From the NCBI RefSeq assembly GCF_046119375.1, contig NW_027362765.1, positions 531,278,001 through 531,342,000 of the forward strand: a DNA stretch of 64,000 nt, read 5' to 3'. This document shows, piece by piece, positions 1 through 64,000 of the stretch. The first letter of the stretch is position 1; each line of letters opens with the position of its first letter. The notes under the pieces were generated by a model. That model made no database searches. It worked only from the letters and a program-made list of their open reading frames with translations, and had not been told where the DNA came from. Position numbers and translations under genes: made by a program. Source of the DNA: Phyllobates terribilis. Taxonomy: Eukaryota.

Positions 1-404
1 TCTCCCTCTTCCAGGCCTGGGCCTCTGTTACTAGGCCCTCCTCCGGAGCACAGCTCATGCAGAGCCCCTGCTCCCTGCCACTTCTGCTCAGACTTCTCTG
101 CACTGAACTAAGATGGTGCCCACCTTTTATACTCCCTTCTCAATGCACCCAGGAACTGCTTCCTCCCTGCTCCTGCACTACAGGGTTCCCCTTCCTCAGT
201 GTTCCCTCCCCCCACTCCAGCCAGGGACAGGGACTGTCGTGCCCATCTCAGAGGCATATTGGTCACCCTGCCCCACGGCAATGTGGTGTAATGCATGCAG
301 GTGTCGGGTCCTGATCCACACTCCATCCTTAGCTGAGAGTGAGATATCACACCTCTGGGTCAGGTGCACTACCTCTGTAGCAACCGAGCCCTCAGGGTGC
401 TACA
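1..404 (-). mobile_element. Partial Gypsy-type LTR (5' part, truncated by window edge), same superfamily as 2136-3401 and 18146-20498
   Basis: Minus strand starts TGTAGCACCCTGAGGGCTCGGTTGCTACAGAGGTAGTGCACC, homologous to TGTGGCGCCCCTGAGGGTTCGACCGCCACAGGGATGCTGCACC (2136) and to the start of the 18146-20498 LTR. Confidence 0.75.
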
Positions 405-1446
405 GTTCCATTTATCTTCAGCCTAGGTGACGTATTGTGATACAGGGCCGTGATTTTGGCTATAAAAGGGTCCCCTAGACCCCTACCCCAAGCTTTTTAA
501 GAGAATTATATATGGCGTGCCAGGAGACTCTATGGAATGCTTTCTCAGCATCCAACGATAGTATCTAATTACAAATTTTTAACTGCATCTAGCCCAGGAA
601 ATACTTTGTGCCTAGTAGCAGTGTCTGCTAGTCAGCGGATTATCCCGGCTGTTAAGCAAGCTACACCACCTGTAGTTTGGACACTTAATTTTTTCAAAGG
701 AAATGTTTCGGGACCACGGGATACTCAGTGAAGAGCATCAGGAGGCACCCCAAGGCATAGGGGCTGGGACTGGCAGTAGGATGCCTTGCGGTGGACAGCC
801 GAGCTCGATCCTTATAAAAGCTTTTTAACTGCAGCAGCTTTAGTGGACGCTACTGGAGCTGGAATTACGCAGCTGCTGGCATGAGACTTGCCCTCCAATA
901 GATCCTTGTAAATGGATTTAAAGTGTATTCATTCAAGTTAGAGAGACAATTTAAATTAAAAAGCTTAGAGCTGCCTCCACCACAGGGGGGCTCGCTCGAC
1001 CCACCAGCGGACAGGCACCAGTATTGGGAGAGGGGGGCTGGCCGTCAGGGTTCACCGCGGCTCTGGCACAAACCCGGCGACACGGAGGTGGCACGGGCAG
1101 GAGCGGACTGAACGTGTCGGCTTCTCACTTTTTGGATTTTAGAAGGGCATGACATGCCTATATCTGTGTCTCCCCCTCCTTTTACTCCTCCACCTCTTTT
1201 CTTTTCGCATGACTATATGTACTTGTCACTTTTCCATGTGTTAGTTGTGTCTTCTGAGCAGTTTGTCAGCTTTTAGACACCTTTGAAGGTGTTTTCTATG
1301 TGTTTCTATGTGTTTTTGTTTGCCTGCCATTGGTTTTAACGGTGTTCGAAGGTGTTCGACGAACAGTTCGACGAACAGTTCGGCGAACACACGGGTGTTC
1401 GACGAACCGAACCGAACTCGAACACTACGGGGTTGGCTCAACACTA
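405..1446. mobile_element. Right part of a non-autonomous hAT-type DNA transposon
   Basis: Ends in GCTCAACACTA (TAGTGTTGAGC-type TIR, cf. TAGTGATGAGC hAT MITE at 44111 with 8-bp TSD); subterminal GTTCGACGAAC/CCGAAC repeats at 1342-1423; left end not in window. Confidence 0.65.
819..940 (-). rRNA. 18S rRNA-derived fragment (helix 18 / 530-loop region), pseudogenic, embedded in a transposon
   Basis: AGCTTTTTAACTGCAGCAGCTTTAGTGGACGCTACTGGAGCTGGAATTACGCAGCTGCTGGCATGAGACTTGCCCTCCAATAGATCC... is the reverse complement of the conserved eukaryotic 18S segment (…GGAGGGCAAGTCTGGTGCCAGCAGCCGCGGTAATTCCAGCTCC…GCTGCAGTTAAAAAGCT), roughly 80-85% identity by eye. Confidence 0.88.
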
Positions 1447-1636
1447 CCTGTGAGTTCAAAATGCACATTTTACCCCCGGATAAAATCCATTTGACATATG
1501 GTAAGGTTTTAATACTAGAGGTTAGGAGTGTCCTGTCACCTTGACGCTGTGGGACGGCTTTTATGTTTTTTTTTCTTCAAAATTATGTTAACTAAGTACC
1601 CTATGTTATTTTAATGTGCTGTTGTTATTTATTTAT

Positions 1637-3572
1637 TGTCACGCTGTGACTGTAGAAAATCCGGGGAAGAGGGACCCTATACTGTCCCTTAATCCAGGGG
1701 AGCCCTAGTCTATCCCTAACCCCAGGGTTACCCCTGAAGGTGGAGATGCTCGGGTCTCATACCTCTCTGTACTCCCACGAAATCCTATGCTGATCCCACC
1801 CTTCTCCCCAGGGTGGAAAAGGGCAGGGGTAAAAGGGTAACACTGGTTGTACAGACAGGGAAAAACCAGGGCACAATAAAATGACAGACACACAGGATAA
1901 AATACAAAGGGAAAATGGGTGCACAGTAAAGAGGCAGAAAAGCAACACGAAAGAAGACCAATAGGGAAAGGTAGAGGTATTGACAACAAACTGCATGCAA
2001 CAATCTCAAGACAACAAGAGCGACTCTCCAGAACACTTTCTCCAATGAAGCCAGGAACAGAATGAAGATTCTATTGCTGGCATGGAGGGAAGCCAGACAC
2101 AGGTTTATATAATGGTAGGGTGTGGTTCCAATAAGTGTGGCGCCCCTGAGGGTTCGACCGCCACAGGGATGCTGCACCTCTTTAATGGGGTGTGGTGTTC
2201 GTTCCTCCTTTGAGGTAAGAACGGTGCAATATGGTCATGACCCCACCTCCACATCCAACACCACATTTCTCCCACCAGAGGGGGCTAGTAGGCACTAGTG
2301 TGCTGCCCCTACTGGAAATTGGGAGACTGGGGAACTAAGAGATAGGGGGAACTAATTAGTGGGTGAGGGTGGAGGACTCACATTTAGCTACACTTAATAT
2401 TCATATTTAATAATCAGCCATCTTGGGCTCATGGTTCTTTGATTGTGATCTCCCTCCCTGAATATGGTTTCTGGGAGAACCTGCAGTGGATGTGGACACG
2501 GCTCTCGTACCCTGGCCTTGGGTCGAGGGGCAGGTTGCAGATAACGTATGTCTCAACCCAGTCAAGGACCATGACCAAGAAGGCCCGGAGCTTAGGAGTG
2601 TAGCTCCAATGCAAAAGGATCCCAGGGGGAAGCAGACGGAGCGGTATACGCCACCTGTCCTCGCTATTCTGGCCTAGCCAGAGGGATTCCGGCTGCAAGA
2701 GGGGTACCGGCCCCCGACACCTGACCTTGCTACTCTACGTCCTGGTCAGGGAAGCCCAGTAGGCCCAGAGGATCCCACCGGGTAACGGAAGGAGCGGAGC
2801 TGCCACCCGTACCCTTTTTCTGAGCGAAGTCCAGAGGGAGACCCGGCCTATCTATACACACACAGACAGGAAAGGACTCCGATGTCTAGGAACACTCTGG
2901 TGCAGGGTCCTGATTGAACACTTGAATTACTCGGAGGTTGTCGTACCCCCGTCCCTGGTGACCGCAGAACTCCGTGAGGAGCAGGGAGAAGCCTTGCAGC
3001 TGTACTCTCACCATGAGTAAAAACCCTGGAAGTCGACCCCTATGGCCTCCGGACTCTTTAATTCTGCACCGGACCGCACTACGCAGCACCAGACCTCCTA
3101 CATTACAACCCCCTCCATCCTCGTCTCTGCCCTGAGGCCCTGTTCCGCCTGTGGGGAGTAGTATCAACGTCAGCTGCCATAACATCCTGCCTCAGAGGAC
3201 TGCAGCAGCGCTGGTGGCCTTCACCAGGTACCACAGGTGGGTTAGTCGATAGCAACCACTCAACCCTGATAGCCCATTACATCCTTTTTAATGTGACGGC
3301 CCTGGGCACAGAACGGGTCCAGGCCACGGCTGCACCCCACCAACAAGATAGGGCCCGGCTCCGAGTCCCCCATCTCCCAGGGTAGGGCTGTGAGCGTCAC
3401 ATAAGCAGCACAGCCAATAGACCACAAGGAACTCTAAACCCTTTCCATGCCACAAGAAACCTATTAACTCATGAATGGCCATGTAGATTTAAAGAAGACC
3501 TGTGCTCAGCTAATCAATCTTCTAATCTCAGATGTACTATAGGTCCCAGCAGAGTGCGGCACATTCATGACA
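1637..3572 (-). mobile_element. Solo LTR, interrupted by a second LTR at 2136-3401
   Basis: TGTCACG...CATGACA termini; exact 5-bp TSD TTTAT (1632-1636, 3573-3577). Confidence 0.85.
2136..3401 (+). mobile_element. Solo Gypsy-type LTR (1266 bp), cassette-free relative of the CSD-bearing LTR
   Basis: TGTGGCGCCCC...GCGTCACA termini; 4-bp TSD TAAG; AGTAAA polyA-like signal at ~3017; both ends homologous to 18146-20498. Confidence 0.88.
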
Positions 3573-3599
3573 TTTATTTACTGCAAGGTATTTGCTCAT

Positions 3600-4270
3600 T
3601 TTGGTTTTATCTTAGTTTTTTCCTTGAGGGGTGTAGTTTCCAAAACTTAGGGGTCATGCAAATGCGACATGGTGCCCGCAATCTATTTTAGCTAAATTTG
3701 TGTTCCAAAATTCAAATGGTGCTCCTTTCCTTCAGAGCTCTGCCGTGTGTCCAAACAGAACTTTTCGACTACATGTAGGGTATCACCACTCTCAGAAAAA
3801 AGTGGGTAACAAACTTGGTGGTCCACTTTTTCATGTTACCACTTGCAAAAGTAAAAAATTTGAGGCTAAAGAAACATTTTAGTGAAAAAAATTAACATTT
3901 TCAGTATGACGACCTAATGTTATCAAATTCTGTGTAGTAACTGTGAGTTCAAAATGCTCACAATACCCCTGGATACAATCATTGAGGGGTGTAGTTTCCA
4001 AAATGAAGTTACTTGTCCGGATTTCTGATCTTTAGGCACCGTAGGGGCAGAGCAAATGCTGCATGGTGGCCGCAGTCTAATTTAGCCAAATTTGTGTTCC
4101 AAAATCCAAATGGGCCTCCTACCCTTTCAAGCCCTACCGTTTGTCCAAACAGAGGTTTCTGACCACATGTGGGTTATCAGTGTGCTCAGAAGAAACTGGG
4201 TAACAAATTGTGGTTTCCATTTTCCTCTGCTATTCCTTTGAAAAGTGAAAAAATAGAGGCTAAATCAACA
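3600..4270. repeat. ~358-bp internal repeat units of a non-autonomous DNA transposon
   Basis: GAGGGGTGTAGTTTCCAAAA at 3626 and 3984 with homologous downstream sequence; a further partial unit (CTGTGAGTTCAAAATGC) at 1448. Confidence 0.6.
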
Positions 4271-4320
4271 TTTTAGAGTAAAATTACAATTTATTTTTCT
4301 TTTATTCTACTTAGCATTAA

Positions 4321-4852
4321 AGGGGTTTTCCCACGAACAAAAGTTAATTTTAATCAATACATCTTGGAATAATAATAACTTTCACTATTGAATGTATTTA
4401 AATAAAATGTGCCTTTGCTGAGATAATCTTATAAATGTTCCCCTGTATTGTACTGTGTAATGGCTGTGTCTGACCATGCATGGACATGGACTGATCATAC
4501 CACAGCTCCTGAGCAGGGGAGGAAACAAAAGAGTATACAGACATTACAGCAGGGGATCACAGTTGATTTTTTGTTTTTTTTAAATAAAATATTGTTTAAA
4601 AGCAGGCAGTGAAATGTTTTACCTCAAAGAAAGAATAAGCTGTAATGTCTGTATCCTCTTTTGCTACCTCCCCTGTCCAGGAGATATGGTATGATCAGAC
4701 CATGTTCCTGTACGGTCAGACACAGCCATTACACAGTACACAGCAGGGGCACATTTATAAGATTATCTCAGCACAGGAACATTTTAGTTAAACACATCCA
4801 ATTGTGGAAGTTATTATTATTCCAAGGTCTATTAATTAAAATGAACTTTCAG
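4321..4852. mobile_element. T2-family (Kolobok-related) MITE, right end truncated
   Basis: TTAA then AGGGGTTTTCCCAC; long internal inverted arms; homologous to the intact copy at 38961-39500. Confidence 0.8.
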
Positions 4853-6423
4853 TATAAAAGAAAATTTGCGCTGGCCGCCTAGGGCAGGCAAAGATATTAA
4901 ACAATGGTAGAACTATAAATAAAATAGGTACTTTATTAAAATAATATTAAAACAGTTAGTAATACGATGACGAACCGTAAAAGCTCATAGAGAACAGTGG
5001 GTGAAGATTGGTCTCAGAGGGTATCGTAGAACATCTGGGAGCAAAGGAGTTGGTAATGGTGTTCCAGGGTAAGAAATAGGGAGTAGTCCTTTGATCAATG
5101 TTGTTGGTGAATCAACCTATGGGAGGGGGGGGTTCCCCTATGGAGAAAAAGATTTTTTATTGTTAAAAACTGGATAAAAAGTAGTCTGGGCGTGCATAGT
5201 TAGAATACGATTACCTGGTAGGTTGGTAATGTAGAGGTCAGAGGGCGAGATCTGTGGTTCGAGTGGAAAGGGTTAAAACCCAAAATTTAGCTATATAAAG
5301 GTATCTTTAGAGGATACTGGTATACCTGTGGTTGGGGTGATGAGTACTTGTTGGAGTAGATATTGCGGAATTTATAAAGATGCTTATAGAATGATAAATT
5401 CCTGTAAGGAAATATATATGGGGGAGGGTTAAAGAAAAGATAGTTAGATAACTAAGGGGGTAGGTAGGTTGGGTCTGGGGACACAACCTATTACCAGGGA
5501 GGAAGGGTAACAGTTGTTAAGTGACAGTTTACCTGGGGATTATGCAGTGAAAATGGACTTACTGGACATAAATGGATCGGGGAGGACTAGGATAGCAAGG
5601 TATGCAGGATTGCAGATAGGCCAGAGAATCTGGAAGCACCAGATACAGCAGAGCCAGATGTGTGAATTGCACAGGCACAGCAGAGACGTATAGTGTAACA
5701 GATACTGTATGTTGCAGCACAGATGTGGTTATACACAGGAATAGTAGATGGGTAGGAAATCAGATATCTTGCAGAAGAGTTGCGGTTTCTCACAGGAATA
5801 GAAGAGTTGAAAAGCAGTTGAAATAACAGAGATTAATATAATCAGTTACCTTGCTTGCAGAAACAAAGACTTTAACAAATCATAATAGCAGAGACGAAGA
5901 TCTAACTTGTGGCTTGACAAAGCAGCACTTGAAAACCAGAGACAAGATTGTACCTTGTAGCTTGAGAATAACAAGGAACTTGTAGCAGAGATGTGGTACA
6001 TTAAAGGTGAAGCTGAGAACCATTAGTGGAAGGTGAAGTCCTGACAAATACCTTGTTCCTAACAACTATGCTTTTTTTATCCTAAGGAAATCATCCCCAA
6101 AGCGGTGACCAAAAGAGCCTGGATAGGTCCAGAGTGGATCTTACAGGCCTAATAACAGGCAGCTGGAAATAACTCCACAAAGTGTGATGTGTTGAATCTG
6201 GAGAAAGACTGTTCATGGTGGATAGTGTATACTAAAGACTGGAAAGTGCCTGTAATACCAAGTTCTTACTCAGAGAAATGACTGGTTTGCTATTCATTTG
6301 TGCTGAAGAAAAGCTGTTTTCATTTTTGGAGCTGTAAAGTTTATGAAGGACAATAAACTTTATTCTGTTTTGATAAAAAAAACTGTGCCTGTGTGAATCC
6401 AAGAAAGCCAAAACCCCCACAAC

Positions 6424-6441
6424 TGGTGAAGAATGTGGGCA
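6424..6441 (+). promoter_or_regulatory. Primer-binding site complementary to tRNA-Ala 3' end
   Basis: TGGTGAAGAATGTGGGCA directly after the LTR end; 16/18 match to TGGTGGAGAATGCGGGCA. Confidence 0.72.
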
Positions 6442-6606
6442 CAGTCTGAAAGAGCACAGGTGATTACAGTTTAAAGTCTGAATGTTCTGGTAAAGGTAGC
6501 TACAGTGTTGCAAACACGGTTTGAAAGAATTGAGGAGCCATTTAAAGCAATTGGTCGAGGCCAATCTGTTGCAGCACTTTTGAGCAGCAGCAGTTTTAGC
6601 AGCAAC

Positions 6607-7041
6607 TGTTAGAACCCTCCTGTCTGTTTTTTCCATCTTGTGTTTTGTGGTCACGTGACCATCTGCCTTTATATTCCAGCTCCGTCCTTGTGGCTGGGCT
6701 GGACTTCAGTGTTTGACTGTTTCTCTAGCCTGGTGCTTCGGTGCCTTTCTCTGTCAAGTTCGCTTGGTCCTCTGGGACCTCTAGTACATTTTTGTCAGTT
6801 TGTCTTTTTGTGTTCTGCAACAACTTCTCTGTTTAGGAGGTGTCCCATTTTTATCCCAGTCCTTAGTTCTTTTACGGACCCCTCCCTTAATTCTATAGGT
6901 CTTCGTTCAGACTAGCCGAGGACTAAGGCAGGTCTGTTCACTAGGAACAGGCAGCCCGCTACATCGTAGGGATTCAGCTTAGTCTTACTGTAGGGACAGC
7001 TTTTCCCTATCTTTTCTTAGTACATGTTGCAGATCATAACA
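6607..7041 (+). repeat. 5' LTR of copy 1
   Basis: TG...CA, direct repeat of 13720-14153; TATA-like TTTATA at 6668. Confidence 0.97.
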
Positions 7042-7043
7042 GT

Positions 7044-7055
7044 AAGTCCAGCCCA
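7044..7055 (+). promoter_or_regulatory. Self-priming PBS (Tf1/sushi mechanism)
   Basis: AAGTCCAGCCCA is the exact reverse complement of TGGGCTGGACTT (6695-6706), which lies ~27 nt downstream of the TATA box; no TGG tRNA PBS present. Confidence 0.8.
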
Positions 7056-7088
7056 AAAAACTAAAAGGAAAGAAATTCAGGGATCAGT

Positions 7089-7793
7089 ATGGTTTCCATC
7101 CAGGATTTGGCTCAACGCCTGCAGGGATTGTCTCTGGAGGTGGCCGAGCTTCAGCAACATGTGAGTAGCTGTTCTGGAGTGCATTCTGTCAAACCCAAGG
7201 TAGGACTGCCTGATGTTTTTTATGGTAAACAGCAAGATTTTTTTTTCTTTAAAAATGCTTGTTTGTTATATTTTCGTTTGAGACCAAGGTCCTCTGGGAA
7301 TGAATCACAGCGCATTGGTTTTATTATGTCACTTTTGCACAATGAACCACAGGGGTGGGCCTTTTCTCTCCAGCCTAATGATCCGTGTTTAAGGTTTGTT
7401 GAAGAATTTTTTTCTGCTATGGGGCTATTATATGATGATCCTGATCAAATCTCATCTGCTGAATCAGAACTCAGGCGTTTGAACCAGGGGTCAGATGATG
7501 TTGAAAATTATTGCACACACTTCAGGAGATGGGCTTCAGAAGCTAAGTGGAATGATCCTGTGCTGGGATGTTTATTTCTTGCTGGTCTGAGTGAAAGGGT
7601 TAAGGATTTGCTAATTGCACCTGAGACTCTGCAGGATGCTATGCAGGTTGGGGCGATGTCACTCCGCTCTCAGGAAAGAGACCGGAGGTTTACCGAGGGA
7701 TTGTGTCTTTATTGTGGTAAAGCTGACCATTTGATTAAGTATTGTGAGCGTCGTTTAAATAAAGAAAAAAAAAGGTCAGTTACACCCGTATAG
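7089..7793 (+). CDS. gag: Gag (PEG10/RTL1-like capsid plus CCHC knuckle), with in-frame deletions
   Basis: [43 protein letters not shown]. Confidence 0.9.
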
Positions 7794-8705
7794 CTTGTTT
7801 ACGCTCTGCAGGAGTATTTATTTCAGGGAGTACTACTTTGCAGGGAGATTTGATTGAATTTCAGGTATTTGTGGATTGTGGTTCAACACTTAATGTGATT
7901 GATAAAGGGTTTTTGGAAAACCTTAAATTGAAATCCAAACCTTTGTCATCACCTATTTCTGTGATTGCTATTGATAACACTCCTTTGAAATGTATTACTC
8001 ACAAGACTGCTGCATTTTCCCTCACTATCAATGGAGTTCACCAAGAAATTTTGGACTTGGTTGTTTTAGATAATTTACCCTCTCCAGTTGTTCTAGGATT
8101 GCCTTGGTTAAAACTGCACAATCCTTTATTGGACTGGTCTACTAATGTGATTAAGTCTTGGAGTCCCAAGTGCTATGATAAATGTTGTATTGGTCGCATT
8201 GCGGCTGTGGAAAAAGGGGAATTACCGGTACCTATTCAAGATTTTTGGAGGGTTTTTTCGGAGGAGGAGTCGCAAGTTTTACCTCCTCATAGGGATTATG
8301 ATTGCGCCATTGAGTTTGTTCCGGGAGCTGCTCTTCCCAAGAGTCGCTTGTTTAATCTGACTATCCCTGAAAGAAAGGCCCTGGAGGAGTACATACAAAC
8401 TAGCCTGGCTGCTGGTCACATTAGACCTTCTAAGTCGCCTGTGGCAGTTGGATTTTTCTTTGTAAATTCTTTGTAAAAAAAAGGACGGGAGTTTAAGTCC
8501 ATGTCTGGATTTTTGTGAAATTAATAAGATTACCGTACGCAATTCCTACCCATTGCCATTAATTCCTGACTTGTTTAACCAGTTAATGGGGGCCAAGTGG
8601 TTCTCCAAAATTGATCTCCGGGGGGCATACAATTTGTTACGAGTGAAGGAGGGTGATGAATGGAAAACTGCTTTTAACACTCTGGTAGGTCATTTTCAGA
8701 ATCTG

Positions 8706-8847
8706 CTTTGTAAATGTTTTTTCCCAGCAATATGCGCTCCTGAAGGATGATGATGGAACTTGATATTCGGATTCAAAGAATTTTTATTTCAAACTAAAAT
8801 ACAACCGGTTTCGACTTCTTAGAGTCTTCCTCAGGTATAACATCATG
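8706..8847 (-). mobile_element. 142-bp Penelope-like (pseudo-LTR) retro-insertion in RT
   Basis: 15-bp TSD CATTTTCAGAATCTG (8691-8705, 8848-8862); splits GHF(Q/E)NLVMPFG, which is intact in copy 2; minus strand has hammerhead core then AATAAA. Confidence 0.75.
8799..8838 (-). ncRNA. Minimal type I hammerhead ribozyme motif
   Basis: Minus strand AUAC-CUGAGGA-A-GACU-CUAAGA-AGUC-GAA-ACCGGU-U-GUAU: core boxes, 4-bp stem II, palindromic stem III, GUU triplet, 4-bp stem I. Confidence 0.65.
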
Positions 8848-10281
8848 CATTTTCAGAATCTGGTGATGCCTTTTGGTCTAACCAATGCACCTGCATTTTT
8901 TCAGAACCTTAGTAATGACATCCTGAGACCTTTGATTGGTAAGAATGTAGTTGTGTATTTGGATGACATTTTGATTTATTCACCAGATCTGGAATCCCAT
9001 TGGCAGAGTGTACATGAAGTTTTGCAGTTATTGAGTGATAATTCACTCTTTGCTAAGCTGGAGAAATGTGAGTTCACTGTGCAGAAAATTAGTTTTTTGG
9101 GCTACATTGTCTCCAGCGAGGGCTTTGAGATGGACCCTGTGAAGGTTCAGGCTGTGCAGAAATGGCCTAGGCCTATTGGTTTGAAATCTATACAGAGATT
9201 TTTGGGTTTTGCCAATTATTACAGGAAATTCATTGAGAATTTTTCTGTAATTGCTAAACCTCTAACTGATCTCACTGGGAAAGGTGCGAATACGGCCCAG
9301 TGGACTACTGAGGCCATTGAAGCGTTTGAGTATCTCAAAGAGAGGTTCAGTTCTGCCCCTATCCTTATGCAGCCTGATGAGACCAAGCCTTTTTTGGTAG
9401 AGGTCGATGCTTCATCGGTGGGGGACAGAGCAGTTTTGTCACAGGAGAACAAGTGTGGAGTACATCCTTGTGCCTTCTTTTCGAAAAAAAATTCGGAAAC
9501 CGAACTGAATTATAATGTTGGAAATCGGGAGTTGCTGGCTATTAAACTTGCATTTGAACATTGGCATCATTTTTTGGAAGGCGCTAGATTTCTTATTCAG
9601 GTTTTCACAGATCATAAGAATTTGATCTATCTGGATGCTGCCAAGCGCTTGAATGCCCGTCAAGCTAGGTGGGCACTTTTTTTTTCTCGGTTTCATTTTT
9701 CTGTTACCTATATCCCTGGTACTAAGAATGTTAAAGCCGATGCTTTATCTCGCAGCTTCTCTCCTACGGTCGGTGCCGAGGAGGAGGAGAGCATTTTACA
9801 GAAAGGAGTTGTGGTGGCGGCATTGGACTCCGTTTTGGAGAATGGGATTCTGAAAGCTCAAGATGATGCTCCATCTAACACTCCCCATGGGAGGTTGTTC
9901 GTGCCTAGAGCCTTTAGGAGAGATTTGTTTGTGGAGTGTCATGAGTCTCGGTTGGCACGTCATCCAGGAATTTCGGAGACTAAGAGACTTATCAGTCACA
10001 GATGGTGCCTGGATGGCAGAAGGAAGTCATCAAGTGGGTGCGTCAGTGTACTGTGTGTGCTAGGTCAAAGGCTTCACATACTCCTGCTGTGGGGTTGCTT
10101 TGCTCTCTGGGGGTTCCAAGTGCGCCTTGGACGCATCTCACAATGGATTTTATTACTGATCTTCCTGTGTCCGAGGTTTTACTGTCATCTGGGTGGTCGT
10201 GGACCATTTTAGTAAGATGTGTCATTTGGTTCCATTCATTAAGTTGCCCTGCGCCAATACACTTGCTAAGGCGTTTGTTAA

Positions 10282-12793
10282 CCCTCCGTCACATACAATA
10301 TCGGTTCTAACGAGTTCACATACAATATGACTGTCAGGCGCAGGCTAGAAAAATACCTATAATATCTAATGTTTGCAATTTCAGTGCTCTAAAAGTGATC
10401 AGTGACCTTCATAGGGATGTAATAAAAGAGACTACACATAATCAGGTGCAAAAAAAAAACATTTACTTAACATAAAACTAATAACTCTGAAATACAAACA
10501 TTTCAAAACTCCCACCAAATAGTCCCCAGTTCGACTCTGTCAAAAAACTCTACAAAGAAAATTTATGGAAACAAACTTAATTTTAAGGTACCTTAAGTAC
10601 TATTAAACACATATTCAATCAGAATTAGATCCTGAAGTTTCCCCAGAAAAATTACACTTGCAGAGCAAAGAGCAAGAATTACACATCACTTTTGCATGTG
10701 TCAGGCAGATTGCATTATGACATTTGTGACATTCATAATTAGAAAGCCTTCTGATTCCGCTTTCCGTGGTGCAGGTGGTGCATCTCCTTCTTTTGGGAGG
10801 TGGTGCAGGTGGTGAATTTTCACTATCATCTTCTGGGCGGAATCTTTTGAGCTGAACTTGAAGGCGAGAGGGGATACCGATTGTTTTCATACTTCTCCTG
10901 TGTAGCTTTCCAAGCACTAATTCATGGGCCAATTTTTTCAGATAGAATCATCTACGGAGTGGTTCAAGCTTGTTTTCAAGGTAAATGACTTGTGAATTTA
11001 TACCACCCAAATTCAACATAGCAAAAAATATGACCATTGGCCAGCGTTTGGTGTTTCTGCTGACGTTGAAAGTTGGACACATCTGATCAGCTGTATCAAC
11101 ACCCCCTTTGGTTGCATTATAAAATGTAATTATCTCCGTTTTTTTTTTGTGCCTCAGTCCCAGGATCGATGGCATCATCATCATGAAGTGTTGATAGAAG
11201 AAGTACAATTTTTTTTGCTTGTGGTACATAGGAAACCAAAACCTTTCCATTATGGAATGCAAACATACTGCTGTACTGTTGTCTCCCTTTCACACTTACA
11301 AACTGTGTAGGCAATTCTTTTTTATTTTTTCTTACAGTTCCGACATATGAAAGCTTCTGCATTTTCAGATAATCAATCAGATCACAATTTGAAAACCAAT
11401 TGTCAGCTGTTATATTGCGACCCGATCCAAATAAGGGCTCAGCCAGTCTTTTTACAACATCACTGGGTTTGTTGCTGACACAGTAAGGACCTTCTGGTTG
11501 TTTTCCTGCATAAACTTCCAGGTTGTAAGTGAAGGTCTTACTGGCATCAACAAGGGCATACATTTTTATTCCATATTTGTTAGGCTTTGATGGAATATAT
11601 TGACGAAAGGCACATTTACCACGAAAACCAGGGAGCATTTCTTCAATAGTGAGATTCTCCCCAGGGCAATAGCTTTTTTTACAGTTTTCAACAAATTTTT
11701 GGAATATATCACGAATTGGAGCAAGTCGGTCATGTGTTTTACGTTCGGTTCGGGTAGTTCTGTCGTCAAACCGAAGGCAATGAATTAGAAGCTTGAATCT
11801 GTTTATGGACATAACAAGGCCAAATTTTTCAACTCCATCCCCATCTTTACTCCAAAGTTCCTCCAAACTTTGTCTATTTGCCCTATAAGCTCCTGCAAGG
11901 TATAATAATCCAAAAAAAGCACGCAGTTCTATTTCATCTGTGGCCTTGATGGTTCTGTTGCAGATGAACTTGTCCTTTATAATGTCTATATATTGGTTGG
12001 TATATGTGACAATAGAGTCCAGAATGTCATCTGTGAATAAACTATTCCAGCATTCAACTGCGGCTTTTGCATTACTTGCAGTTCCTATAACTGCAGGAAG
12101 GTGAGTAATAATGTTTTGAGGTTCCCTACGTTTTTTCTGGACTGGCTTCTTGTTCCATTGTTTTTTTTTATCTTTTCCAATATAATAAGATTCTACATCT
12201 TCATCCTCATCACTGTCACCATCTTGCTCTGTTTCAGAATCCACTTCACATACTTCGACCTCATCATGAGAATCAATCTCACTTTCCTCTCCTAAATCCT
12301 CATTCAGTGTGGGGTCTGCATAATCTAACAGCATGTTTGTTACTTCCTCAACATCAAGTTTTTTTGATAAATTGTACATTTTCCTCTCCATTTCAGCAGA
12401 TAATCTGAAGCAAGAGAAGGAATATGTGTTAGGGAACTACTGTATATGCCTGAGCAGCACACTTTCTTTTTAATCTGCCTTATTTCTATGAAATATCCTC
12501 ACACTTTGTGCTATACATTCATAAAACAAGCTAAATAAACAATTGTGATGAATAAAAACATAAAATACCAACCTTATTGAGTGTGACGTGTTCACATACA
12601 ATGAGCCTGAGAGATTAGCGCAGTTATATCTGTCCTCCTGAAGCTCTGCAATCCAACTGTGGTATGAGGTTTCACAGAGCTGCTAGAGACAGGAGACTAC
12701 CTGGAGGGAGGGGATTTCCTCACAATCTGGTGAGGAAGGAGAAATGAAAGTAAAAGAGATGTGCCTGTCAGGCCTATTGTATGTGACGGAGGG
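10282..12793 (-). mobile_element. piggyBac DNA transposon (2512 bp) inserted in the integrase gene
   Basis: TTAA TSD (10278-10281, 12794-12797); perfect 19-bp TIR CCCTCCGTCACATACAATA; removal restores AFVKEIVKLHG as in copy 2. Confidence 0.97.
10615..12391 (-). pseudogene. piggyBac transposase with three lesions
   Basis: FRQYIPSKPNKYGIK, RNITADNWF, TKGGVDTADQM, C-terminal Cys-rich domain; first catalytic D is E (TIEE, 11642-11644), frameshift at T10 run 11139-11148, TGA at 10948-10950. Confidence 0.93.
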
Positions 12794-13705
12794 TTAAGGA
12801 GATTGTCAAGCTCCATGGCGTTCCCACAGATATTGTTTCTGATAGAGGACCTCAGTTTGTGGCTCGCTTTTGGCGTGCTTTTTGTGACAGGTTGGGAGTC
12901 CATTTGTCATTTTCATCTGGGTATCATCCTGAGTCTAATGGACAGACTGAAAGAAAGAACCAGGATGTAGAACAGTTTTTGCGTTGTTTTGTGGCGGACA
13001 ATCAAGAGGTGTGGTCTGAGTTTCTGCCTCTCGCAGAATTTGCTCTTAACAATCATACATCCTCCTCTGCTGGGTGTTCTCCTTTTTTTTGTTGTACTGG
13101 GAGACATCCGACTTTTGGTTCGTTCTCCAAATTGGGGTCGGCGGTGCCGGAGGAGAATTTTTCCAGTGATTTGGAGAGAGTTTGGACTAATGTACGTTGC
13201 AACCTTCAAGAGGCTAACAAGAAGTCCAAGAAGTATTTTGACAGGAAACGTAAGGAGGTTTTGTTTACTGTGGGTGACATGGTTTGGTTGTCCTCGAAGA
13301 ACCTGCGGTTGAGGATTCCCTCTAAAAATCTGGGTCCAAAGTTTGTGGGTCCATTTAAAGTGCTTCAGGTTGTTAACCCGTCTGCTGTTAGGTTGGACGT
13401 CCCTACTTCCTCGAAGATTAATCCTGTGTTTCATGTTTCCTTGTTGAAAAAGGCTGATGTATCTGATAGGGACGCCACTGTCACAGTTCCTCCTGTTGTG
13501 GAAGACGGCGAATATGAAATTTTTCGTATCTTGAATTCTACATGGCATAGAGGGAGATTACAGTATCTTGTCTCCTGGAAGGGTTTTGGTCCCGAAGACA
13601 ACTCCTGGGTAAGGACGGATGATGTCTCTGCTCCTAGGCTTGTTAAAGCTTTCCACAGGAGGTTTCTGGATAGGCCTGGGCCTGGAGGATCCAGAGGATC
13701 CTCAT

Positions 13706-13716
13706 AAAAGAGGGGG
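13706..13716 (+). promoter_or_regulatory. Polypurine tract of copy 1
   Basis: AAAAGAGGGGG three bases before the 3' LTR. Confidence 0.85.
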
Positions 13717-13719
13717 TAC

Positions 13720-14153
13720 TGTTAGAACCCTCCTGTTTGTTTTTTCCATCTTGTGTTTTGTGGTCACGTGACCATCTGCCTTTATATTCCAGCTCCGCCC
13801 TTGTGGCTGTGTTGGACTTCAGTGTTTGACTGTTTCTCTAGCCTGGTGCTTCGGTGCCTTTTTTTGTCAAGTTCGCTTGGTCCTCTGGGACCTCTAGTAC
13901 TTTTTGTCAGTTTGTCTTTTTGTGTTCTGCAACAACTTCTCTATTTAGGAGGTGTCCCATTTTTGTCCCAGTCCTTAGTTCTTTTAGGGACCCCTCCCTT
14001 AATTCTATAGGTCTTCGTTCAGACTAGCCGAGGACTAAGGCGGGTCTGTTCACTAGGAACAGGCAGCCCGCTACATCGTAGGGATTCAGCTTAGTCTTAC
14101 TGTAGGGACAGCTTTCCCCTATCTTTCCTTAGTACATGTTGCAGATCATAACA
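13720..14153 (+). repeat. 3' LTR of copy 1
   Basis: Direct repeat of 6607-7041, followed by TSD GCAAC. Confidence 0.97.
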
Positions 14154-14158
14154 GCAAC

Positions 14159-14960
14159 AGCAGCAGCATCAGCAGCAGATGACTTTCCTGACAGAAATTG
14201 TATTGGCTAGAGAGATGGCACCTCCCACAAGCCTAAGTGGAGATACTCGTTTGAGGCGAACAGTGTGGGAGGCCTTGCAGAAAATTACTCTGGAGAACAA
14301 TGTCGAGGCTTTTTTGACTGTCTTTGAGAGGGTGGCAGGGAAAAACTTCCCCCAGAGCAATGGGCGGTGATCCTAGCTCCGTATCTTACCAGAGAACCGC
14401 AGAAAGCATATTATGACCTTGTCTTGCTGGATGCCAAGGAGTAAAGCAAGCGGAAGGCAGAAATTCTGGAACATTTAGATGTAACCCTAACAATCATGCC
14501 GCAACGTGTGCACCTCTGGCACATCCACAGTGCCAAGCCTCCCAGGTCCCAGATGTTCAATCTGTTACACCTAATGCAAAAATGGCTGCAGCCTGAGACC
14601 TGCTCTCTAGCACAAATTGTGAAAAGAGTGGTAGTGTACCTTCTTATCCACTAACCAGCTAAGTCTGTGCAATGCTGGGTTTCCAAAGAAGATCCACAGA
14701 ATTCATATGACCATGTGATCCTTGTGGAAAGATGCTTGGCTGTGGAGAAATCTCTGAGAAATCAAGGGAGCCTAAGGTCACCTTTCTGAGATACCCAAGT
14801 CCATGTCTGAGAGATGCCCAAAGACCCAGAAGGAGTCAGAGCTGATTTCAATGGGCATATCTTGTACAATTGTTTGTAGTAGGTGTCATGCCCCATGTCA
14901 TATAGCAGCCCATTGTCCTATGACCCCAGAGCCGATGGACTGCTCTGTAGGCCAACGCTT
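14159..14960 (+). pseudogene. gag: SCAN-type gag remnant with CCHC knuckle (Gmr1-like)
   Basis: KITLENNVEAFLTVFERVA; across a frameshift QWAVILAPYLTREPQKAYYDL and SQMFNLLHLMQKWLQPE; CSRCHAPCHIAAHC...EPMDCS. Confidence 0.8.
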
Positions 14961-15028
14961 CTCATTTTTTGCCAAATCCCATGTGAAATGCCGTACCTCA
15001 CCCTGGTGAGGTACCTCAGCTGTGCCAG

Positions 15029-15484
15029 GTGACAGTGAACAGTGCTACTGTCACCGGACTCCTGGACTCAGGGAGTTTAGTTACCCTTTTAACTGCCACA
15101 CTCCCGCATATGCTAGTGCCTAGGAAGGGCTTGGGGGTGAGGTGTATCCATGGAGACATCAAGAACTATTCCGTGGCCCATGTTGACATACACACAGACT
15201 GTGGTTCTGAGTCCCACAAAGTAGATATTGTTGAGGACTTATTGCATGCTATTGTTATCGGGAGAGATTTGTCTTTGTTCTGGGACTTATTGGCTAAAGC
15301 TATAGCACCTAGAAGTCCTGAATGCCACCAGGATTCGACTAGGGTAACAAGGTCACATGATGTAACTGGTGAATTCCTTTCACTGTACTGGCTGGAGAGG
15401 AGGATGAGGAAGCATCCCCTGAAGGTGTCACTGACCTGGAGGTGTCACAGGATAACTTTGGGACTGCCCAGATCAGACACTTAA
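15029..15484 (+). pseudogene. Retroviral-type aspartic protease of the Gmr1-like element
   Basis: GLLDSGSLVTL, RCIHGD, IVIGRD; followed at ~15604-15675 by VRAFLGTVGYYRRFVPNFS and at ~15840 by GNVDALSR. Confidence 0.85.
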
Positions 15485-15917
15485 CATCATAAGGTGCTCT
15501 GGAAAAGGTAACAGTTTTGAATGGTGTTCCCCATGATTCTTAAAGCCCGCCGGGAGGTAATTTTAAAGAAGGCGATACAGAGCCTTCCTCGGAATTCCTA
15601 CAGGTCAGAGCATTCCTAGGAACTGTAGGCTATTACAGGAGGTTTGTCCCTAATTTTTCTATAATAGCAGCACCACCAATCTCCAAAAGGGCACAAAATC
15701 AGTTATGGTTAAATGGTCTCCAGTGGGTGAGAGGGCATTTTAGGAGCTTAAACTGGCCCACGGAGGCAATCAGTGGTGGTAGTGCTGGGTTTCTTCAAAG
15801 CATCAGCATTGTAAGCTATATGGCCTGGTAAGCTATATGGCAATGTGGATGCTCTGTCAAGAGTACAATGTTTATTGGCAGAAGGTGCCCAGGCCCGGAT
15901 TTTAGTAGAAGGGAGTA

Positions 15918-16584
15918 TGTAAGAAAGCAGGAGGTAAGGTCCTGGATGGCAGGTATGTGTTACTGAGATGGTTTTTATTTGACTGGATTTTGGGTCAGGG
16001 ATTTAGGAGTGAACAAAAGAGCCTGAGTGGGAAAGGTCGCTCCCATACTCCAGTAGAGGTCTTACAGGCCTAATAACAGGCAGATTTGAATCACTCAGCA
16101 GAATGTGTTGTGTTGGAGCTGGAGAAAGACCATTCATGGTGGATAGTCTATGCTAGAGACTGGAAAGTGCCTGTAATACCAAGTTGATGAAGCCAACCCA
16201 GAGAATGATTGTTTTAACAATACATACTCTTTGGACTCCATGTTTTTAATGAATCTTCAATAAAGTATGAAATAATTTTTATTCATCGTTGGACGGATGT
16301 GCCGCTTATTTTTCTTTCCTCTAATCTTTGGCTGAACTTCACCAGCAGGACCGGCGCCTGACAAGCAGTCTTCAACCTCAGTATTAGAAGATATAGAGTG
16401 GTGAGCTCAAAATCACCCCCTCTCTCTTATCTGCGTTTTGATATTAATTTGTGGTGAAGAAAGGCTGTTTTCAGTTTTGAAGCTGTAAAGTTTATGAAGG
16501 ACAATAAACTTTATTCTGTTTTGATATAAAAAAAACTGTACCTGTGCGTTTCCAAAAGGCTACCAAAGACCCAAAACCCCCACA
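15918..16584 (+). repeat. 3' LTR of the Gmr1-like element
   Basis: Begins TGTAAG after purine tract; shares CTTACAGGCCTAATAACAGGCAG and GCTGTAAAGTTTATGAAGGACAATAAACTTTATTC with 6140-6421. Confidence 0.8.
16216..16440 (+). mobile_element. ~225-bp insertion in the 3' LTR, resembling a Penelope-like 3' tail
   Basis: Absent from the 5' LTR; AATAAA...TTGGAC...GTGCCGC...GTGGTGAGCTC layout; family call is inference. Confidence 0.45.
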
Positions 16585-16719
16585 ATATATATATCTTTTA
16601 TAAACCAGGAGAAGGGCATGTATTGTGATATGTACATAGTAATTATGTCCCTTTTGTATCACCTTTGTGTTTGCACCAGTGATGCCCTTTTTATTGCAAT
16701 TATATAGTATAATGGCTCT

Positions 16720-18139
16720 AAAAATGACCCTCACACACAGTATGATATTCCCACAATGAATCCCTCTCCCCAAAGTCTCACCCCACACATACAGTAGGAT
16801 GACTCCACAGTGCCTCCAACAAAGTATGATGTCCCCACAGTGGCAGTAACACATTATAATAACCCCACAGATTGATGCCCCTAAAGTGCTCCCCCATAGT
16901 TTGATCTCTCCATAGTCCCCAACACATACACAGTATCATGGCCCCCACATAATATGATAGCCTATCAATATGATGTTCCCCACTCAATATGAGAGCCCCC
17001 TACTCAGTATGAGGGCCCCCACAGCCCCTTACTCAGTATGAGGCCCACCACAGCCTCCTACTCAGTATGAGGACCCCACACAGTATAAGGGCTCCCCACA
17101 CAGAATGAGGGCCCTCACAGCCCCCACACAGAATGAAGGCCCCACAGCCTCCCACTAAGTATTGGAGGCACCATATCCCCCCACTCAATATGGGAGCCCC
17201 CTCTGCCCCCTACTCAATTTGATAGCCCCTCACACAGAATTAGGGCCCTCACAGCCCCCCACACAGAATGAGGGCCCCCACAGAATGAGGTCCATCACAT
17301 CCCCCCACTCAGTGTTGGATCCACCACAGTCCCCCACTCAGTATGGGAGCCCCCACAGTCCCCAACTCAGTATGGGAGGTCCTCACAGTCCCCCATAGCC
17401 CCCCATTTAGTATAATGGCTTCCACCAGCCCCCCCCCCACTGAGAATAATGGCCCAGATCTACCCACCATTCACTATAATGGCCCACTTATCACGAGGGC
17501 TCCCACTATCTCCCTACTCAGTATGAGGGCCCCCACTGCTCCCTACTCAATATGATGGCCCATACAGCCTTCTACTCAGTATGAAGGCCCACACAGATCT
17601 CCACATAGAATGAGGGCCGCCACAGCACACCACTTGCTATGAGGGCCCCCACTCATTATGAAAGCCAAGACAGTCCCCCACAGCCCCCATTCAGTATAAT
17701 GGCCCCCACCAGCCTCCCACTCTGAATAATGACTGACTCAGTATAAGGACCTCCATCAGCCCCCCTCCAACAGTATAAGGGCCACTATAATTACTAACAT
17801 TTAAAAAAAAAAACACTACACCTCACGTTGTTCCCCCGGCACGTTGCGGTCTGTGCAGTGTGAGTACTGAGGAGCCAAACTGCAGGCACAATGTAGTGGC
17901 ATCATCGCGCCTGTAGTGCACAGAGTCTCTTACTCACAGGTGCAGTTTGAATGGTGGATCACTGAGCTTTCGACTCCCTGATCCACCATTCTATTCAATG
18001 GTATCGGCATCCTAGGGGTGCAGATACTGCTGAAATTGTGTTGACGAGGGGAGGGGGCCAAATGCCACCCTGCCCCCCTCCCCGACTCACAGGCCTCATA
18101 GCAGTTACTTGGGCTGCCACTATGAAAGGTATGCCCCTG
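16720..18139. mobile_element. Non-autonomous hAT-like element with internal CCCCACACAGTATGA-type minisatellite
   Basis: Degenerate ~20-30 bp C-rich tandem units 16720-17790; ends GGTATGCCCCTG (CAGGGGC-type TIR); left end not found. Confidence 0.55.
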
Positions 18140-18145
18140 ATATAG

Positions 18146-20498
18146 TGACGCGCCCCCTAGGCCGTGGGATACTCGGTAGCCGGGCCGGTCGATGCTGGGG
18201 ATGTCACAGTGGCAGTGACCCGGTCTGTGACCCAGGGCAGTCAATTAAAGGGGAAAGTGAAAGGGGAATAAAGTTTTTATAGATATAATGCTCGTAACGC
18301 CACCTGTGGTATGCGGCAATATGGGGCCTCGGCTATATGGGGCCGTCGCTGCGGTGCAGATCCACTGGAGCTGATGGTGACGCAGCAGAGTTGGTTCAGC
18401 TCATCACAGGTAGAGCTAAGCTCCAGGGCAGTAAATGATGATTTGTATGAGGTAGATGTTGCTGGTGCGGTGTAGTGCAGGGCTGGTGATAGCGCAGCAA
18501 TTATTCAAGGACACAGTGGGGTGCAGTCTTCAGGTTTTACTCACAGTTGTTAAGTTCCTCAGGTTACACTTTCCGGATTATAACCGCCCACGTCGTCCTG
18601 TATTCACCAAGGAAGGGGTTCAGCAGCTCTCAAGTATTTCAGGAGTACTTAAACGGGACCCCGTTCTATGTTCCTTTCTCAGTCGTCTTCCTGCGCTGGC
18701 TCTCGCTCTCCTGCCCTGCGCCTCACAATCAGTGTCCCAAGCCAGTAGCCTCGGATCTTGTCAGGCGACGTGCAGTCCCCTGGACCCTATGCGGCCACAT
18801 TTTTGACGATGTAATTGTGGTAATGGGCAGCTGCACTTTGAAAGTACAGAAGCCTCCGGTTATCTAGCTGAGCCTGATTGTTCTCCACTAGTTTAGGGGC
18901 CGGTCCCCTCTGTGGCCTGATCCCTCCACATCCGTGTAGATTCTGGCGCACGGGTGGCTTCTGCACTCACCGTGCCCCTACGATACCCTCAATCTCTGGA
19001 GCCTTCCCTCTGCTCCTGTCCTCTCTCTCTCTTTCCTGGGCCTCTCTTACTAGGCCCCGCTCCTCTCAACTCCTGCTCCAAGCACTGGAGCCAGGAGCCT
19101 GGACCTCCTCCACTGCTCTCCTGAGCAGGACTCGCTCTGACTGGACTCTCCCCTTCTAGATGGTTCCCATCCTTCTTATACTCCTACTGACGGTGCTCCC
19201 CTGATCTTCTTCTTCCTCCACCCACACCCACTACATGGTTCCCCCTCTCTTGGTTTTTGTTCGGTGGTCATGATAAAACCACCAAGAAACACCTTAAGAA
19301 GTGAAAACTATTTACAAAGGAAAGTTTTTAGCTGCTCACCATCCACAGACTAAGTGTCCTTGTACCTTTACCGGGTACACTAAACAAATAAACAAAAAAC
19401 ATTTTAAACACACAGCATTCCTGCTATACCCCTACGGGTAACTATATACAGGTTCTTTCACTTTTAACTGGGTAGTTTGACATTGGTGCTCCCTCCTGGT
19501 AGACACCTGTCCACTATAGGCTGGCCCAGCAGGGTCGTCAGCCTGGGACAGGAGAGGCATGTCCTCCTCCTCCTCCACTACCCTGCGTACATGGAGGGCA
19601 TACCATCCACGCGGTCCCTTATGCCGGGTATAGGTGACACGGTCACCAGGGTATAGGTCCCGGCCGAGATGTCTCTGTTGGAGATGGGACTCCACGTCCC
19701 GCCGGTTCACGAAAAAGTCCTTTGACAGCTGTGGCTTCCGAATGAAGCCCCATCCGGCATCCAGGTCGAATTTGACTACAGTCCCTTCTGCATGGGGACT
19801 GGGTGTGGCTGGCTTTACCTTGTGGGCCCGGGCTTTCTCCTCGATATTGAGGGCCTCCATTCTCTCCCACCGCTTCTGTCGCTCCTGGCGCTCTGCTGTC
19901 AGCTTCTGGAGCTCCCACTGGCACTGTTCCTCCCTCCGGAGGGCCTCGGTCTCGGTCTCCCTCGGGAACCCCATGAAGTTACCCTCCTGTTTGTCCCACC
20001 GGAACTCTTCTCCTCCCTGGCAGGCAACCGGGGATGCATACGTGGTTAATAGAGGGGCTCCCTGCTAGTCCTCGAACTTTGTGGACCAGTCCCATGTGGG
20101 GCGCCCATACACCCAAGCGCGTGCGGGGGCAGGGGGTTCCTGTAGGGGCCCCAGGAGCAGATTGGTGCTGTCAGTGTCTGGGGAAGGAAGTTCCTGTAGG
20201 GGTCCCAGGAGCAGGTTGACGTTGCAGGCGCCCGAGGCAGGGGGCTCATGTAAAGGGCCCAGGAGGACCCACACCCACTACATAGTTCCCCCTCTCTTGG
20301 TTCCCCCCCTTCCAACCAGGGACAGGGCTCAGCAGTGGATTCATGCATCTTGCCCCTCCTGCTGGTCTGGAATGGTGTAGTGTTGGAGGCAGGTGGGTGG
20401 GTCCCGGGTAGAACTCCCTCCTTACCTGAGAGTTGGGTACCACACCTCTGGGTGAGATGCAGTACCTCTGTGGCGACTGAACCTGCAGGGGCGCCACA
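18146..20498 (-). mobile_element. Solo Gypsy-type LTR (2353 bp) carrying a cold-shock-domain cassette in U3
   Basis: TG...CA termini; 4-bp TSD ATAG (18142-18145, 20499-20502); both ends homologous to 2136-3401; minus-strand TATAAG (~19175-19180) and AGTAAA (~18535-18540) downstream of the ORF. Confidence 0.88.
19432..19974 (-). CDS. Coiled-coil plus cold-shock domain (CSD/OB-fold) protein, 180 aa; frame extends to 20274 across one TAG
   Basis: aa 63-132 EGTVVKFDLDAGWGFIRKPQLSKDFFVNRRDV...LYPGDRVTYTRHKGPRGWYALHVRRV aligns to CspA consensus GTVKWFN..KGFGFI.....KDVFVH.......L.EGQ.VEF......KGP.A.NV; RNP1 GWGFI, RNP2 DFFVN. Confidence 0.82.
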   Translation of the reverse strand: MGFPRETETEALRREEQCQWELQKLTAERQERQKRWERMEALNIEEKARAHKVKPATPSPHAEGTVVKFDLDAGWGFIRKPQLSKDFFVNRRDVESHLQQRHLGRDLYPGDRVTYTRHKGPRGWYALHVRRVVEEEEDMPLLSQADDPAGPAYSGQVSTRREHQCQTTQLKVKEPVYSYP

Positions 20499-20649
20499 AT
20501 AGCTCTATAGGGGATTTATTTCTTTTAAAAATCATGTCAGGAATATACATTTTAATGTTGTAGTTGCAGATAAATTTACTTTTATTTCATATGCAAATGA
20601 AGGTGCCTTGGGGCTTCCTTGGTGTGACCAAGAGTTCAGTGCACTGTTA

Positions 20650-21275
20650 AGGCCCCGTCACACTAAGCGATATCGCTAGCGAGATCGCTGCTGTGTCACG
20701 GTTTTGGTGACTCACCAGCGACCTCACCAGCGATGTCGCTATGTGTGACACTTTGCAGCGATCAGGCCCCTGCTGTGAGGTCGCTGATCGTTGCAAAGTG
20801 TTCTGGACCATTTTTTGGTCGTTGGCCTCCCGCTGGCCAGCACACATCGCTGTGTGTGACCAGCGGGACCAACGATCTGGCTGGTAACCATGGTAAATAT
20901 CGGGTTACTAGGGGCACACGCGCACTTAGTAACCCGCTGTTTACCATAGATACCACTCTGCTACGGTGAGCGGAGGCTCCAGCGCACCGTAGCATAGTGG
21001 TATCCATGGTAAACAGCGGGTTACTAGGGGCACACGCGCACTTAGTAACCCGATATTTACCATAGTTACCAGCCTGCTCCTGCTTAAGCAGCAGGCTGGT
21101 AACGGGAGCAGGACATCGTGGAACGATTCTTTCCACGATATCGCTGCTCCCCTCATCGCTGGTGAGCCTGCCTGTTTGACAGCTCACCAGCGATGTATTA
21201 GCGATGCAGCAACGATCCCTGACAGGTCGTATCGTTGTCGGGATCGCTGCTGCATCGCTTAGTGTGACGGGGCCT
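20650..21275. mobile_element. PIF/Harbinger-type palindromic MITE
   Basis: TIR AGGCCCCGTCACACTAAGCGA; 3-bp TSD TTA; nested internal inverted repeats. Confidence 0.9.
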
Positions 21276-22092
21276 TTACACCCTCCACTTTGTATAAAGA
21301 GCACTGTTCCTTATCTTGATTGACAGTATTCACTGTGCAAGAGTGAGTGCTACCTAAACTCAATTCTATCTTTCTGCACATGCACACTGACACTGAACTA
21401 GCCCAGCAGCTTATTCATAGGCCCCAATTAATCAAGATCAGTGATTTTCTCAACAGGTGAAAGTCCATGGCAGACAGCTCCACCCCCTCTTCAACTCCTG
21501 ACCCAGCTGCTCCACTCCTCCCCCTGCCAGAGACTTTGCAGTGACGTAGAAATGTAGTTCTAGTGATGACTCCTGCAAGGCAAAGAGACTTCCTGTAGAG
21601 CTTAGAAGTATTCACCTCGTCTGTTTTTAATCATGTGATGTCATAGACCTAATGGAAAAGAGAATAATTAACTGGGTAAAAAGGCAAAATGAGCAATTGT
21701 AAGTACACATAATATGATGACTACAATATATTAAGAGGATAACAGAGGATGCGTAATGCCTGAAGAAGGAATCTGTCCTATTTCAAAATGCATACCCCTA
21801 TACATTTTAATAAAATATTTAAAGCCCTCACCTGTCACACAAGGTGTGGGAAAGACTTAGTGCAACACAGAGGGAAGAGGGAAAGGGAACCAGACACTAG
21901 GGAAAGAGGGGAGTGGAGACCACCTAGTCTGGTCTAGTGTCACCCTGTCTCAACTACAGTCCCTATATTGGCTCTTCACCAATCGCTGCACGCGTGCCTC
22001 GCCCTGACTTTCCCTGGCGTATGGCTAAGGCTAGGGAAGGAAGGAGATGAGCATTAGTCGATCTCCACTAAACTCTATAGACAACAAGAGTA

Positions 22093-23662
22093 CAGTCATG
22101 GCCAAAAGTTTTGAGAATGACACCAAAATTATATTTTCACATGATCTGCTGGCCTCTGGCTTTTATTAGTGTTTGTCTGATGTTTATATCACTTACAGAA
22201 ATATAATTGCAATCATATTATGAATACCAATAGGTTATATTGACAGTTAGAATGAGTTAATGCAGCAAGTCAATATTTGCAGTGTTACCCCTTCTTCTTC
22301 AAGACCTCTCTAATTCTCCCTGGCATGCTCTCAATCAACTTTTGGACCAAATCCTGACTGATAGCAGTCCTTTCTTGCATAATCAATGCTTGCATTTTGC
22401 CAGAATTTGTTGGTTTTTGTTTGTCCACCCGTCTCTTGATGATTGACCACAAGTTCTCAATGGGATTAAGATCTGGGGAGTTTCCAGGCCATGGACCCAA
22501 AATCTCTATGTTTTGTTCCATGAGCCATTTAGTTATCACCTTTGCTTTATGGCAAGGTGCTCCATCATGCTGAAAAAGGCATTGTTGGGCGCCAAACTGC
22601 TCTTGGACGGTTGGGAGAAGTTGCTCTTGGAGGACATTCTGGTACCATTCTTTATTCATGGCTGTGTTTTTAGGCAAGACTGTGAGTGAGACGATTCCCT
22701 TGGCTGAGAAGCAACCCCACACATGAATGGTTTCAGGATGCTTTACAGTTGGCATGAGACAAGACTGGTGGTAGCGCTCACCTCTTCTTCTCCGAATAAG
22801 CTGTTTTCCAGATGTCCCAAACAATCGAAAAGGGGATTCATCAGAGAAAATGACTTTGCCCCAGTCCTCAGCAGTCCACTCCCTGTACCTTTTGCAAAAT
22901 ATCAGTCGGCCCCTGATGTTTTTTCTGGAGAGAAGTGGCTACTTTGCTGCCCTCCTTGAAACCAGCCCTTGCTCAAAGAGTCTCCGCCTCACAGAGCGTG
23001 CAGAAGCACTCACACCAGCCTGCTGCCATTCCTGAGCAAGCTCGGCACTGCTGGTAGTCCGATCCCGCAGCTGAAACAGTTTTAAGATACAGTCCTGGCG
23101 CTTGCTGGTCTTTCTTGGGCGCCCTGGAGCCTTTTTGACAACAATGGAAGCTCTCTCCTTGATGTTCTTGATGATGCGATAGATTGTTGACTGAGGTGCA
23201 ATCTTTGTAGCTGCGATACTCTTCCCTGTTAGGCCATTTTTGTGCAGTGCAATGATGGCTGCACGTGTTTCTTTAGAGATAACCATGGTTAACTGAAGAG
23301 AAACAATGATACCAAGAACCAGCCTCCTTTTAAAGTGTCCAGTGATGTCATTCTTACTTAATCATGACTGATTGATCACCAGCCCTGTCCTCATCAACAC
23401 CCACACCTGTGTTAATGGATCAATCACTAAAACGATGTTAGCTGCTCCTTTTAAGGCAGGACTGCAATGATGTTGAAATGTGTTTTGGGGGTTAAAGTTC
23501 ATTTTCTGGGCAAATATTGACTTTGCAAGTACAGTAATTGCTGTTAAGCTGATCACTCTTTGACATTCAGGAGTATATGCAAATTGCCATTACAAAAAAT
23601 GAAGCAGTAAACTTTGGAAAAATTACTATTTGTCTCATTCTCAATACTTTTGGCCATGACTG
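22093..23662 (-). mobile_element. Tc1/mariner transposon, DD35E (Traveler-type), full length
   Basis: TA TSD; TIR CAGTCATGGCCAAAAGT; 1570 bp. Confidence 0.95.
22285..23286 (-). pseudogene. DD35E transposase with a single nonsense codon
   Basis: GRPR; FSDES; QHD-35 aa-E (SPDLNPIE); one in-frame TAG at 22939-22941, frame otherwise open. Confidence 0.92.
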
Positions 23663-24668
23663 TAGACAAACAAGGGGGAATTGCTTAGCTTTAGGCAACT
23701 CCAAACAAATGCGCACATGGCTTCAAGCTCCAGAGACGACAAAGTACTGCTCTTGCTAAAGCCTCACAAGTAGTAGTGAAGCACCTCCTTCTCAGACACA
23801 CCAGGTATTTATACACCCAGGCCAGGAAGCTAATTAGCAAGAGGGAGGTAGCCGCTGGGTCCTAGAGACAGCCAGCCTCTAAGAAGATGTCTGTAATGCC
23901 AAACGTAGAGATCTCCTGCAACCAACTGCAAGCCGATTGTCTATCACCTCTGACACACCCGTGACATCACCAATCACTCCATTGAAGTTTCTTCTCTGAA
24001 TCCCAGGGAACACCAAGGAATAGCCCACATTTTCCACTGTTATCTTGAATATACAGTACAGGCAATAGCTCTATCATTCATACATGACATGTAGGTGTTT
24101 GGGATCCAAACGCAATATCTGCAGGTTAGCATAACAATATTCTTGCTCTCTTCTATTTTGTTTTTAACTTTTAAGTACTTTTCCTACTTGTCCTAGATAT
24201 ATAGGGATTGTCAAGAAAACAGTTTGCAAGAAAGTTAGTCTACTCCTTTGTTCCACCTGTTATAATTCTTTGACTACTTTTATTTACCAACTTAAGTGAA
24301 TCACTCAGTGGACTTGGAGGAGAATGAGTTATACTTCAGAACTGTTTGTATTTTTTCTGACTGTACATTTAAATGTAAATGTTGGATCAAATAAAAGAAG
24401 AGCTGACATTCAGGTAAGGTATTCACAATGAAGTAAAGCGTCCTCTGAAGTTCTGATGATACATACTTAACCTCTAACCAGAGGCGAGAGTGTCCTCCAT
24501 GACTACAAAACTAGTGTTTAGAGTAATTGAGGTTTCCAAGCAATCTGTACAGATAAAATAAGACGGAATAAAACGCACACAGATCCTTGTGTGTGTTTTT
24601 ATTATTATTATTTCTGATTAAAGAGGAATTCATTTCATCTCTGCCTCCTGCCAGGGGCTGAGGTGCCG

Positions 24669-24808
24669 NNNNNNNNNNNNNNNNNNNNNNNNNNNNNNNN
24701 NNNNNNNNNNNNNNNNNNNNNNNNNNNNNNNNNNNNNNNNNNNNNNNNNNNNNNNNNNNNNNNNNNNNNNNNNNNNNNNNNNNNNNNNNNNNNNNNNNNN
24801 NNNNNNNN
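24669..24808. other. Assembly gap (140 N)
   Basis: Run of N. Confidence 1.
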
Positions 24809-26445
24809 GGAGCTATAAAATTCAACATTAAAATCTTCTGCAGCCTGGATAACCTAGTTAACAAATATTGTGTGGGGGGGACTACTTTTCTTCACTGCTG
24901 GGGGAGCCATACTGAAAGTAGTTCTGTAACTTCAGGATCCTATGTGCTCATGTGGATTCTTTTACCAAATATTTAGTTTTACGGTTTATTCCAGCTGTTC
25001 TGGATAATTGAATCATGTCTTTTTCTTCATTCCTTCATTGCATAAAGATGACACAAAACCAACCACCTGTTACATTTTTTTGCCACAGCTGTCTATACAT
25101 ATAATCACAGGTTAGACCAGGGGTGTAGCTAAAAGTAGTATAGATAGTGATGTAAAATTAGTATAAATGCCAAATAGTGGTTGGGGTGGTCCTATAAAGG
25201 AACTTTTAGCTTGTTGACTGCCAAGGAAGGTGGAGCATTGCCCTTTAATCAGCACATAGCATGATTTAGAGAGATTGGCCTCCTGCATTTTTATTATTGA
25301 TATAAGAACACTGATAAGCTGTGAGGAGAAAAGAGACCCCTAGTGGTGGAGAGAAGTGGGGAAAAAGAAAGGGCTGCAACTGGAAGCCACCTACTATGTA
25401 GCAAAGTCTGACAGGGGCCCAGAGAGGAAGATGTCCGGCATCAGCCAGAGAACAGTGTTTGCTCACAATGATCAGTAGTATTCGATTGAAGGGGTTAAAT
25501 TATAATTTTCTCTGTAGGGATGATAAATTGGGGTCGCAGCATGACAGGTGAATGGGGATGGTTTGATAAGGCATATGATTGGAGTCCAATGACAATATGT
25601 CTAGCGGTTAGCACAGTGGGGATGACAGGGTGGTCTTACTATTGCATTATATTTTTGCAATCCCCCACAAGGTTCCAGAGATATGGGCCTATTTATTTAG
25701 TGCTAAATTTTATGGTATTTACAGGGTGGCATGGCTCACATGATTCTCTGGGGGCAAGCCTTTAGGCTGCTCTCCAATTGTTACCCTGTGTGCAATGCCC
25801 CCTTGGTAAAGACCATAACAATTAACACTGAATAAAAAGACTCATATCTCTGGTACCATATGGCTGATTTTAAGAACAAAATACTCAGTACAGCTGGAAT
25901 AAAATAATGCCAAAACTGACCATTTTTGACCTGGTGATAGGAGCTTGAAAGGACCTTAAAGGGGATGGATACAGTCCTAGGAGACCTCAAAGTATTATAA
26001 AAATATCTTCAGGGCAAATGGTGTACCTGTCATTAGCGGCAAATTAATTTGTCACAAAACAAATCATTTTGCAAAAAATATGCCGAAGCTGGCGAATTTG
26101 AATTTAAAAAGTTTTGATCATCTCTAGTATGTACAGTTGAAACCAGAAGTTTACATACACTATATAAAAAGACACATACTCATGTTTTTCTCAATATCTG
26201 ACATGAAATCAGAATAAACTTTTCCCGTTTTAGGTCAATTAGGATTACCATAATTTTTAATATTTGCCAATTGTCAGAATAATGAGAGAGAGAGAATGTT
26301 TTAAGGCATTTTTGGACTGCCCATATGATGATGTCATGTGTTTGGAACCTTCTGATAGTTTTTTTTGCAACATCTGAGTTAATTAGAGACACACCTGTGG
26401 ATGTATTTTAATGCACACCTGAAACACACTTCTTTGTGTAACATC

Positions 26446-27464
26446 ATGGGAAAGTCTAAAGAAATCAGCCAAGATATCAGAGAATTGTGGACTTGCACAA
26501 GTCTGGCTCATACTTGGGTGCAATTTCAAGATACCTGAAGGTGCCTCGTTCATCTGTACAAACAATTACATGCAAGTACAAGCTAGATGGGAATGTCCAG
26601 CCATCATACTGGTCAGGAAGGAGATGGGTTCTGTGTCCCAGAGATGAACGTGCTTTGGTTCGACATGTGCATATAAACCGAAGGACAAAAGCAAAAGACC
26701 TTGTGAAGATGATGCCGGAAGCTGGTAAGATTGTGTCAATATCCATAGTGAAACGAGTACTGCATCAACATGGACTGAAAGGCCACTCTGCCACAAAGAA
26801 GCCATTTCTCCAAAAGAAACATAAAAAAGCCTGATTAATGTTTGCAAATGCACACAGGAACAAAGACCTTAATTTTTGGAGACATGTCCTGTGGTCTGAT
26901 AAATCTCAAATTGAACTTTTTGGGCATAATGACCATCATTACATTTGGAGGAAAAAGGGAGAAACTTGGAAGCATAAGAACACCATCCCAACTGTGAAAC
27001 ACGGGGGTGGCAGCATCATGTTGTGGGGTTGTTTTTCTACAGGAGGGACTGGTGCATTTCACAAAATTGATGGCATCATGAGAAAAGAAGATTATGTGGC
27101 AATACTGAAGCAACATCTCGAGACATCAGCCAGGAAGTTAAAGCTTGGGCGGAAATGGGTCTTCCAAATGGACAATGACCGGAAGCATACTGCCAAAATG
27201 GTAACAAAGTGGCTTAAGGATAACAAAGTCAATGTTTTGGAGTGGTCATCACAAAGCCCTGATCTCAATCCTATTGAAAATTTATGGGCAAAGCTGAAAA
27301 GGCAGGTGCAAGCAAGGCGACCTAAAAACCTGGATCAGTTACACCAGTTTTGTCAGGAGGAATGGGCCAAAATTCTGACCAATTATTGTGAGAAGCTTGT
27401 GGAAGGGTCTCCCAAACGTTTGACCCCAGTCATTCAGTTTAAGGGCAATGGTACCAAATACTAA
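26446..27464 (+). pseudogene. SB-family DD34E transposase
   Basis: MGKSKEISQD..., KVPRSSVQTI, KNTIPTVKHGGGSIMLWGCF, QMDND...SPDLNPIE, KGNGTKY; frameshift near 26478 and TGA at 26832-26834. Confidence 0.92.
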
Positions 27465-27488
27465 TGAAATGTATGTAAACTTTTGACT

Positions 27489-27773
27489 TAATAATAATCT
27501 TTTTATTTATATAGTGCCAGCATATTAGGCATCGCTTTACAATTCAGACAATTTACAGACATTAGGGGCACTGTCCCCATTGGGGCTCACAATCTAGATT
27601 CCTTATCAGTATGTCTTTGGAGTGTGGGAGGAAACCAGAGAACCCAGAGGAAACCCACACAAACACAGGGAGAACATACAAACTCCTTGCAGATGTTGTC
27701 CTTGGTGGGATTTGAACCCAGGACCCCAGCACTGAAAGGCTGCAGTGCTAACCACTGAGCCACCGTGCTGCCC
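27489..27773 (-). mobile_element. tRNA-derived SINE (V-SINE type)
   Basis: Head GGGCAGCACGGTGGCTCAGTGGTTAGC...GGGTTCAAATCCC (A/B boxes), central GTATGTTCTCCC...GGGTTTCCTC...CTCCCAC domain, (ATT)n tail. Confidence 0.88.
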
Positions 27774-27951
27774 AACTTTGCAGTAAGTAATAAAAATGCC
27801 TTAAAACATTCTCTCTCTCTCATTATTCTGGCATTTGGCAAATATTAAAAATTATGGTAATCCTAATTGACCTTAAACAGGAAAGGTTTATTCTGATTTC
27901 ATGTCAGATATTGAGAAAAACATGCATATGTGTCTTTTTATATAGTGTATG

Positions 27952-28442
27952 TGTTATGTTCTGCAACTTAAAACTAAGGAATAGGAGGGAAAAGCTGTCC
28001 TTGCACTGAGACTCAGCTTTACCCTACGCTGGGGTGGGTGCCCTATTCCTTATGAATAGCCCCACCGAAACTCCTGCACTGAACTCAAACGAAGACCTGT
28101 AGGTAAGGGAAAGGGGTCCCTAAAAGATCTAAGGACTGGGAGCAAAAGCAGGAGACCTCCTAACAGAAAAGTTAGTTGCAGAAACGAAAATTAAAGGAAA
28201 CAAAACTGGTGGAACAAGAAGTCCCAGGATAACAATAGTCCAAAGCAAGAACAACTAAACCAGGTTACTTAGCCAGAGCACGAGCGTTACAACACTGATG
28301 TCTAGCAGGGAATGGGGGCCAGGTGCTGGGTAATAAAGAGTGCAGAGATCATGTGACCAAGAAACCCAGCACCAGAGGAAAAGACTAGAAGCCAGCAAAC
28401 CACAACAAGATGGCCGATAGTAAAACAACATAGATTCTAACA
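27952..28442 (-). mobile_element. Solo LTR related to the sushi-type LTRs
   Basis: Minus strand TGTTAGAATC...GCAGAACATAACA; exact 5-bp TSD GTATG. Confidence 0.88.
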
Positions 28443-29628
28443 GTATGTAAACTTCTGGTTTCAACTGTAAATAGCATTTAAATCATGTCTGGCTGGCTTA
28501 GTGGAGTAGCGGCTACAGGGAGAAAATGAAGTTTTATTCTCCCTGCATCTGCCTCTTTCAAGTCATTTGGGGCAATGTAAAGAGTTGCTAGTCACCCCTT
28601 ACTACACAGTGAGTGAGCTGTAGCCCCCCTGGCACTTTTTATATAGTGTATGTAAACTTCTGGTTTCAACTGTATGTACAATGTGAGTGACATATGTGTG
28701 CATCATGTATGTAATGTTAGTAGCTGTGCGTCATTTACCTAAATATGTGAGTGACATGTGTGCATCCTGAATGTAATCTGTGAGTGATGTGTATCATGTA
28801 TGTAATGTGTGAGAGATGTGCTTCATGAATAAAATCTATGAGTTATGTGTGTCATATATGTAATGTATGAGTGACATTTTTGTTGTTTATATAAGGTGTG
28901 ACTGATGTGTGTCATGTATCTAGTAAGTGAGTGATGTATAAATAAAGGCATCTACTCTGTTAATGTAAATGGAATGATTCCTATTATGTGAGGGAACAGG
29001 TGAGACCCAAATTTAGCCCTTATGTGCATTACATACCTCTATTTAACTGTATTTATGTTAGTAACCTTTATATGAGCCACATTAGTTAATAGTGGTACAT
29101 GATAGGGTTGCATTCATATTATTAGGTTATATTCACATCTTCAGGATTTGTTTTGTACTTGTGCAGTTTACATATAGCAAATCAACTTAAGGTATAATTC
29201 AAGTAAATGGCGTTTTTTAAACCACATCCACATGTCGTGGAAAAAAATCTACATGAAAATGAGAGCATTCAATGAATCTTCAAACATGGAGCATGTTCAT
29301 TCCCCTTAGTATTTTAACCTTTTACAATGTTTTGCAATACAGTAGAGTGAAATCTGCACAAAAATCCACACGTAATAAAAATGCAAATTTTGTTACGGTT
29401 TCTTTGCAGATTTGTCATGGACTTGGGCCCACTTTTGATGGAATGTTGTCCAGTTCCCTAAACATTCTCCTCTCATCAGAGGCCAAGTTTTAGAGGGAAC
29501 ATTGGTAGACTCCCCATTTTGCTATTGTAATATACAGGGTGGCGAGTTGCGGGGGAAGATACCAGTATGTCAACCAGCATTTTTGCAGACGATGAAGTGG
29601 GAGGTGAGTTGGAGGCACTTGGCATTTA

Positions 29629-30973
29629 CAGTGGCATGTAAAAGTTTGGGCACCCAGTTTAATGGGGCTATATAAGTGAGTAAAATAAGGCCTAAAGTTA
29701 AAGATGACACATTTCCTTTGTATTTTAGGCAAAACTTATATATATATTTTCATCTTTTACATTTTAAAAATGACAAAAAGGAAAATGGGCCTATGAAAAA
29801 GTTTGGGCACCCTGCATAGGTAGTATCTGGTAGCACCCCCTTTTGAAAATATAACAGCTTGTAAATGCTTTTTGTAGCCAGCCAAGAGTCTTTCAATTCT
29901 TGTTTGAGGGATTTTCATCCAGTCTTCCAGTTCTGTGAGATTCCAGGGTCGTATTGCATGCACAGCTAATTTTAGGTCCAGCCACAGATTTTCAATGATG
30001 TTCAGATCAGGGGACTGTGAGGGCCATTGTAAAATCTTCAGCTTGCGCCTTTTGAGGTAGTCTATTGTCGATGTTGATGTCTGTTTAGGATCATTATCCA
30101 TTTGTAGAAGCCATCCTCTTTTCAACTTCAACTTTTTTACAGATGGTGTTAAGTTTGCATTAAGAATTTGTTGAAATTTCATTGAATCCATTCTTCCCTT
30201 TTGCCTGAAGCACAACCTCAAAGCATGATTGATCCACCCCATGCTTAATGGTTGGCGAGATGTTCTTTTCCTGAAATTCTGTGCCCTTTTTTCTCCACAC
30301 ATACCTTTGATCAATATGGCCAAAGAGTTCTATTTTAACCTCATTGGTCCACAGAACTTGTTTCCAAAATGCATCAGACTTGTTTAGATGTTGTTTTGCA
30401 TACTTCTGATGCTGAATTTTATGGCGAGGACACAGGAGAGGTTTTCTTCTGATGACTCTTCCATGAAGGCCATGTTTGTGCAGGTGTCTCTGAACAGTAG
30501 AACAATGTACCACAACACCAGAGTCTGCTAAATCTTTCTGAAGGTCTTTTGCAGTCTGATTTGCCTCTCTAGCAATCCTACCAGCATCTCTCACTGAAAT
30601 TTTGCTTGATCTTCCAGACCTTTTATTAACCTCCACTGTTCCTGTTAGCGACCATTCCTTAATTACATTTTGAACTGAGGAAAGGACATCTTGAAAACAC
30701 TTTGCTATCTTTTTATAGCCTTATCATGCTTTGTGGCTTGCCACCATTTTCATTTACAGAGTGCTAGTCAGCTGCTTAGAAGAACCCATGGCTGCTGCTT
30801 TTTGGCACAAGGTTAGAAGAGGCTGGGTTTTTGTAAAGCTGGGAAATTTGCATCACCTGGCCTTTCCCAATGATGATAGTGAACAAACCATAACCCTAAC
30901 AGGCTAATTAAGGTCTGAAACCTTGGTCAAAGTTTTCTGAGCACAAGGGTGCCCAAACTTTGACATGCCACTG
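29629..30973 (-). mobile_element. Degenerate DD34E Tc1 (Frog Prince/Passport-like), partly deleted
   Basis: TIR CAGTGGCATGT(A)AAAGTTTGGGCACCC at both ends; internal DR at ~29798; TA on the left only. Confidence 0.85.
29822..30789 (-). pseudogene. Tc1 transposase pseudogene
   Basis: GLHGRVIRRKPLL, VLWTNEVKIELFG, QMDNDPK...WPSQSPDLNIIE, KGGATRY; several stops, frameshifts and deletions. Confidence 0.88.
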
Positions 30974-32966
30974 AATGTGTATTTTATTGAGCAGTGTGCT
31001 CATGGCACTGACTTTGCTGCAGATTATTGTGGTCACTGCAGAGCATCGCAGAGGAAAAGGTGTTGAAGTCGAGAGAAGGTAAGCACTCATATAACTGAAG
31101 ACACAGAAAGTTGTTACTATAGACTGGAAGTTAGGGGGGCTTACAGAGTGAGGTGTAGTGTGGGACTATATGGAAGGGGAACAATGTGGCATCATAGGCG
31201 ATATTGAGAGATGGTAGCATAGGATGATCAGTATGGTGAGTCAGTAGCCTGGGGGCTCAATATGGAGAAGGGGGCAGCATGGGGGTCTCAGAATGGGAAG
31301 AGGCAGTGTGGGGAGCTCAGTATGGAGAATGAGCAGCATTTGGGGTTTAGTGTGGAGTAGGGGCAGTATGGTGGCTTAGTATAGAGAAGGGGCAACATGA
31401 GGGGCTCAGCATTGATAAGGGGCAGCTGGGGTGGCTATGTATGGAGAAGGGGGAGCATGGTAGGCTTATTGTGGAGAAGAATAGCGATGGGGGCTCAGTA
31501 TGGAGAAGGAGCAGTGCTGAAGGCTTAGTATGGAAAAGAGACAGCATGGAGGGCTCAGTATAGAGAATGGGCAGCATGAGATTAAGTATGGAGAAGGGGA
31601 AGCATGGGGCTCAGTATGTAAAAAGGGCATCATGGTGGGCTCATTGTGGAGAGGGGACACTGTGAGGGGGTCAGTATGGAGAAAGGTCAGTATGTGGGTC
31701 TTAGTATGGAGAACGGACAGCATGGGTGTCCTCAATGTGGAAAAGGGACAGTGATGAGGATTCAATATGGAGACTGGGCAGCGTGGGAGGCTCAGTATTG
31801 AAAACATTCAACATAAGGTATCATTATGGAGAATGGGCAGCATGGGGAGCTTAATATGGAAAAGGGGTAGCATAGAGGGCACAATATCAAGAATGGCAGG
31901 ATTGGGCTTAGTATAAAGAAGAAGCAGCAGTAGAGGCTCATTCTGGAGAAGGGGCAGTGCAGGGGACTCAGTATGGAGAAGGGGGAGAACGGGGACAGAG
32001 TATGTAGAAGGAGTAGCATGGGACACTCAATATGGAGAATAGGCATCATGTGGGGCTCATTATGGAGAAAAGGCAGTATTGGATAATCAGTATGGACTAG
32101 GGCCAGTATGAGAAACTTAGTGTGGAGAAAGGGCAGCACAGTGGGCTCATTGTCGAAAAGAGCTCAGTATAGAAAAGGGGCAGCTTTGGGGGGCTAAGTA
32201 TGGAGAAGGGAAATCATGGGGAGCTCAGTATGGAAAATGGGCAGCAAGGTAAAGGATCAGTGTTGGGGGGTCCAGTATGGAGAAAAAGCATCATTGGAGG
32301 CTCAGTATGGAGAAGGGAAAGCATGGGGGGCTCAGTATGGTGAAGGGGAAATATGGGTGGCTTAGTATTGAGAAGAGTTGCCATGGGGAGCTTAATATGG
32401 AGAAGGGGTAGCATGAGAGTTCAGACTAGAGAAGGGAAAGCATAGAGGCTGATTATTTATAAGGGGCACTGTGAAAGGTGATGTATGGGGGCAACATAGA
32501 GGGTCTTAGTATGAAGAAGGGGTTCCTTGGGGGCTCAGTATGGAGAGAGAGCAGTATATGTGGCTCAGTATGGAAAATGGGCAATATGATGGGCCCAATA
32601 TAGAGAAGGAGCAGCATAGAGGGGCTCAGTTTGGAAAATGGGCAGCTTGGGTGGCTCAGTATGGGAAGGGGCAGTATGAGGTTTTATTATGGAGAAGGTG
32701 CAGTGTGGGAGGCTCAGTAGGTGAAGGGGCAGCTTGGAGGTGCCAATATAATGAGGGAGCAGCATAGGAGGCTCGGTATGGAGAAGGGGCAGTGTTGGGG
32801 GCTCAGTATTGAAATGGGACAGCGTCGAGGGCTCGGTGGGGAAAGGAAGAGAGGGCAACATTGAAGACTTAATATGTAAAGTTGGCAACATTGTCAAGAG
32901 GGCCCAGAATGGAGAAGGGGCAGCATGCAGGTCTCAGAATAGAGAAAGGGCAGCATGAGCTCTTGG

Positions 32967-35900
32967 TGTTATGATCTGCAACAAGTATTAAGGAAAGAAA
33001 GGGGAAAGCTATCCCTACAGTAAGACTTAGCTGAATCCCTACGATGTAGCGGGCTGCCTGTTCCTTGCGAACAGACCCGCCTTAGTCCTCGGCTAGTTTG
33101 AACGAAGACCTATAGCATAACGGGAAGGGTCCCTAAAAGAACTAAGGACTGGAAAAAAAATAGGACACCTCCTAAGCAGAGACGTTGTTGCTGAGCACAA
33201 AAGATAAACTGACAAAAGGTACTAGAGGTCCCAGAAGGACCAAGAAAACTGACAGAAAAAGGCACCAAAGCACCTGGCTAGCAAAACAGTCAAACAACAC
33301 TGAGGTCCATCACAGCCAAAAGGGCGGAGCTGGACTATAAAGGCAGATGGTCACGTGACCACAAAAAACTAGATGGAAAAAACAAACGAGGGTTCTAACA
33401 GTACCCCCTCTTTTATGAGGATCCTCCGGATCCTCCAGGCCCAGGCCTATCCGGAAGCTTCCTGTGGTAAGCTCTAACATGCTTAGGAGCAGAGACATCA
33501 TCAGCCCTTACCCAGGAGTTATCTTCGGGACCGAAACCCTTCCAGGAGACGAGATACTGTAATCTCCCTCTATGCCATCTAGAATTCAAGATACGAGAAA
33601 TTTCATATTCGCCGTCTTCCACCACAGGAGAAACTGTGACAGTGGCATCCCTATCTGATACATCAGCTTTTTTCAACAAGGAAACATGAAACACAGGATT
33701 AATCTTCGAGGAAGTAGGGACATCCAACCTAACCGCTGACGGGTTAATAACCTGAAGCACTTTAAATGGACCCACACACTTAGGACCCAGTTTTTTAGAG
33801 GGAATCCTCAACCGCAGGTTCCTTGAGGACAACCAAACCATGTCACCCACAGTAAACAAAACCTCCTTACGTTTCCTGTCAAAATACTTCTTGGACTTCT
33901 TGTTAGCCTCTTGAAGGTTGCAACATACATTAGTCCAAACTCTCTCCAAATCACCGGAAAAATTTTCCTCCTCCGGCACTGCCAACCCCAATTTGGGGGA
34001 CGAACCAAAAGACAGATGTCTCCCAGTACAAAAAAAAAAGGAGAACACCCAGCTGAGGAGGATATATAATTGTTAAGAGCAAATTCTGCGAGAGGCAGAA
34101 ACTCAGACCACACCTCTTGATTGTCCGCCACAAAACAACGCAAAAACTGTTCTACATCCTGGTTCTTTTTTTCAGTCTGTCCGTTAGACTCAGGATGATA
34201 CCCAGACAAAAATGACAAATAGACTCCCAACCTGTCACAAAAAGCACGCCAAAAGCGAGTTACAAACTGAGGTCCTCTATCAGAAACAATATCCGTGGGA
34301 ACACCATGAAGCTTGACAATCTCCTTAACAAATGCCTTAGCGAGAGTCTTGGCGCAGGGCAACTTAATGAATGGAACCAAATGACACATCTTACTAAAAC
34401 GGTCCACGACCACCCAGATGACAGTGAAACCTTCGGACAAAGGCAGATCAGTAATAAAATCTATTGTGAGATGCGTCCAAGGCGCACTAGGAACCTCCAG
34501 AGGGCAAAGCAACCCCTAAGTAAGTGAAGCCTTTGACCTATCACACACAGTACATTGACGCACCCACTTGATGACTTCTTTCTGCCATCCAGGCCACCAA
34601 AAACTGCGACTGATAAGTCTCTTAGTCTCAGAAATTTCTGGATGACCTGCCAACCGAGACTCATGACACTCCACAAACAAATCTCTCCTAAAGGTTCTAG
34701 GCACGAACAACCTCCCATGGGGAGTGTTAGATGGAGCATCATCTTGAGCTTTCAGAATCCCATTCTCCAAAACAGAGTCCAATGCCGCTATCACAACTCC
34801 GTTCTGTAAAATGCTCTCCTCCTCCTCGGAACCGACCGTAGGAGAGAAGCTGCGAGATAAAGCATCGGCTTTCTTAGTACCACAGATATAGGAAACAGAA
34901 AAATGAAACCGAGAAAAAAAAAGTGCCCACCTAGCTTGACGAGCATTCAAGCGCTTTGCAGCATCCAGATAGATCAAATTCTTATGATCTGTGAAAACCT
35001 GAATAGGAAATCTAGTGCCTTCCAAAAAATGACGCCAATGTTCAAACGCGAGTTTAATAGCCAGCAACTCCCGATTTCCAACATCGTAATTCAGTTAGGT
35101 TTCCAAAAAAAATTTCGAAAAGAAGGCACAAGGATGTACTCCATCCATGTTCTCCTGAGACAAAACTGCTCCGACCCCCACCGATGAAGCATCAACCTCG
35201 ACCAAAAAAGGCTTGGTCTCATCAGGCTGCATAAGGGTAGGGGCAGAACTGAACCTCTCTTTGAGATACTTAAATGCTTCAATGGCCTCAGTAGTCCACT
35301 GGACCATATTCGCACCTTTCCTGGTGAGATCGGTTAGAGGCTTAACAATTACAGAAAAATTCTTAATGAATTTCCTGTAATAATAGGCAAAACCCAAAAA
35401 TCTCTGTATAGATTTCAAACCAATAGGCCTAGGCCATTTCTGCACAGCCTGAACCTTCACCGGGTCCTTCTCAAAGCCCTCGCTGGAGACAATGTAGCCC
35501 AAAAAACTAATCTTCTGCACAGTGAACTCACATTTCTCCAGCTTAGCAAAGAGTGAATTATCACTCAATAACTGCAAAACTTCACGTACACTCTGCCAAT
35601 GGGACTCCAGATCTGGCGAATAAATCAAAATGTCATCTAAATACACAACAACATTCTTACCAATCAAACGTCTCAGGATGTCATTAATAAGGTTCTGAAA
35701 AAATACAGGTGCATTGGTAAGACCAAAAGGCATCACCAGATTCTCAAAATGACCTACTGGAGTGTTAAAAGCAGTTTTCCATTCATCACCCTTCTTCACT
35801 CATAAAAAATTGTATGCCCCCCAGAGATCAATCTTAGAGAACCACTTGGCCCCCACTAACTGGTTAAACAAGTCAGGAATTAACGGCAATGGGTAGGAAT

Positions 35901-37938
35901 TGCGTACGGTAATCTTATTAATTTCACGAAAATCCAGACATGGACGTAAACCCCTGTCCTTTTTTTTAACAAAGAAAAATCCAACTGCCACAGGTGACTT
36001 AGAGGGTCTAATGTGACCAGCAGCCAGGCTAGTCTGTATGTACTCCTCCAAGGCCTTTTTTTCAGGGATAGTCAGATTAAATAAGCGACTCTTGGGAAGA
36101 GCAGCTCCCGGAACAAACTCAATGGCGCAATCATAATCCCTATGAGGAGGTAAAAATTGTGACTTCTCCTCCGAAAAAAAACCTCCAAAAATCTTGAATA
36201 GGTACAGGTAATTCCCCTTTTTCCACAGCCGTAATGCGACCATTGCAACATTTATCATAGCACTTCGGACTCCAAGACTTTATTATATTAGTAGACTAGT
36301 CCAGCAAAAGATTGTGCAGTTTTAACCAAGGCAATCCTAGAACGACCGGAGAGAGTAAATTATTTAATACAACCAAGTCCAAAATTTCTTCGTGAAGTCC
36401 ATTGATAGTGAGAGGAAATGCAGCAACCTTGTGAGTAATACATTTCAAGGGAGTGTTATCAATTTCAATCACAGAAATAGGTGATGACAAATGTTTTGTT
36501 ATCTATTTAAGTTTTTCCAAAAACCCTTTATCAATCACATTAAGTGTTGAACCACGATCCACAAATACCTGAAATTCAATCAAATTTTCCTGCTAAGTAG
36601 TACTCCCTGAAAGAAATACTCAACAAGCTATACGGGCGTAACTGACCTTTTTTTTTCTTTTCTTAAACGAAGCTCACAACACTTAATCAAATGGTCTGCT
36701 TTACCACAAGAAAGACACAATCCCTCGGCGAACCTTCGGTTTCTTTCCTGAGAGGGGAGTGACTTCGCCCCAACCTCCATCGGTTCTCTGCCGTCTGAGC
36801 AGATTTTCTGGGGACTAGGACCTGGCATTACAGGAGTCTTTACCTCATTCTGCCTAAATCTCAGCCTCCTGTCCACACGAACAGCTAATTGCATGGCATC
36901 CTGCAGAGTCTCAGGTGCGGGGAATGCAATTAGCAAATCCTTAACCCTTTCACTCAGACCAGCAAGAAATAGACATTTCAAAGCAGGAGCATTCCATTTG
37001 ACTTCTGAAGCCCATCTTCTAAAGTGTGTGCAATAATTGTCAACATCACCTGACCCCTGATTCAAATGCCTGAGTTCTGCCCCAGCAGATGAGATTCGAT
37101 CAGGATCGTCATATAATAGATCCATAGCAGAAAAAAATTCTTCTACAGACCTTAAGCATGGATCATTAGGTTGAAGAGAAAAAGCCTACCCCTGTGGTTC
37201 ATTGCGCAAAAGTGACATAATAAAACCAATGCGCTGTGATTCATTCCCAGAGGACCTTGGTCTCAAACGAAAATATAACAAACAAGTATTTTTAAAGGAA
37301 TAAAAATCTTGCTGCTTACCATAAAAAACATCAGGCAGTCCTACCTTGGGTTCCACAAAATGCACTCCAGAACAGCTACTCACGTGTTGCTGGAGCTCAG
37401 CCATCTCCAGAGACAATCCCTGCAAGAGTTGAGCCAAATCCTGGAAGGAAGCCACATTGATCCCCGAATTTCTTTCCTTTAGTTTCTTTGGGCTGGACTT
37501 ACTGTTATGATCTGCAACAAGTGCTAAGGAAAGAAAGGGGAAAGCTATCCCTACAGTAAGACTAAGCTGAATCCCTATGATGTAGCGTGCTGCCTGTTCC
37601 TTGTTAACAGACCCGCCTTACTCCTCGGCTAGTCTGAATGAAGACCTATAGCATAAGGGGAGGGTTCCGTAAAAGAACTAAGGACTGGAACAAAAATGGG
37701 ACACCTCCTAAACAGAGAAGTTGTTGCTGAACGCAAAAGATAAACTGACAAAAGGTACTAGAGGTCCCAGAAGGACCAAGCAAACTGACAGAGAAAGGCA
37801 CCAAAGCACCTGGCTAGCAAAACAGTCAAACAACACTGAAGTCCAGCACAGTCAAAAGGGCAAAGCTGGAATATAAAGGCAGATGGTCACATGACCGCAA
37901 AACACAAGATAGAAAAAACAAACAGGAGGGTTCTAACA
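32967..37938 (-). mobile_element. Sushi/Tf1-group chromovirus, copy 2 (full length)
   Basis: LTRs 37503-37938 (5') and 32967-33400 (3'), ~92% identical by eye; exact TSD CTTGG; PPT at 33404-33414; PBS AAGTCCAGCCC. Confidence 0.97.
33413..37455 (-). pseudogene. gag-pol of copy 2 with multiple stops and frameshifts
   Basis: Gag 37455-36628, YLDDILIYS, TDHKNL, SDRGPQF, chromodomain QYLVSWKGFGPEDNSW. Confidence 0.95.
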
Positions 37939-38960
37939 CTTGGTATGGTGAACAGTCAGCATGGGGGCTCAGTATAGACAAGGGGCAGTGTTGGGGGCTA
38001 AGTATGGAGAGAGCGCAGCATTGGGTACTCAGTGGGGAGAGGAAGAGATGATAGCATGGGAGACTCAGTAAGGAAAGATGGCAACATTGTCAAAAGGGCT
38101 CAGTATGGAGGAGGGACAGCGTGGAGAGGCTAAATAGAGCAGAAGCAGTGTGGTGGGCTCATTGCGGAAAAATGGAAACATAGGGGCTCAGTATAGAGAA
38201 TGGGCAACGTGTATTACTCATTATGGAAAATGGGCAGTGGGGGGACTCAGTATGAAGAAGGGGCAGTGTAGATTGCTCAGTATGAAGAAGAGATAGCCTA
38301 AGGGGCCCAATAAGGAGAGGGGGCAGTGTGGGAGTTGTAGTATTGAGAAGGGGAGAATAGGGGGCCAAGTATGGTGAGAAGGCAGTGTGAGGGCTCAAAA
38401 TAGAGAGAAGGCAGCATGGGGGGCTCAGTATGGAGAATTGATGGCATGAGGGAGACAATGTAAAGGGAGGCTTAGTTTGGAGAAGCAGCATGGGGGCTCA
38501 ATATGGAGAAGGAGCACATGGGGCAGCTCAGTAAGAAGAAGGGGCTGCGTGGGGGACTTAGTATCATGAAAGAGCAGCATGGAGGAACTCAGTGGAAAAA
38601 TGGTAGAGTGGGAGCTCAGTATGGAGAGAGGGCAGCAGAGGGGGCTCAATATGGAAAGAAGGCATCATGGAGTTGACAATATGAAGGGGGTCTCAGAGAA
38701 AAAACATACTTTAAAAGCCGCCGGGGACTTCTCCCTGCCCGCTCTCCTTGAATGCATGTATTGGGAGAATTCCTTGCCTCTCTTCCTCTGTGTCTAGTTC
38801 CCCATGTGGCTAAGTTGCTGGCAGCTTTTAATGTATGTATTTTTATGAAATGCCGCAGAACTTCAGAATCAAACATACCTGGCTGAGATCTTACAGCCAG
38901 TGTCTCATACATGCTGCCCATGGCTTGGACAGCATGTATCAGCTGTTAGGTTCTTTTTAA

Positions 38961-39500
38961 AGGGGTTGTTCCACAAACAAAGTGTATTATACTCACTAGA
39001 TTTTGGAATAAAAATAATCTCCACAATTAAATGTGTTGAAAAAAAGTGTTTCTGTGCTGAGATAATCTTATAAATGTGCCCCTGCTATGTCCTGTGTAAT
39101 GGCTGTATCTGACCGTGCAGGAGAATGGTCTGCACATACCAAAGGTTCTGGACAGGGAGGAAGCAAAAGAGTATATGGACATTACAGCATAGGATTGCAG
39201 CTAATTCTTTTTGCCCAGACTGTTTTTAAAACAAGTTTTACCTCAAAGAAAGAATCAACTCTGATCTTGTTCAGTAATGTCAGTTTATTTTTTTTTCTTC
39301 CTCCCCTGCCCAGGAGCTGTGGTATGATCAGACCATGTTCCTGTACAGTCAGACACTGCCATTACACCGTACATAGCAGGGGCACATTTATAAGATTATT
39401 TCAGCACAGGAACACTTTTTTTAAACAGATCCAATTGAGGAATTTATTTTTATTCCAAGATCTATTGAATAAAATTACCTTTGTTAGTGGGACAATCCCT
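38961..39500. mobile_element. T2-family MITE, complete
   Basis: TTAA|AGGGGTTGTTCCAC...GTGGGACAATCCCT|TTAA; long internal inverted arms. Confidence 0.9.
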
Positions 39501-40149
39501 TTAAGCAAGCTTAAAAATTATTTCATCCAACAAACGAAAGTTTTGTTTGTGCATGGAGTGATTGACAGCCTGTTTAGATAGATCGATATTTTGTTCTCAA
39601 TTATCAGCCAGTGTAAATGCACTTTAAAGAGGAAGTAAACTTTTGAGAAATTTTTTATATGTTTTAGGCTCTTTACATCTAAGCAGATCAGTTGGGAATC
39701 AGTCCCTGACACCCCCCACCAATCACTTAAAAAACTCTTAAAAGTGCATTACTCAGGACATAGGAGATCATGTACAGAGCGCAGAATAGATGCCGTAGAA
39801 ACTCATTGGCTTTCTATGTGCTCTTGTCTCCTGAGCTGCACACTTCTAAGAGGTCTTTTGAGCAATCAGTTGAGGTCTCAGGGCGTATGCACCTCGGATC
39901 TTCCTAGCATTAAAGGGTATAAAACATATAAGACATATCTCAAAAGTTAAATAACTCTTTAAATGTTTAGTGGTACTGTCTGTGTCTAATTAGTACTGTG
40001 GTTCCTGTATGGTCTGCAGTATGATGATGGCTGTTAACAACAACTCCCATCATCTTCTTATCATTGTTAAAGATATACTAGTAGTCATAGGTGCATGTGA
40101 TACAATTGCATTTGCCAGAGGCTGACCTGACATTGCAATTGATCGCTCT

Positions 40150-40450
40150 AGTAAGCTTGATGCTCTATTCATGTATTGATAATGGTTCTGGTGCTGTATT
40201 CATATACTAATGGTGGTTCGGCTATTTTATTCTTGTACTGATGATGGTTCTGGTGCTGTATTCATGTACCGACACTGGTTCTAGTGATGCATACATGGAC
40301 TACTGATGTACTAATTGTGGTTTTGGTGCTATATTCATGTACAAATTATGGTTCTGGCGATGTACTCATGTAATAATAGTCATTATAGCACTGTATTCAT
40401 ATGCTGATGGTGGTTCTGGTGCTGCATTCATGTACTGATTATGTTCATCA
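40150..40450. repeat. ~30-bp minisatellite (GATGGTTCTGGTGCTGTATTCATGTACT)
   Basis: About nine degenerate tandem units. Confidence 0.75.
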
Positions 40451-42339
40451 ATAACAGCGGATTTGGCCAATGTTAGTGGCTAAGACCCACACATTAGACT
40501 GTCAAAAGGGTATGGGCACTCTTAGGGTATGTGTACGCGATGTGTGTGAACACAGAGACTTTTACATCCGAAAATGTTTTAGGACATGCAGGCATGTCTT
40601 TTGTCATGAAGCATCTTTTTGGGGGGTGATCTTTTCTGTCATTTTTCCAACATTTTATTAAATAAAGTAGTGAAGAATGGTCAGGTCACTTCTTTTAACC
40701 TCTTTATGTTTTTGGAAACCTGAAGCAGTGAAAGAAGCTCAAAAGACTAAACATATGGCAAGACAGTTTTACATTGCCGTAAATATGTTCATTGTATTTA
40801 AGCATTTATTTCACACTTTTTCAGGCAGGTTACAAAGTGTACCCACCAGCAAAAACGTCGTGAACACTGGCCTAAATGTGACTTACCATTAGAAGCGTAA
40901 CCACTTAAAATGCCTAGGGAAGCATGAATGTAAAATACAGCTCTATGTACTCTTGTTGGAAATGACCTTTCTATTGCTTTTTCCATTTCCTTTTTTGGGC
41001 AAGTTGTATGCAGCTCATCTATCCGGTATGATCTGCTTACTGGTTATAATCATATGAAAACCAATGTCAATATGTATAGACATTTTATGCTATACAGGAT
41101 ACTGACTGCATATGGAAGTAAAAAACTGTCATAAATCATATTCAGCTAAAAATTTCCTGTGCATCAAATAAACAGGCACTAGTAATAATAGTAACAATAT
41201 AAGCTGGTGAAAATATATACTTTTATATAACTGGTCATTACAGACAAGCTATTTACTCTTTTTTTCTCATCATTTTACTCTATTCTTGCAAGCTGGGGCA
41301 GTGGGAAGTAATGAATGTGGAAGGGACAGCGAGAAAAGGAAGAATGATTTTCAGGCAGTAACAGATATGAGTGAATTCCTCCACTCCCCGGGGACTCTGC
41401 AGACACTTTGCAGAGATGTTACTCTGGAGTTCCAGACTATGATAAATATGATAATTTGTATAAAATTTGAATGGGTTCTTGTTTTCAGGGAGAATGGCTC
41501 AGATGATGAATGTTCATGATTTTCAGATAGATGGCTGATAAAAAAGTGTATTGAATTGTTGAAAGCGATTTTAATTTTAATTCTCTACCTGCAGATGTCT
41601 GATAATAATAATGTCTTCTAATAAAACAAGAAGGTGTCAGTTTAAAAAGCAGTATCTCGCTTCACTTCACTCCTCTCATCCCTAAAGTGTGGCAACATTA
41701 ACCTCTTCTGATAAAAAAATCAAACTACATTATTACAGACTTATTAATTTAATACAAGAAATCTTCAAATCGATAGTTTAAAAAATAATATTGTCTGAAT
41801 TTTAACCTTTCATTTTGTCAAGTTCCCTCATCTTTGATTCACAGGAATATGAAGAGGTTTTCAAAATGTATCGTTTTTTTCTCTGTTTTATTCTGAAAAT
41901 AATCTATTTAGATTAAACTATTGTCAATTCACTTGTCTGCAATTATATGTATTTTTAAGCACACATTTACATTTAATGCATTACTGCAGTGTTTTTATAT
42001 AGGAAGGCTATTCAATCTCTTTGTACCGGAGTCTCACAAGCCAGAATAAGCTGATGTCTGGATTTCACGATCCAAAGTCCATATGAAAATTAAACATATG
42101 GCTCTGTTTACCATTTCACTCTTCATCTATGATTAAAATATTACCCAAATCAGTCAATTATGTTACTAAACCAGTTATTGCTATAGCCAAAGAAAGTCCT
42201 GTGCAGCTTATGATCAGTTTTATGAAAACTGACTTCTTAGATGAGTATCACCAAAAACTTGAGGCACATCACTGGTGACACCTACCTCATAGTTTGAGAA
42301 GTAATGCATTATACTAAATTGTGAGAGATTGGAGAATAA

Positions 42340-42605
42340 GGGTAATTGGTGGCTCAGTGGTTTGCACAATTACCTTGCAAAAAAGGAGCCCTAGGTTCAA
42401 ATAGAAGTAACTTCTGCATAGAGTTCGTATGTTCTCCATGAATTAGTGTGAATTGTAGCATGTAGTATGGTTTCCTCCACAATTCAAAGCATTGCTAGTT
42501 TAGTATGTATTTAGTTTAGTGAACTAAGATTGCACAACAATTTAGGGACAATAAGTGATGACAATCTATTCAGTGCTGCAGAATGAACGCATTTGGGCTA
42601 TATAG
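42340..42605 (+). mobile_element. Old V-SINE copy
   Basis: GGTGGCTCAGTGG...GGTTCAAAT head, GTATGTTCTCC...GGTTTCCTCC body; homologous to 27489-27773. Confidence 0.65.
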
Positions 42606-42614
42606 TCATTATAA

Positions 42615-42976
42615 GGCTATGTGCCCACGTTGCGTAAATGAAGCAGAAAATTTCTGCCTCATTTCCGCATGTCCTCTCCCGGAATTCCGCACGCGTTTAT
42701 CACGCGTTTTTCACGCGTTTTCGACATGCGGAATTGCCTTGCATTTTTTCATGCATTGAATAAGGCAATTCCGCATGCGGAAACGCAAAATTAATGAACA
42801 TGCTGCGGATTTTTGAACGCAGCATAAACGCTGCGGAAAAATCCGCAGCATGGGCATAGAACTTGCGGATTCTCATTGGGGACCATGGGTGCAGATTAAC
42901 AAGCGTTTTACAAGCGTTTACGCTGCGGAAAATCCGCATCAAAAACGCTTGTAATCCGCAACGTGGGCACGCAGCC
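42615..42976. mobile_element. Harbinger-type MITE
   Basis: TIR GGCTATGTGCCCACGTTGCG / CGCAACGTGGGCACGCAGCC; TWA flanks. Confidence 0.8.
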
Positions 42977-43236
42977 TTAATAAAGAAAGAAATGGAAACA
43001 TTTTTACCAATAACTAACAAAACCTAGGAAAAAAACATTAAACAGTACAGTAAGTAGAGTAAATATTAGTAATACATGTAAAAAACACAGGACACTTAGT
43101 TGACTTCATTTTGATCAAAAGAGCTTAGAAGCCATTCCACCACGACAAGGTGTACCCAATAAAGATGGTCCCTATTTCTCGTAATTTACCTCCCTATATT
43201 CTTGCAGGCCTCAAAATAGATAGGGGGAAGTTATAA

Positions 43237-43674
43237 GGCTGTGTGCCCACGTTGCATTTATGAAGCAGAAAATTTCTGCTGCATAAATGCAAGTCCTCTC
43301 CCGGAAAAACGCATGCGGAATTCCGCACGCGTTTATCGCGCATTTTTCGCGCGTTTATCACGCGTTTTCCACATGCGGAATTGCCTTGCGTTTTTTATGC
43401 ATTGGACAAAGGCAATTCCGCTTGCGGAAACGCAAAATTAAATGACATGCTGCGGATTTTTGAACGCGGCATAAACGCTGCGGAAAAATCCGCAGCATGT
43501 GCATAGAACTTGCGGAATCCCATTGGGGACCATGGGGTGCGGATATACATGCGTTTTTCAAGCGTTTACGCTGCGGAAATTCCGCAGCATATACGCTTGA
43601 AAAATGCTACGTGGGCACACAGCCTTATGCAGCAGAAATTTTCTGCTTCATAAATGCAACGTGGGCACATAGCC
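43237..43674. mobile_element. Harbinger-type MITE, same family, with an extra internal right end
   Basis: TAA TSD both sides; ~50-bp inverted termini; second GTGGGCACACAGCC|TTA at ~43611-43627. Confidence 0.85.
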
Positions 43675-44110
43675 TAAGTGTAATGTGTAGGTGCACATTC
43701 ACACAAGGGATATTAACAGACAGATCCTAGTTTCAAAACAATAAATAGATACCCTGCAGAAAGAAAATAAATAATAGTAATACATGTAAATAAAAGAGGA
43801 TTCTTAGTTAATATCATTTTGATCAAAAGAGCATAAAAGCCATCCCCCCACTGCAAGGTGTACCCAATGAGGATGGTCCCTAACTCTAGTACCTCACCTC
43901 GCTATGTGCCAGCAAGCCTTTGAATAGACTGGTGACAGAGCAGGACCTGGGCCTGACTGTGCTTTACACCTACACTTTTGTGCAACAATTTGCAATCAGG
44001 AATTCTTGTTCAATCACGGATTAACTAAAGGGGAAACTACAATACAAGTAGTACTGTTTGTTCAAGTAGCCCATACTGAAGAACAAGTATTATATTAAAT
44101 AGATTGGTAC

Positions 44111-44398
44111 TAGTGATGAGCGAATGTGCTTGAATAAGGGGTTATCCGAGCACGCTCGGGTGCTGAGTAACTTTGGCGTGCTTGAAAAATAGGTTTGAGT
44201 TGCCGCAGCTGCATGTCTGTTAGACAGCCGCAACACATGCATAGATTGACCAACAAACAGGCAATCCATGCATGTGGTGTGGCTGCCGGACAGACATGCA
44301 GCTGCGGTGACTCAAGCCTATTTTTCGAGCGGCCGAAGTTACTCAGCACCCGAGCGTGCTCGGATAACCCCTTATTCAAGCACATTCGCTCATCACTA
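44111..44398. mobile_element. hAT-type MITE
   Basis: Exact 8-bp TSD ATTGGTAC; >60-bp perfect inverted termini TAGTGATGAGCGAATGTGCTTG... Confidence 0.95.
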
Positions 44399-45414
44399 AT
44401 TGGTACTGTTTGGGTGAAAAATGGGTATTTCTGATGTTCAGGAGGGCTTTACATTATGTAAAGAAAATTCCAAAATATTGAGAAATTTCATTGTAATCTA
44501 CTGATCCTTCCTGTCACGATCTGCAAACTAAAGGATTCTTCTTCTAAAGGATTATTCTCCACCCATCCTTGAGCAATAGGATCTTTTTAATTTTTGTACC
44601 TACAAAAGTGTGTTTATCAATAATAATAATATAGACTGCTCCAGGGATTAGACCTATTAGTAACCCAGTGGGTACATATAGCAAGTAAGGCTGCCTTTCC
44701 ACATATCCATCGATCAGAATTTTTTTCCCCCTTTGGCTTTGAAATGTAATGCCAGAAGGAAACTGATTCAAGATCAATCAATAGCTTTCAATTGGATCTT
44801 TCACATTCACCTGATTCATCAGTTGATGCACATGACCCTTCAAAGAGTTAGATCAGAACCCACTATATGCTGCTTTTTGGATCAAGCTGATTAGTGTTGC
44901 TATAAAACTGGTCATAAAAAGCAAAGCTGGATGACAACAGATGCAGCTCTGACATCAGTTAGAGCATCGAAAAACTTTATATGAGCATGAAGCTCTCTCA
45001 AACACAAGTTCAGCAATACCTTTACCTCTGTCATCGAGAAATCAGCATTTGAAGTTATATGCAAATGAAGCTTAAGGGCTATGGTAGATCTGAAGCCATT
45101 GTCACTCCAGCCCTATTCCCTGTCCAGCACCGACTCCTCTTCCTTAACTGATGGCTCCTTTGCCTGAAGTCACACAGCATAGAGACTGTCGGTCTGATGA
45201 ACGGACTGGCCATGTAAAGGTATTGCAGGACTTGTCTTTGAAAGAGCTAAATTCACATATAAATAGTTTGGGAGGGTGAAATCCTGCTGACAGATTCCTT
45301 TTAATCTAATCTCTTTGCATCAATTTGTTTCATTTGAACAGAATGACATTTAATACATTTAGATATATTTATCTAGTTACCTGATATCTATTTATCCATA
45401 TTTTATCTATGTTA

Positions 45415-45864
45415 AACTATGTTCTCACATTGCGTTTTTTATGCAAATTTTAAGCTGCGTTTTACAGTAGCAGCAAAAGCTATGAGATCTCAGAAATCTC
45501 ATGCACACACATTGGTTTTTTCCTGACTTGGAAAACTGCTGTGTTTTTGAAAATTGCAGCATGTCAATTCTTTCAGCGTTTTTGCAGCGTTTTTTCATCC
45601 ATAGAAGGCAATAAGTAAGTGCAAAAATGCAGCAAAAAAACAGGTATCAGATTTTGCTCAGGAAATTGCATCATGTGCTTTTTGGGGCACTAAACTTTAT
45701 CAGCATGCACAAGAGACAAATGTACCTGAAAAAAAACGCAGCAAAAAAATGCAGTAAAAAATGTAGCATAACCTGCTTTTTGTAAGCAGCTTCTTTACTG
45801 CAAAGAGAGCAAGTTTTGCCTGCTGAAAAAAAGCTCAGCAAAAACGCAACATGTGAACACAGCC
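45415..45864. mobile_element. Degenerate Harbinger-type MITE
   Basis: Right TIR CGCAACATGTGAACACAGCC|TTA; decayed left TIR; GCGTTTT/AAAACGC inverted motifs. Confidence 0.65.
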
Positions 45865-48319
45865 TTAAGGTTATGCAAATATGTGATACATAATAATACA
45901 AGGCTAGAAGAACACATGCCAAAAGAACTGAGCTAATGATGGAGAGTAGAGAGCCCGTATTAAAGAGTTACGCTTTAGAGGTGTGTAATACAGCATTATG
46001 CATCCATAGCCTCGTATGGGCCCATATTGTAGCTCCATGTGCTACCAATCTTACCATGCATGATGTGTTTTATTGCCTGCCATATTACTTGGATATTCCC
46101 CATTACATGTGTAATATGACATGTGATAGAGCATGGATACAATACTTCACAGAGTACAGACCTGTAGGGTCTTTTTGTGCCACTATGCCCTTGTCCATGG
46201 CTTTGCAGTGTGCATGAGCCCTTAGGTGCATTCTCATACTTGTAGTTGTCTATAGATATACAGTCCTAGATGATCTCATGGATCAAATTGTTATAATATG
46301 CACTGCAGACTTTAAGTGTATCATGTCCTAATATTAACTAATTTGATATAGACTGAGACAATAAAGTAATTTCATACACAGTCAGAAAAAAAAGGCACCG
46401 CACTCATTGCCAAACTATATTCTCCCATTCTCCCAAATAATCAATTATAATAAATATTGGTCAAAATAAGTCACTTTTCACTGCATTTGCTACTATACAA
46501 TTAGCAATAATGCAGCATTACATTGTTATATAGTGGATTGAGAGTGGCTCATGCTGTTTTATGCCAAATTGTGAAGCAATTTTGCAATTTAGGCCAGACA
46601 CTTTCCCTGATCACTCTGTCAAATCTGTCGAAAAATATGCCTAAAACACATACTAAATGTGGTGCAAGGCAATGTAAGACAGTCTTTTTGATTAAATCAA
46701 TTTTATTATTTTTGTATATAGAAAGAAAAATGCTAATTTATGACTATATTGCCTTCTTTTATTGCAAGAACGTAAAAAAAATCAGATTTCATTCAATTTA
46801 AAAAAAATTACATAGTCATACAGCTGTATCTGTCACAAAATGTACACAAAAATTATGTGGCTATGCTTATTACTAAAATAACTATGAAAGGGGTTTTCCA
46901 CCACTCTTTCTTAGTATAAAAATGGCCCCATAGTGGTGATAATATAGAAAAACACAAACCTGCTTGTCCTCCATCTCTCCTTTGGTTACAAGCTGTCACC
47001 TGACATTTGAGGAATCCAGAATACCAGTGGGGGATACTGGCAGCAATTAGGAGAGTATCTAGTAGGTGAGTATGTGTTTCTTTATGTTAGGACAAACATA
47101 GGTACATTTTTACACTAATAGAATGAATAGGACAATCCTTTTAAATGCTGGTCATTAAAGGGTGTTGGAGAAGACAAAATGTAGCAATACATGGTCCCAA
47201 TTAAAATTAGTATAAGTGATGATATTGTCAGGTACTTCAGAGCAAGAGATGATTCTTCAGCAGCTCTCAGTCTTGCCTTAAAGATGTTGTCCAAAGGTCT
47301 GAAATACAAGTTCATTTTAATCCTAAATCCCTATCTATTTAATGCCATAATCTAATCTATTTTCTTATATACTTTAATTAAAAACTCTCTATCCTTCCAT
47401 AAATACACTATCCAACTGCTTTTTTCTTTTTTTTCACAGGTTCCTTTTTGATGACGCTTTGTTTGAGAATCCCAGTGCATTCTGAGATACACAAATGAAG
47501 CATCATCAGGGGGCAGAGCTTGCCTCCTCCTTGACATGAAACGACATAAGTGACCTTTGTTTCAGTGGCTTGGGCTAGTCCCCTTCTTTGCCTCTGTGTG
47601 ATGTGCACAATGACAGTGCACTCTCTCACCAGCTCAGCTCAGTAGTAATGAGCCGGCCACTGTCAGTGCACATCATAAGACAAATGCCTGGCTTGCAGAC
47701 ACCAGTGCCTCCCTGCAAGTCACCTGAGGGAGGGCGGCGCTGGTCTCTGCATGCCAGTTATTCTTACAATGTGCACTGACAGCCTCTAAATAAATAAGGA
47801 AGTTGTAAGAAAAGAAAAAAGAAATTAAGTTAGATAGTGCAGTTAGGGAAGGATAGGGAATTTTAATTAAAGTATATTACAAAATAGATTAGATTATGGC
47901 ATTAAATAGATAGGCCTTTAGGATGAAAATTAATTTGTATTTTGGACCACCCCTTTTAGAAAGGGGCCCTAAGTTGCATAGTATCATTGAAACCCCAAAT
48001 TCTACTGGTATTAAAGAGGTTGTCTGGTTTTGAAAACCCATTTTAAAACACGATATTAGAGAATTCAAAGATGATTGATTCTGCAATGAAGAAGTTAAGG
48101 TGATATGTCTTCTTTAGTAATGGTTATTGATGTGAAAGTTGAGTATTAAGATTTCCCTTCATGGATTTATTGGATTGTGTCAGTGCTGTTTTATAAAGAG
48201 CTTTCAAGTAAAAAGAATAATTGACATGGGTGAGGGAAAGAAATTAGAGTAGATGTGAGGTCGGCACAAAACACTCTATATGAGATAGACATGGCTGGTA
48301 TATGGGTTTCTGTTATATA

Positions 48320-48715
48320 GGTTGTTTCATGTTGTCCAGACTGGTAGCCCCTTCGATCATTATCATTTTTTATGTGGTGCCCAGTCTAGTTCTCCCATCA
48401 CTTATTGTAGGTTCTTGTGTTGTGCCAAAGCTGCTGGCCACATCACTCATTATAGGTTTTCATGTGGTGCCCAGAATAGTTGACACATCATTTTTTATAC
48501 TTTCTTGTGTTGTGCCCAGACTGGAAGCCCTATTGCTCCTTATTGGTTTTTATGTCGTGCCCAGTCTACTTGTGCCATCACTCACTTATTGTCGGTTCTT
48601 GTTTTATGCCAAAGCTGCTGGCCCCATCACTGATTATAGGTTTTCATCTGGTGCCCAGACTAGTTGCCACATCATTTTCTTGACTTTCTTGCATTTCTCC
48701 CAGACTGGTAGCCAT
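48320..48715. repeat. 45-bp minisatellite with 4-mer (180-bp) higher-order period
   Basis: CCAG/CCAA anchors at 48336, 48381, 48425, 48471, 48516, 48561, 48609, 48655, 48700. Confidence 0.75.
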
Positions 48716-49675
48716 ATTACTTTTAGAATGCAAATAGAAAAAAAATAACCAGCTATCTTTAATCACTGACTTCAGGGCACATTGAACATCTCTGAAATCT
48801 GCATATTTTATGAACTGGTCAAAACGTGCGCTGTATGGCTAATTTTATTCCTTATAGCATTAAACCAAGTAATGAGATATCCACTTAACCCTTTGTGACA
48901 CCAAGAATTTCATAAAAATCTTGACGCCTCTCTTTCAGCAGTAATTTAGGCGATGTGTACAAAATACATTACAAGTTTTATCACGGCTTTTCAACATTAT
49001 ATTAATTACGTCTACATCTATTGTGGCTACTAGCTTTTTCTTACCCAGTGGTTTAACTATTTGAAAACCAGAGTTTAGTAGTTCTATGTAAAATCGGCTT
49101 TAAAGCATGTGTCCTTGATTTCTCTATTGGGTCAAATTTACCTATAGGGACACTAGGGCCAGTGAGCAGCCCTGAGTAAGGGGTGCATCGACGAGAAAGA
49201 AAATGTATATATGTGTACACTGAAAATTTGAAATGAAAAATAGGGTTATGTATGTTTATTAGGTACTTAAAATACTGAGAGAATGAGAGGAAAACACAGG
49301 AAATCCAAGAAAGCTGGAGAAGATGACAGCGGTATGAAGCCTCACTGTAATGTTCTATTTTTTTATTTTATTTTTTTAGAACATATTTATTCGATTGCTG
49401 TTGAGCAGCAACATAGGACAGCGGACTATGCTGTCTGTTATTCCACCTACAGTGGTTGGAGGAATAATGCAGTTTTCTAGTCCCAGACATGAAATACTGA
49501 GTTGGGAATAGCTCTTTAAATAGGAATTCAGAACTATGGGATAGATTTTCTTTTAAATTTTTGGTTGAAATTGAACCAGAATTTTGGTGCACATGATACT
49601 TTGCACATTTATTTAAATGTTGTAGACACTTAAACAAGAGGAGAGTAGCTTATAAGGAAAGAGGCCGTGGTTTAA

Positions 49676-50021
49676 AGTGGTATTCCCATCTACAAGATCC
49701 TAACCCAATATGTAGCAGGTGCAATAATAATAATGTAAATACTTCCAATTAGAAATGTAGTATAGTTCTGATTTGCTATGTCGCTTACCCCATGTGCAGG
49801 ACATTGCAGTAGTTTAGATATCCATGGTTACGACTACTAACAGATATTTAACTGTCACTATATGAGTGGCTGTAACCATGGATAACTACTACTACTGCAA
49901 TGCCCTGCACATGGGGTAAGAGACATAACGACTTAGAAGAACTATATTACATTTCTAATTGGAGGTATTTGCTAATATTATTATTATTACACCTGCTACA
50001 TATTGAGAAAGGATCTTGGAT
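49676..50021. mobile_element. T2-family palindromic MITE, right tip lost
   Basis: TTAA|AGTGGTATTCC start; inverted arms over the whole length. Confidence 0.75.
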
Positions 50022-51586
50022 GTACCAAATAGTTCCAAAAAATAGGAGGAAAATGTCAGCCAGCCAGGAGGTGGTGTAAAGTTCAACAAAGTGCACTAAA
50101 AATGCACCAAGTTTACTATACAACATGGACCACTGTTAGAAATTTGGTGCGTCTACGCTGTCTAATTGTTAGACAATTTCAGTAATTTTGCCCCTATGAA
50201 TATATTTCACTTACATTTGCACTTAAGTAGTTAATTCAAAAGAGGTCAGCGTTTCTGTTACTAAGACTCTGACGCCTGTGTTATTTTTTAAAATTCCACC
50301 TCTTTAGACATATCTTTAAATTGCAAATTAACTCAAGCTGTTAATGATTGGCGAGAAAGTGGTTCAGTAACCGGTTTATTTTCAGTTTATAGTTAAAACA
50401 TTTCTACATTTATATTATTCCTTTGTTGTTGTTGTTTTTTCATTTTGTTTTGCTCTGTTTTTTTATTGGAAGAATATATCATTCAATCTTTCATTAATTC
50501 CATGTGAACTATGTAAAATAAAGTCTGCTGCAGAGATTTTAGTGCCTAGCCTGTTACTCAACTGTACGGTAGGCTTATTGAATCACAAATATTACAGATA
50601 GATGTCAGAAGGCTGTTAAAAAAAATATCTGTATAAATCTGTAAGTTTGTCCATCAATTGGCCGATTGTTTGGTAATCGGTGATCGAAGATCAAAAAAGA
50701 AGAATTTAATTACTTTATGGGGAAAACATATTAGAACTTCCACTTACATATACTGATTGCACCTATGTGTTTCTTTGATTTAAGAAATTCTAGTGATATT
50801 AGTTTCAGAGTATGGTGTAATTAGTGACACTACCCTGAAATAGGATAAGAAAAATAAGAAAATTTAACATAAGTGTAAGTTTAACAAAAGCGGAACTGTC
50901 ACTTTAAATATAACTTGAGAACATGTTCTTTCCAAGTCTTCTTTTTATGTATTGCTGATTTATGTCATGGATACTCTGACAAATGATCTGTATTGGAGAG
51001 TAAAGTAGTATTTTTCTCTGTAGCATTTTTATGACGCTTGCTAATTATCCACATTATACCATGTAGTTTAACTGAGTATTAAGCCAGTCTAAATCAAAAC
51101 ATAAAAAACAGGAATAAATGGCATAACAAATAAATGCCAGTGTTTTCTTCCTCTCCTTGTATTCTCTAGGGAAGTTTGCTTTGTAAAGTTAACCATTAAC
51201 TTGTGGCAGGCAGTCAATTTTCTTGGGAATTCAGGCAATTTCCCTGTGTACTGTGAGTGAATGTGGAGGCCCACAGAAGAGGGTAGACTGATAGATGGAT
51301 GGTCTTATAGCTGGAGATAGATTGATCGGTCGCATTAAATAGACGAGCGCAGGCCAAGACATATTTAAATAAAATTGGAACATGCATAAAATTTCAGACA
51401 CTATCATTCTTACTTACTAAAGTGTCTTAGGTCCGAAACTGAATTTACAACTTGCCAAAATGTTTAGAAATAGGTGTAAAGTGCTAACTCAATAACATCA
51501 AATCCAGAATAGCCACCATAACTGTATATTATGGGGCAATGTTTTAATGAGTAATCTCATACCAGATTTGTCTTTACTATTCTTAA

Positions 51587-51973
51587 AGGGGTCATCTGGG
51601 ACTTAGGTTTTTTTTTTCCTACTGGGCTAAGACCTCACCTGCAGGTAGTAGCCTGTTCTGCCCTGCGAAGATCTCCCCTTAGCCCGGGCAGCGATTCCCC
51701 TGTTTCAATTGATCTCACACCAACAGAGCAGCACCTTCTCTTCTGGTCTGCTCTTTTGACAGTAGGGTGACTGCTGTCAATCAACATGACATTGGCAGTG
51801 ACGACCCATCAACAGAGCAGAGTGCTGCTTTGTCGACGTGATGTCACCTAAAGAAGGAGAATCACCAGTAGGAGATGTCCTTGACTGCTCTGGACCGGGA
51901 CAGATTGTCGCAGGGCAGAACAGGGCAGTTGTTAGTCCAATAGGGAAAAAAACCTAAGTCTCGGATAACCCCT
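51587..51973. mobile_element. T2-family MITE
   Basis: TTAA|AGGGGTCATCTGGGACTTAGG ... CCTAAGTCTCGGATAACCCCT. Confidence 0.7.
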
Positions 51974-52500
51974 CTCACAAGACAGAAATTTTTAACTGTC
52001 TACCCTTGTACATACACTTTTAAATCATAGTTGTAGAGAGATGGAAGGGCTTAAATTTATCTAAAACCTCATACTTGAAAATAGCTTCAAGAAAGGGGTT
52101 TAGATCAAGCAGTTTTCTTAAACTTTGTCATCTTCATGTTAGGAGCCATATGCTAAAAATTATGTCACTTCCTAGCACCTTTAGGTTGAGTATCGCTATA
52201 TATATAGTGTTCAGCTAGAAAGCAACTGATAAAAATAGTATTTTCTGTACCTATTCCAGTGTACATAACTGGATAATAGAAACCCTATATACAAGATTTT
52301 TAGATTCAGTTATAAAACCAGTTTAATGCAACAACAGGCACATTGAATGCTGATAAAGATCAAATGAAAAAAATATTGGATCAGTTTAGGTATCGACATT
52401 CCCCTGCATTTCACTACTACTCTGAAAGGAACTAACAATGGATGGTGAGATTTATGGAAATGGGGCTAAAAGTGTATTATTAGTGTAAGTATTTGGTCCC

Positions 52501-52672
52501 GGCCCCACTATCAGTATTTGGTCATTATTCGGTCAGTATCTTTTCTCAGGAGTGGGTGATAAATGCAGAAGTGGTGACGTGTTTCTATTATACCTTTTCT
52601 CTGATTGTTCCTCTCCTGGTTTTGGCTCCCACTTCTGAGAAAAAATACTGACCAAATACTGATAGTGGGGCC
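52501..52672. repeat. Short inverted repeat (MITE remnant)
   Basis: GGCCCCACTATCAGTATTTGGTCA ... TGACCAAATACTGATAGTGGGGCC. Confidence 0.7.
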
Positions 52673-53728
52673 GTGGTCATAACCAGGATCCAGGACTGTC
52701 AACTTTACTACCCTAGAGGACACAGTATAAGTAACAGAGTCCTTCATGCCATGTCTGTTATACCAACAATTAGAAAGAAGAAAGTTCTGAAAGCTACAAT
52801 AAAAGCATTTGATGTTGCCTGTAGATACCACTGGTTAGAGAGTAGAGGCTGTAGGTAGAATCAGATTGAAGTTCCTTGGGCTTACCACATGATTTGTTCT
52901 TAGGGTCCACCATCTAAGTCAACTTATGCAAAGTTCAATGGAAAATCTCGTGATTGGTTCCAATGTCAACTCCAATTAAGGATTTGGTTTTCACCAAATT
53001 AGAACAGATTTTTAGACAATAAAACATCATGGCCATGCAATGACGAATATGTATTATACATTGTATATAAAACATCTGCAGTATAGAGGTACACAGTGGA
53101 GTATCTGTCGATTTACAGTTCTCCTCCAGTTTCTTCTTAGAAATATGGCAGTGAACATATGTATGAGTGACCTGCCATTTTTCAGTAGTAATGGCTATAA
53201 TCTCCAATATATGCACAGTATGCAGATTGTAAGGGGATATAAAGGAAATTCAGGTTGGGAGACAGTGCACTAGAATACTTAATAGGTGATACTATCAATG
53301 AACGAAACATATGCTGACATGGATGTGTGGATATTAGGCTATTTACAGCTCTGTATTTGGACATTATGTTTATCTGGTCCATTTTTAGGAACAGATAAAT
53401 TGAATTCATGTCCAAAATGGATCTGTTATATGTCTAATGCAAACAGAAGCAGAGGGGCCCCATTGATCATCATGTGGTCCAGTTGGGTTCTGTTATATAT
53501 CAGTTTTTAGAATGGAAACAACGTGCCGCGTGCAGAAATTTTTTTCTATTCTGAAAACTAACACATATTGGAACTAAGATGAAGCCAATATTAATCAGTG
53601 GGACTGCTCTGCTTCCATTTGCATCACTTATATAAATGATCCGTTTTTAACACAAATTCTGTTTCTTTCTTTTCTTAACAAATTGAACAGGCAAATGCCT
53701 GAATGCTGATACGAACATAACATCTGTG

Positions 53729-53759
<31 letters not shown>

Positions 53760-54262
53760 CCATATAAAAGTTTGGTTAAGGGTTTACCGTGACAGACAGG
53801 AGCCAGAAGACCGCAGCATCTGAGTTTACATACTCCTGCTTTGAATAGAAGCACTTTTCCCTTTTATTAAATGGTACTGGTTTCTTTCAGCAGTGCAGGA
53901 GTTAAACTGCTTTGAGTCTCTGTAGCTTCCTTCTTGGAAGTTCTGAGCTGAGCAGTATCAGCCACTCCCGTCTCCTATATGGTCTCTGCTCTGTCAATCT
54001 GTATTGCCAGTATTAAGTCTTGTACTGTCTGGTAAGGAGTTGAGGTGTTGGTGTTCGGTAGAGGCGTTTAAAGAGAGTTGTTCAGTGACTGTTGCTTGGA
54101 GTTTTGGTTGTGTGCATAGACCCATCCTCTTCTATTTTTGTTTACCCTCAAAATCCCTTCAGTGTCTCCCTCTGTTGTATGTGAGTGCATATTTTGTGTG
54201 TTTGGTATTTTCATTTACCCTTGTATGCCCTTCCTTGTTTCTCTGGTTTTTGCATATACATA

Positions 54263-55870
54263 CACTACCGTTCAAAAGTTTGGGGTCACCCAGACAATTT
54301 TGTGTTTTCCATGAAAACTCATACTTTTATTTATCAAATGAGTTGCAAAATGATTAGAAAATATAGTCCAGACATTGACAAGGTTAGAAATAATGATTTT
54401 TATTAGAAAGAATAATTTTCTCCTTCAAACTTTGCTTTCATCAAAGAATGCTCCCTTTGCAGCAATTCCAGCATTGCAGACCTTTGGCATTCTAGCTGTT
54501 AATTTGCTGAGGTAATCTTGAGAAATTTCACCCCATGCTTCCTGAAGCCTCTCCCACAAGTTGGATTGGCTTGATGGGCACTTTTTGCGTACCATACGGT
54601 CAAGCTGCTCCCACAACAGCTCAATGGGGTTGAGATCTGGTGACTGCGCTGGCCGCTCCATTACAGATAGAATACCAGCTGCCTGCTTCTTCCCTAAATA
54701 GTTCATGCATAATTTAGAGGTGTGCTTTGGGTCATTGTCCTGTTGTAGGATGAAATTGGCTCCAATAAAGCGCTGTACACAGGGTATGGCATGGCATTGC
54801 AAAATGGAGTGATAGCCTTCCTTATTCAAAATCCCATTTACCTTGTACAAATCTCCCACTTTACCAGCACCAAAGCAACCCCTGACCATCACATTACCTC
54901 CACCATGCTTGACAGATGGCGTCAGACACTCATCCAGCATCTTTTCAGTTGTTCTGTGTCTCACAAATGTTCTTCTGTGTGATCCAAACACCTCAAACTT
55001 TGATTCGTCTGTCCATAAAACTTTTTTCCAATCTTCCTCTGTCCAATGTCTGTGTTCTTTTGCCCATATTAATCTTTTCCTTTTATTAGCCAGTCTCAGA
55101 TATGGCTTTTTCTTTGCCACTTTGCCCTGAAGGCCAGCATCCCGGAGTCGCCTCTTCACTGTAGACATTGACACTGGCGTTTTACGTGTACTATTTAATG
55201 AAGCTGCCAGTTGAGGAGCTGTGAGGTGTCGATTTCTCAAACTAGAGACTCTAATGTACTTGTCTTGTTGCAGCAGGGCCTCCCAATTCTCTTTCTACTC
55301 TGGTTAGAGCCTGTTTGTGCTCTCCTCTGAAGGGAGTAGTGCACACCGTTGTAGGAAATCCTCAGTTCATTGGCAATTTCTCGCATGGAATAGCCTTCAT
55401 TTCTAAGAACAAGAATAGACTGTCGAGTTTCACATGAAAGACCTCTTTTTCTGTCCATTTTGAGAGTTTCATAGAACAAACAAATGTAATGCTCCAGATT
55501 CTCAACTAGCTCAAAGGAAGGTCAGTTTTATAGCTTCTCAAATCAGCCAAACCGTTTTCAGCTGGGCTAACATACTTGTGCAAGGGTTTTCTAGGGTTTT
55601 CTAAACATCCATTAGCCTTCTTACACAGTTAGCAAACACAATTTACCATTAAAACACTGGAGTGGTGGTTGTTGGAAATGGGCCTCTATACACCTATGTA
55701 GATATTGCAATAAAAACAAGACGTTTACAGCTAGAATAGTCATTTACCACATAAACAATGTATAGAGTGTAGTTCTGATTCATTTAATGTTAGCTTCATT
55801 AAAAAAAAATGTGCTTTTCTTTCAAAAATAATGACATTTGTAAATGACCCCAAACTTTTGAACGGTAGTG
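54263..55870 (-). mobile_element. Tc1/mariner transposon, DD38E (Intruder-type), full length
   Basis: TA TSD; TIR CACTACCGTTCAAAAGTTTGGGGTCA; 1608 bp. Confidence 0.95.
54425..55458 (-). pseudogene. DD38E transposase, frameshifted after the GRP motif
   Basis: WTDES; QQD-38 aa-E (SPDLNPIE); frameshift/deletion at ~55265-55280. Confidence 0.92.
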
Positions 55871-56808
55871 TACACTAATTCTCCCCACTTCCCTGGGTGG
55901 GGGAGGGGACAGATAAGGGCTGATTCAGGAGAACTGCAAGGTACGTGGCCTCAGCATCTTCACCATCTGAAGTAACCTGGGGAACAGGGATAGATAGGGC
56001 GCCCCTAGTGTTAGGGACAGTGTAGGAGCCCCTGGTCCCAGGTTGTCAGACAACAGCATCATGACATGTTTAGCCATTAGGAAGAGGTATGAATGAAGTT
56101 GATTGAATTTTTTTGACTGCTATCAATGGAATTTCAACATTTTTTTAGCATAATTCAATTAATATATATGGTGTTTGTTGTGAACACTATCTCTATGAAT
56201 TTCTCTGACACCTTTTCTAATAAATGATACCATTTTCATTTTAGTCAGTAAAAATGGCATGGTCTCAGGATACGCAGAGTGCCATGTTGGATCCAATGGT
56301 GCATGCTACACTGATTATTTACACAGGGATATCAGTGAAAGACTGACATATCATCTAAGTAGTGCACCAGTCTGGGAAGCAGGGTTATATGAACAATATT
56401 TCTCAACCTTGCAGAGAGCTGTAGTTAGGCTTTACTTCTGGAGGAAAGGTTCAGTTCTTTGCCCTTTAACCTTGTATCAAAATGCTCTAACAAAGCAAAG
56501 AGGTTTGATGGGCCCTCATTGCACCCAATTGGAAAGGTACATCCACCCCTGCTACTTCAACCCCACCTACTCCCATGCATCAATGTAGTAGAACAACAAT
56601 TAAATACCCTTAAATGGGCCCCCATGAATAGAAAAAAATGGCTACAAGAAATTTTAAATAAATCATTATAAATAAATTTCTCAATATTTATAATTAGCAA
56701 ATCACAATCGTTTTCTCTAGCGAGGTAATCACTGTAGAATTATAATGGCTGCCGTCGTGTTACACTGACAGAGCCCTATCACAGAATGTAAATAAGACAG
56801 GTACCTAT

Positions 56809-57093
56809 TAGTGATGAGACAGTATTCCTTATTAACCCTTTCGAGTATTTTGGTGTGTTCGGCGTTTCATTCATTGTCGTCGTGCCTGCAAGTGTCACGG
56901 CTGTTAGACAGCTCTGACACATGCAGAGATACCCTGTTCGCCATGCTATTTCTGCATGTGTCATAGCTGTTTAACAGCCGTGACACTTGCAGGTGTGGCA
57001 ACAATGAATGAAACGCTGAGCACGCCAAAATGCTCGATGAGTACCCGAGTGTGCTCGCCGAAAGGGTTAATGAAGCATACATGCTCATCACTA
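56809..57093. mobile_element. hAT-type MITE (older relative of 44111-44398)
   Basis: TAGTGATGAG...CTCATCACTA; 8-bp flanks GTACCTAT/GTGCCTGT (6/8). Confidence 0.8.
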
Positions 57094-57145
57094 GTGCCTG
57101 TGAGTATTAGCAGTAGGAAGGTCCATTTAAAAACGCAGTGTGCAC

Positions 57146-57782
57146 AGCAGTGTGAGCACCCTCTTCTTACATCAGCACCCCTGGCATTTCTAGTATTAGA
57201 TCAGATAGGCAGGGATGGAAAGCAGTGTGAGCAGCCTCTTCTTACCTCAGCATCCCTGTTTCTCCAGTATTAGATCAGATAGATAGGGCGGACAACAGCG
57301 TGAGTAGATTCTCTTACATCAGCAACCCTGGCATATCCAGTATTAGATCAGATAGACAGAGTGGACAGCAGTTTGAGCAGCCTTTTCTTAGCCTAGCACT
57401 TCTGGCATCTCCAGTATTAGATCAGATAGACAGGGTGGACAGCAGTGTGAGCAGCCTCTTCTTATCTCAGCATCATTGTTTTTCCAGTATTAGATCAGAT
57501 AGACAGGGTGGACAACAGTGTGAGCAGCCTTTTCTTAGCCTAGCATCCCTGGCATCTCCAGTATTAGATCAGATAAACAGGATGGACAGCAGTGTGAGCA
57601 GCCTCTTCTTACATCAACACCCCTGGAGTCAACTGTATTAGATCAGATTAACAGGGTGGACAGCAATGTGAGCAGTCTCTTCTTACCTCAGAATCCCTGT
57701 TTCTCCAGTATTAGATCAGATAGACAGGGTGGACAGCAGTGTGAGCAGCTTCTTCTTACATCAGCACCCTGGTATCTTCAGC
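57146..57782. repeat. ~74-bp minisatellite, about 9 units
   Basis: CAGCAGTGTGAGCAGCCTCTTCTTAC...GTATTAGATCAGATAGACAGGGTGGA; unit starts 57366, 57440, 57513, 57587, 57661, 57734. Confidence 0.9.
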
Positions 57783-58235
57783 GTTACATCATAGGATCCA
57801 CTGAAAGCACACCTTCTTATACACAAAGGGGCCAGAGCTTCCTACTGTACATCTTTACAGGCACCTGCCCTGAAATTCTATGACAGGTTTCTGTCCATGT
57901 AACATTATGGCATCCATTATAATTCTATAGTGGTTACCTCCCTAGATAAAACAATGGTGATATGCTAATTAAATGTATTTAGAAATATCTTTATAAAAAC
58001 AATTACTTTTATTCATTTTTATATATATATTTTGGAAAAATTGTTAAAGATATTTCATCTTCCAAATTTGTCATGGTCTTTTTCTCCATAAGATAATGCA
58101 TCAAATTGAGTTTTTTGGTGCAAAATGTGCAGCAGCCAAATGTGAATATGAATCATAATTATTAATGTCCAATTGTATTTCTTACATTTTAGATAATAAC
58201 TTCATGACATGATGCTTGTAATGTGTAATATCTGC

Positions 58236-58248
58236 AATAATAATAATA

Positions 58249-58286
<38 letters not shown>

Positions 58287-58299
58287 AATTATTATTATT
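58236..58299. repeat. (AAT)n/(TAT)n microsatellite
   Basis: Direct reading. Confidence 0.95.
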
Positions 58300-59411
58300 C
58301 ACATCAGAACAACAGCAACTTCCACATCATCATGGAAAAAAATTCTAGTGTGTGATTGATATGTATATATTTTGGTCCCCAAACTGTTTTTCTCTATTAT
58401 ATCTCTGTGCTGTGACTCCTCCCTATTGCTCACTTTTTAATTGTATGTAGACGTCTACGGTAATTAAAGTACAAAGTCGCATGAGCAAACATCATTTAGC
58501 AAAGTACTGGATAATATAAGTGTTAAAATATTTTCACACACCTGACTATTGTGCTCCATGAAAAGAAGAGCAGGCATGTTTTATGATAGTCTGCAGCCTG
58601 AATTGTCTTTTCCTGTAATGTATGACAGGTAGACCTTAGAGCAATTAATGTGCATTGTCACTGTCATAAACACCCCACCACACCTCTGTCTGCTAATTAG
58701 GACATTTCCTTCCAAGTCACCTTAATAATGAGGGATTGCATTTCCCAGGTGAACAATAGCATCTTCTCCAAAGTCCCGATCCTATATTTAAGTCCTTCAC
58801 TCTTTCCTCTGTCTTGTAGTCATTACCCCTCCTCCTCCCCTGGATTGTTTGACCTGTCTCCTGGTCAGAGATGACACTTTACAAACTTCTAACTGGTTTG
58901 CACCAGGAGGATCTTCCTCCCTTTTATCCATTCTCCCATGACCGATTAAACATCAACTGGCTGAATAAAAATTAATATCAACTTCTAATGTCATGTTGTT
59001 TATAGCTAATGAACTGATTAGGGGATAAACACATCAGCAAGACATTTTTTGCTCTCTGCCTCTCCCAGGAAGATGGTTAAATTGGATTAGCATTTGTTTC
59101 TCAATGTCCTTTTAACCCATTAATATCAAGTTCCATTTGCTCCCAAGAAGATATGCACATATTTAATAAAATATAAAGCAGCAGTTTATTCGTTGATATG
59201 GTGCTGTCAAGGTAGAAATGTGACAATTTAATACCATGCAAATTGTCATTGATGGGTGATTAAAATGTCATATTACTAAATGCATACAATAAGTTGTTTT
59301 GTACAACAGCTTACAGGAGGTCTAGCTATCAATCTATTATATCATCAATGATTCTATGTCAATTACATTAGCATAAATAAAATGTCATTATTTATTATTA
59401 TTATTTATTTA

Positions 59412-59451
<40 letters not shown>

Positions 59452-62400
59452 TTTGTTAATATTCTCCTCATATATATATTGTGCCAAATAGGAAAATTTG
59501 CCTGGAAGCTGCAGGTCTGAAAATAATGTTACAGCACAAATAGACTTTCTAAACCAATTTAGCCAATGCATAAATGAAACTTTAATGAAGAATCAATGCG
59601 CAAATAGTTCATTTTTCTTTAGAATCCATCTGTGAACCTGACAGAGATTCTCACATCGTTAAATCAATAGGTTGCGGTGGTGCAGGAGATTGGGGTTTAG
59701 GGTTGGAGATTTATCTTGAGTTGCTTTAAGCTTAGTGTTAGTTGTTTGGTGATGTTAAAAAAAAATCTATGTCTAATTGAATAACAATGTTTCTTTAAGT
59801 AACATCAGCTAGGGTGGTTGTTATCCGTTTGCTGCAGAAAATATGTTGAACATTTTCACTGAACATAAAAACTTTTTTTTCCATCGAAACTTCTTCCTTT
59901 TTTCATGAATCTTCCATATTTCTGGAATAAACTTGGAAAAAGAGAGAAATAACATGAATAAAACCATAATAACTTTCACTAGGTACTTTTGAAGGCTCCA
60001 AGTCTACTGAGCTTGACCTGGGAGAACTTTAGATAGTAGATGAGGCTTTATATCTCCTGAAATAGTTTTTTTTAATCTAGGATTCTTTGATCTTGTATCC
60101 CTTGTAACAGATCTCCCTCCAGTATTTTTCTTTCACTTTTGTAGTTATCTAAACCGTTTAGTTGTGGCTGACTGCTCCATCCAGCAGGGAGACCAGGGCA
60201 CCCAGCTGTGAGGAGAGTGCAGTAGGCTGGACATACCTAGTGCTTTGGTGCTGTGTGTGGTTAATGGCCCATTAACCAGGAGGTGAATGGCTCAGAGCAC
60301 AGAAGACCCAGGTATGGGAACAGCACAAGGGGTACCCGACAAAAGCTCCTACTTCATGGAATCTTTGAACTTGACTTGGAAAGAGGATCATGTCCAAGGG
60401 CGGCAGTAGGAACCTGAAACTGTGACACCAAAGAGGAAAAGGTGGATGTGACATTTAGAAACTTTTTAAAGTGTAAGATTCAGAACTTCTGATCTCTTAA
60501 GAAAAAAAGTAATAATACTTTTTAAAATAAAATTCTATATATTTATTATTCCTTCTTGAAAAATAATATGTGTATTAAAATCGAATTATTTTTAAGAAGG
60601 TAATCATAGAAATATTTCATAGCTGCCGGAATAATTTTTGCTTTTCTTTATATTACACTGTAGTACTTGTAATGTCGCACACTTGCCTTAACAAATTGCA
60701 AAATTGATAAGATTGTTATATAAATATTACTAATGGAATAAAATTTATTTACATTATATTTTATTTTTAATGCATTTAGGTCAAGAATTCTAAAGTGATA
60801 ATATGCAATAAAACCATTGACAAATTGTAGTAATTTGAGTAGGAATCAGCACATAGCTGCTCGCTGGCTTGTCATGACATGGCAGTGAAATCTCACTGTA
60901 TTGGATCTTTGAAATATTTAATAAATATTATCTCTCTACTCCCAAGTGGTGCTAAGAAAACACTAGGAGAAATCCTAATTGTTGTGTCCACGCTTGGTCC
61001 ACGTAAACTTTCTTAGCAGCCCCCTCTCCCCCTCCTCCTCTTCTTCTTTTTGAGTGTGTTGTTAGGATCTGGTGAAATCCCCTTTGCATTTCAGCTTTAA
61101 ATAGGGAGATCAATAGAAAACAGTTGTAATGATACAATTAATTATGGCAAAATTAAAAGCGAGTAGAAAATCAATCTCTGATGGTGTTGAAGATGAAATT
61201 AAATTGATAGTCCATCTGTTCACCCCGCAGACCGTATAAATATTCAACCCAAGGACAGAGCTAATGGGATCAGACTGCCTGGGACTCCTCAATGCTCCCT
61301 CTCTTCCTCTCCTCCTTGTCCCATCTATGGGGACCATCTGCAACACCACATTATTCTACTTTACACCCTATAATAATGATGGGTGACTCAGAGCCTTACC
61401 CAAAGGACAATATACCATTTTCTATTCTATAGTATAACATAGAACAGGTTTTGTTTTATACAATTATGACAAAGTTTCATTACAATATACAATGTTACAA
61501 CACTGATATATGCGATAGTGCTAATAATATACAACATATTATTCTACAATATATTACATTAATATAGTAATTTAATATACTGCACAATGCCACAGTAACA
61601 CCTTATATTTTACTATATTATGCTATTATATTTATTATTATAATATTTTACACTACACTATGTTACACTAACGTTAATGTATGTATATATGTATATAAAT
61701 TTATATATTAATAGTAGTGTAGCATAGTGTAGTATAAATTACAGTATATATAATATATATGTGTGTATATATATATATATCTAGATAGATAAATAGATTG
61801 ATAGATATAGATAGATATATACATATTATACCACACTATGCTACAGTCACATATTATTCTAAGCTAAGCTACAAAGATGTATTATTTTATGCTATATAAT
61901 GCTAGACTGATATTTTATACTACATTACGCTACTTGTAATTATAGTATATTTTATAAATTGTCACTTTGATGTTATACTCTATACTATATTACTGTTATT
62001 CCACACTGATAACTGATAGTAAGTTATGCTACACTGATATTTTGCTATATGATTCTACACTGTGCTTTACTAATAGTACATTATATTATTCTTCAATTAT
62101 ATATTACTATATACTACACCATTGCTATACTAACATTATGTTAACCTATACTTTGCTTTACTGATATTTTATTATAATCTATAAGAATAAGACTAATATA
62201 ACAATATAATAAATTAATATTCAACAGTACTGTGTTATATTATACTATAGTGATATAGTGAATTGTGCTGCTCCAATTTATATTATATCACACTGGTAAT
62301 ACATTGTGGTAGACTAGGTATTGCTCTTCTGATGTGTATTGTACACTGATATTATAGTATTTTTTATACTGTATTGTTTTGTATTGTATTTATATAATCT

Positions 62401-63462
62401 ATCCAGTATTTAATATACTTTTCTTGCTCCTTTATCTATAGTGAATAATGCCATTTGCTCAGAGCATGGATATCTGGGGAGGGGGTTCATGTCGTGGAGC
62501 ATAGCTATAATGTGCTGTAACATGTGAGCTGTGTGTGCAGCTTTTTCTTTCTCTTGGCTCTAGTGACATGCAGTGGAAGAGCTTCACAGATACAGTCCAG
62601 CCAAACTTTTCATCGTCATTATGAAACTTATAAGATATGATTAACCCATTAAGTACTGACTAGACTGACTATATCAGACCTGAGTGTCCTAGAAATGGTG
62701 CAATTCGCATCATATTTACTGATACCTGGCGATGATGTTTTGTTACATGCAGCAGAATTTTCCATACATTTAAAGGGTCGTTCTAATATTTAACGGTGAA
62801 TAATTTCTTCATTGATTTGCTTTGATTTACTTTTGAACAGATTAACCTGCAGCCTGTGTCTATGTCCCCTTATCTGATTAGTAACGTAGCTCCTTCTGAA
62901 CACCATCTAATATGATTCCCGTTGAAATCCGACATTCAATCTGCCTTTTATTCTTTAAGTGGCTTGTTGTCAGGATTTTAAGGATAAAGAATTAGCAAAT
63001 GATCTGACTGACCCTTCTCCTCCCACCCACATACAGGGAGCCTAGGGGCACAAACCTCAACACCAATTGCCTATATTAATTGATGTATTAGAATAGAAGT
63101 TTCTACTGCCTCCCCCCCTACTACTATAATAGATCAGCTACAGGATCCTAATAGGGGCCTATTCTACTGCAACCAAATAAAATAAAATCAAAGTACCATG
63201 AAAATTAATATAAAAACAAATGCATTTTTTTTACACTTTAAAACGATTTCACAAAGAAAAGAGGAAGAGTCACAAGTATAATAATATATTAATATTTATT
63301 TCGTATTTACAATACATAGCAATGACATCGTTATTATTACTATTACTATTGCTGTTATTTTTTTTTACTATGAGTATAATTTCTCTATTTTTGTTATGTT
63401 ATCATTTCATTTGTTTTTAGTAAATGTTGTATTGTTGAAATCAACGGAAACTTATTAAGGTC

Positions 63463-63538
<76 letters not shown>
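63463..63538. repeat. (GATA)n microsatellite
   Basis: 19 near-perfect units. Confidence 0.98.
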
Positions 63539-63539
<1 letters not shown>

Positions 63540-64000
63540 ATCTGTATAATGTTCAATCAAATAATGTTACAAAACCAACATGCGGCTAATAATCTATTAA
63601 TCGTATATAATAGATACTGTACATATTATGTTAGATGGTACAGAGGAAGAACTTACATAAGTAGTGGATCAGAAACAGGACAGTGGTCTGCAGCAGAAGA
63701 GGATGCTTTTATTGAGTGGTGTCATGGTCAGACCTGTGAAGGACACAGAGCAGCATGGAGTGGACATTAAGGATGATATGAACTAGTAGACAGCATAGAG
63801 GAAATAAATAGTTTGAGCAAACCTTAGCAGAGCAGTGTCCAGATGTGTGTGCCTTGTCCCGCAGTGAGTGTGGAGGTTGTGTCCACCTGCTTGTTCTGCC
63901 TCTTCTTCCAGAGACCTCCTGATCATCCTTCCCTAGGCTCAGCTTGCTGGGAGGATATGATGGCTGATCACTGTACACACACTCCCTCCCCTCCTCTCAC

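What the first reader, a model, noticed from the sequence alone, without database searches (positions are those of the whole stretch)
19432..19974. Cold-shock-domain protein encoded inside the U3 of a retrotransposon LTR
Seen: an open 180-aa frame with an E/R/Q-rich coiled-coil followed by a CSD (19579-19788; RNP1 GWGFI, RNP2 DFFVN, GDRVTY, KGPRGWYA). It lies inside a TSD-bounded solo LTR, in LTR sense, upstream of the TATA-like and polyA-like signals. Known: U3-encoded accessory genes exist in retroviruses (MMTV sag, HIV nef overlap), and CSDs are ssRNA/ssDNA chaperones (CspA, YBX1, Lin28, CSDE1). The sequence is not close to YBX/Lin28 (no KWFN, no VHQ). Inference: a Gypsy family carries its own RNA-binding accessory protein, possibly a chaperone for genomic RNA or reverse transcription, or an antagonist of small-RNA or translational control in oocytes. 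I know of no description of this, but could not search.
Basis: partly seen in the sequence, partly recalled or inferred. Interest (0 to 1): 0.85.

Follow-up and report, generated by a model that had tools for sequence, protein, structure and literature searches.

The report
Truncated frog cold-shock gene inside LTR
The reading frame does encode a real cold-shock (RNA/DNA-binding) domain and does sit in the promoter-proximal part of a solo retroelement LTR, but it is a cut-off, once-interrupted copy of a poison-frog-specific gene that was inserted secondarily into this LTR, not a built-in accessory gene of a Gypsy element.

Summary
Observation confirmed. ORF 19432-19974 (-) is 180 aa. It passes Pfam's CSD cut-off (32.5 vs 27 bits), and its model is a long helix plus a five-stranded barrel (TM 0.86-0.91 to bacterial Csps). 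It lies in sense inside a 2,353-nt LTR-like repeat (18146-20498, TG..CA, imperfect terminal inverted repeat, 4-bp TSD), upstream of a conserved TATA.

Interpretation only partly supported.
- The ATG is an internal Met. Homology to the only close relatives runs upstream of it. These relatives are six "uncharacterized" proteins of dendrobatoid frogs; the five NCBI models are 380-550 aa and single-exon. The frame then continues through one in-frame stop to the edge of a 1,011-nt segment.
- That segment (19256-20266) is flanked by a 36-nt direct duplication of LTR sequence.
- A complete related solo LTR (2136-3401, own 4-bp TSD) and a partial one (1-404) carry that 36-nt block once and have no CSD segment.
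- The window's two Ty3/Gypsy elements have unrelated 441-nt LTRs, and the one checked has a 5-bp TSD.

Best reading: a 5'-truncated host-gene fragment captured in U3, probably by reverse-transcriptase template switching, and probably a passenger. Copy number, the parent gene and expression could not be tested because no frog genome DNA was reachable. Modest interest.

The parts
18142..18145 (.). Target-site duplication ATAG, left copy
   Evidence: It matches 20499-20502.
18146..20498 (-). LTR-like repeat, 2,353 nt (1,306 nt without the inserted 1,047 nt). It has TG..CA ends and an imperfect terminal inverted repeat. It is a solo copy: no PBS-like or PPT-like flank and no gag/pol next to it.
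   Evidence: It is colinear with the related solo LTR at 2136-3401.
18536..18541 (-). PolyA-like signal AGTAAA in a block shared with the related LTR copy
19175..19180 (-). TATA-like box TATAAG, 40 nt downstream of the second 36-nt repeat copy. The block is conserved in the partial copy at 1-404.
19220..19255 (-). 36-nt direct repeat, downstream copy (LTR sequence; purine-rich tract followed by TGTAG)
   Evidence: It is identical to 20267-20302 at 35 of 36 positions.
19256..20266 (-). Inserted 1,011-nt segment: 5'-truncated copy of a dendrobatoid CSD-family gene plus 176 nt of 3' non-coding sequence
19432..20266 (-). Coding frame of the CSD-family gene fragment. It is a broken gene: 5' truncation at the junction, one in-frame stop, and no frameshift detected. 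It covers family-profile positions about 141-403 of 431.
19432..19974 (-). The 180-aa ORF of the finding. It starts at an internal Met of the family alignment and ends at the native stop region.
19822..19953 (-). Long E/R/Q-rich alpha-helix (ORF residues 8-51)
   Evidence: pLDDT 94-98.
19579..19788 (-). Cold-shock domain (ORF residues 63-132)
19256..19431 (-). AT-rich 3' non-coding tail of the inserted segment. It has no poly(A) run and no AATAAA near its end.
20267..20302 (-). 36-nt direct repeat, upstream copy
20303..20498 (-). 5' part of the LTR (U3), shared with the two related copies. The first 30 nt can form a 7-bp hairpin.
20499..20502 (.). Target-site duplication ATAG, right copy
2136..3401 (+). 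Comparator: complete related solo LTR, 1,266 nt, TG..CA, own 4-bp TSD TAAG (2132-2135 and 3402-3405). It has the 36-nt block once and no CSD segment.
1..404 (-). Comparator: 5' part of a related LTR, cut by the window edge. It has the 36-nt-equivalent block once, followed directly by the TATA block, and no CSD segment.

Best explanation
The ORF is the 3' part of a member of a small family of proteins with the layout disordered N-terminus, long helix, CSD, acidic tail. The family is known so far only as 'uncharacterized' predicted proteins of dendrobatoid (poison) frogs; the five NCBI gene models are intronless. A 1,011-nt piece of such a gene was inserted in sense orientation into the U3 part of a roughly 1.3-kb LTR of unknown superfamily. 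The piece lacks about the first third of the coding region, carries one in-frame stop, and keeps the native stop and 176 nt of 3' non-coding sequence. The insertion duplicated 36 nt of LTR sequence at the insertion point. The most likely route (inferred) is capture of a co-packaged host transcript by two template switches of reverse transcriptase during minus-strand synthesis through U3. This is the retroviral-transduction type of event. Re-entry upstream of the exit point would produce the 36-nt duplication. The new U3 would be copied into both LTRs, and LTR-LTR recombination later left this solo LTR. Shown: the domain, the homologs, the truncation and interruption, the LTR bounds and TSD, the 36-nt duplication, and the absence of the segment in related LTR copies. 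Inferred: the template-switch route, the host origin of the family, and the lack of function here. In this copy the segment is most likely a passenger. It lies upstream of the LTR's own TATA, so only read-through transcripts would contain it, and its first ATG is an internal codon. If translated, the product would be an N-terminally truncated, probably oligomerising, single-stranded nucleic-acid binder.
For: The CSD is real. Exhaustive HMMER over 1.84 billion representatives finds only six close relatives, all from Phyllobates, Ranitomeya and Anomaloglossus. The ORF matches their C-terminal part: ORF residues 1-150 align with P0002 residues 267-415. BLASTP of the open stretch ending at the ORF's stop aligns with P0003 from residue 3 of 210, so homology runs about 28 codons above the ATG. 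On a family HMM this stretch covers positions 201-403 of 431 at 190 bits. The stretch above the interruption covers positions 141-187 at 6.6 bits, against -2.0 +/- 1.4 for shuffles, with 1 of 3,000 shuffles reaching the real score. The two stretches are colinear and in the same frame. The five NCBI homologs are single-exon, each 90% cluster has one member on one contig, and the genes called nearby are ordinary host genes. A more distant 'FVNRR'-type relative in Bufo bufo has a gene range longer than its CDS, so it contains an intron and looks like a host gene. A 36-nt direct repeat (35/36 identical) flanks the segment exactly. The related LTR copies at 2136-3401 (complete, with its own TSD) and 1-404 pass straight from that block to the GGAGGA... 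continuation. The segment is in the same orientation as the LTR. Its 3' end has no poly(A) and no AATAAA. These two points fit template switching better than LINE-type retrocopying.
Against: No frog genome DNA could be fetched, so several things are unknown: the copy number of this LTR-plus-segment, the state of full-length elements, the parent gene in this species, and the sequence context of the homologs. The comparator LTRs are diverged subfamilies, with only blocks conserved, so they do not exclude a subfamily in which every copy carries the segment. The family is intronless, so 'spliced versus unspliced' cannot show an RNA intermediate. Microhomology at the junctions cannot be checked without the donor sequence. 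The CSD portion is fully intact: 12 of 13 invariant and 29 of 32 near-invariant family columns are kept. That fits either a young passenger or a maintained gene.
Confidence: 0.6

Rival explanations
1. One reading: the CSD protein is a maintained accessory gene of an LTR-retroelement lineage. It would be carried in U3, and so present at the 3' end of the genomic RNA. It would act as an RNA chaperone or RNA-binding antagonist of host control. The 'uncharacterized' frog proteins would be other copies of it.
For: The ORF lies in U3, in sense, upstream of the TATA. The helix plus CSD is intact and keeps nearly all family-conserved residues. The family is intronless, multi-copy per genome, fast-evolving and lineage-restricted, which is how TE-borne genes often look. 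The architecture of helix plus nucleic-acid-binding domain resembles retroelement chaperones by analogy.
Against: The ATG is an internal family position, and the frame above it is homologous, interrupted once and cut at the junction. The segment is bounded by a 36-nt duplication and is absent from both related LTR copies in the window. Homologs are single-member clusters beside ordinary genes, with no near-identical paralogs as an amplifying element would give. Foldseek against viral structures finds only phage and giant-virus CSDs, and no retroelement protein. No splice or start signals were shown.
Confidence: 0.12
2. Post-integration insertion unrelated to the LTR's own replication. A 5'-truncated retrocopy made by a non-LTR (LINE or Penelope-type) reverse transcriptase, or a templated insertion during DNA break repair, landed in an existing LTR. 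It produced a 36-bp target duplication. The shared orientation would be coincidence.
For: The direct repeats flank the segment exactly, as a TSD would. The 5' truncation is typical of target-primed reverse transcription. LINE fragments are present in the window, for example next to the copy at 1-404. The same orientation has a 50% prior probability.
Against: There is no poly(A) or A-rich tail and no polyadenylation signal at the 3' junction, although the repeats differ at only 1 of 36 positions, which points to a young event. A length of 36 bp is long for LINE TSDs (established knowledge). The target sequence at the junction is G-rich rather than T/A-rich.
Confidence: 0.2
3. The host repeat is not an LTR but a non-autonomous DNA transposon with terminal inverted repeats and a 4-bp TSD. 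The gene fragment would then be a transduplicated passenger of the Pack-element type.
For: The terminal inverted repeat is imperfect but about 12-16 nt long, there is a 4-bp TSD, and no internal coding region is linked to it in the window.
Against: The ends are TG..CA. Along one strand the order is U3-like part, then a conserved TATA block, then a conserved AGTAAA block, in two copies. A length of about 1.3 kb and a single orientation of these signals are as expected for an LTR. No transposase-related sequence is present.
Confidence: 0.05

Closest known systems
Host-mRNA capture by endogenous retroviruses (crocodilian ERVs with KIT-ligand and nectin3; PMC4299795, read) and classical retroviral transduction
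   Same: Host-type coding sequence in sense orientation, embedded in LTR-element sequence on both sides. The presumed route is co-packaged RNA and template switching.
   Different: Those captures sit in the internal region, span the whole host ORF, occur in several copies and show purifying selection. Here there is a truncated, interrupted fragment in U3 of one solo LTR, with a 36-nt flanking duplication.
U3-encoded or U3-overlapping retroviral accessory genes
   Same: An ORF lies within U3, in sense, upstream of the LTR promoter.
   Different: Those genes have their own start and splice acceptor and are present in every copy of the virus. Here the start is an internal codon, the upstream frame is broken, and related LTRs lack the segment. 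There is no sequence or fold relation.
Additional ORFs and gene-fragment capture in LTR retrotransposons of plants and rotifers (abstracts of PMC7264820, PMC5408684, PMC13317346 and bioRxiv 10.1101/777037, seen)
   Same: LTR elements carrying non-gag/pol coding sequence of host or unknown origin.
   Different: These are mostly internal (upstream of gag or downstream of pol), not in U3. None was reported with a CSD: no paper among the top-ranked titles listed held 'cold shock domain' together with the LTR-retrotransposon terms, and the four holding it with 'retrotransposon' and 'ORF1' concerned host factors or plant RNA-binding proteins.
Cold-shock domain proteins (bacterial CspA/CspE/Bc-Csp; vertebrate YBX1/2, CARHSP1, LIN28, CSDE1)
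   Same: Same five-stranded barrel (target TM 0.86-0.91 for Csps, 0.76 for YBX1). The RNP1 aromatic pair and the RNP2 Phe are kept.
   Different: Only 25-31% identity. The beta-1 Trp and the RNP2 His of YB-1 are replaced. The domain is preceded by a 44-residue helix and, in full-length relatives, a long disordered N-terminus. The nearest named relative outside poison frogs is a Bufo bufo protein that NCBI calls 'YBX2-A-like'.
LINE-1 ORF1p (functional analogy only; established knowledge)
   Same: Coiled-coil-type helix followed by a single-stranded nucleic-acid-binding domain, which is the layout of an oligomeric RNA chaperone.
   Different: ORF1p uses an RRM plus a C-terminal domain, not a CSD. 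No homology was detected, and no ORF2 or reverse transcriptase is linked here.

Membership tests
Cold-shock domain (Pfam PF00313) | Profile match above the curated cut-off | tested here: met
   32.5 bits against a cut-off of 27, E 8e-8, profile positions 2-65 of 66.
Cold-shock domain (Pfam PF00313) | Five-stranded antiparallel beta-barrel (OB fold) | tested here: met
   The AF2 model has strands at 91-100, 105-109, 116-120, 142-150 and 153-161 of the 210-aa piece, with pLDDT mostly above 90. Foldseek target TM is 0.86-0.91 to Csps.
Cold-shock domain (Pfam PF00313) | RNP1 and RNP2 nucleic-acid-binding motifs | tested here: inconclusive
   RNP1 is GWGFI, with both aromatics kept. RNP2 is FFVN, where the Phe is kept and the His is replaced. 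The beta-1 Trp of YB-1 aligns with Lys. Binding itself cannot be tested here.
Y-box proteins (YBX1/2/3) | CSD closely similar to the YBX CSD | tested here: not met
   YB-1 scores 18 bits, E 0.015, about 28% identity. No YBX protein is among the close hits of the exhaustive search.
Dendrobatoid helix-CSD protein family (P0001-P0004, P0007, P0031) | Colinear homology over helix, CSD and tail | tested here: met
   E 7.5e-30 to 1.7e-20, with 46-57% identity over the matched stretches. The family HMM gives 190 bits over positions 201-403 of 431. 12 of 13 invariant columns are kept.
Dendrobatoid helix-CSD protein family (P0001-P0004, P0007, P0031) | Complete, uninterrupted coding region with the N-terminal part | tested here: not met
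   About the first 140 profile positions are missing, cut at the junction with the 36-nt repeat. There is one in-frame stop and no frameshift seen.
Solo LTR of an LTR retroelement | TG..CA ends, short terminal inverted repeat, flanking TSD | tested here: met
   Ends at 18146 and 20498, 9 of 12 terminal match, TSD ATAG. Joint chance is 0.3% of shuffles. A second family copy at 2136-3401 has its own TSD, TAAG.
Solo LTR of an LTR retroelement | U3-R-U5 signal order (TATA then polyA signal) on one strand | tested here: met
   TATAAG at 19180-19175 and AGTAAA at 18541-18536. Both sit in blocks shared with related copies. These are motifs only; function is not shown.
Solo LTR of an LTR retroelement | Paired copies flanking PBS, gag/pol and PPT somewhere in the genome | not testable with these tools
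   The window's two Ty3/Gypsy elements (6607-14153 + and 32967-37938 -) have unrelated LTRs of about 441 nt. The first one, which was checked, has a 5-bp TSD, against 4 bp here.
U3-borne accessory gene of a retroelement | Present across copies of the LTR family | tested here: not met
   It is absent from both related LTR copies in the window. The same subfamily elsewhere in the genome could not be tested.
U3-borne accessory gene of a retroelement | Self-contained ORF with its own start | tested here: not met
   The ATG aligns with an internal position of the homologs, and homology continues upstream of it.
Transduction-type gene capture by an LTR element | Foreign coding sequence in sense orientation, bounded on both sides by element sequence | tested here: met
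   The segment 19256-20266 lies between two copies of a 36-nt LTR block, in the same strand sense as the TATA and polyA signals.
Transduction-type gene capture by an LTR element | Identifiable host parent gene in the same genome | not testable with these tools
   Only homologs in other species were found. The exact ORF is not on record anywhere.
LINE-mediated processed retrocopy | Poly(A) tail preceded by a polyadenylation signal at the 3' junction | tested here: not met
   The 3' end of the segment has at most a 3-5 nt A run and no AATAAA or ATTAAA in the last 170 nt.

The most novel reading that the evidence does not exclude
The helix-CSD gene is a true retroelement passenger that became an accessory gene. 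On this reading an LTR/ERV-like lineage of poison frogs has carried it in U3 and spread it, and the 'uncharacterized' intronless CSD proteins annotated in Phyllobates, Ranitomeya and Anomaloglossus are U3-ORFs of other copies. It would be the first retroelement-borne cold-shock-domain protein, acting as an RNA chaperone or a shield for the element's RNA.
Probability: 0.12. Interest if true: 0.75.

Novelty: new member of a known kind. Interest (0 to 1): 0.3.

Why it matters
As it stands, this is one more example of an LTR retroelement picking up a piece of a cellular gene. That process is well documented in plants and known from ERVs of reptiles. Here it is seen in a frog and, unusually, inside U3 with a clean 36-nt junction duplication that records how it happened. 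The by-product may be more useful than the finding itself. A small, fast-evolving, intronless family of 'disordered N-terminus, long helix, CSD' proteins appears restricted to poison frogs, with more distant 'FVNRR'-type relatives in a toad. It has no described function. If a genome-wide census showed that LTRs spread this gene, it would be a new kind of retroelement accessory protein. If not, the locus is an ordinary passenger fragment.

Tried and rejected
1. Word-indexed protein searches were of little help. The ORF alone found only P0001. The family alignment was swamped by low-complexity words. The P0002 C-terminal region found nothing new. The exhaustive HMMER job was what revealed the family.

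Their LTR context, dN/dS and junctions could therefore not be examined.

3. Exact look-ups found nothing, so the species could not be named. This covered the ORF and six TE ORFs of the window.

4. Two metagenome scans, one with the protein and one with the 36-nt block, looked for frog DNA present as contamination. Both found nothing.

5. tblastn of all family proteins against the window found no other fragment of the gene.

6. Rice Retrosat2 ORF0 was checked as a possible 'ORF in a long LTR' precedent. It lies upstream of gag-pol, not in the LTR.

7. I considered whether the purine-rich-plus-TGTAG 36-nt block marks the true LTR start, with the 196 nt upstream of it being internal sequence. I rejected this. 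Three copies share the same upstream terminus next to unrelated flanks, and the two complete copies have matching inverted ends and their own TSDs.

8. I wondered whether the LTR 5' terminus resembles a primer-binding site. I dropped the idea because it rested on letters recalled from memory and ARAGORN found no tRNA in the window to compare with.

9. The BFVD fold search gave no retroelement protein.
Full report
OBSERVATION. The ORF at 19432-19974 (minus strand, 180 aa) is present as described. Pfam's CSD model matches residues 63-131 at 32.5 bits, above the curated cut-off of 27 (E 8e-8). NCBIfam gives only weak Csp-type matches. PDB sequence search gives YB-1 and CspA at 16-18 bits. An AlphaFold2 model was built on an 18-row alignment, using a 210-aa piece that starts 30 codons upstream of the ATG. 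It shows one 44-residue helix (pLDDT 94-98) followed by five strands (pLDDT mostly above 90). Foldseek against PDB returns only cold-shock proteins: target TM 0.86-0.91 for CspE, Bc-Csp and CspA, and 0.76 for YBX1. The viral structure library returns only phage and giant-virus CSDs and no retroelement protein.

RELATIVES. An exhaustive HMMER search of 1.84 billion representatives found 147 hits. Only six of them form a close family (E 7.5e-30 to about 5e-8). They are P0001 (Ranitomeya imitator), P0002 (Phyllobates terribilis, 431 aa), P0003 and P0031 (Ranitomeya variabilis), and P0004 and P0007 (Anomaloglossus baeobatrachus). All are named 'uncharacterized' or 'unnamed', and CSD is their only Pfam domain. 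The other hits checked are generic CSD matches such as dinoflagellate multi-CSD proteins, apart from the 'FVNRR' relatives described below. The five NCBI models are single-exon, because the gene range equals three times the residue count plus the stop. Each is a one-member cluster on one contig. The genes called nearby are ordinary ones: a guanylate cyclase, a WD40 protein and a fibrinogen-domain protein. More distant relatives share the 'FVNRR' form of RNP2. One is a Bufo bufo protein that NCBI names 'YBX2-A-like'; its gene range exceeds its CDS, so it has an intron. Two others are ORFs from an unidentified sequencing run. No frog genomic DNA could be fetched for any of these.

THE ORF IS A FRAGMENT. 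In every full-length homolog, the counterpart of the ORF is the C-terminal part: ORF residues 1-150 align with P0002 residues 267-415, and ORF residues 2-138 with P0003 residues 159-300. The ATG aligns with an internal position. The reading frame stays open above the ATG, and BLASTP to P0003 aligns from residue 3 of the 210-residue open stretch (alignment A1). Further up, the same frame continues through one in-frame stop to the edge of the inserted segment. On an HMM of the five full-length proteins, the lower stretch covers profile positions 201-403 of 431 at 190 bits. The upper 66-codon stretch covers positions 141-187 at 6.6 bits, against -2.0 +/- 1.4 for 3,000 shuffles of the same residues, only one of which reaches the real score. 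The two stretches are colinear and in one frame. The gene copy therefore lacks roughly the first third of the coding region, has one in-frame stop and no detectable frameshift, and keeps the native stop region. The CSD and helix are well preserved: 12 of 13 invariant and 29 of 32 near-invariant family columns are kept. No other piece of the gene lies elsewhere in the window.

THE LTR. On the minus strand the repeat starts TGTGGCGCCCC at 20498 and ends ...GGGGGCGCGTCA at 18146. The ends match 9 of 12 as inverted repeats. The 4-bp duplication ATAG flanks it. CA plus TSD alone is found in 58% of shuffles, but with the terminal match only in 0.3%. A second, complete copy of a related LTR lies at 2136-3401 on the plus strand. 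It has the same 5' terminus, TG..CA ends and its own 4-bp TSD, TAAG. It is colinear end to end through conserved blocks, including the AGTAAA block and the 3' end. A third copy, at 1-404 on the minus strand, is cut by the window edge and sits next to a LINE-like fragment. TATAAG at 19180-19175 and AGTAAA at 18541-18536 give the order U3, R, U5 on the minus strand. No PBS-like or PPT-like sequence and no gag/pol adjoin it, so 'solo LTR' fits. Its superfamily is open. The window's two Ty3/Gypsy elements (6607-14153 + and 32967-37938 -) have unrelated LTRs of about 441 nt, and the first one, which was checked, has a 5-bp TSD. 'Gypsy' is therefore not supported.

THE JUNCTIONS. A 36-nt block occurs twice, at 20267-20302 and 19220-19255, and 35 of 36 positions are identical. 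These two copies flank exactly the 1,011-nt segment at 19256-20266. In both related LTR copies the block occurs once and is followed directly by the GGAGGA... sequence that follows the second copy here (alignments A3 and A4). Without the 1,047 nt, this LTR is 1,306 nt, against 1,266 nt for the complete comparator. The segment is therefore a secondary insertion into U3, 40 nt upstream of the TATA, in LTR sense. Its 3' end has no poly(A) run and no AATAAA. The block itself is a purine-rich tract followed by TGTAG. It resembles the PPT-plus-LTR-start junction of the window's Gypsy element. I note this without explaining it.

MECHANISM.
- Shown: the points above.
- Inferred: the segment entered as RNA by two template switches of reverse transcriptase while U3 was being copied, with re-entry 36 nt back. 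This would give both LTRs of the new copy the segment, and LTR-LTR recombination would later leave the solo LTR.
- In favour of this route: the sense orientation, the arbitrary 5' and 3' breakpoints, the lack of poly(A), and a duplication longer than usual LINE TSDs.
- Main rival (0.2): a post-integration retrocopy or repair-templated insertion.

In a solo LTR the segment lies upstream of the LTR promoter, so only read-through transcription could express it. By structure, the full-length family is probably an oligomerising binder of single-stranded RNA or DNA. That is an inference from fold and motifs. The beta-1 Trp and the RNP2 His of YB-1 are not conserved.

KNOWN PARALLELS. ERVs of crocodilians captured KIT-ligand and nectin3 mRNAs (PMC4299795). 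Plant and rotifer LTR elements carry additional ORFs or gene fragments (abstracts). No paper among the top-ranked titles listed held 'cold shock domain' together with the LTR-retrotransposon terms. The four papers holding it with 'retrotransposon' and 'ORF1' concerned host factors or plant RNA-binding proteins. Novelty: a new member of a known kind (gene-fragment capture by an LTR element), with an uncharacterised frog CSD family as a by-product.

LIMITS AND SLIPS. Copy number, the parent gene, dN/dS and expression were not testable with the data reachable. I made three slips.
1. The references I used to search the two pieces separately also end at it.
2. In my private working I also noted which residue of a homolog aligns with that stop.
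3. While wondering whether the LTR 5' end looked like a primer-binding site, I recalled tRNA and primer-binding-site letters from memory, including those of a known retrovirus.

I stopped when I noticed these. None of those letters entered a tool call or a conclusion. The consensus lines that the alignment tools printed were not used.

Noticed in passing
window 6607-14153 (+): Ty3/Gypsy chromovirus-type element with gag, protease, RT-RNase H, integrase zinc-binding, SH3 and chromo domains. Its 441-nt LTRs are 96.8% identical and it has a 5-bp TSD, GCAAC. The pol region is split over several ORFs. A piggyBac-like transposase ORF (PF13843, 424 aa) on the opposite strand at 11117-12391 looks like a nested insertion..
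   Followed up: partly
window 32967-37938 (-): Second copy of the same Ty3/Gypsy family, about 90-93% identical to the first. Its LTRs are 92% identical and gag-pol is broken into at least six ORFs. It sits inside a G-rich, strongly GC-skewed repetitive array (about 31200-32960 and 37940-38670), as if inserted into a satellite-like tract..
   Followed up: partly
window 636-999 (-): Fragmentary match to eukaryotic SSU rRNA: Rfam RF01960, 64.6 bits, spanning model positions 4-1116 in only 364 nt. It lies between two LTR copies. It could be an rRNA-derived pseudogene or repeat..
   Followed up: no
window 20464-20498 (-), 370-404 (-), 2136-2170 (+): The first 30 nt or so of all three related LTR copies can form a 7-bp hairpin (TGTGGCG...CGCCACA). 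The copy at 1-404 keeps it through two compensatory changes (TGTAGCA...TGCTACA). The folding energies are not significant on their own (z -0.9 to -1.2)..
   Followed up: partly
window 19220-19255 and 20267-20302: The duplicated 36-nt block is a purine-rich tract followed by TGTAG. It resembles the PPT-plus-LTR-start junction of the window's Gypsy element (AAAAGAGGGGGTAC then TGTTAG at about 13707-13725), although it lies 196 nt inside this LTR. It is conserved in all three related LTR copies..
   Followed up: partly
window 20645-21280: MITE-like element directly beside the LTR. It has 27-nt terminal inverted repeats (96% complementary) and an internal 98-nt palindrome. The 180-aa ORF on it has no Pfam match..
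   Followed up: no
window 16900-17800: Array of degenerate 29-nt tandem units (C-rich, of the ...CCCCCACTCAGTATGGGAGCC... type) just outside the LTR's 3' flank..
   Followed up: no
window 22091-23664, 26838-27464, 29757-30636, 54425-55240: Several Tc1/mariner-type copies (DDE_3 and HTH_Tnp_Tc3_2 domains). The first has 48-nt terminal inverted repeats. An assembly gap (N run) lies at 24669-24808..
   Followed up: no
L001 369-710 and L002 1069-1653 (Logan run SRR32377442); P0088 (Bufo bufo XP_040278526.1): More distant 'FVNRR'-type CSD relatives exist outside poison frogs. They score 38-43 bits against this ORF, whereas YB-1 scored 18 bits in the separate PDB search. The Bufo protein is named 'YBX2-A-like' but looks nearer to this family than to the Y-box proteins. 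The organism behind the sequencing run is unknown..
   Followed up: partly
window 20072-20266 (-): The 5' end of the inserted coding fragment consists of about 2.6 tandem 54-nt (18-codon) units encoding LLGPLQEPP-like repeats. The homologs have one LGP(L/V) unit at the matching place. The junction with the LTR falls at the start of a unit..
   Followed up: partly
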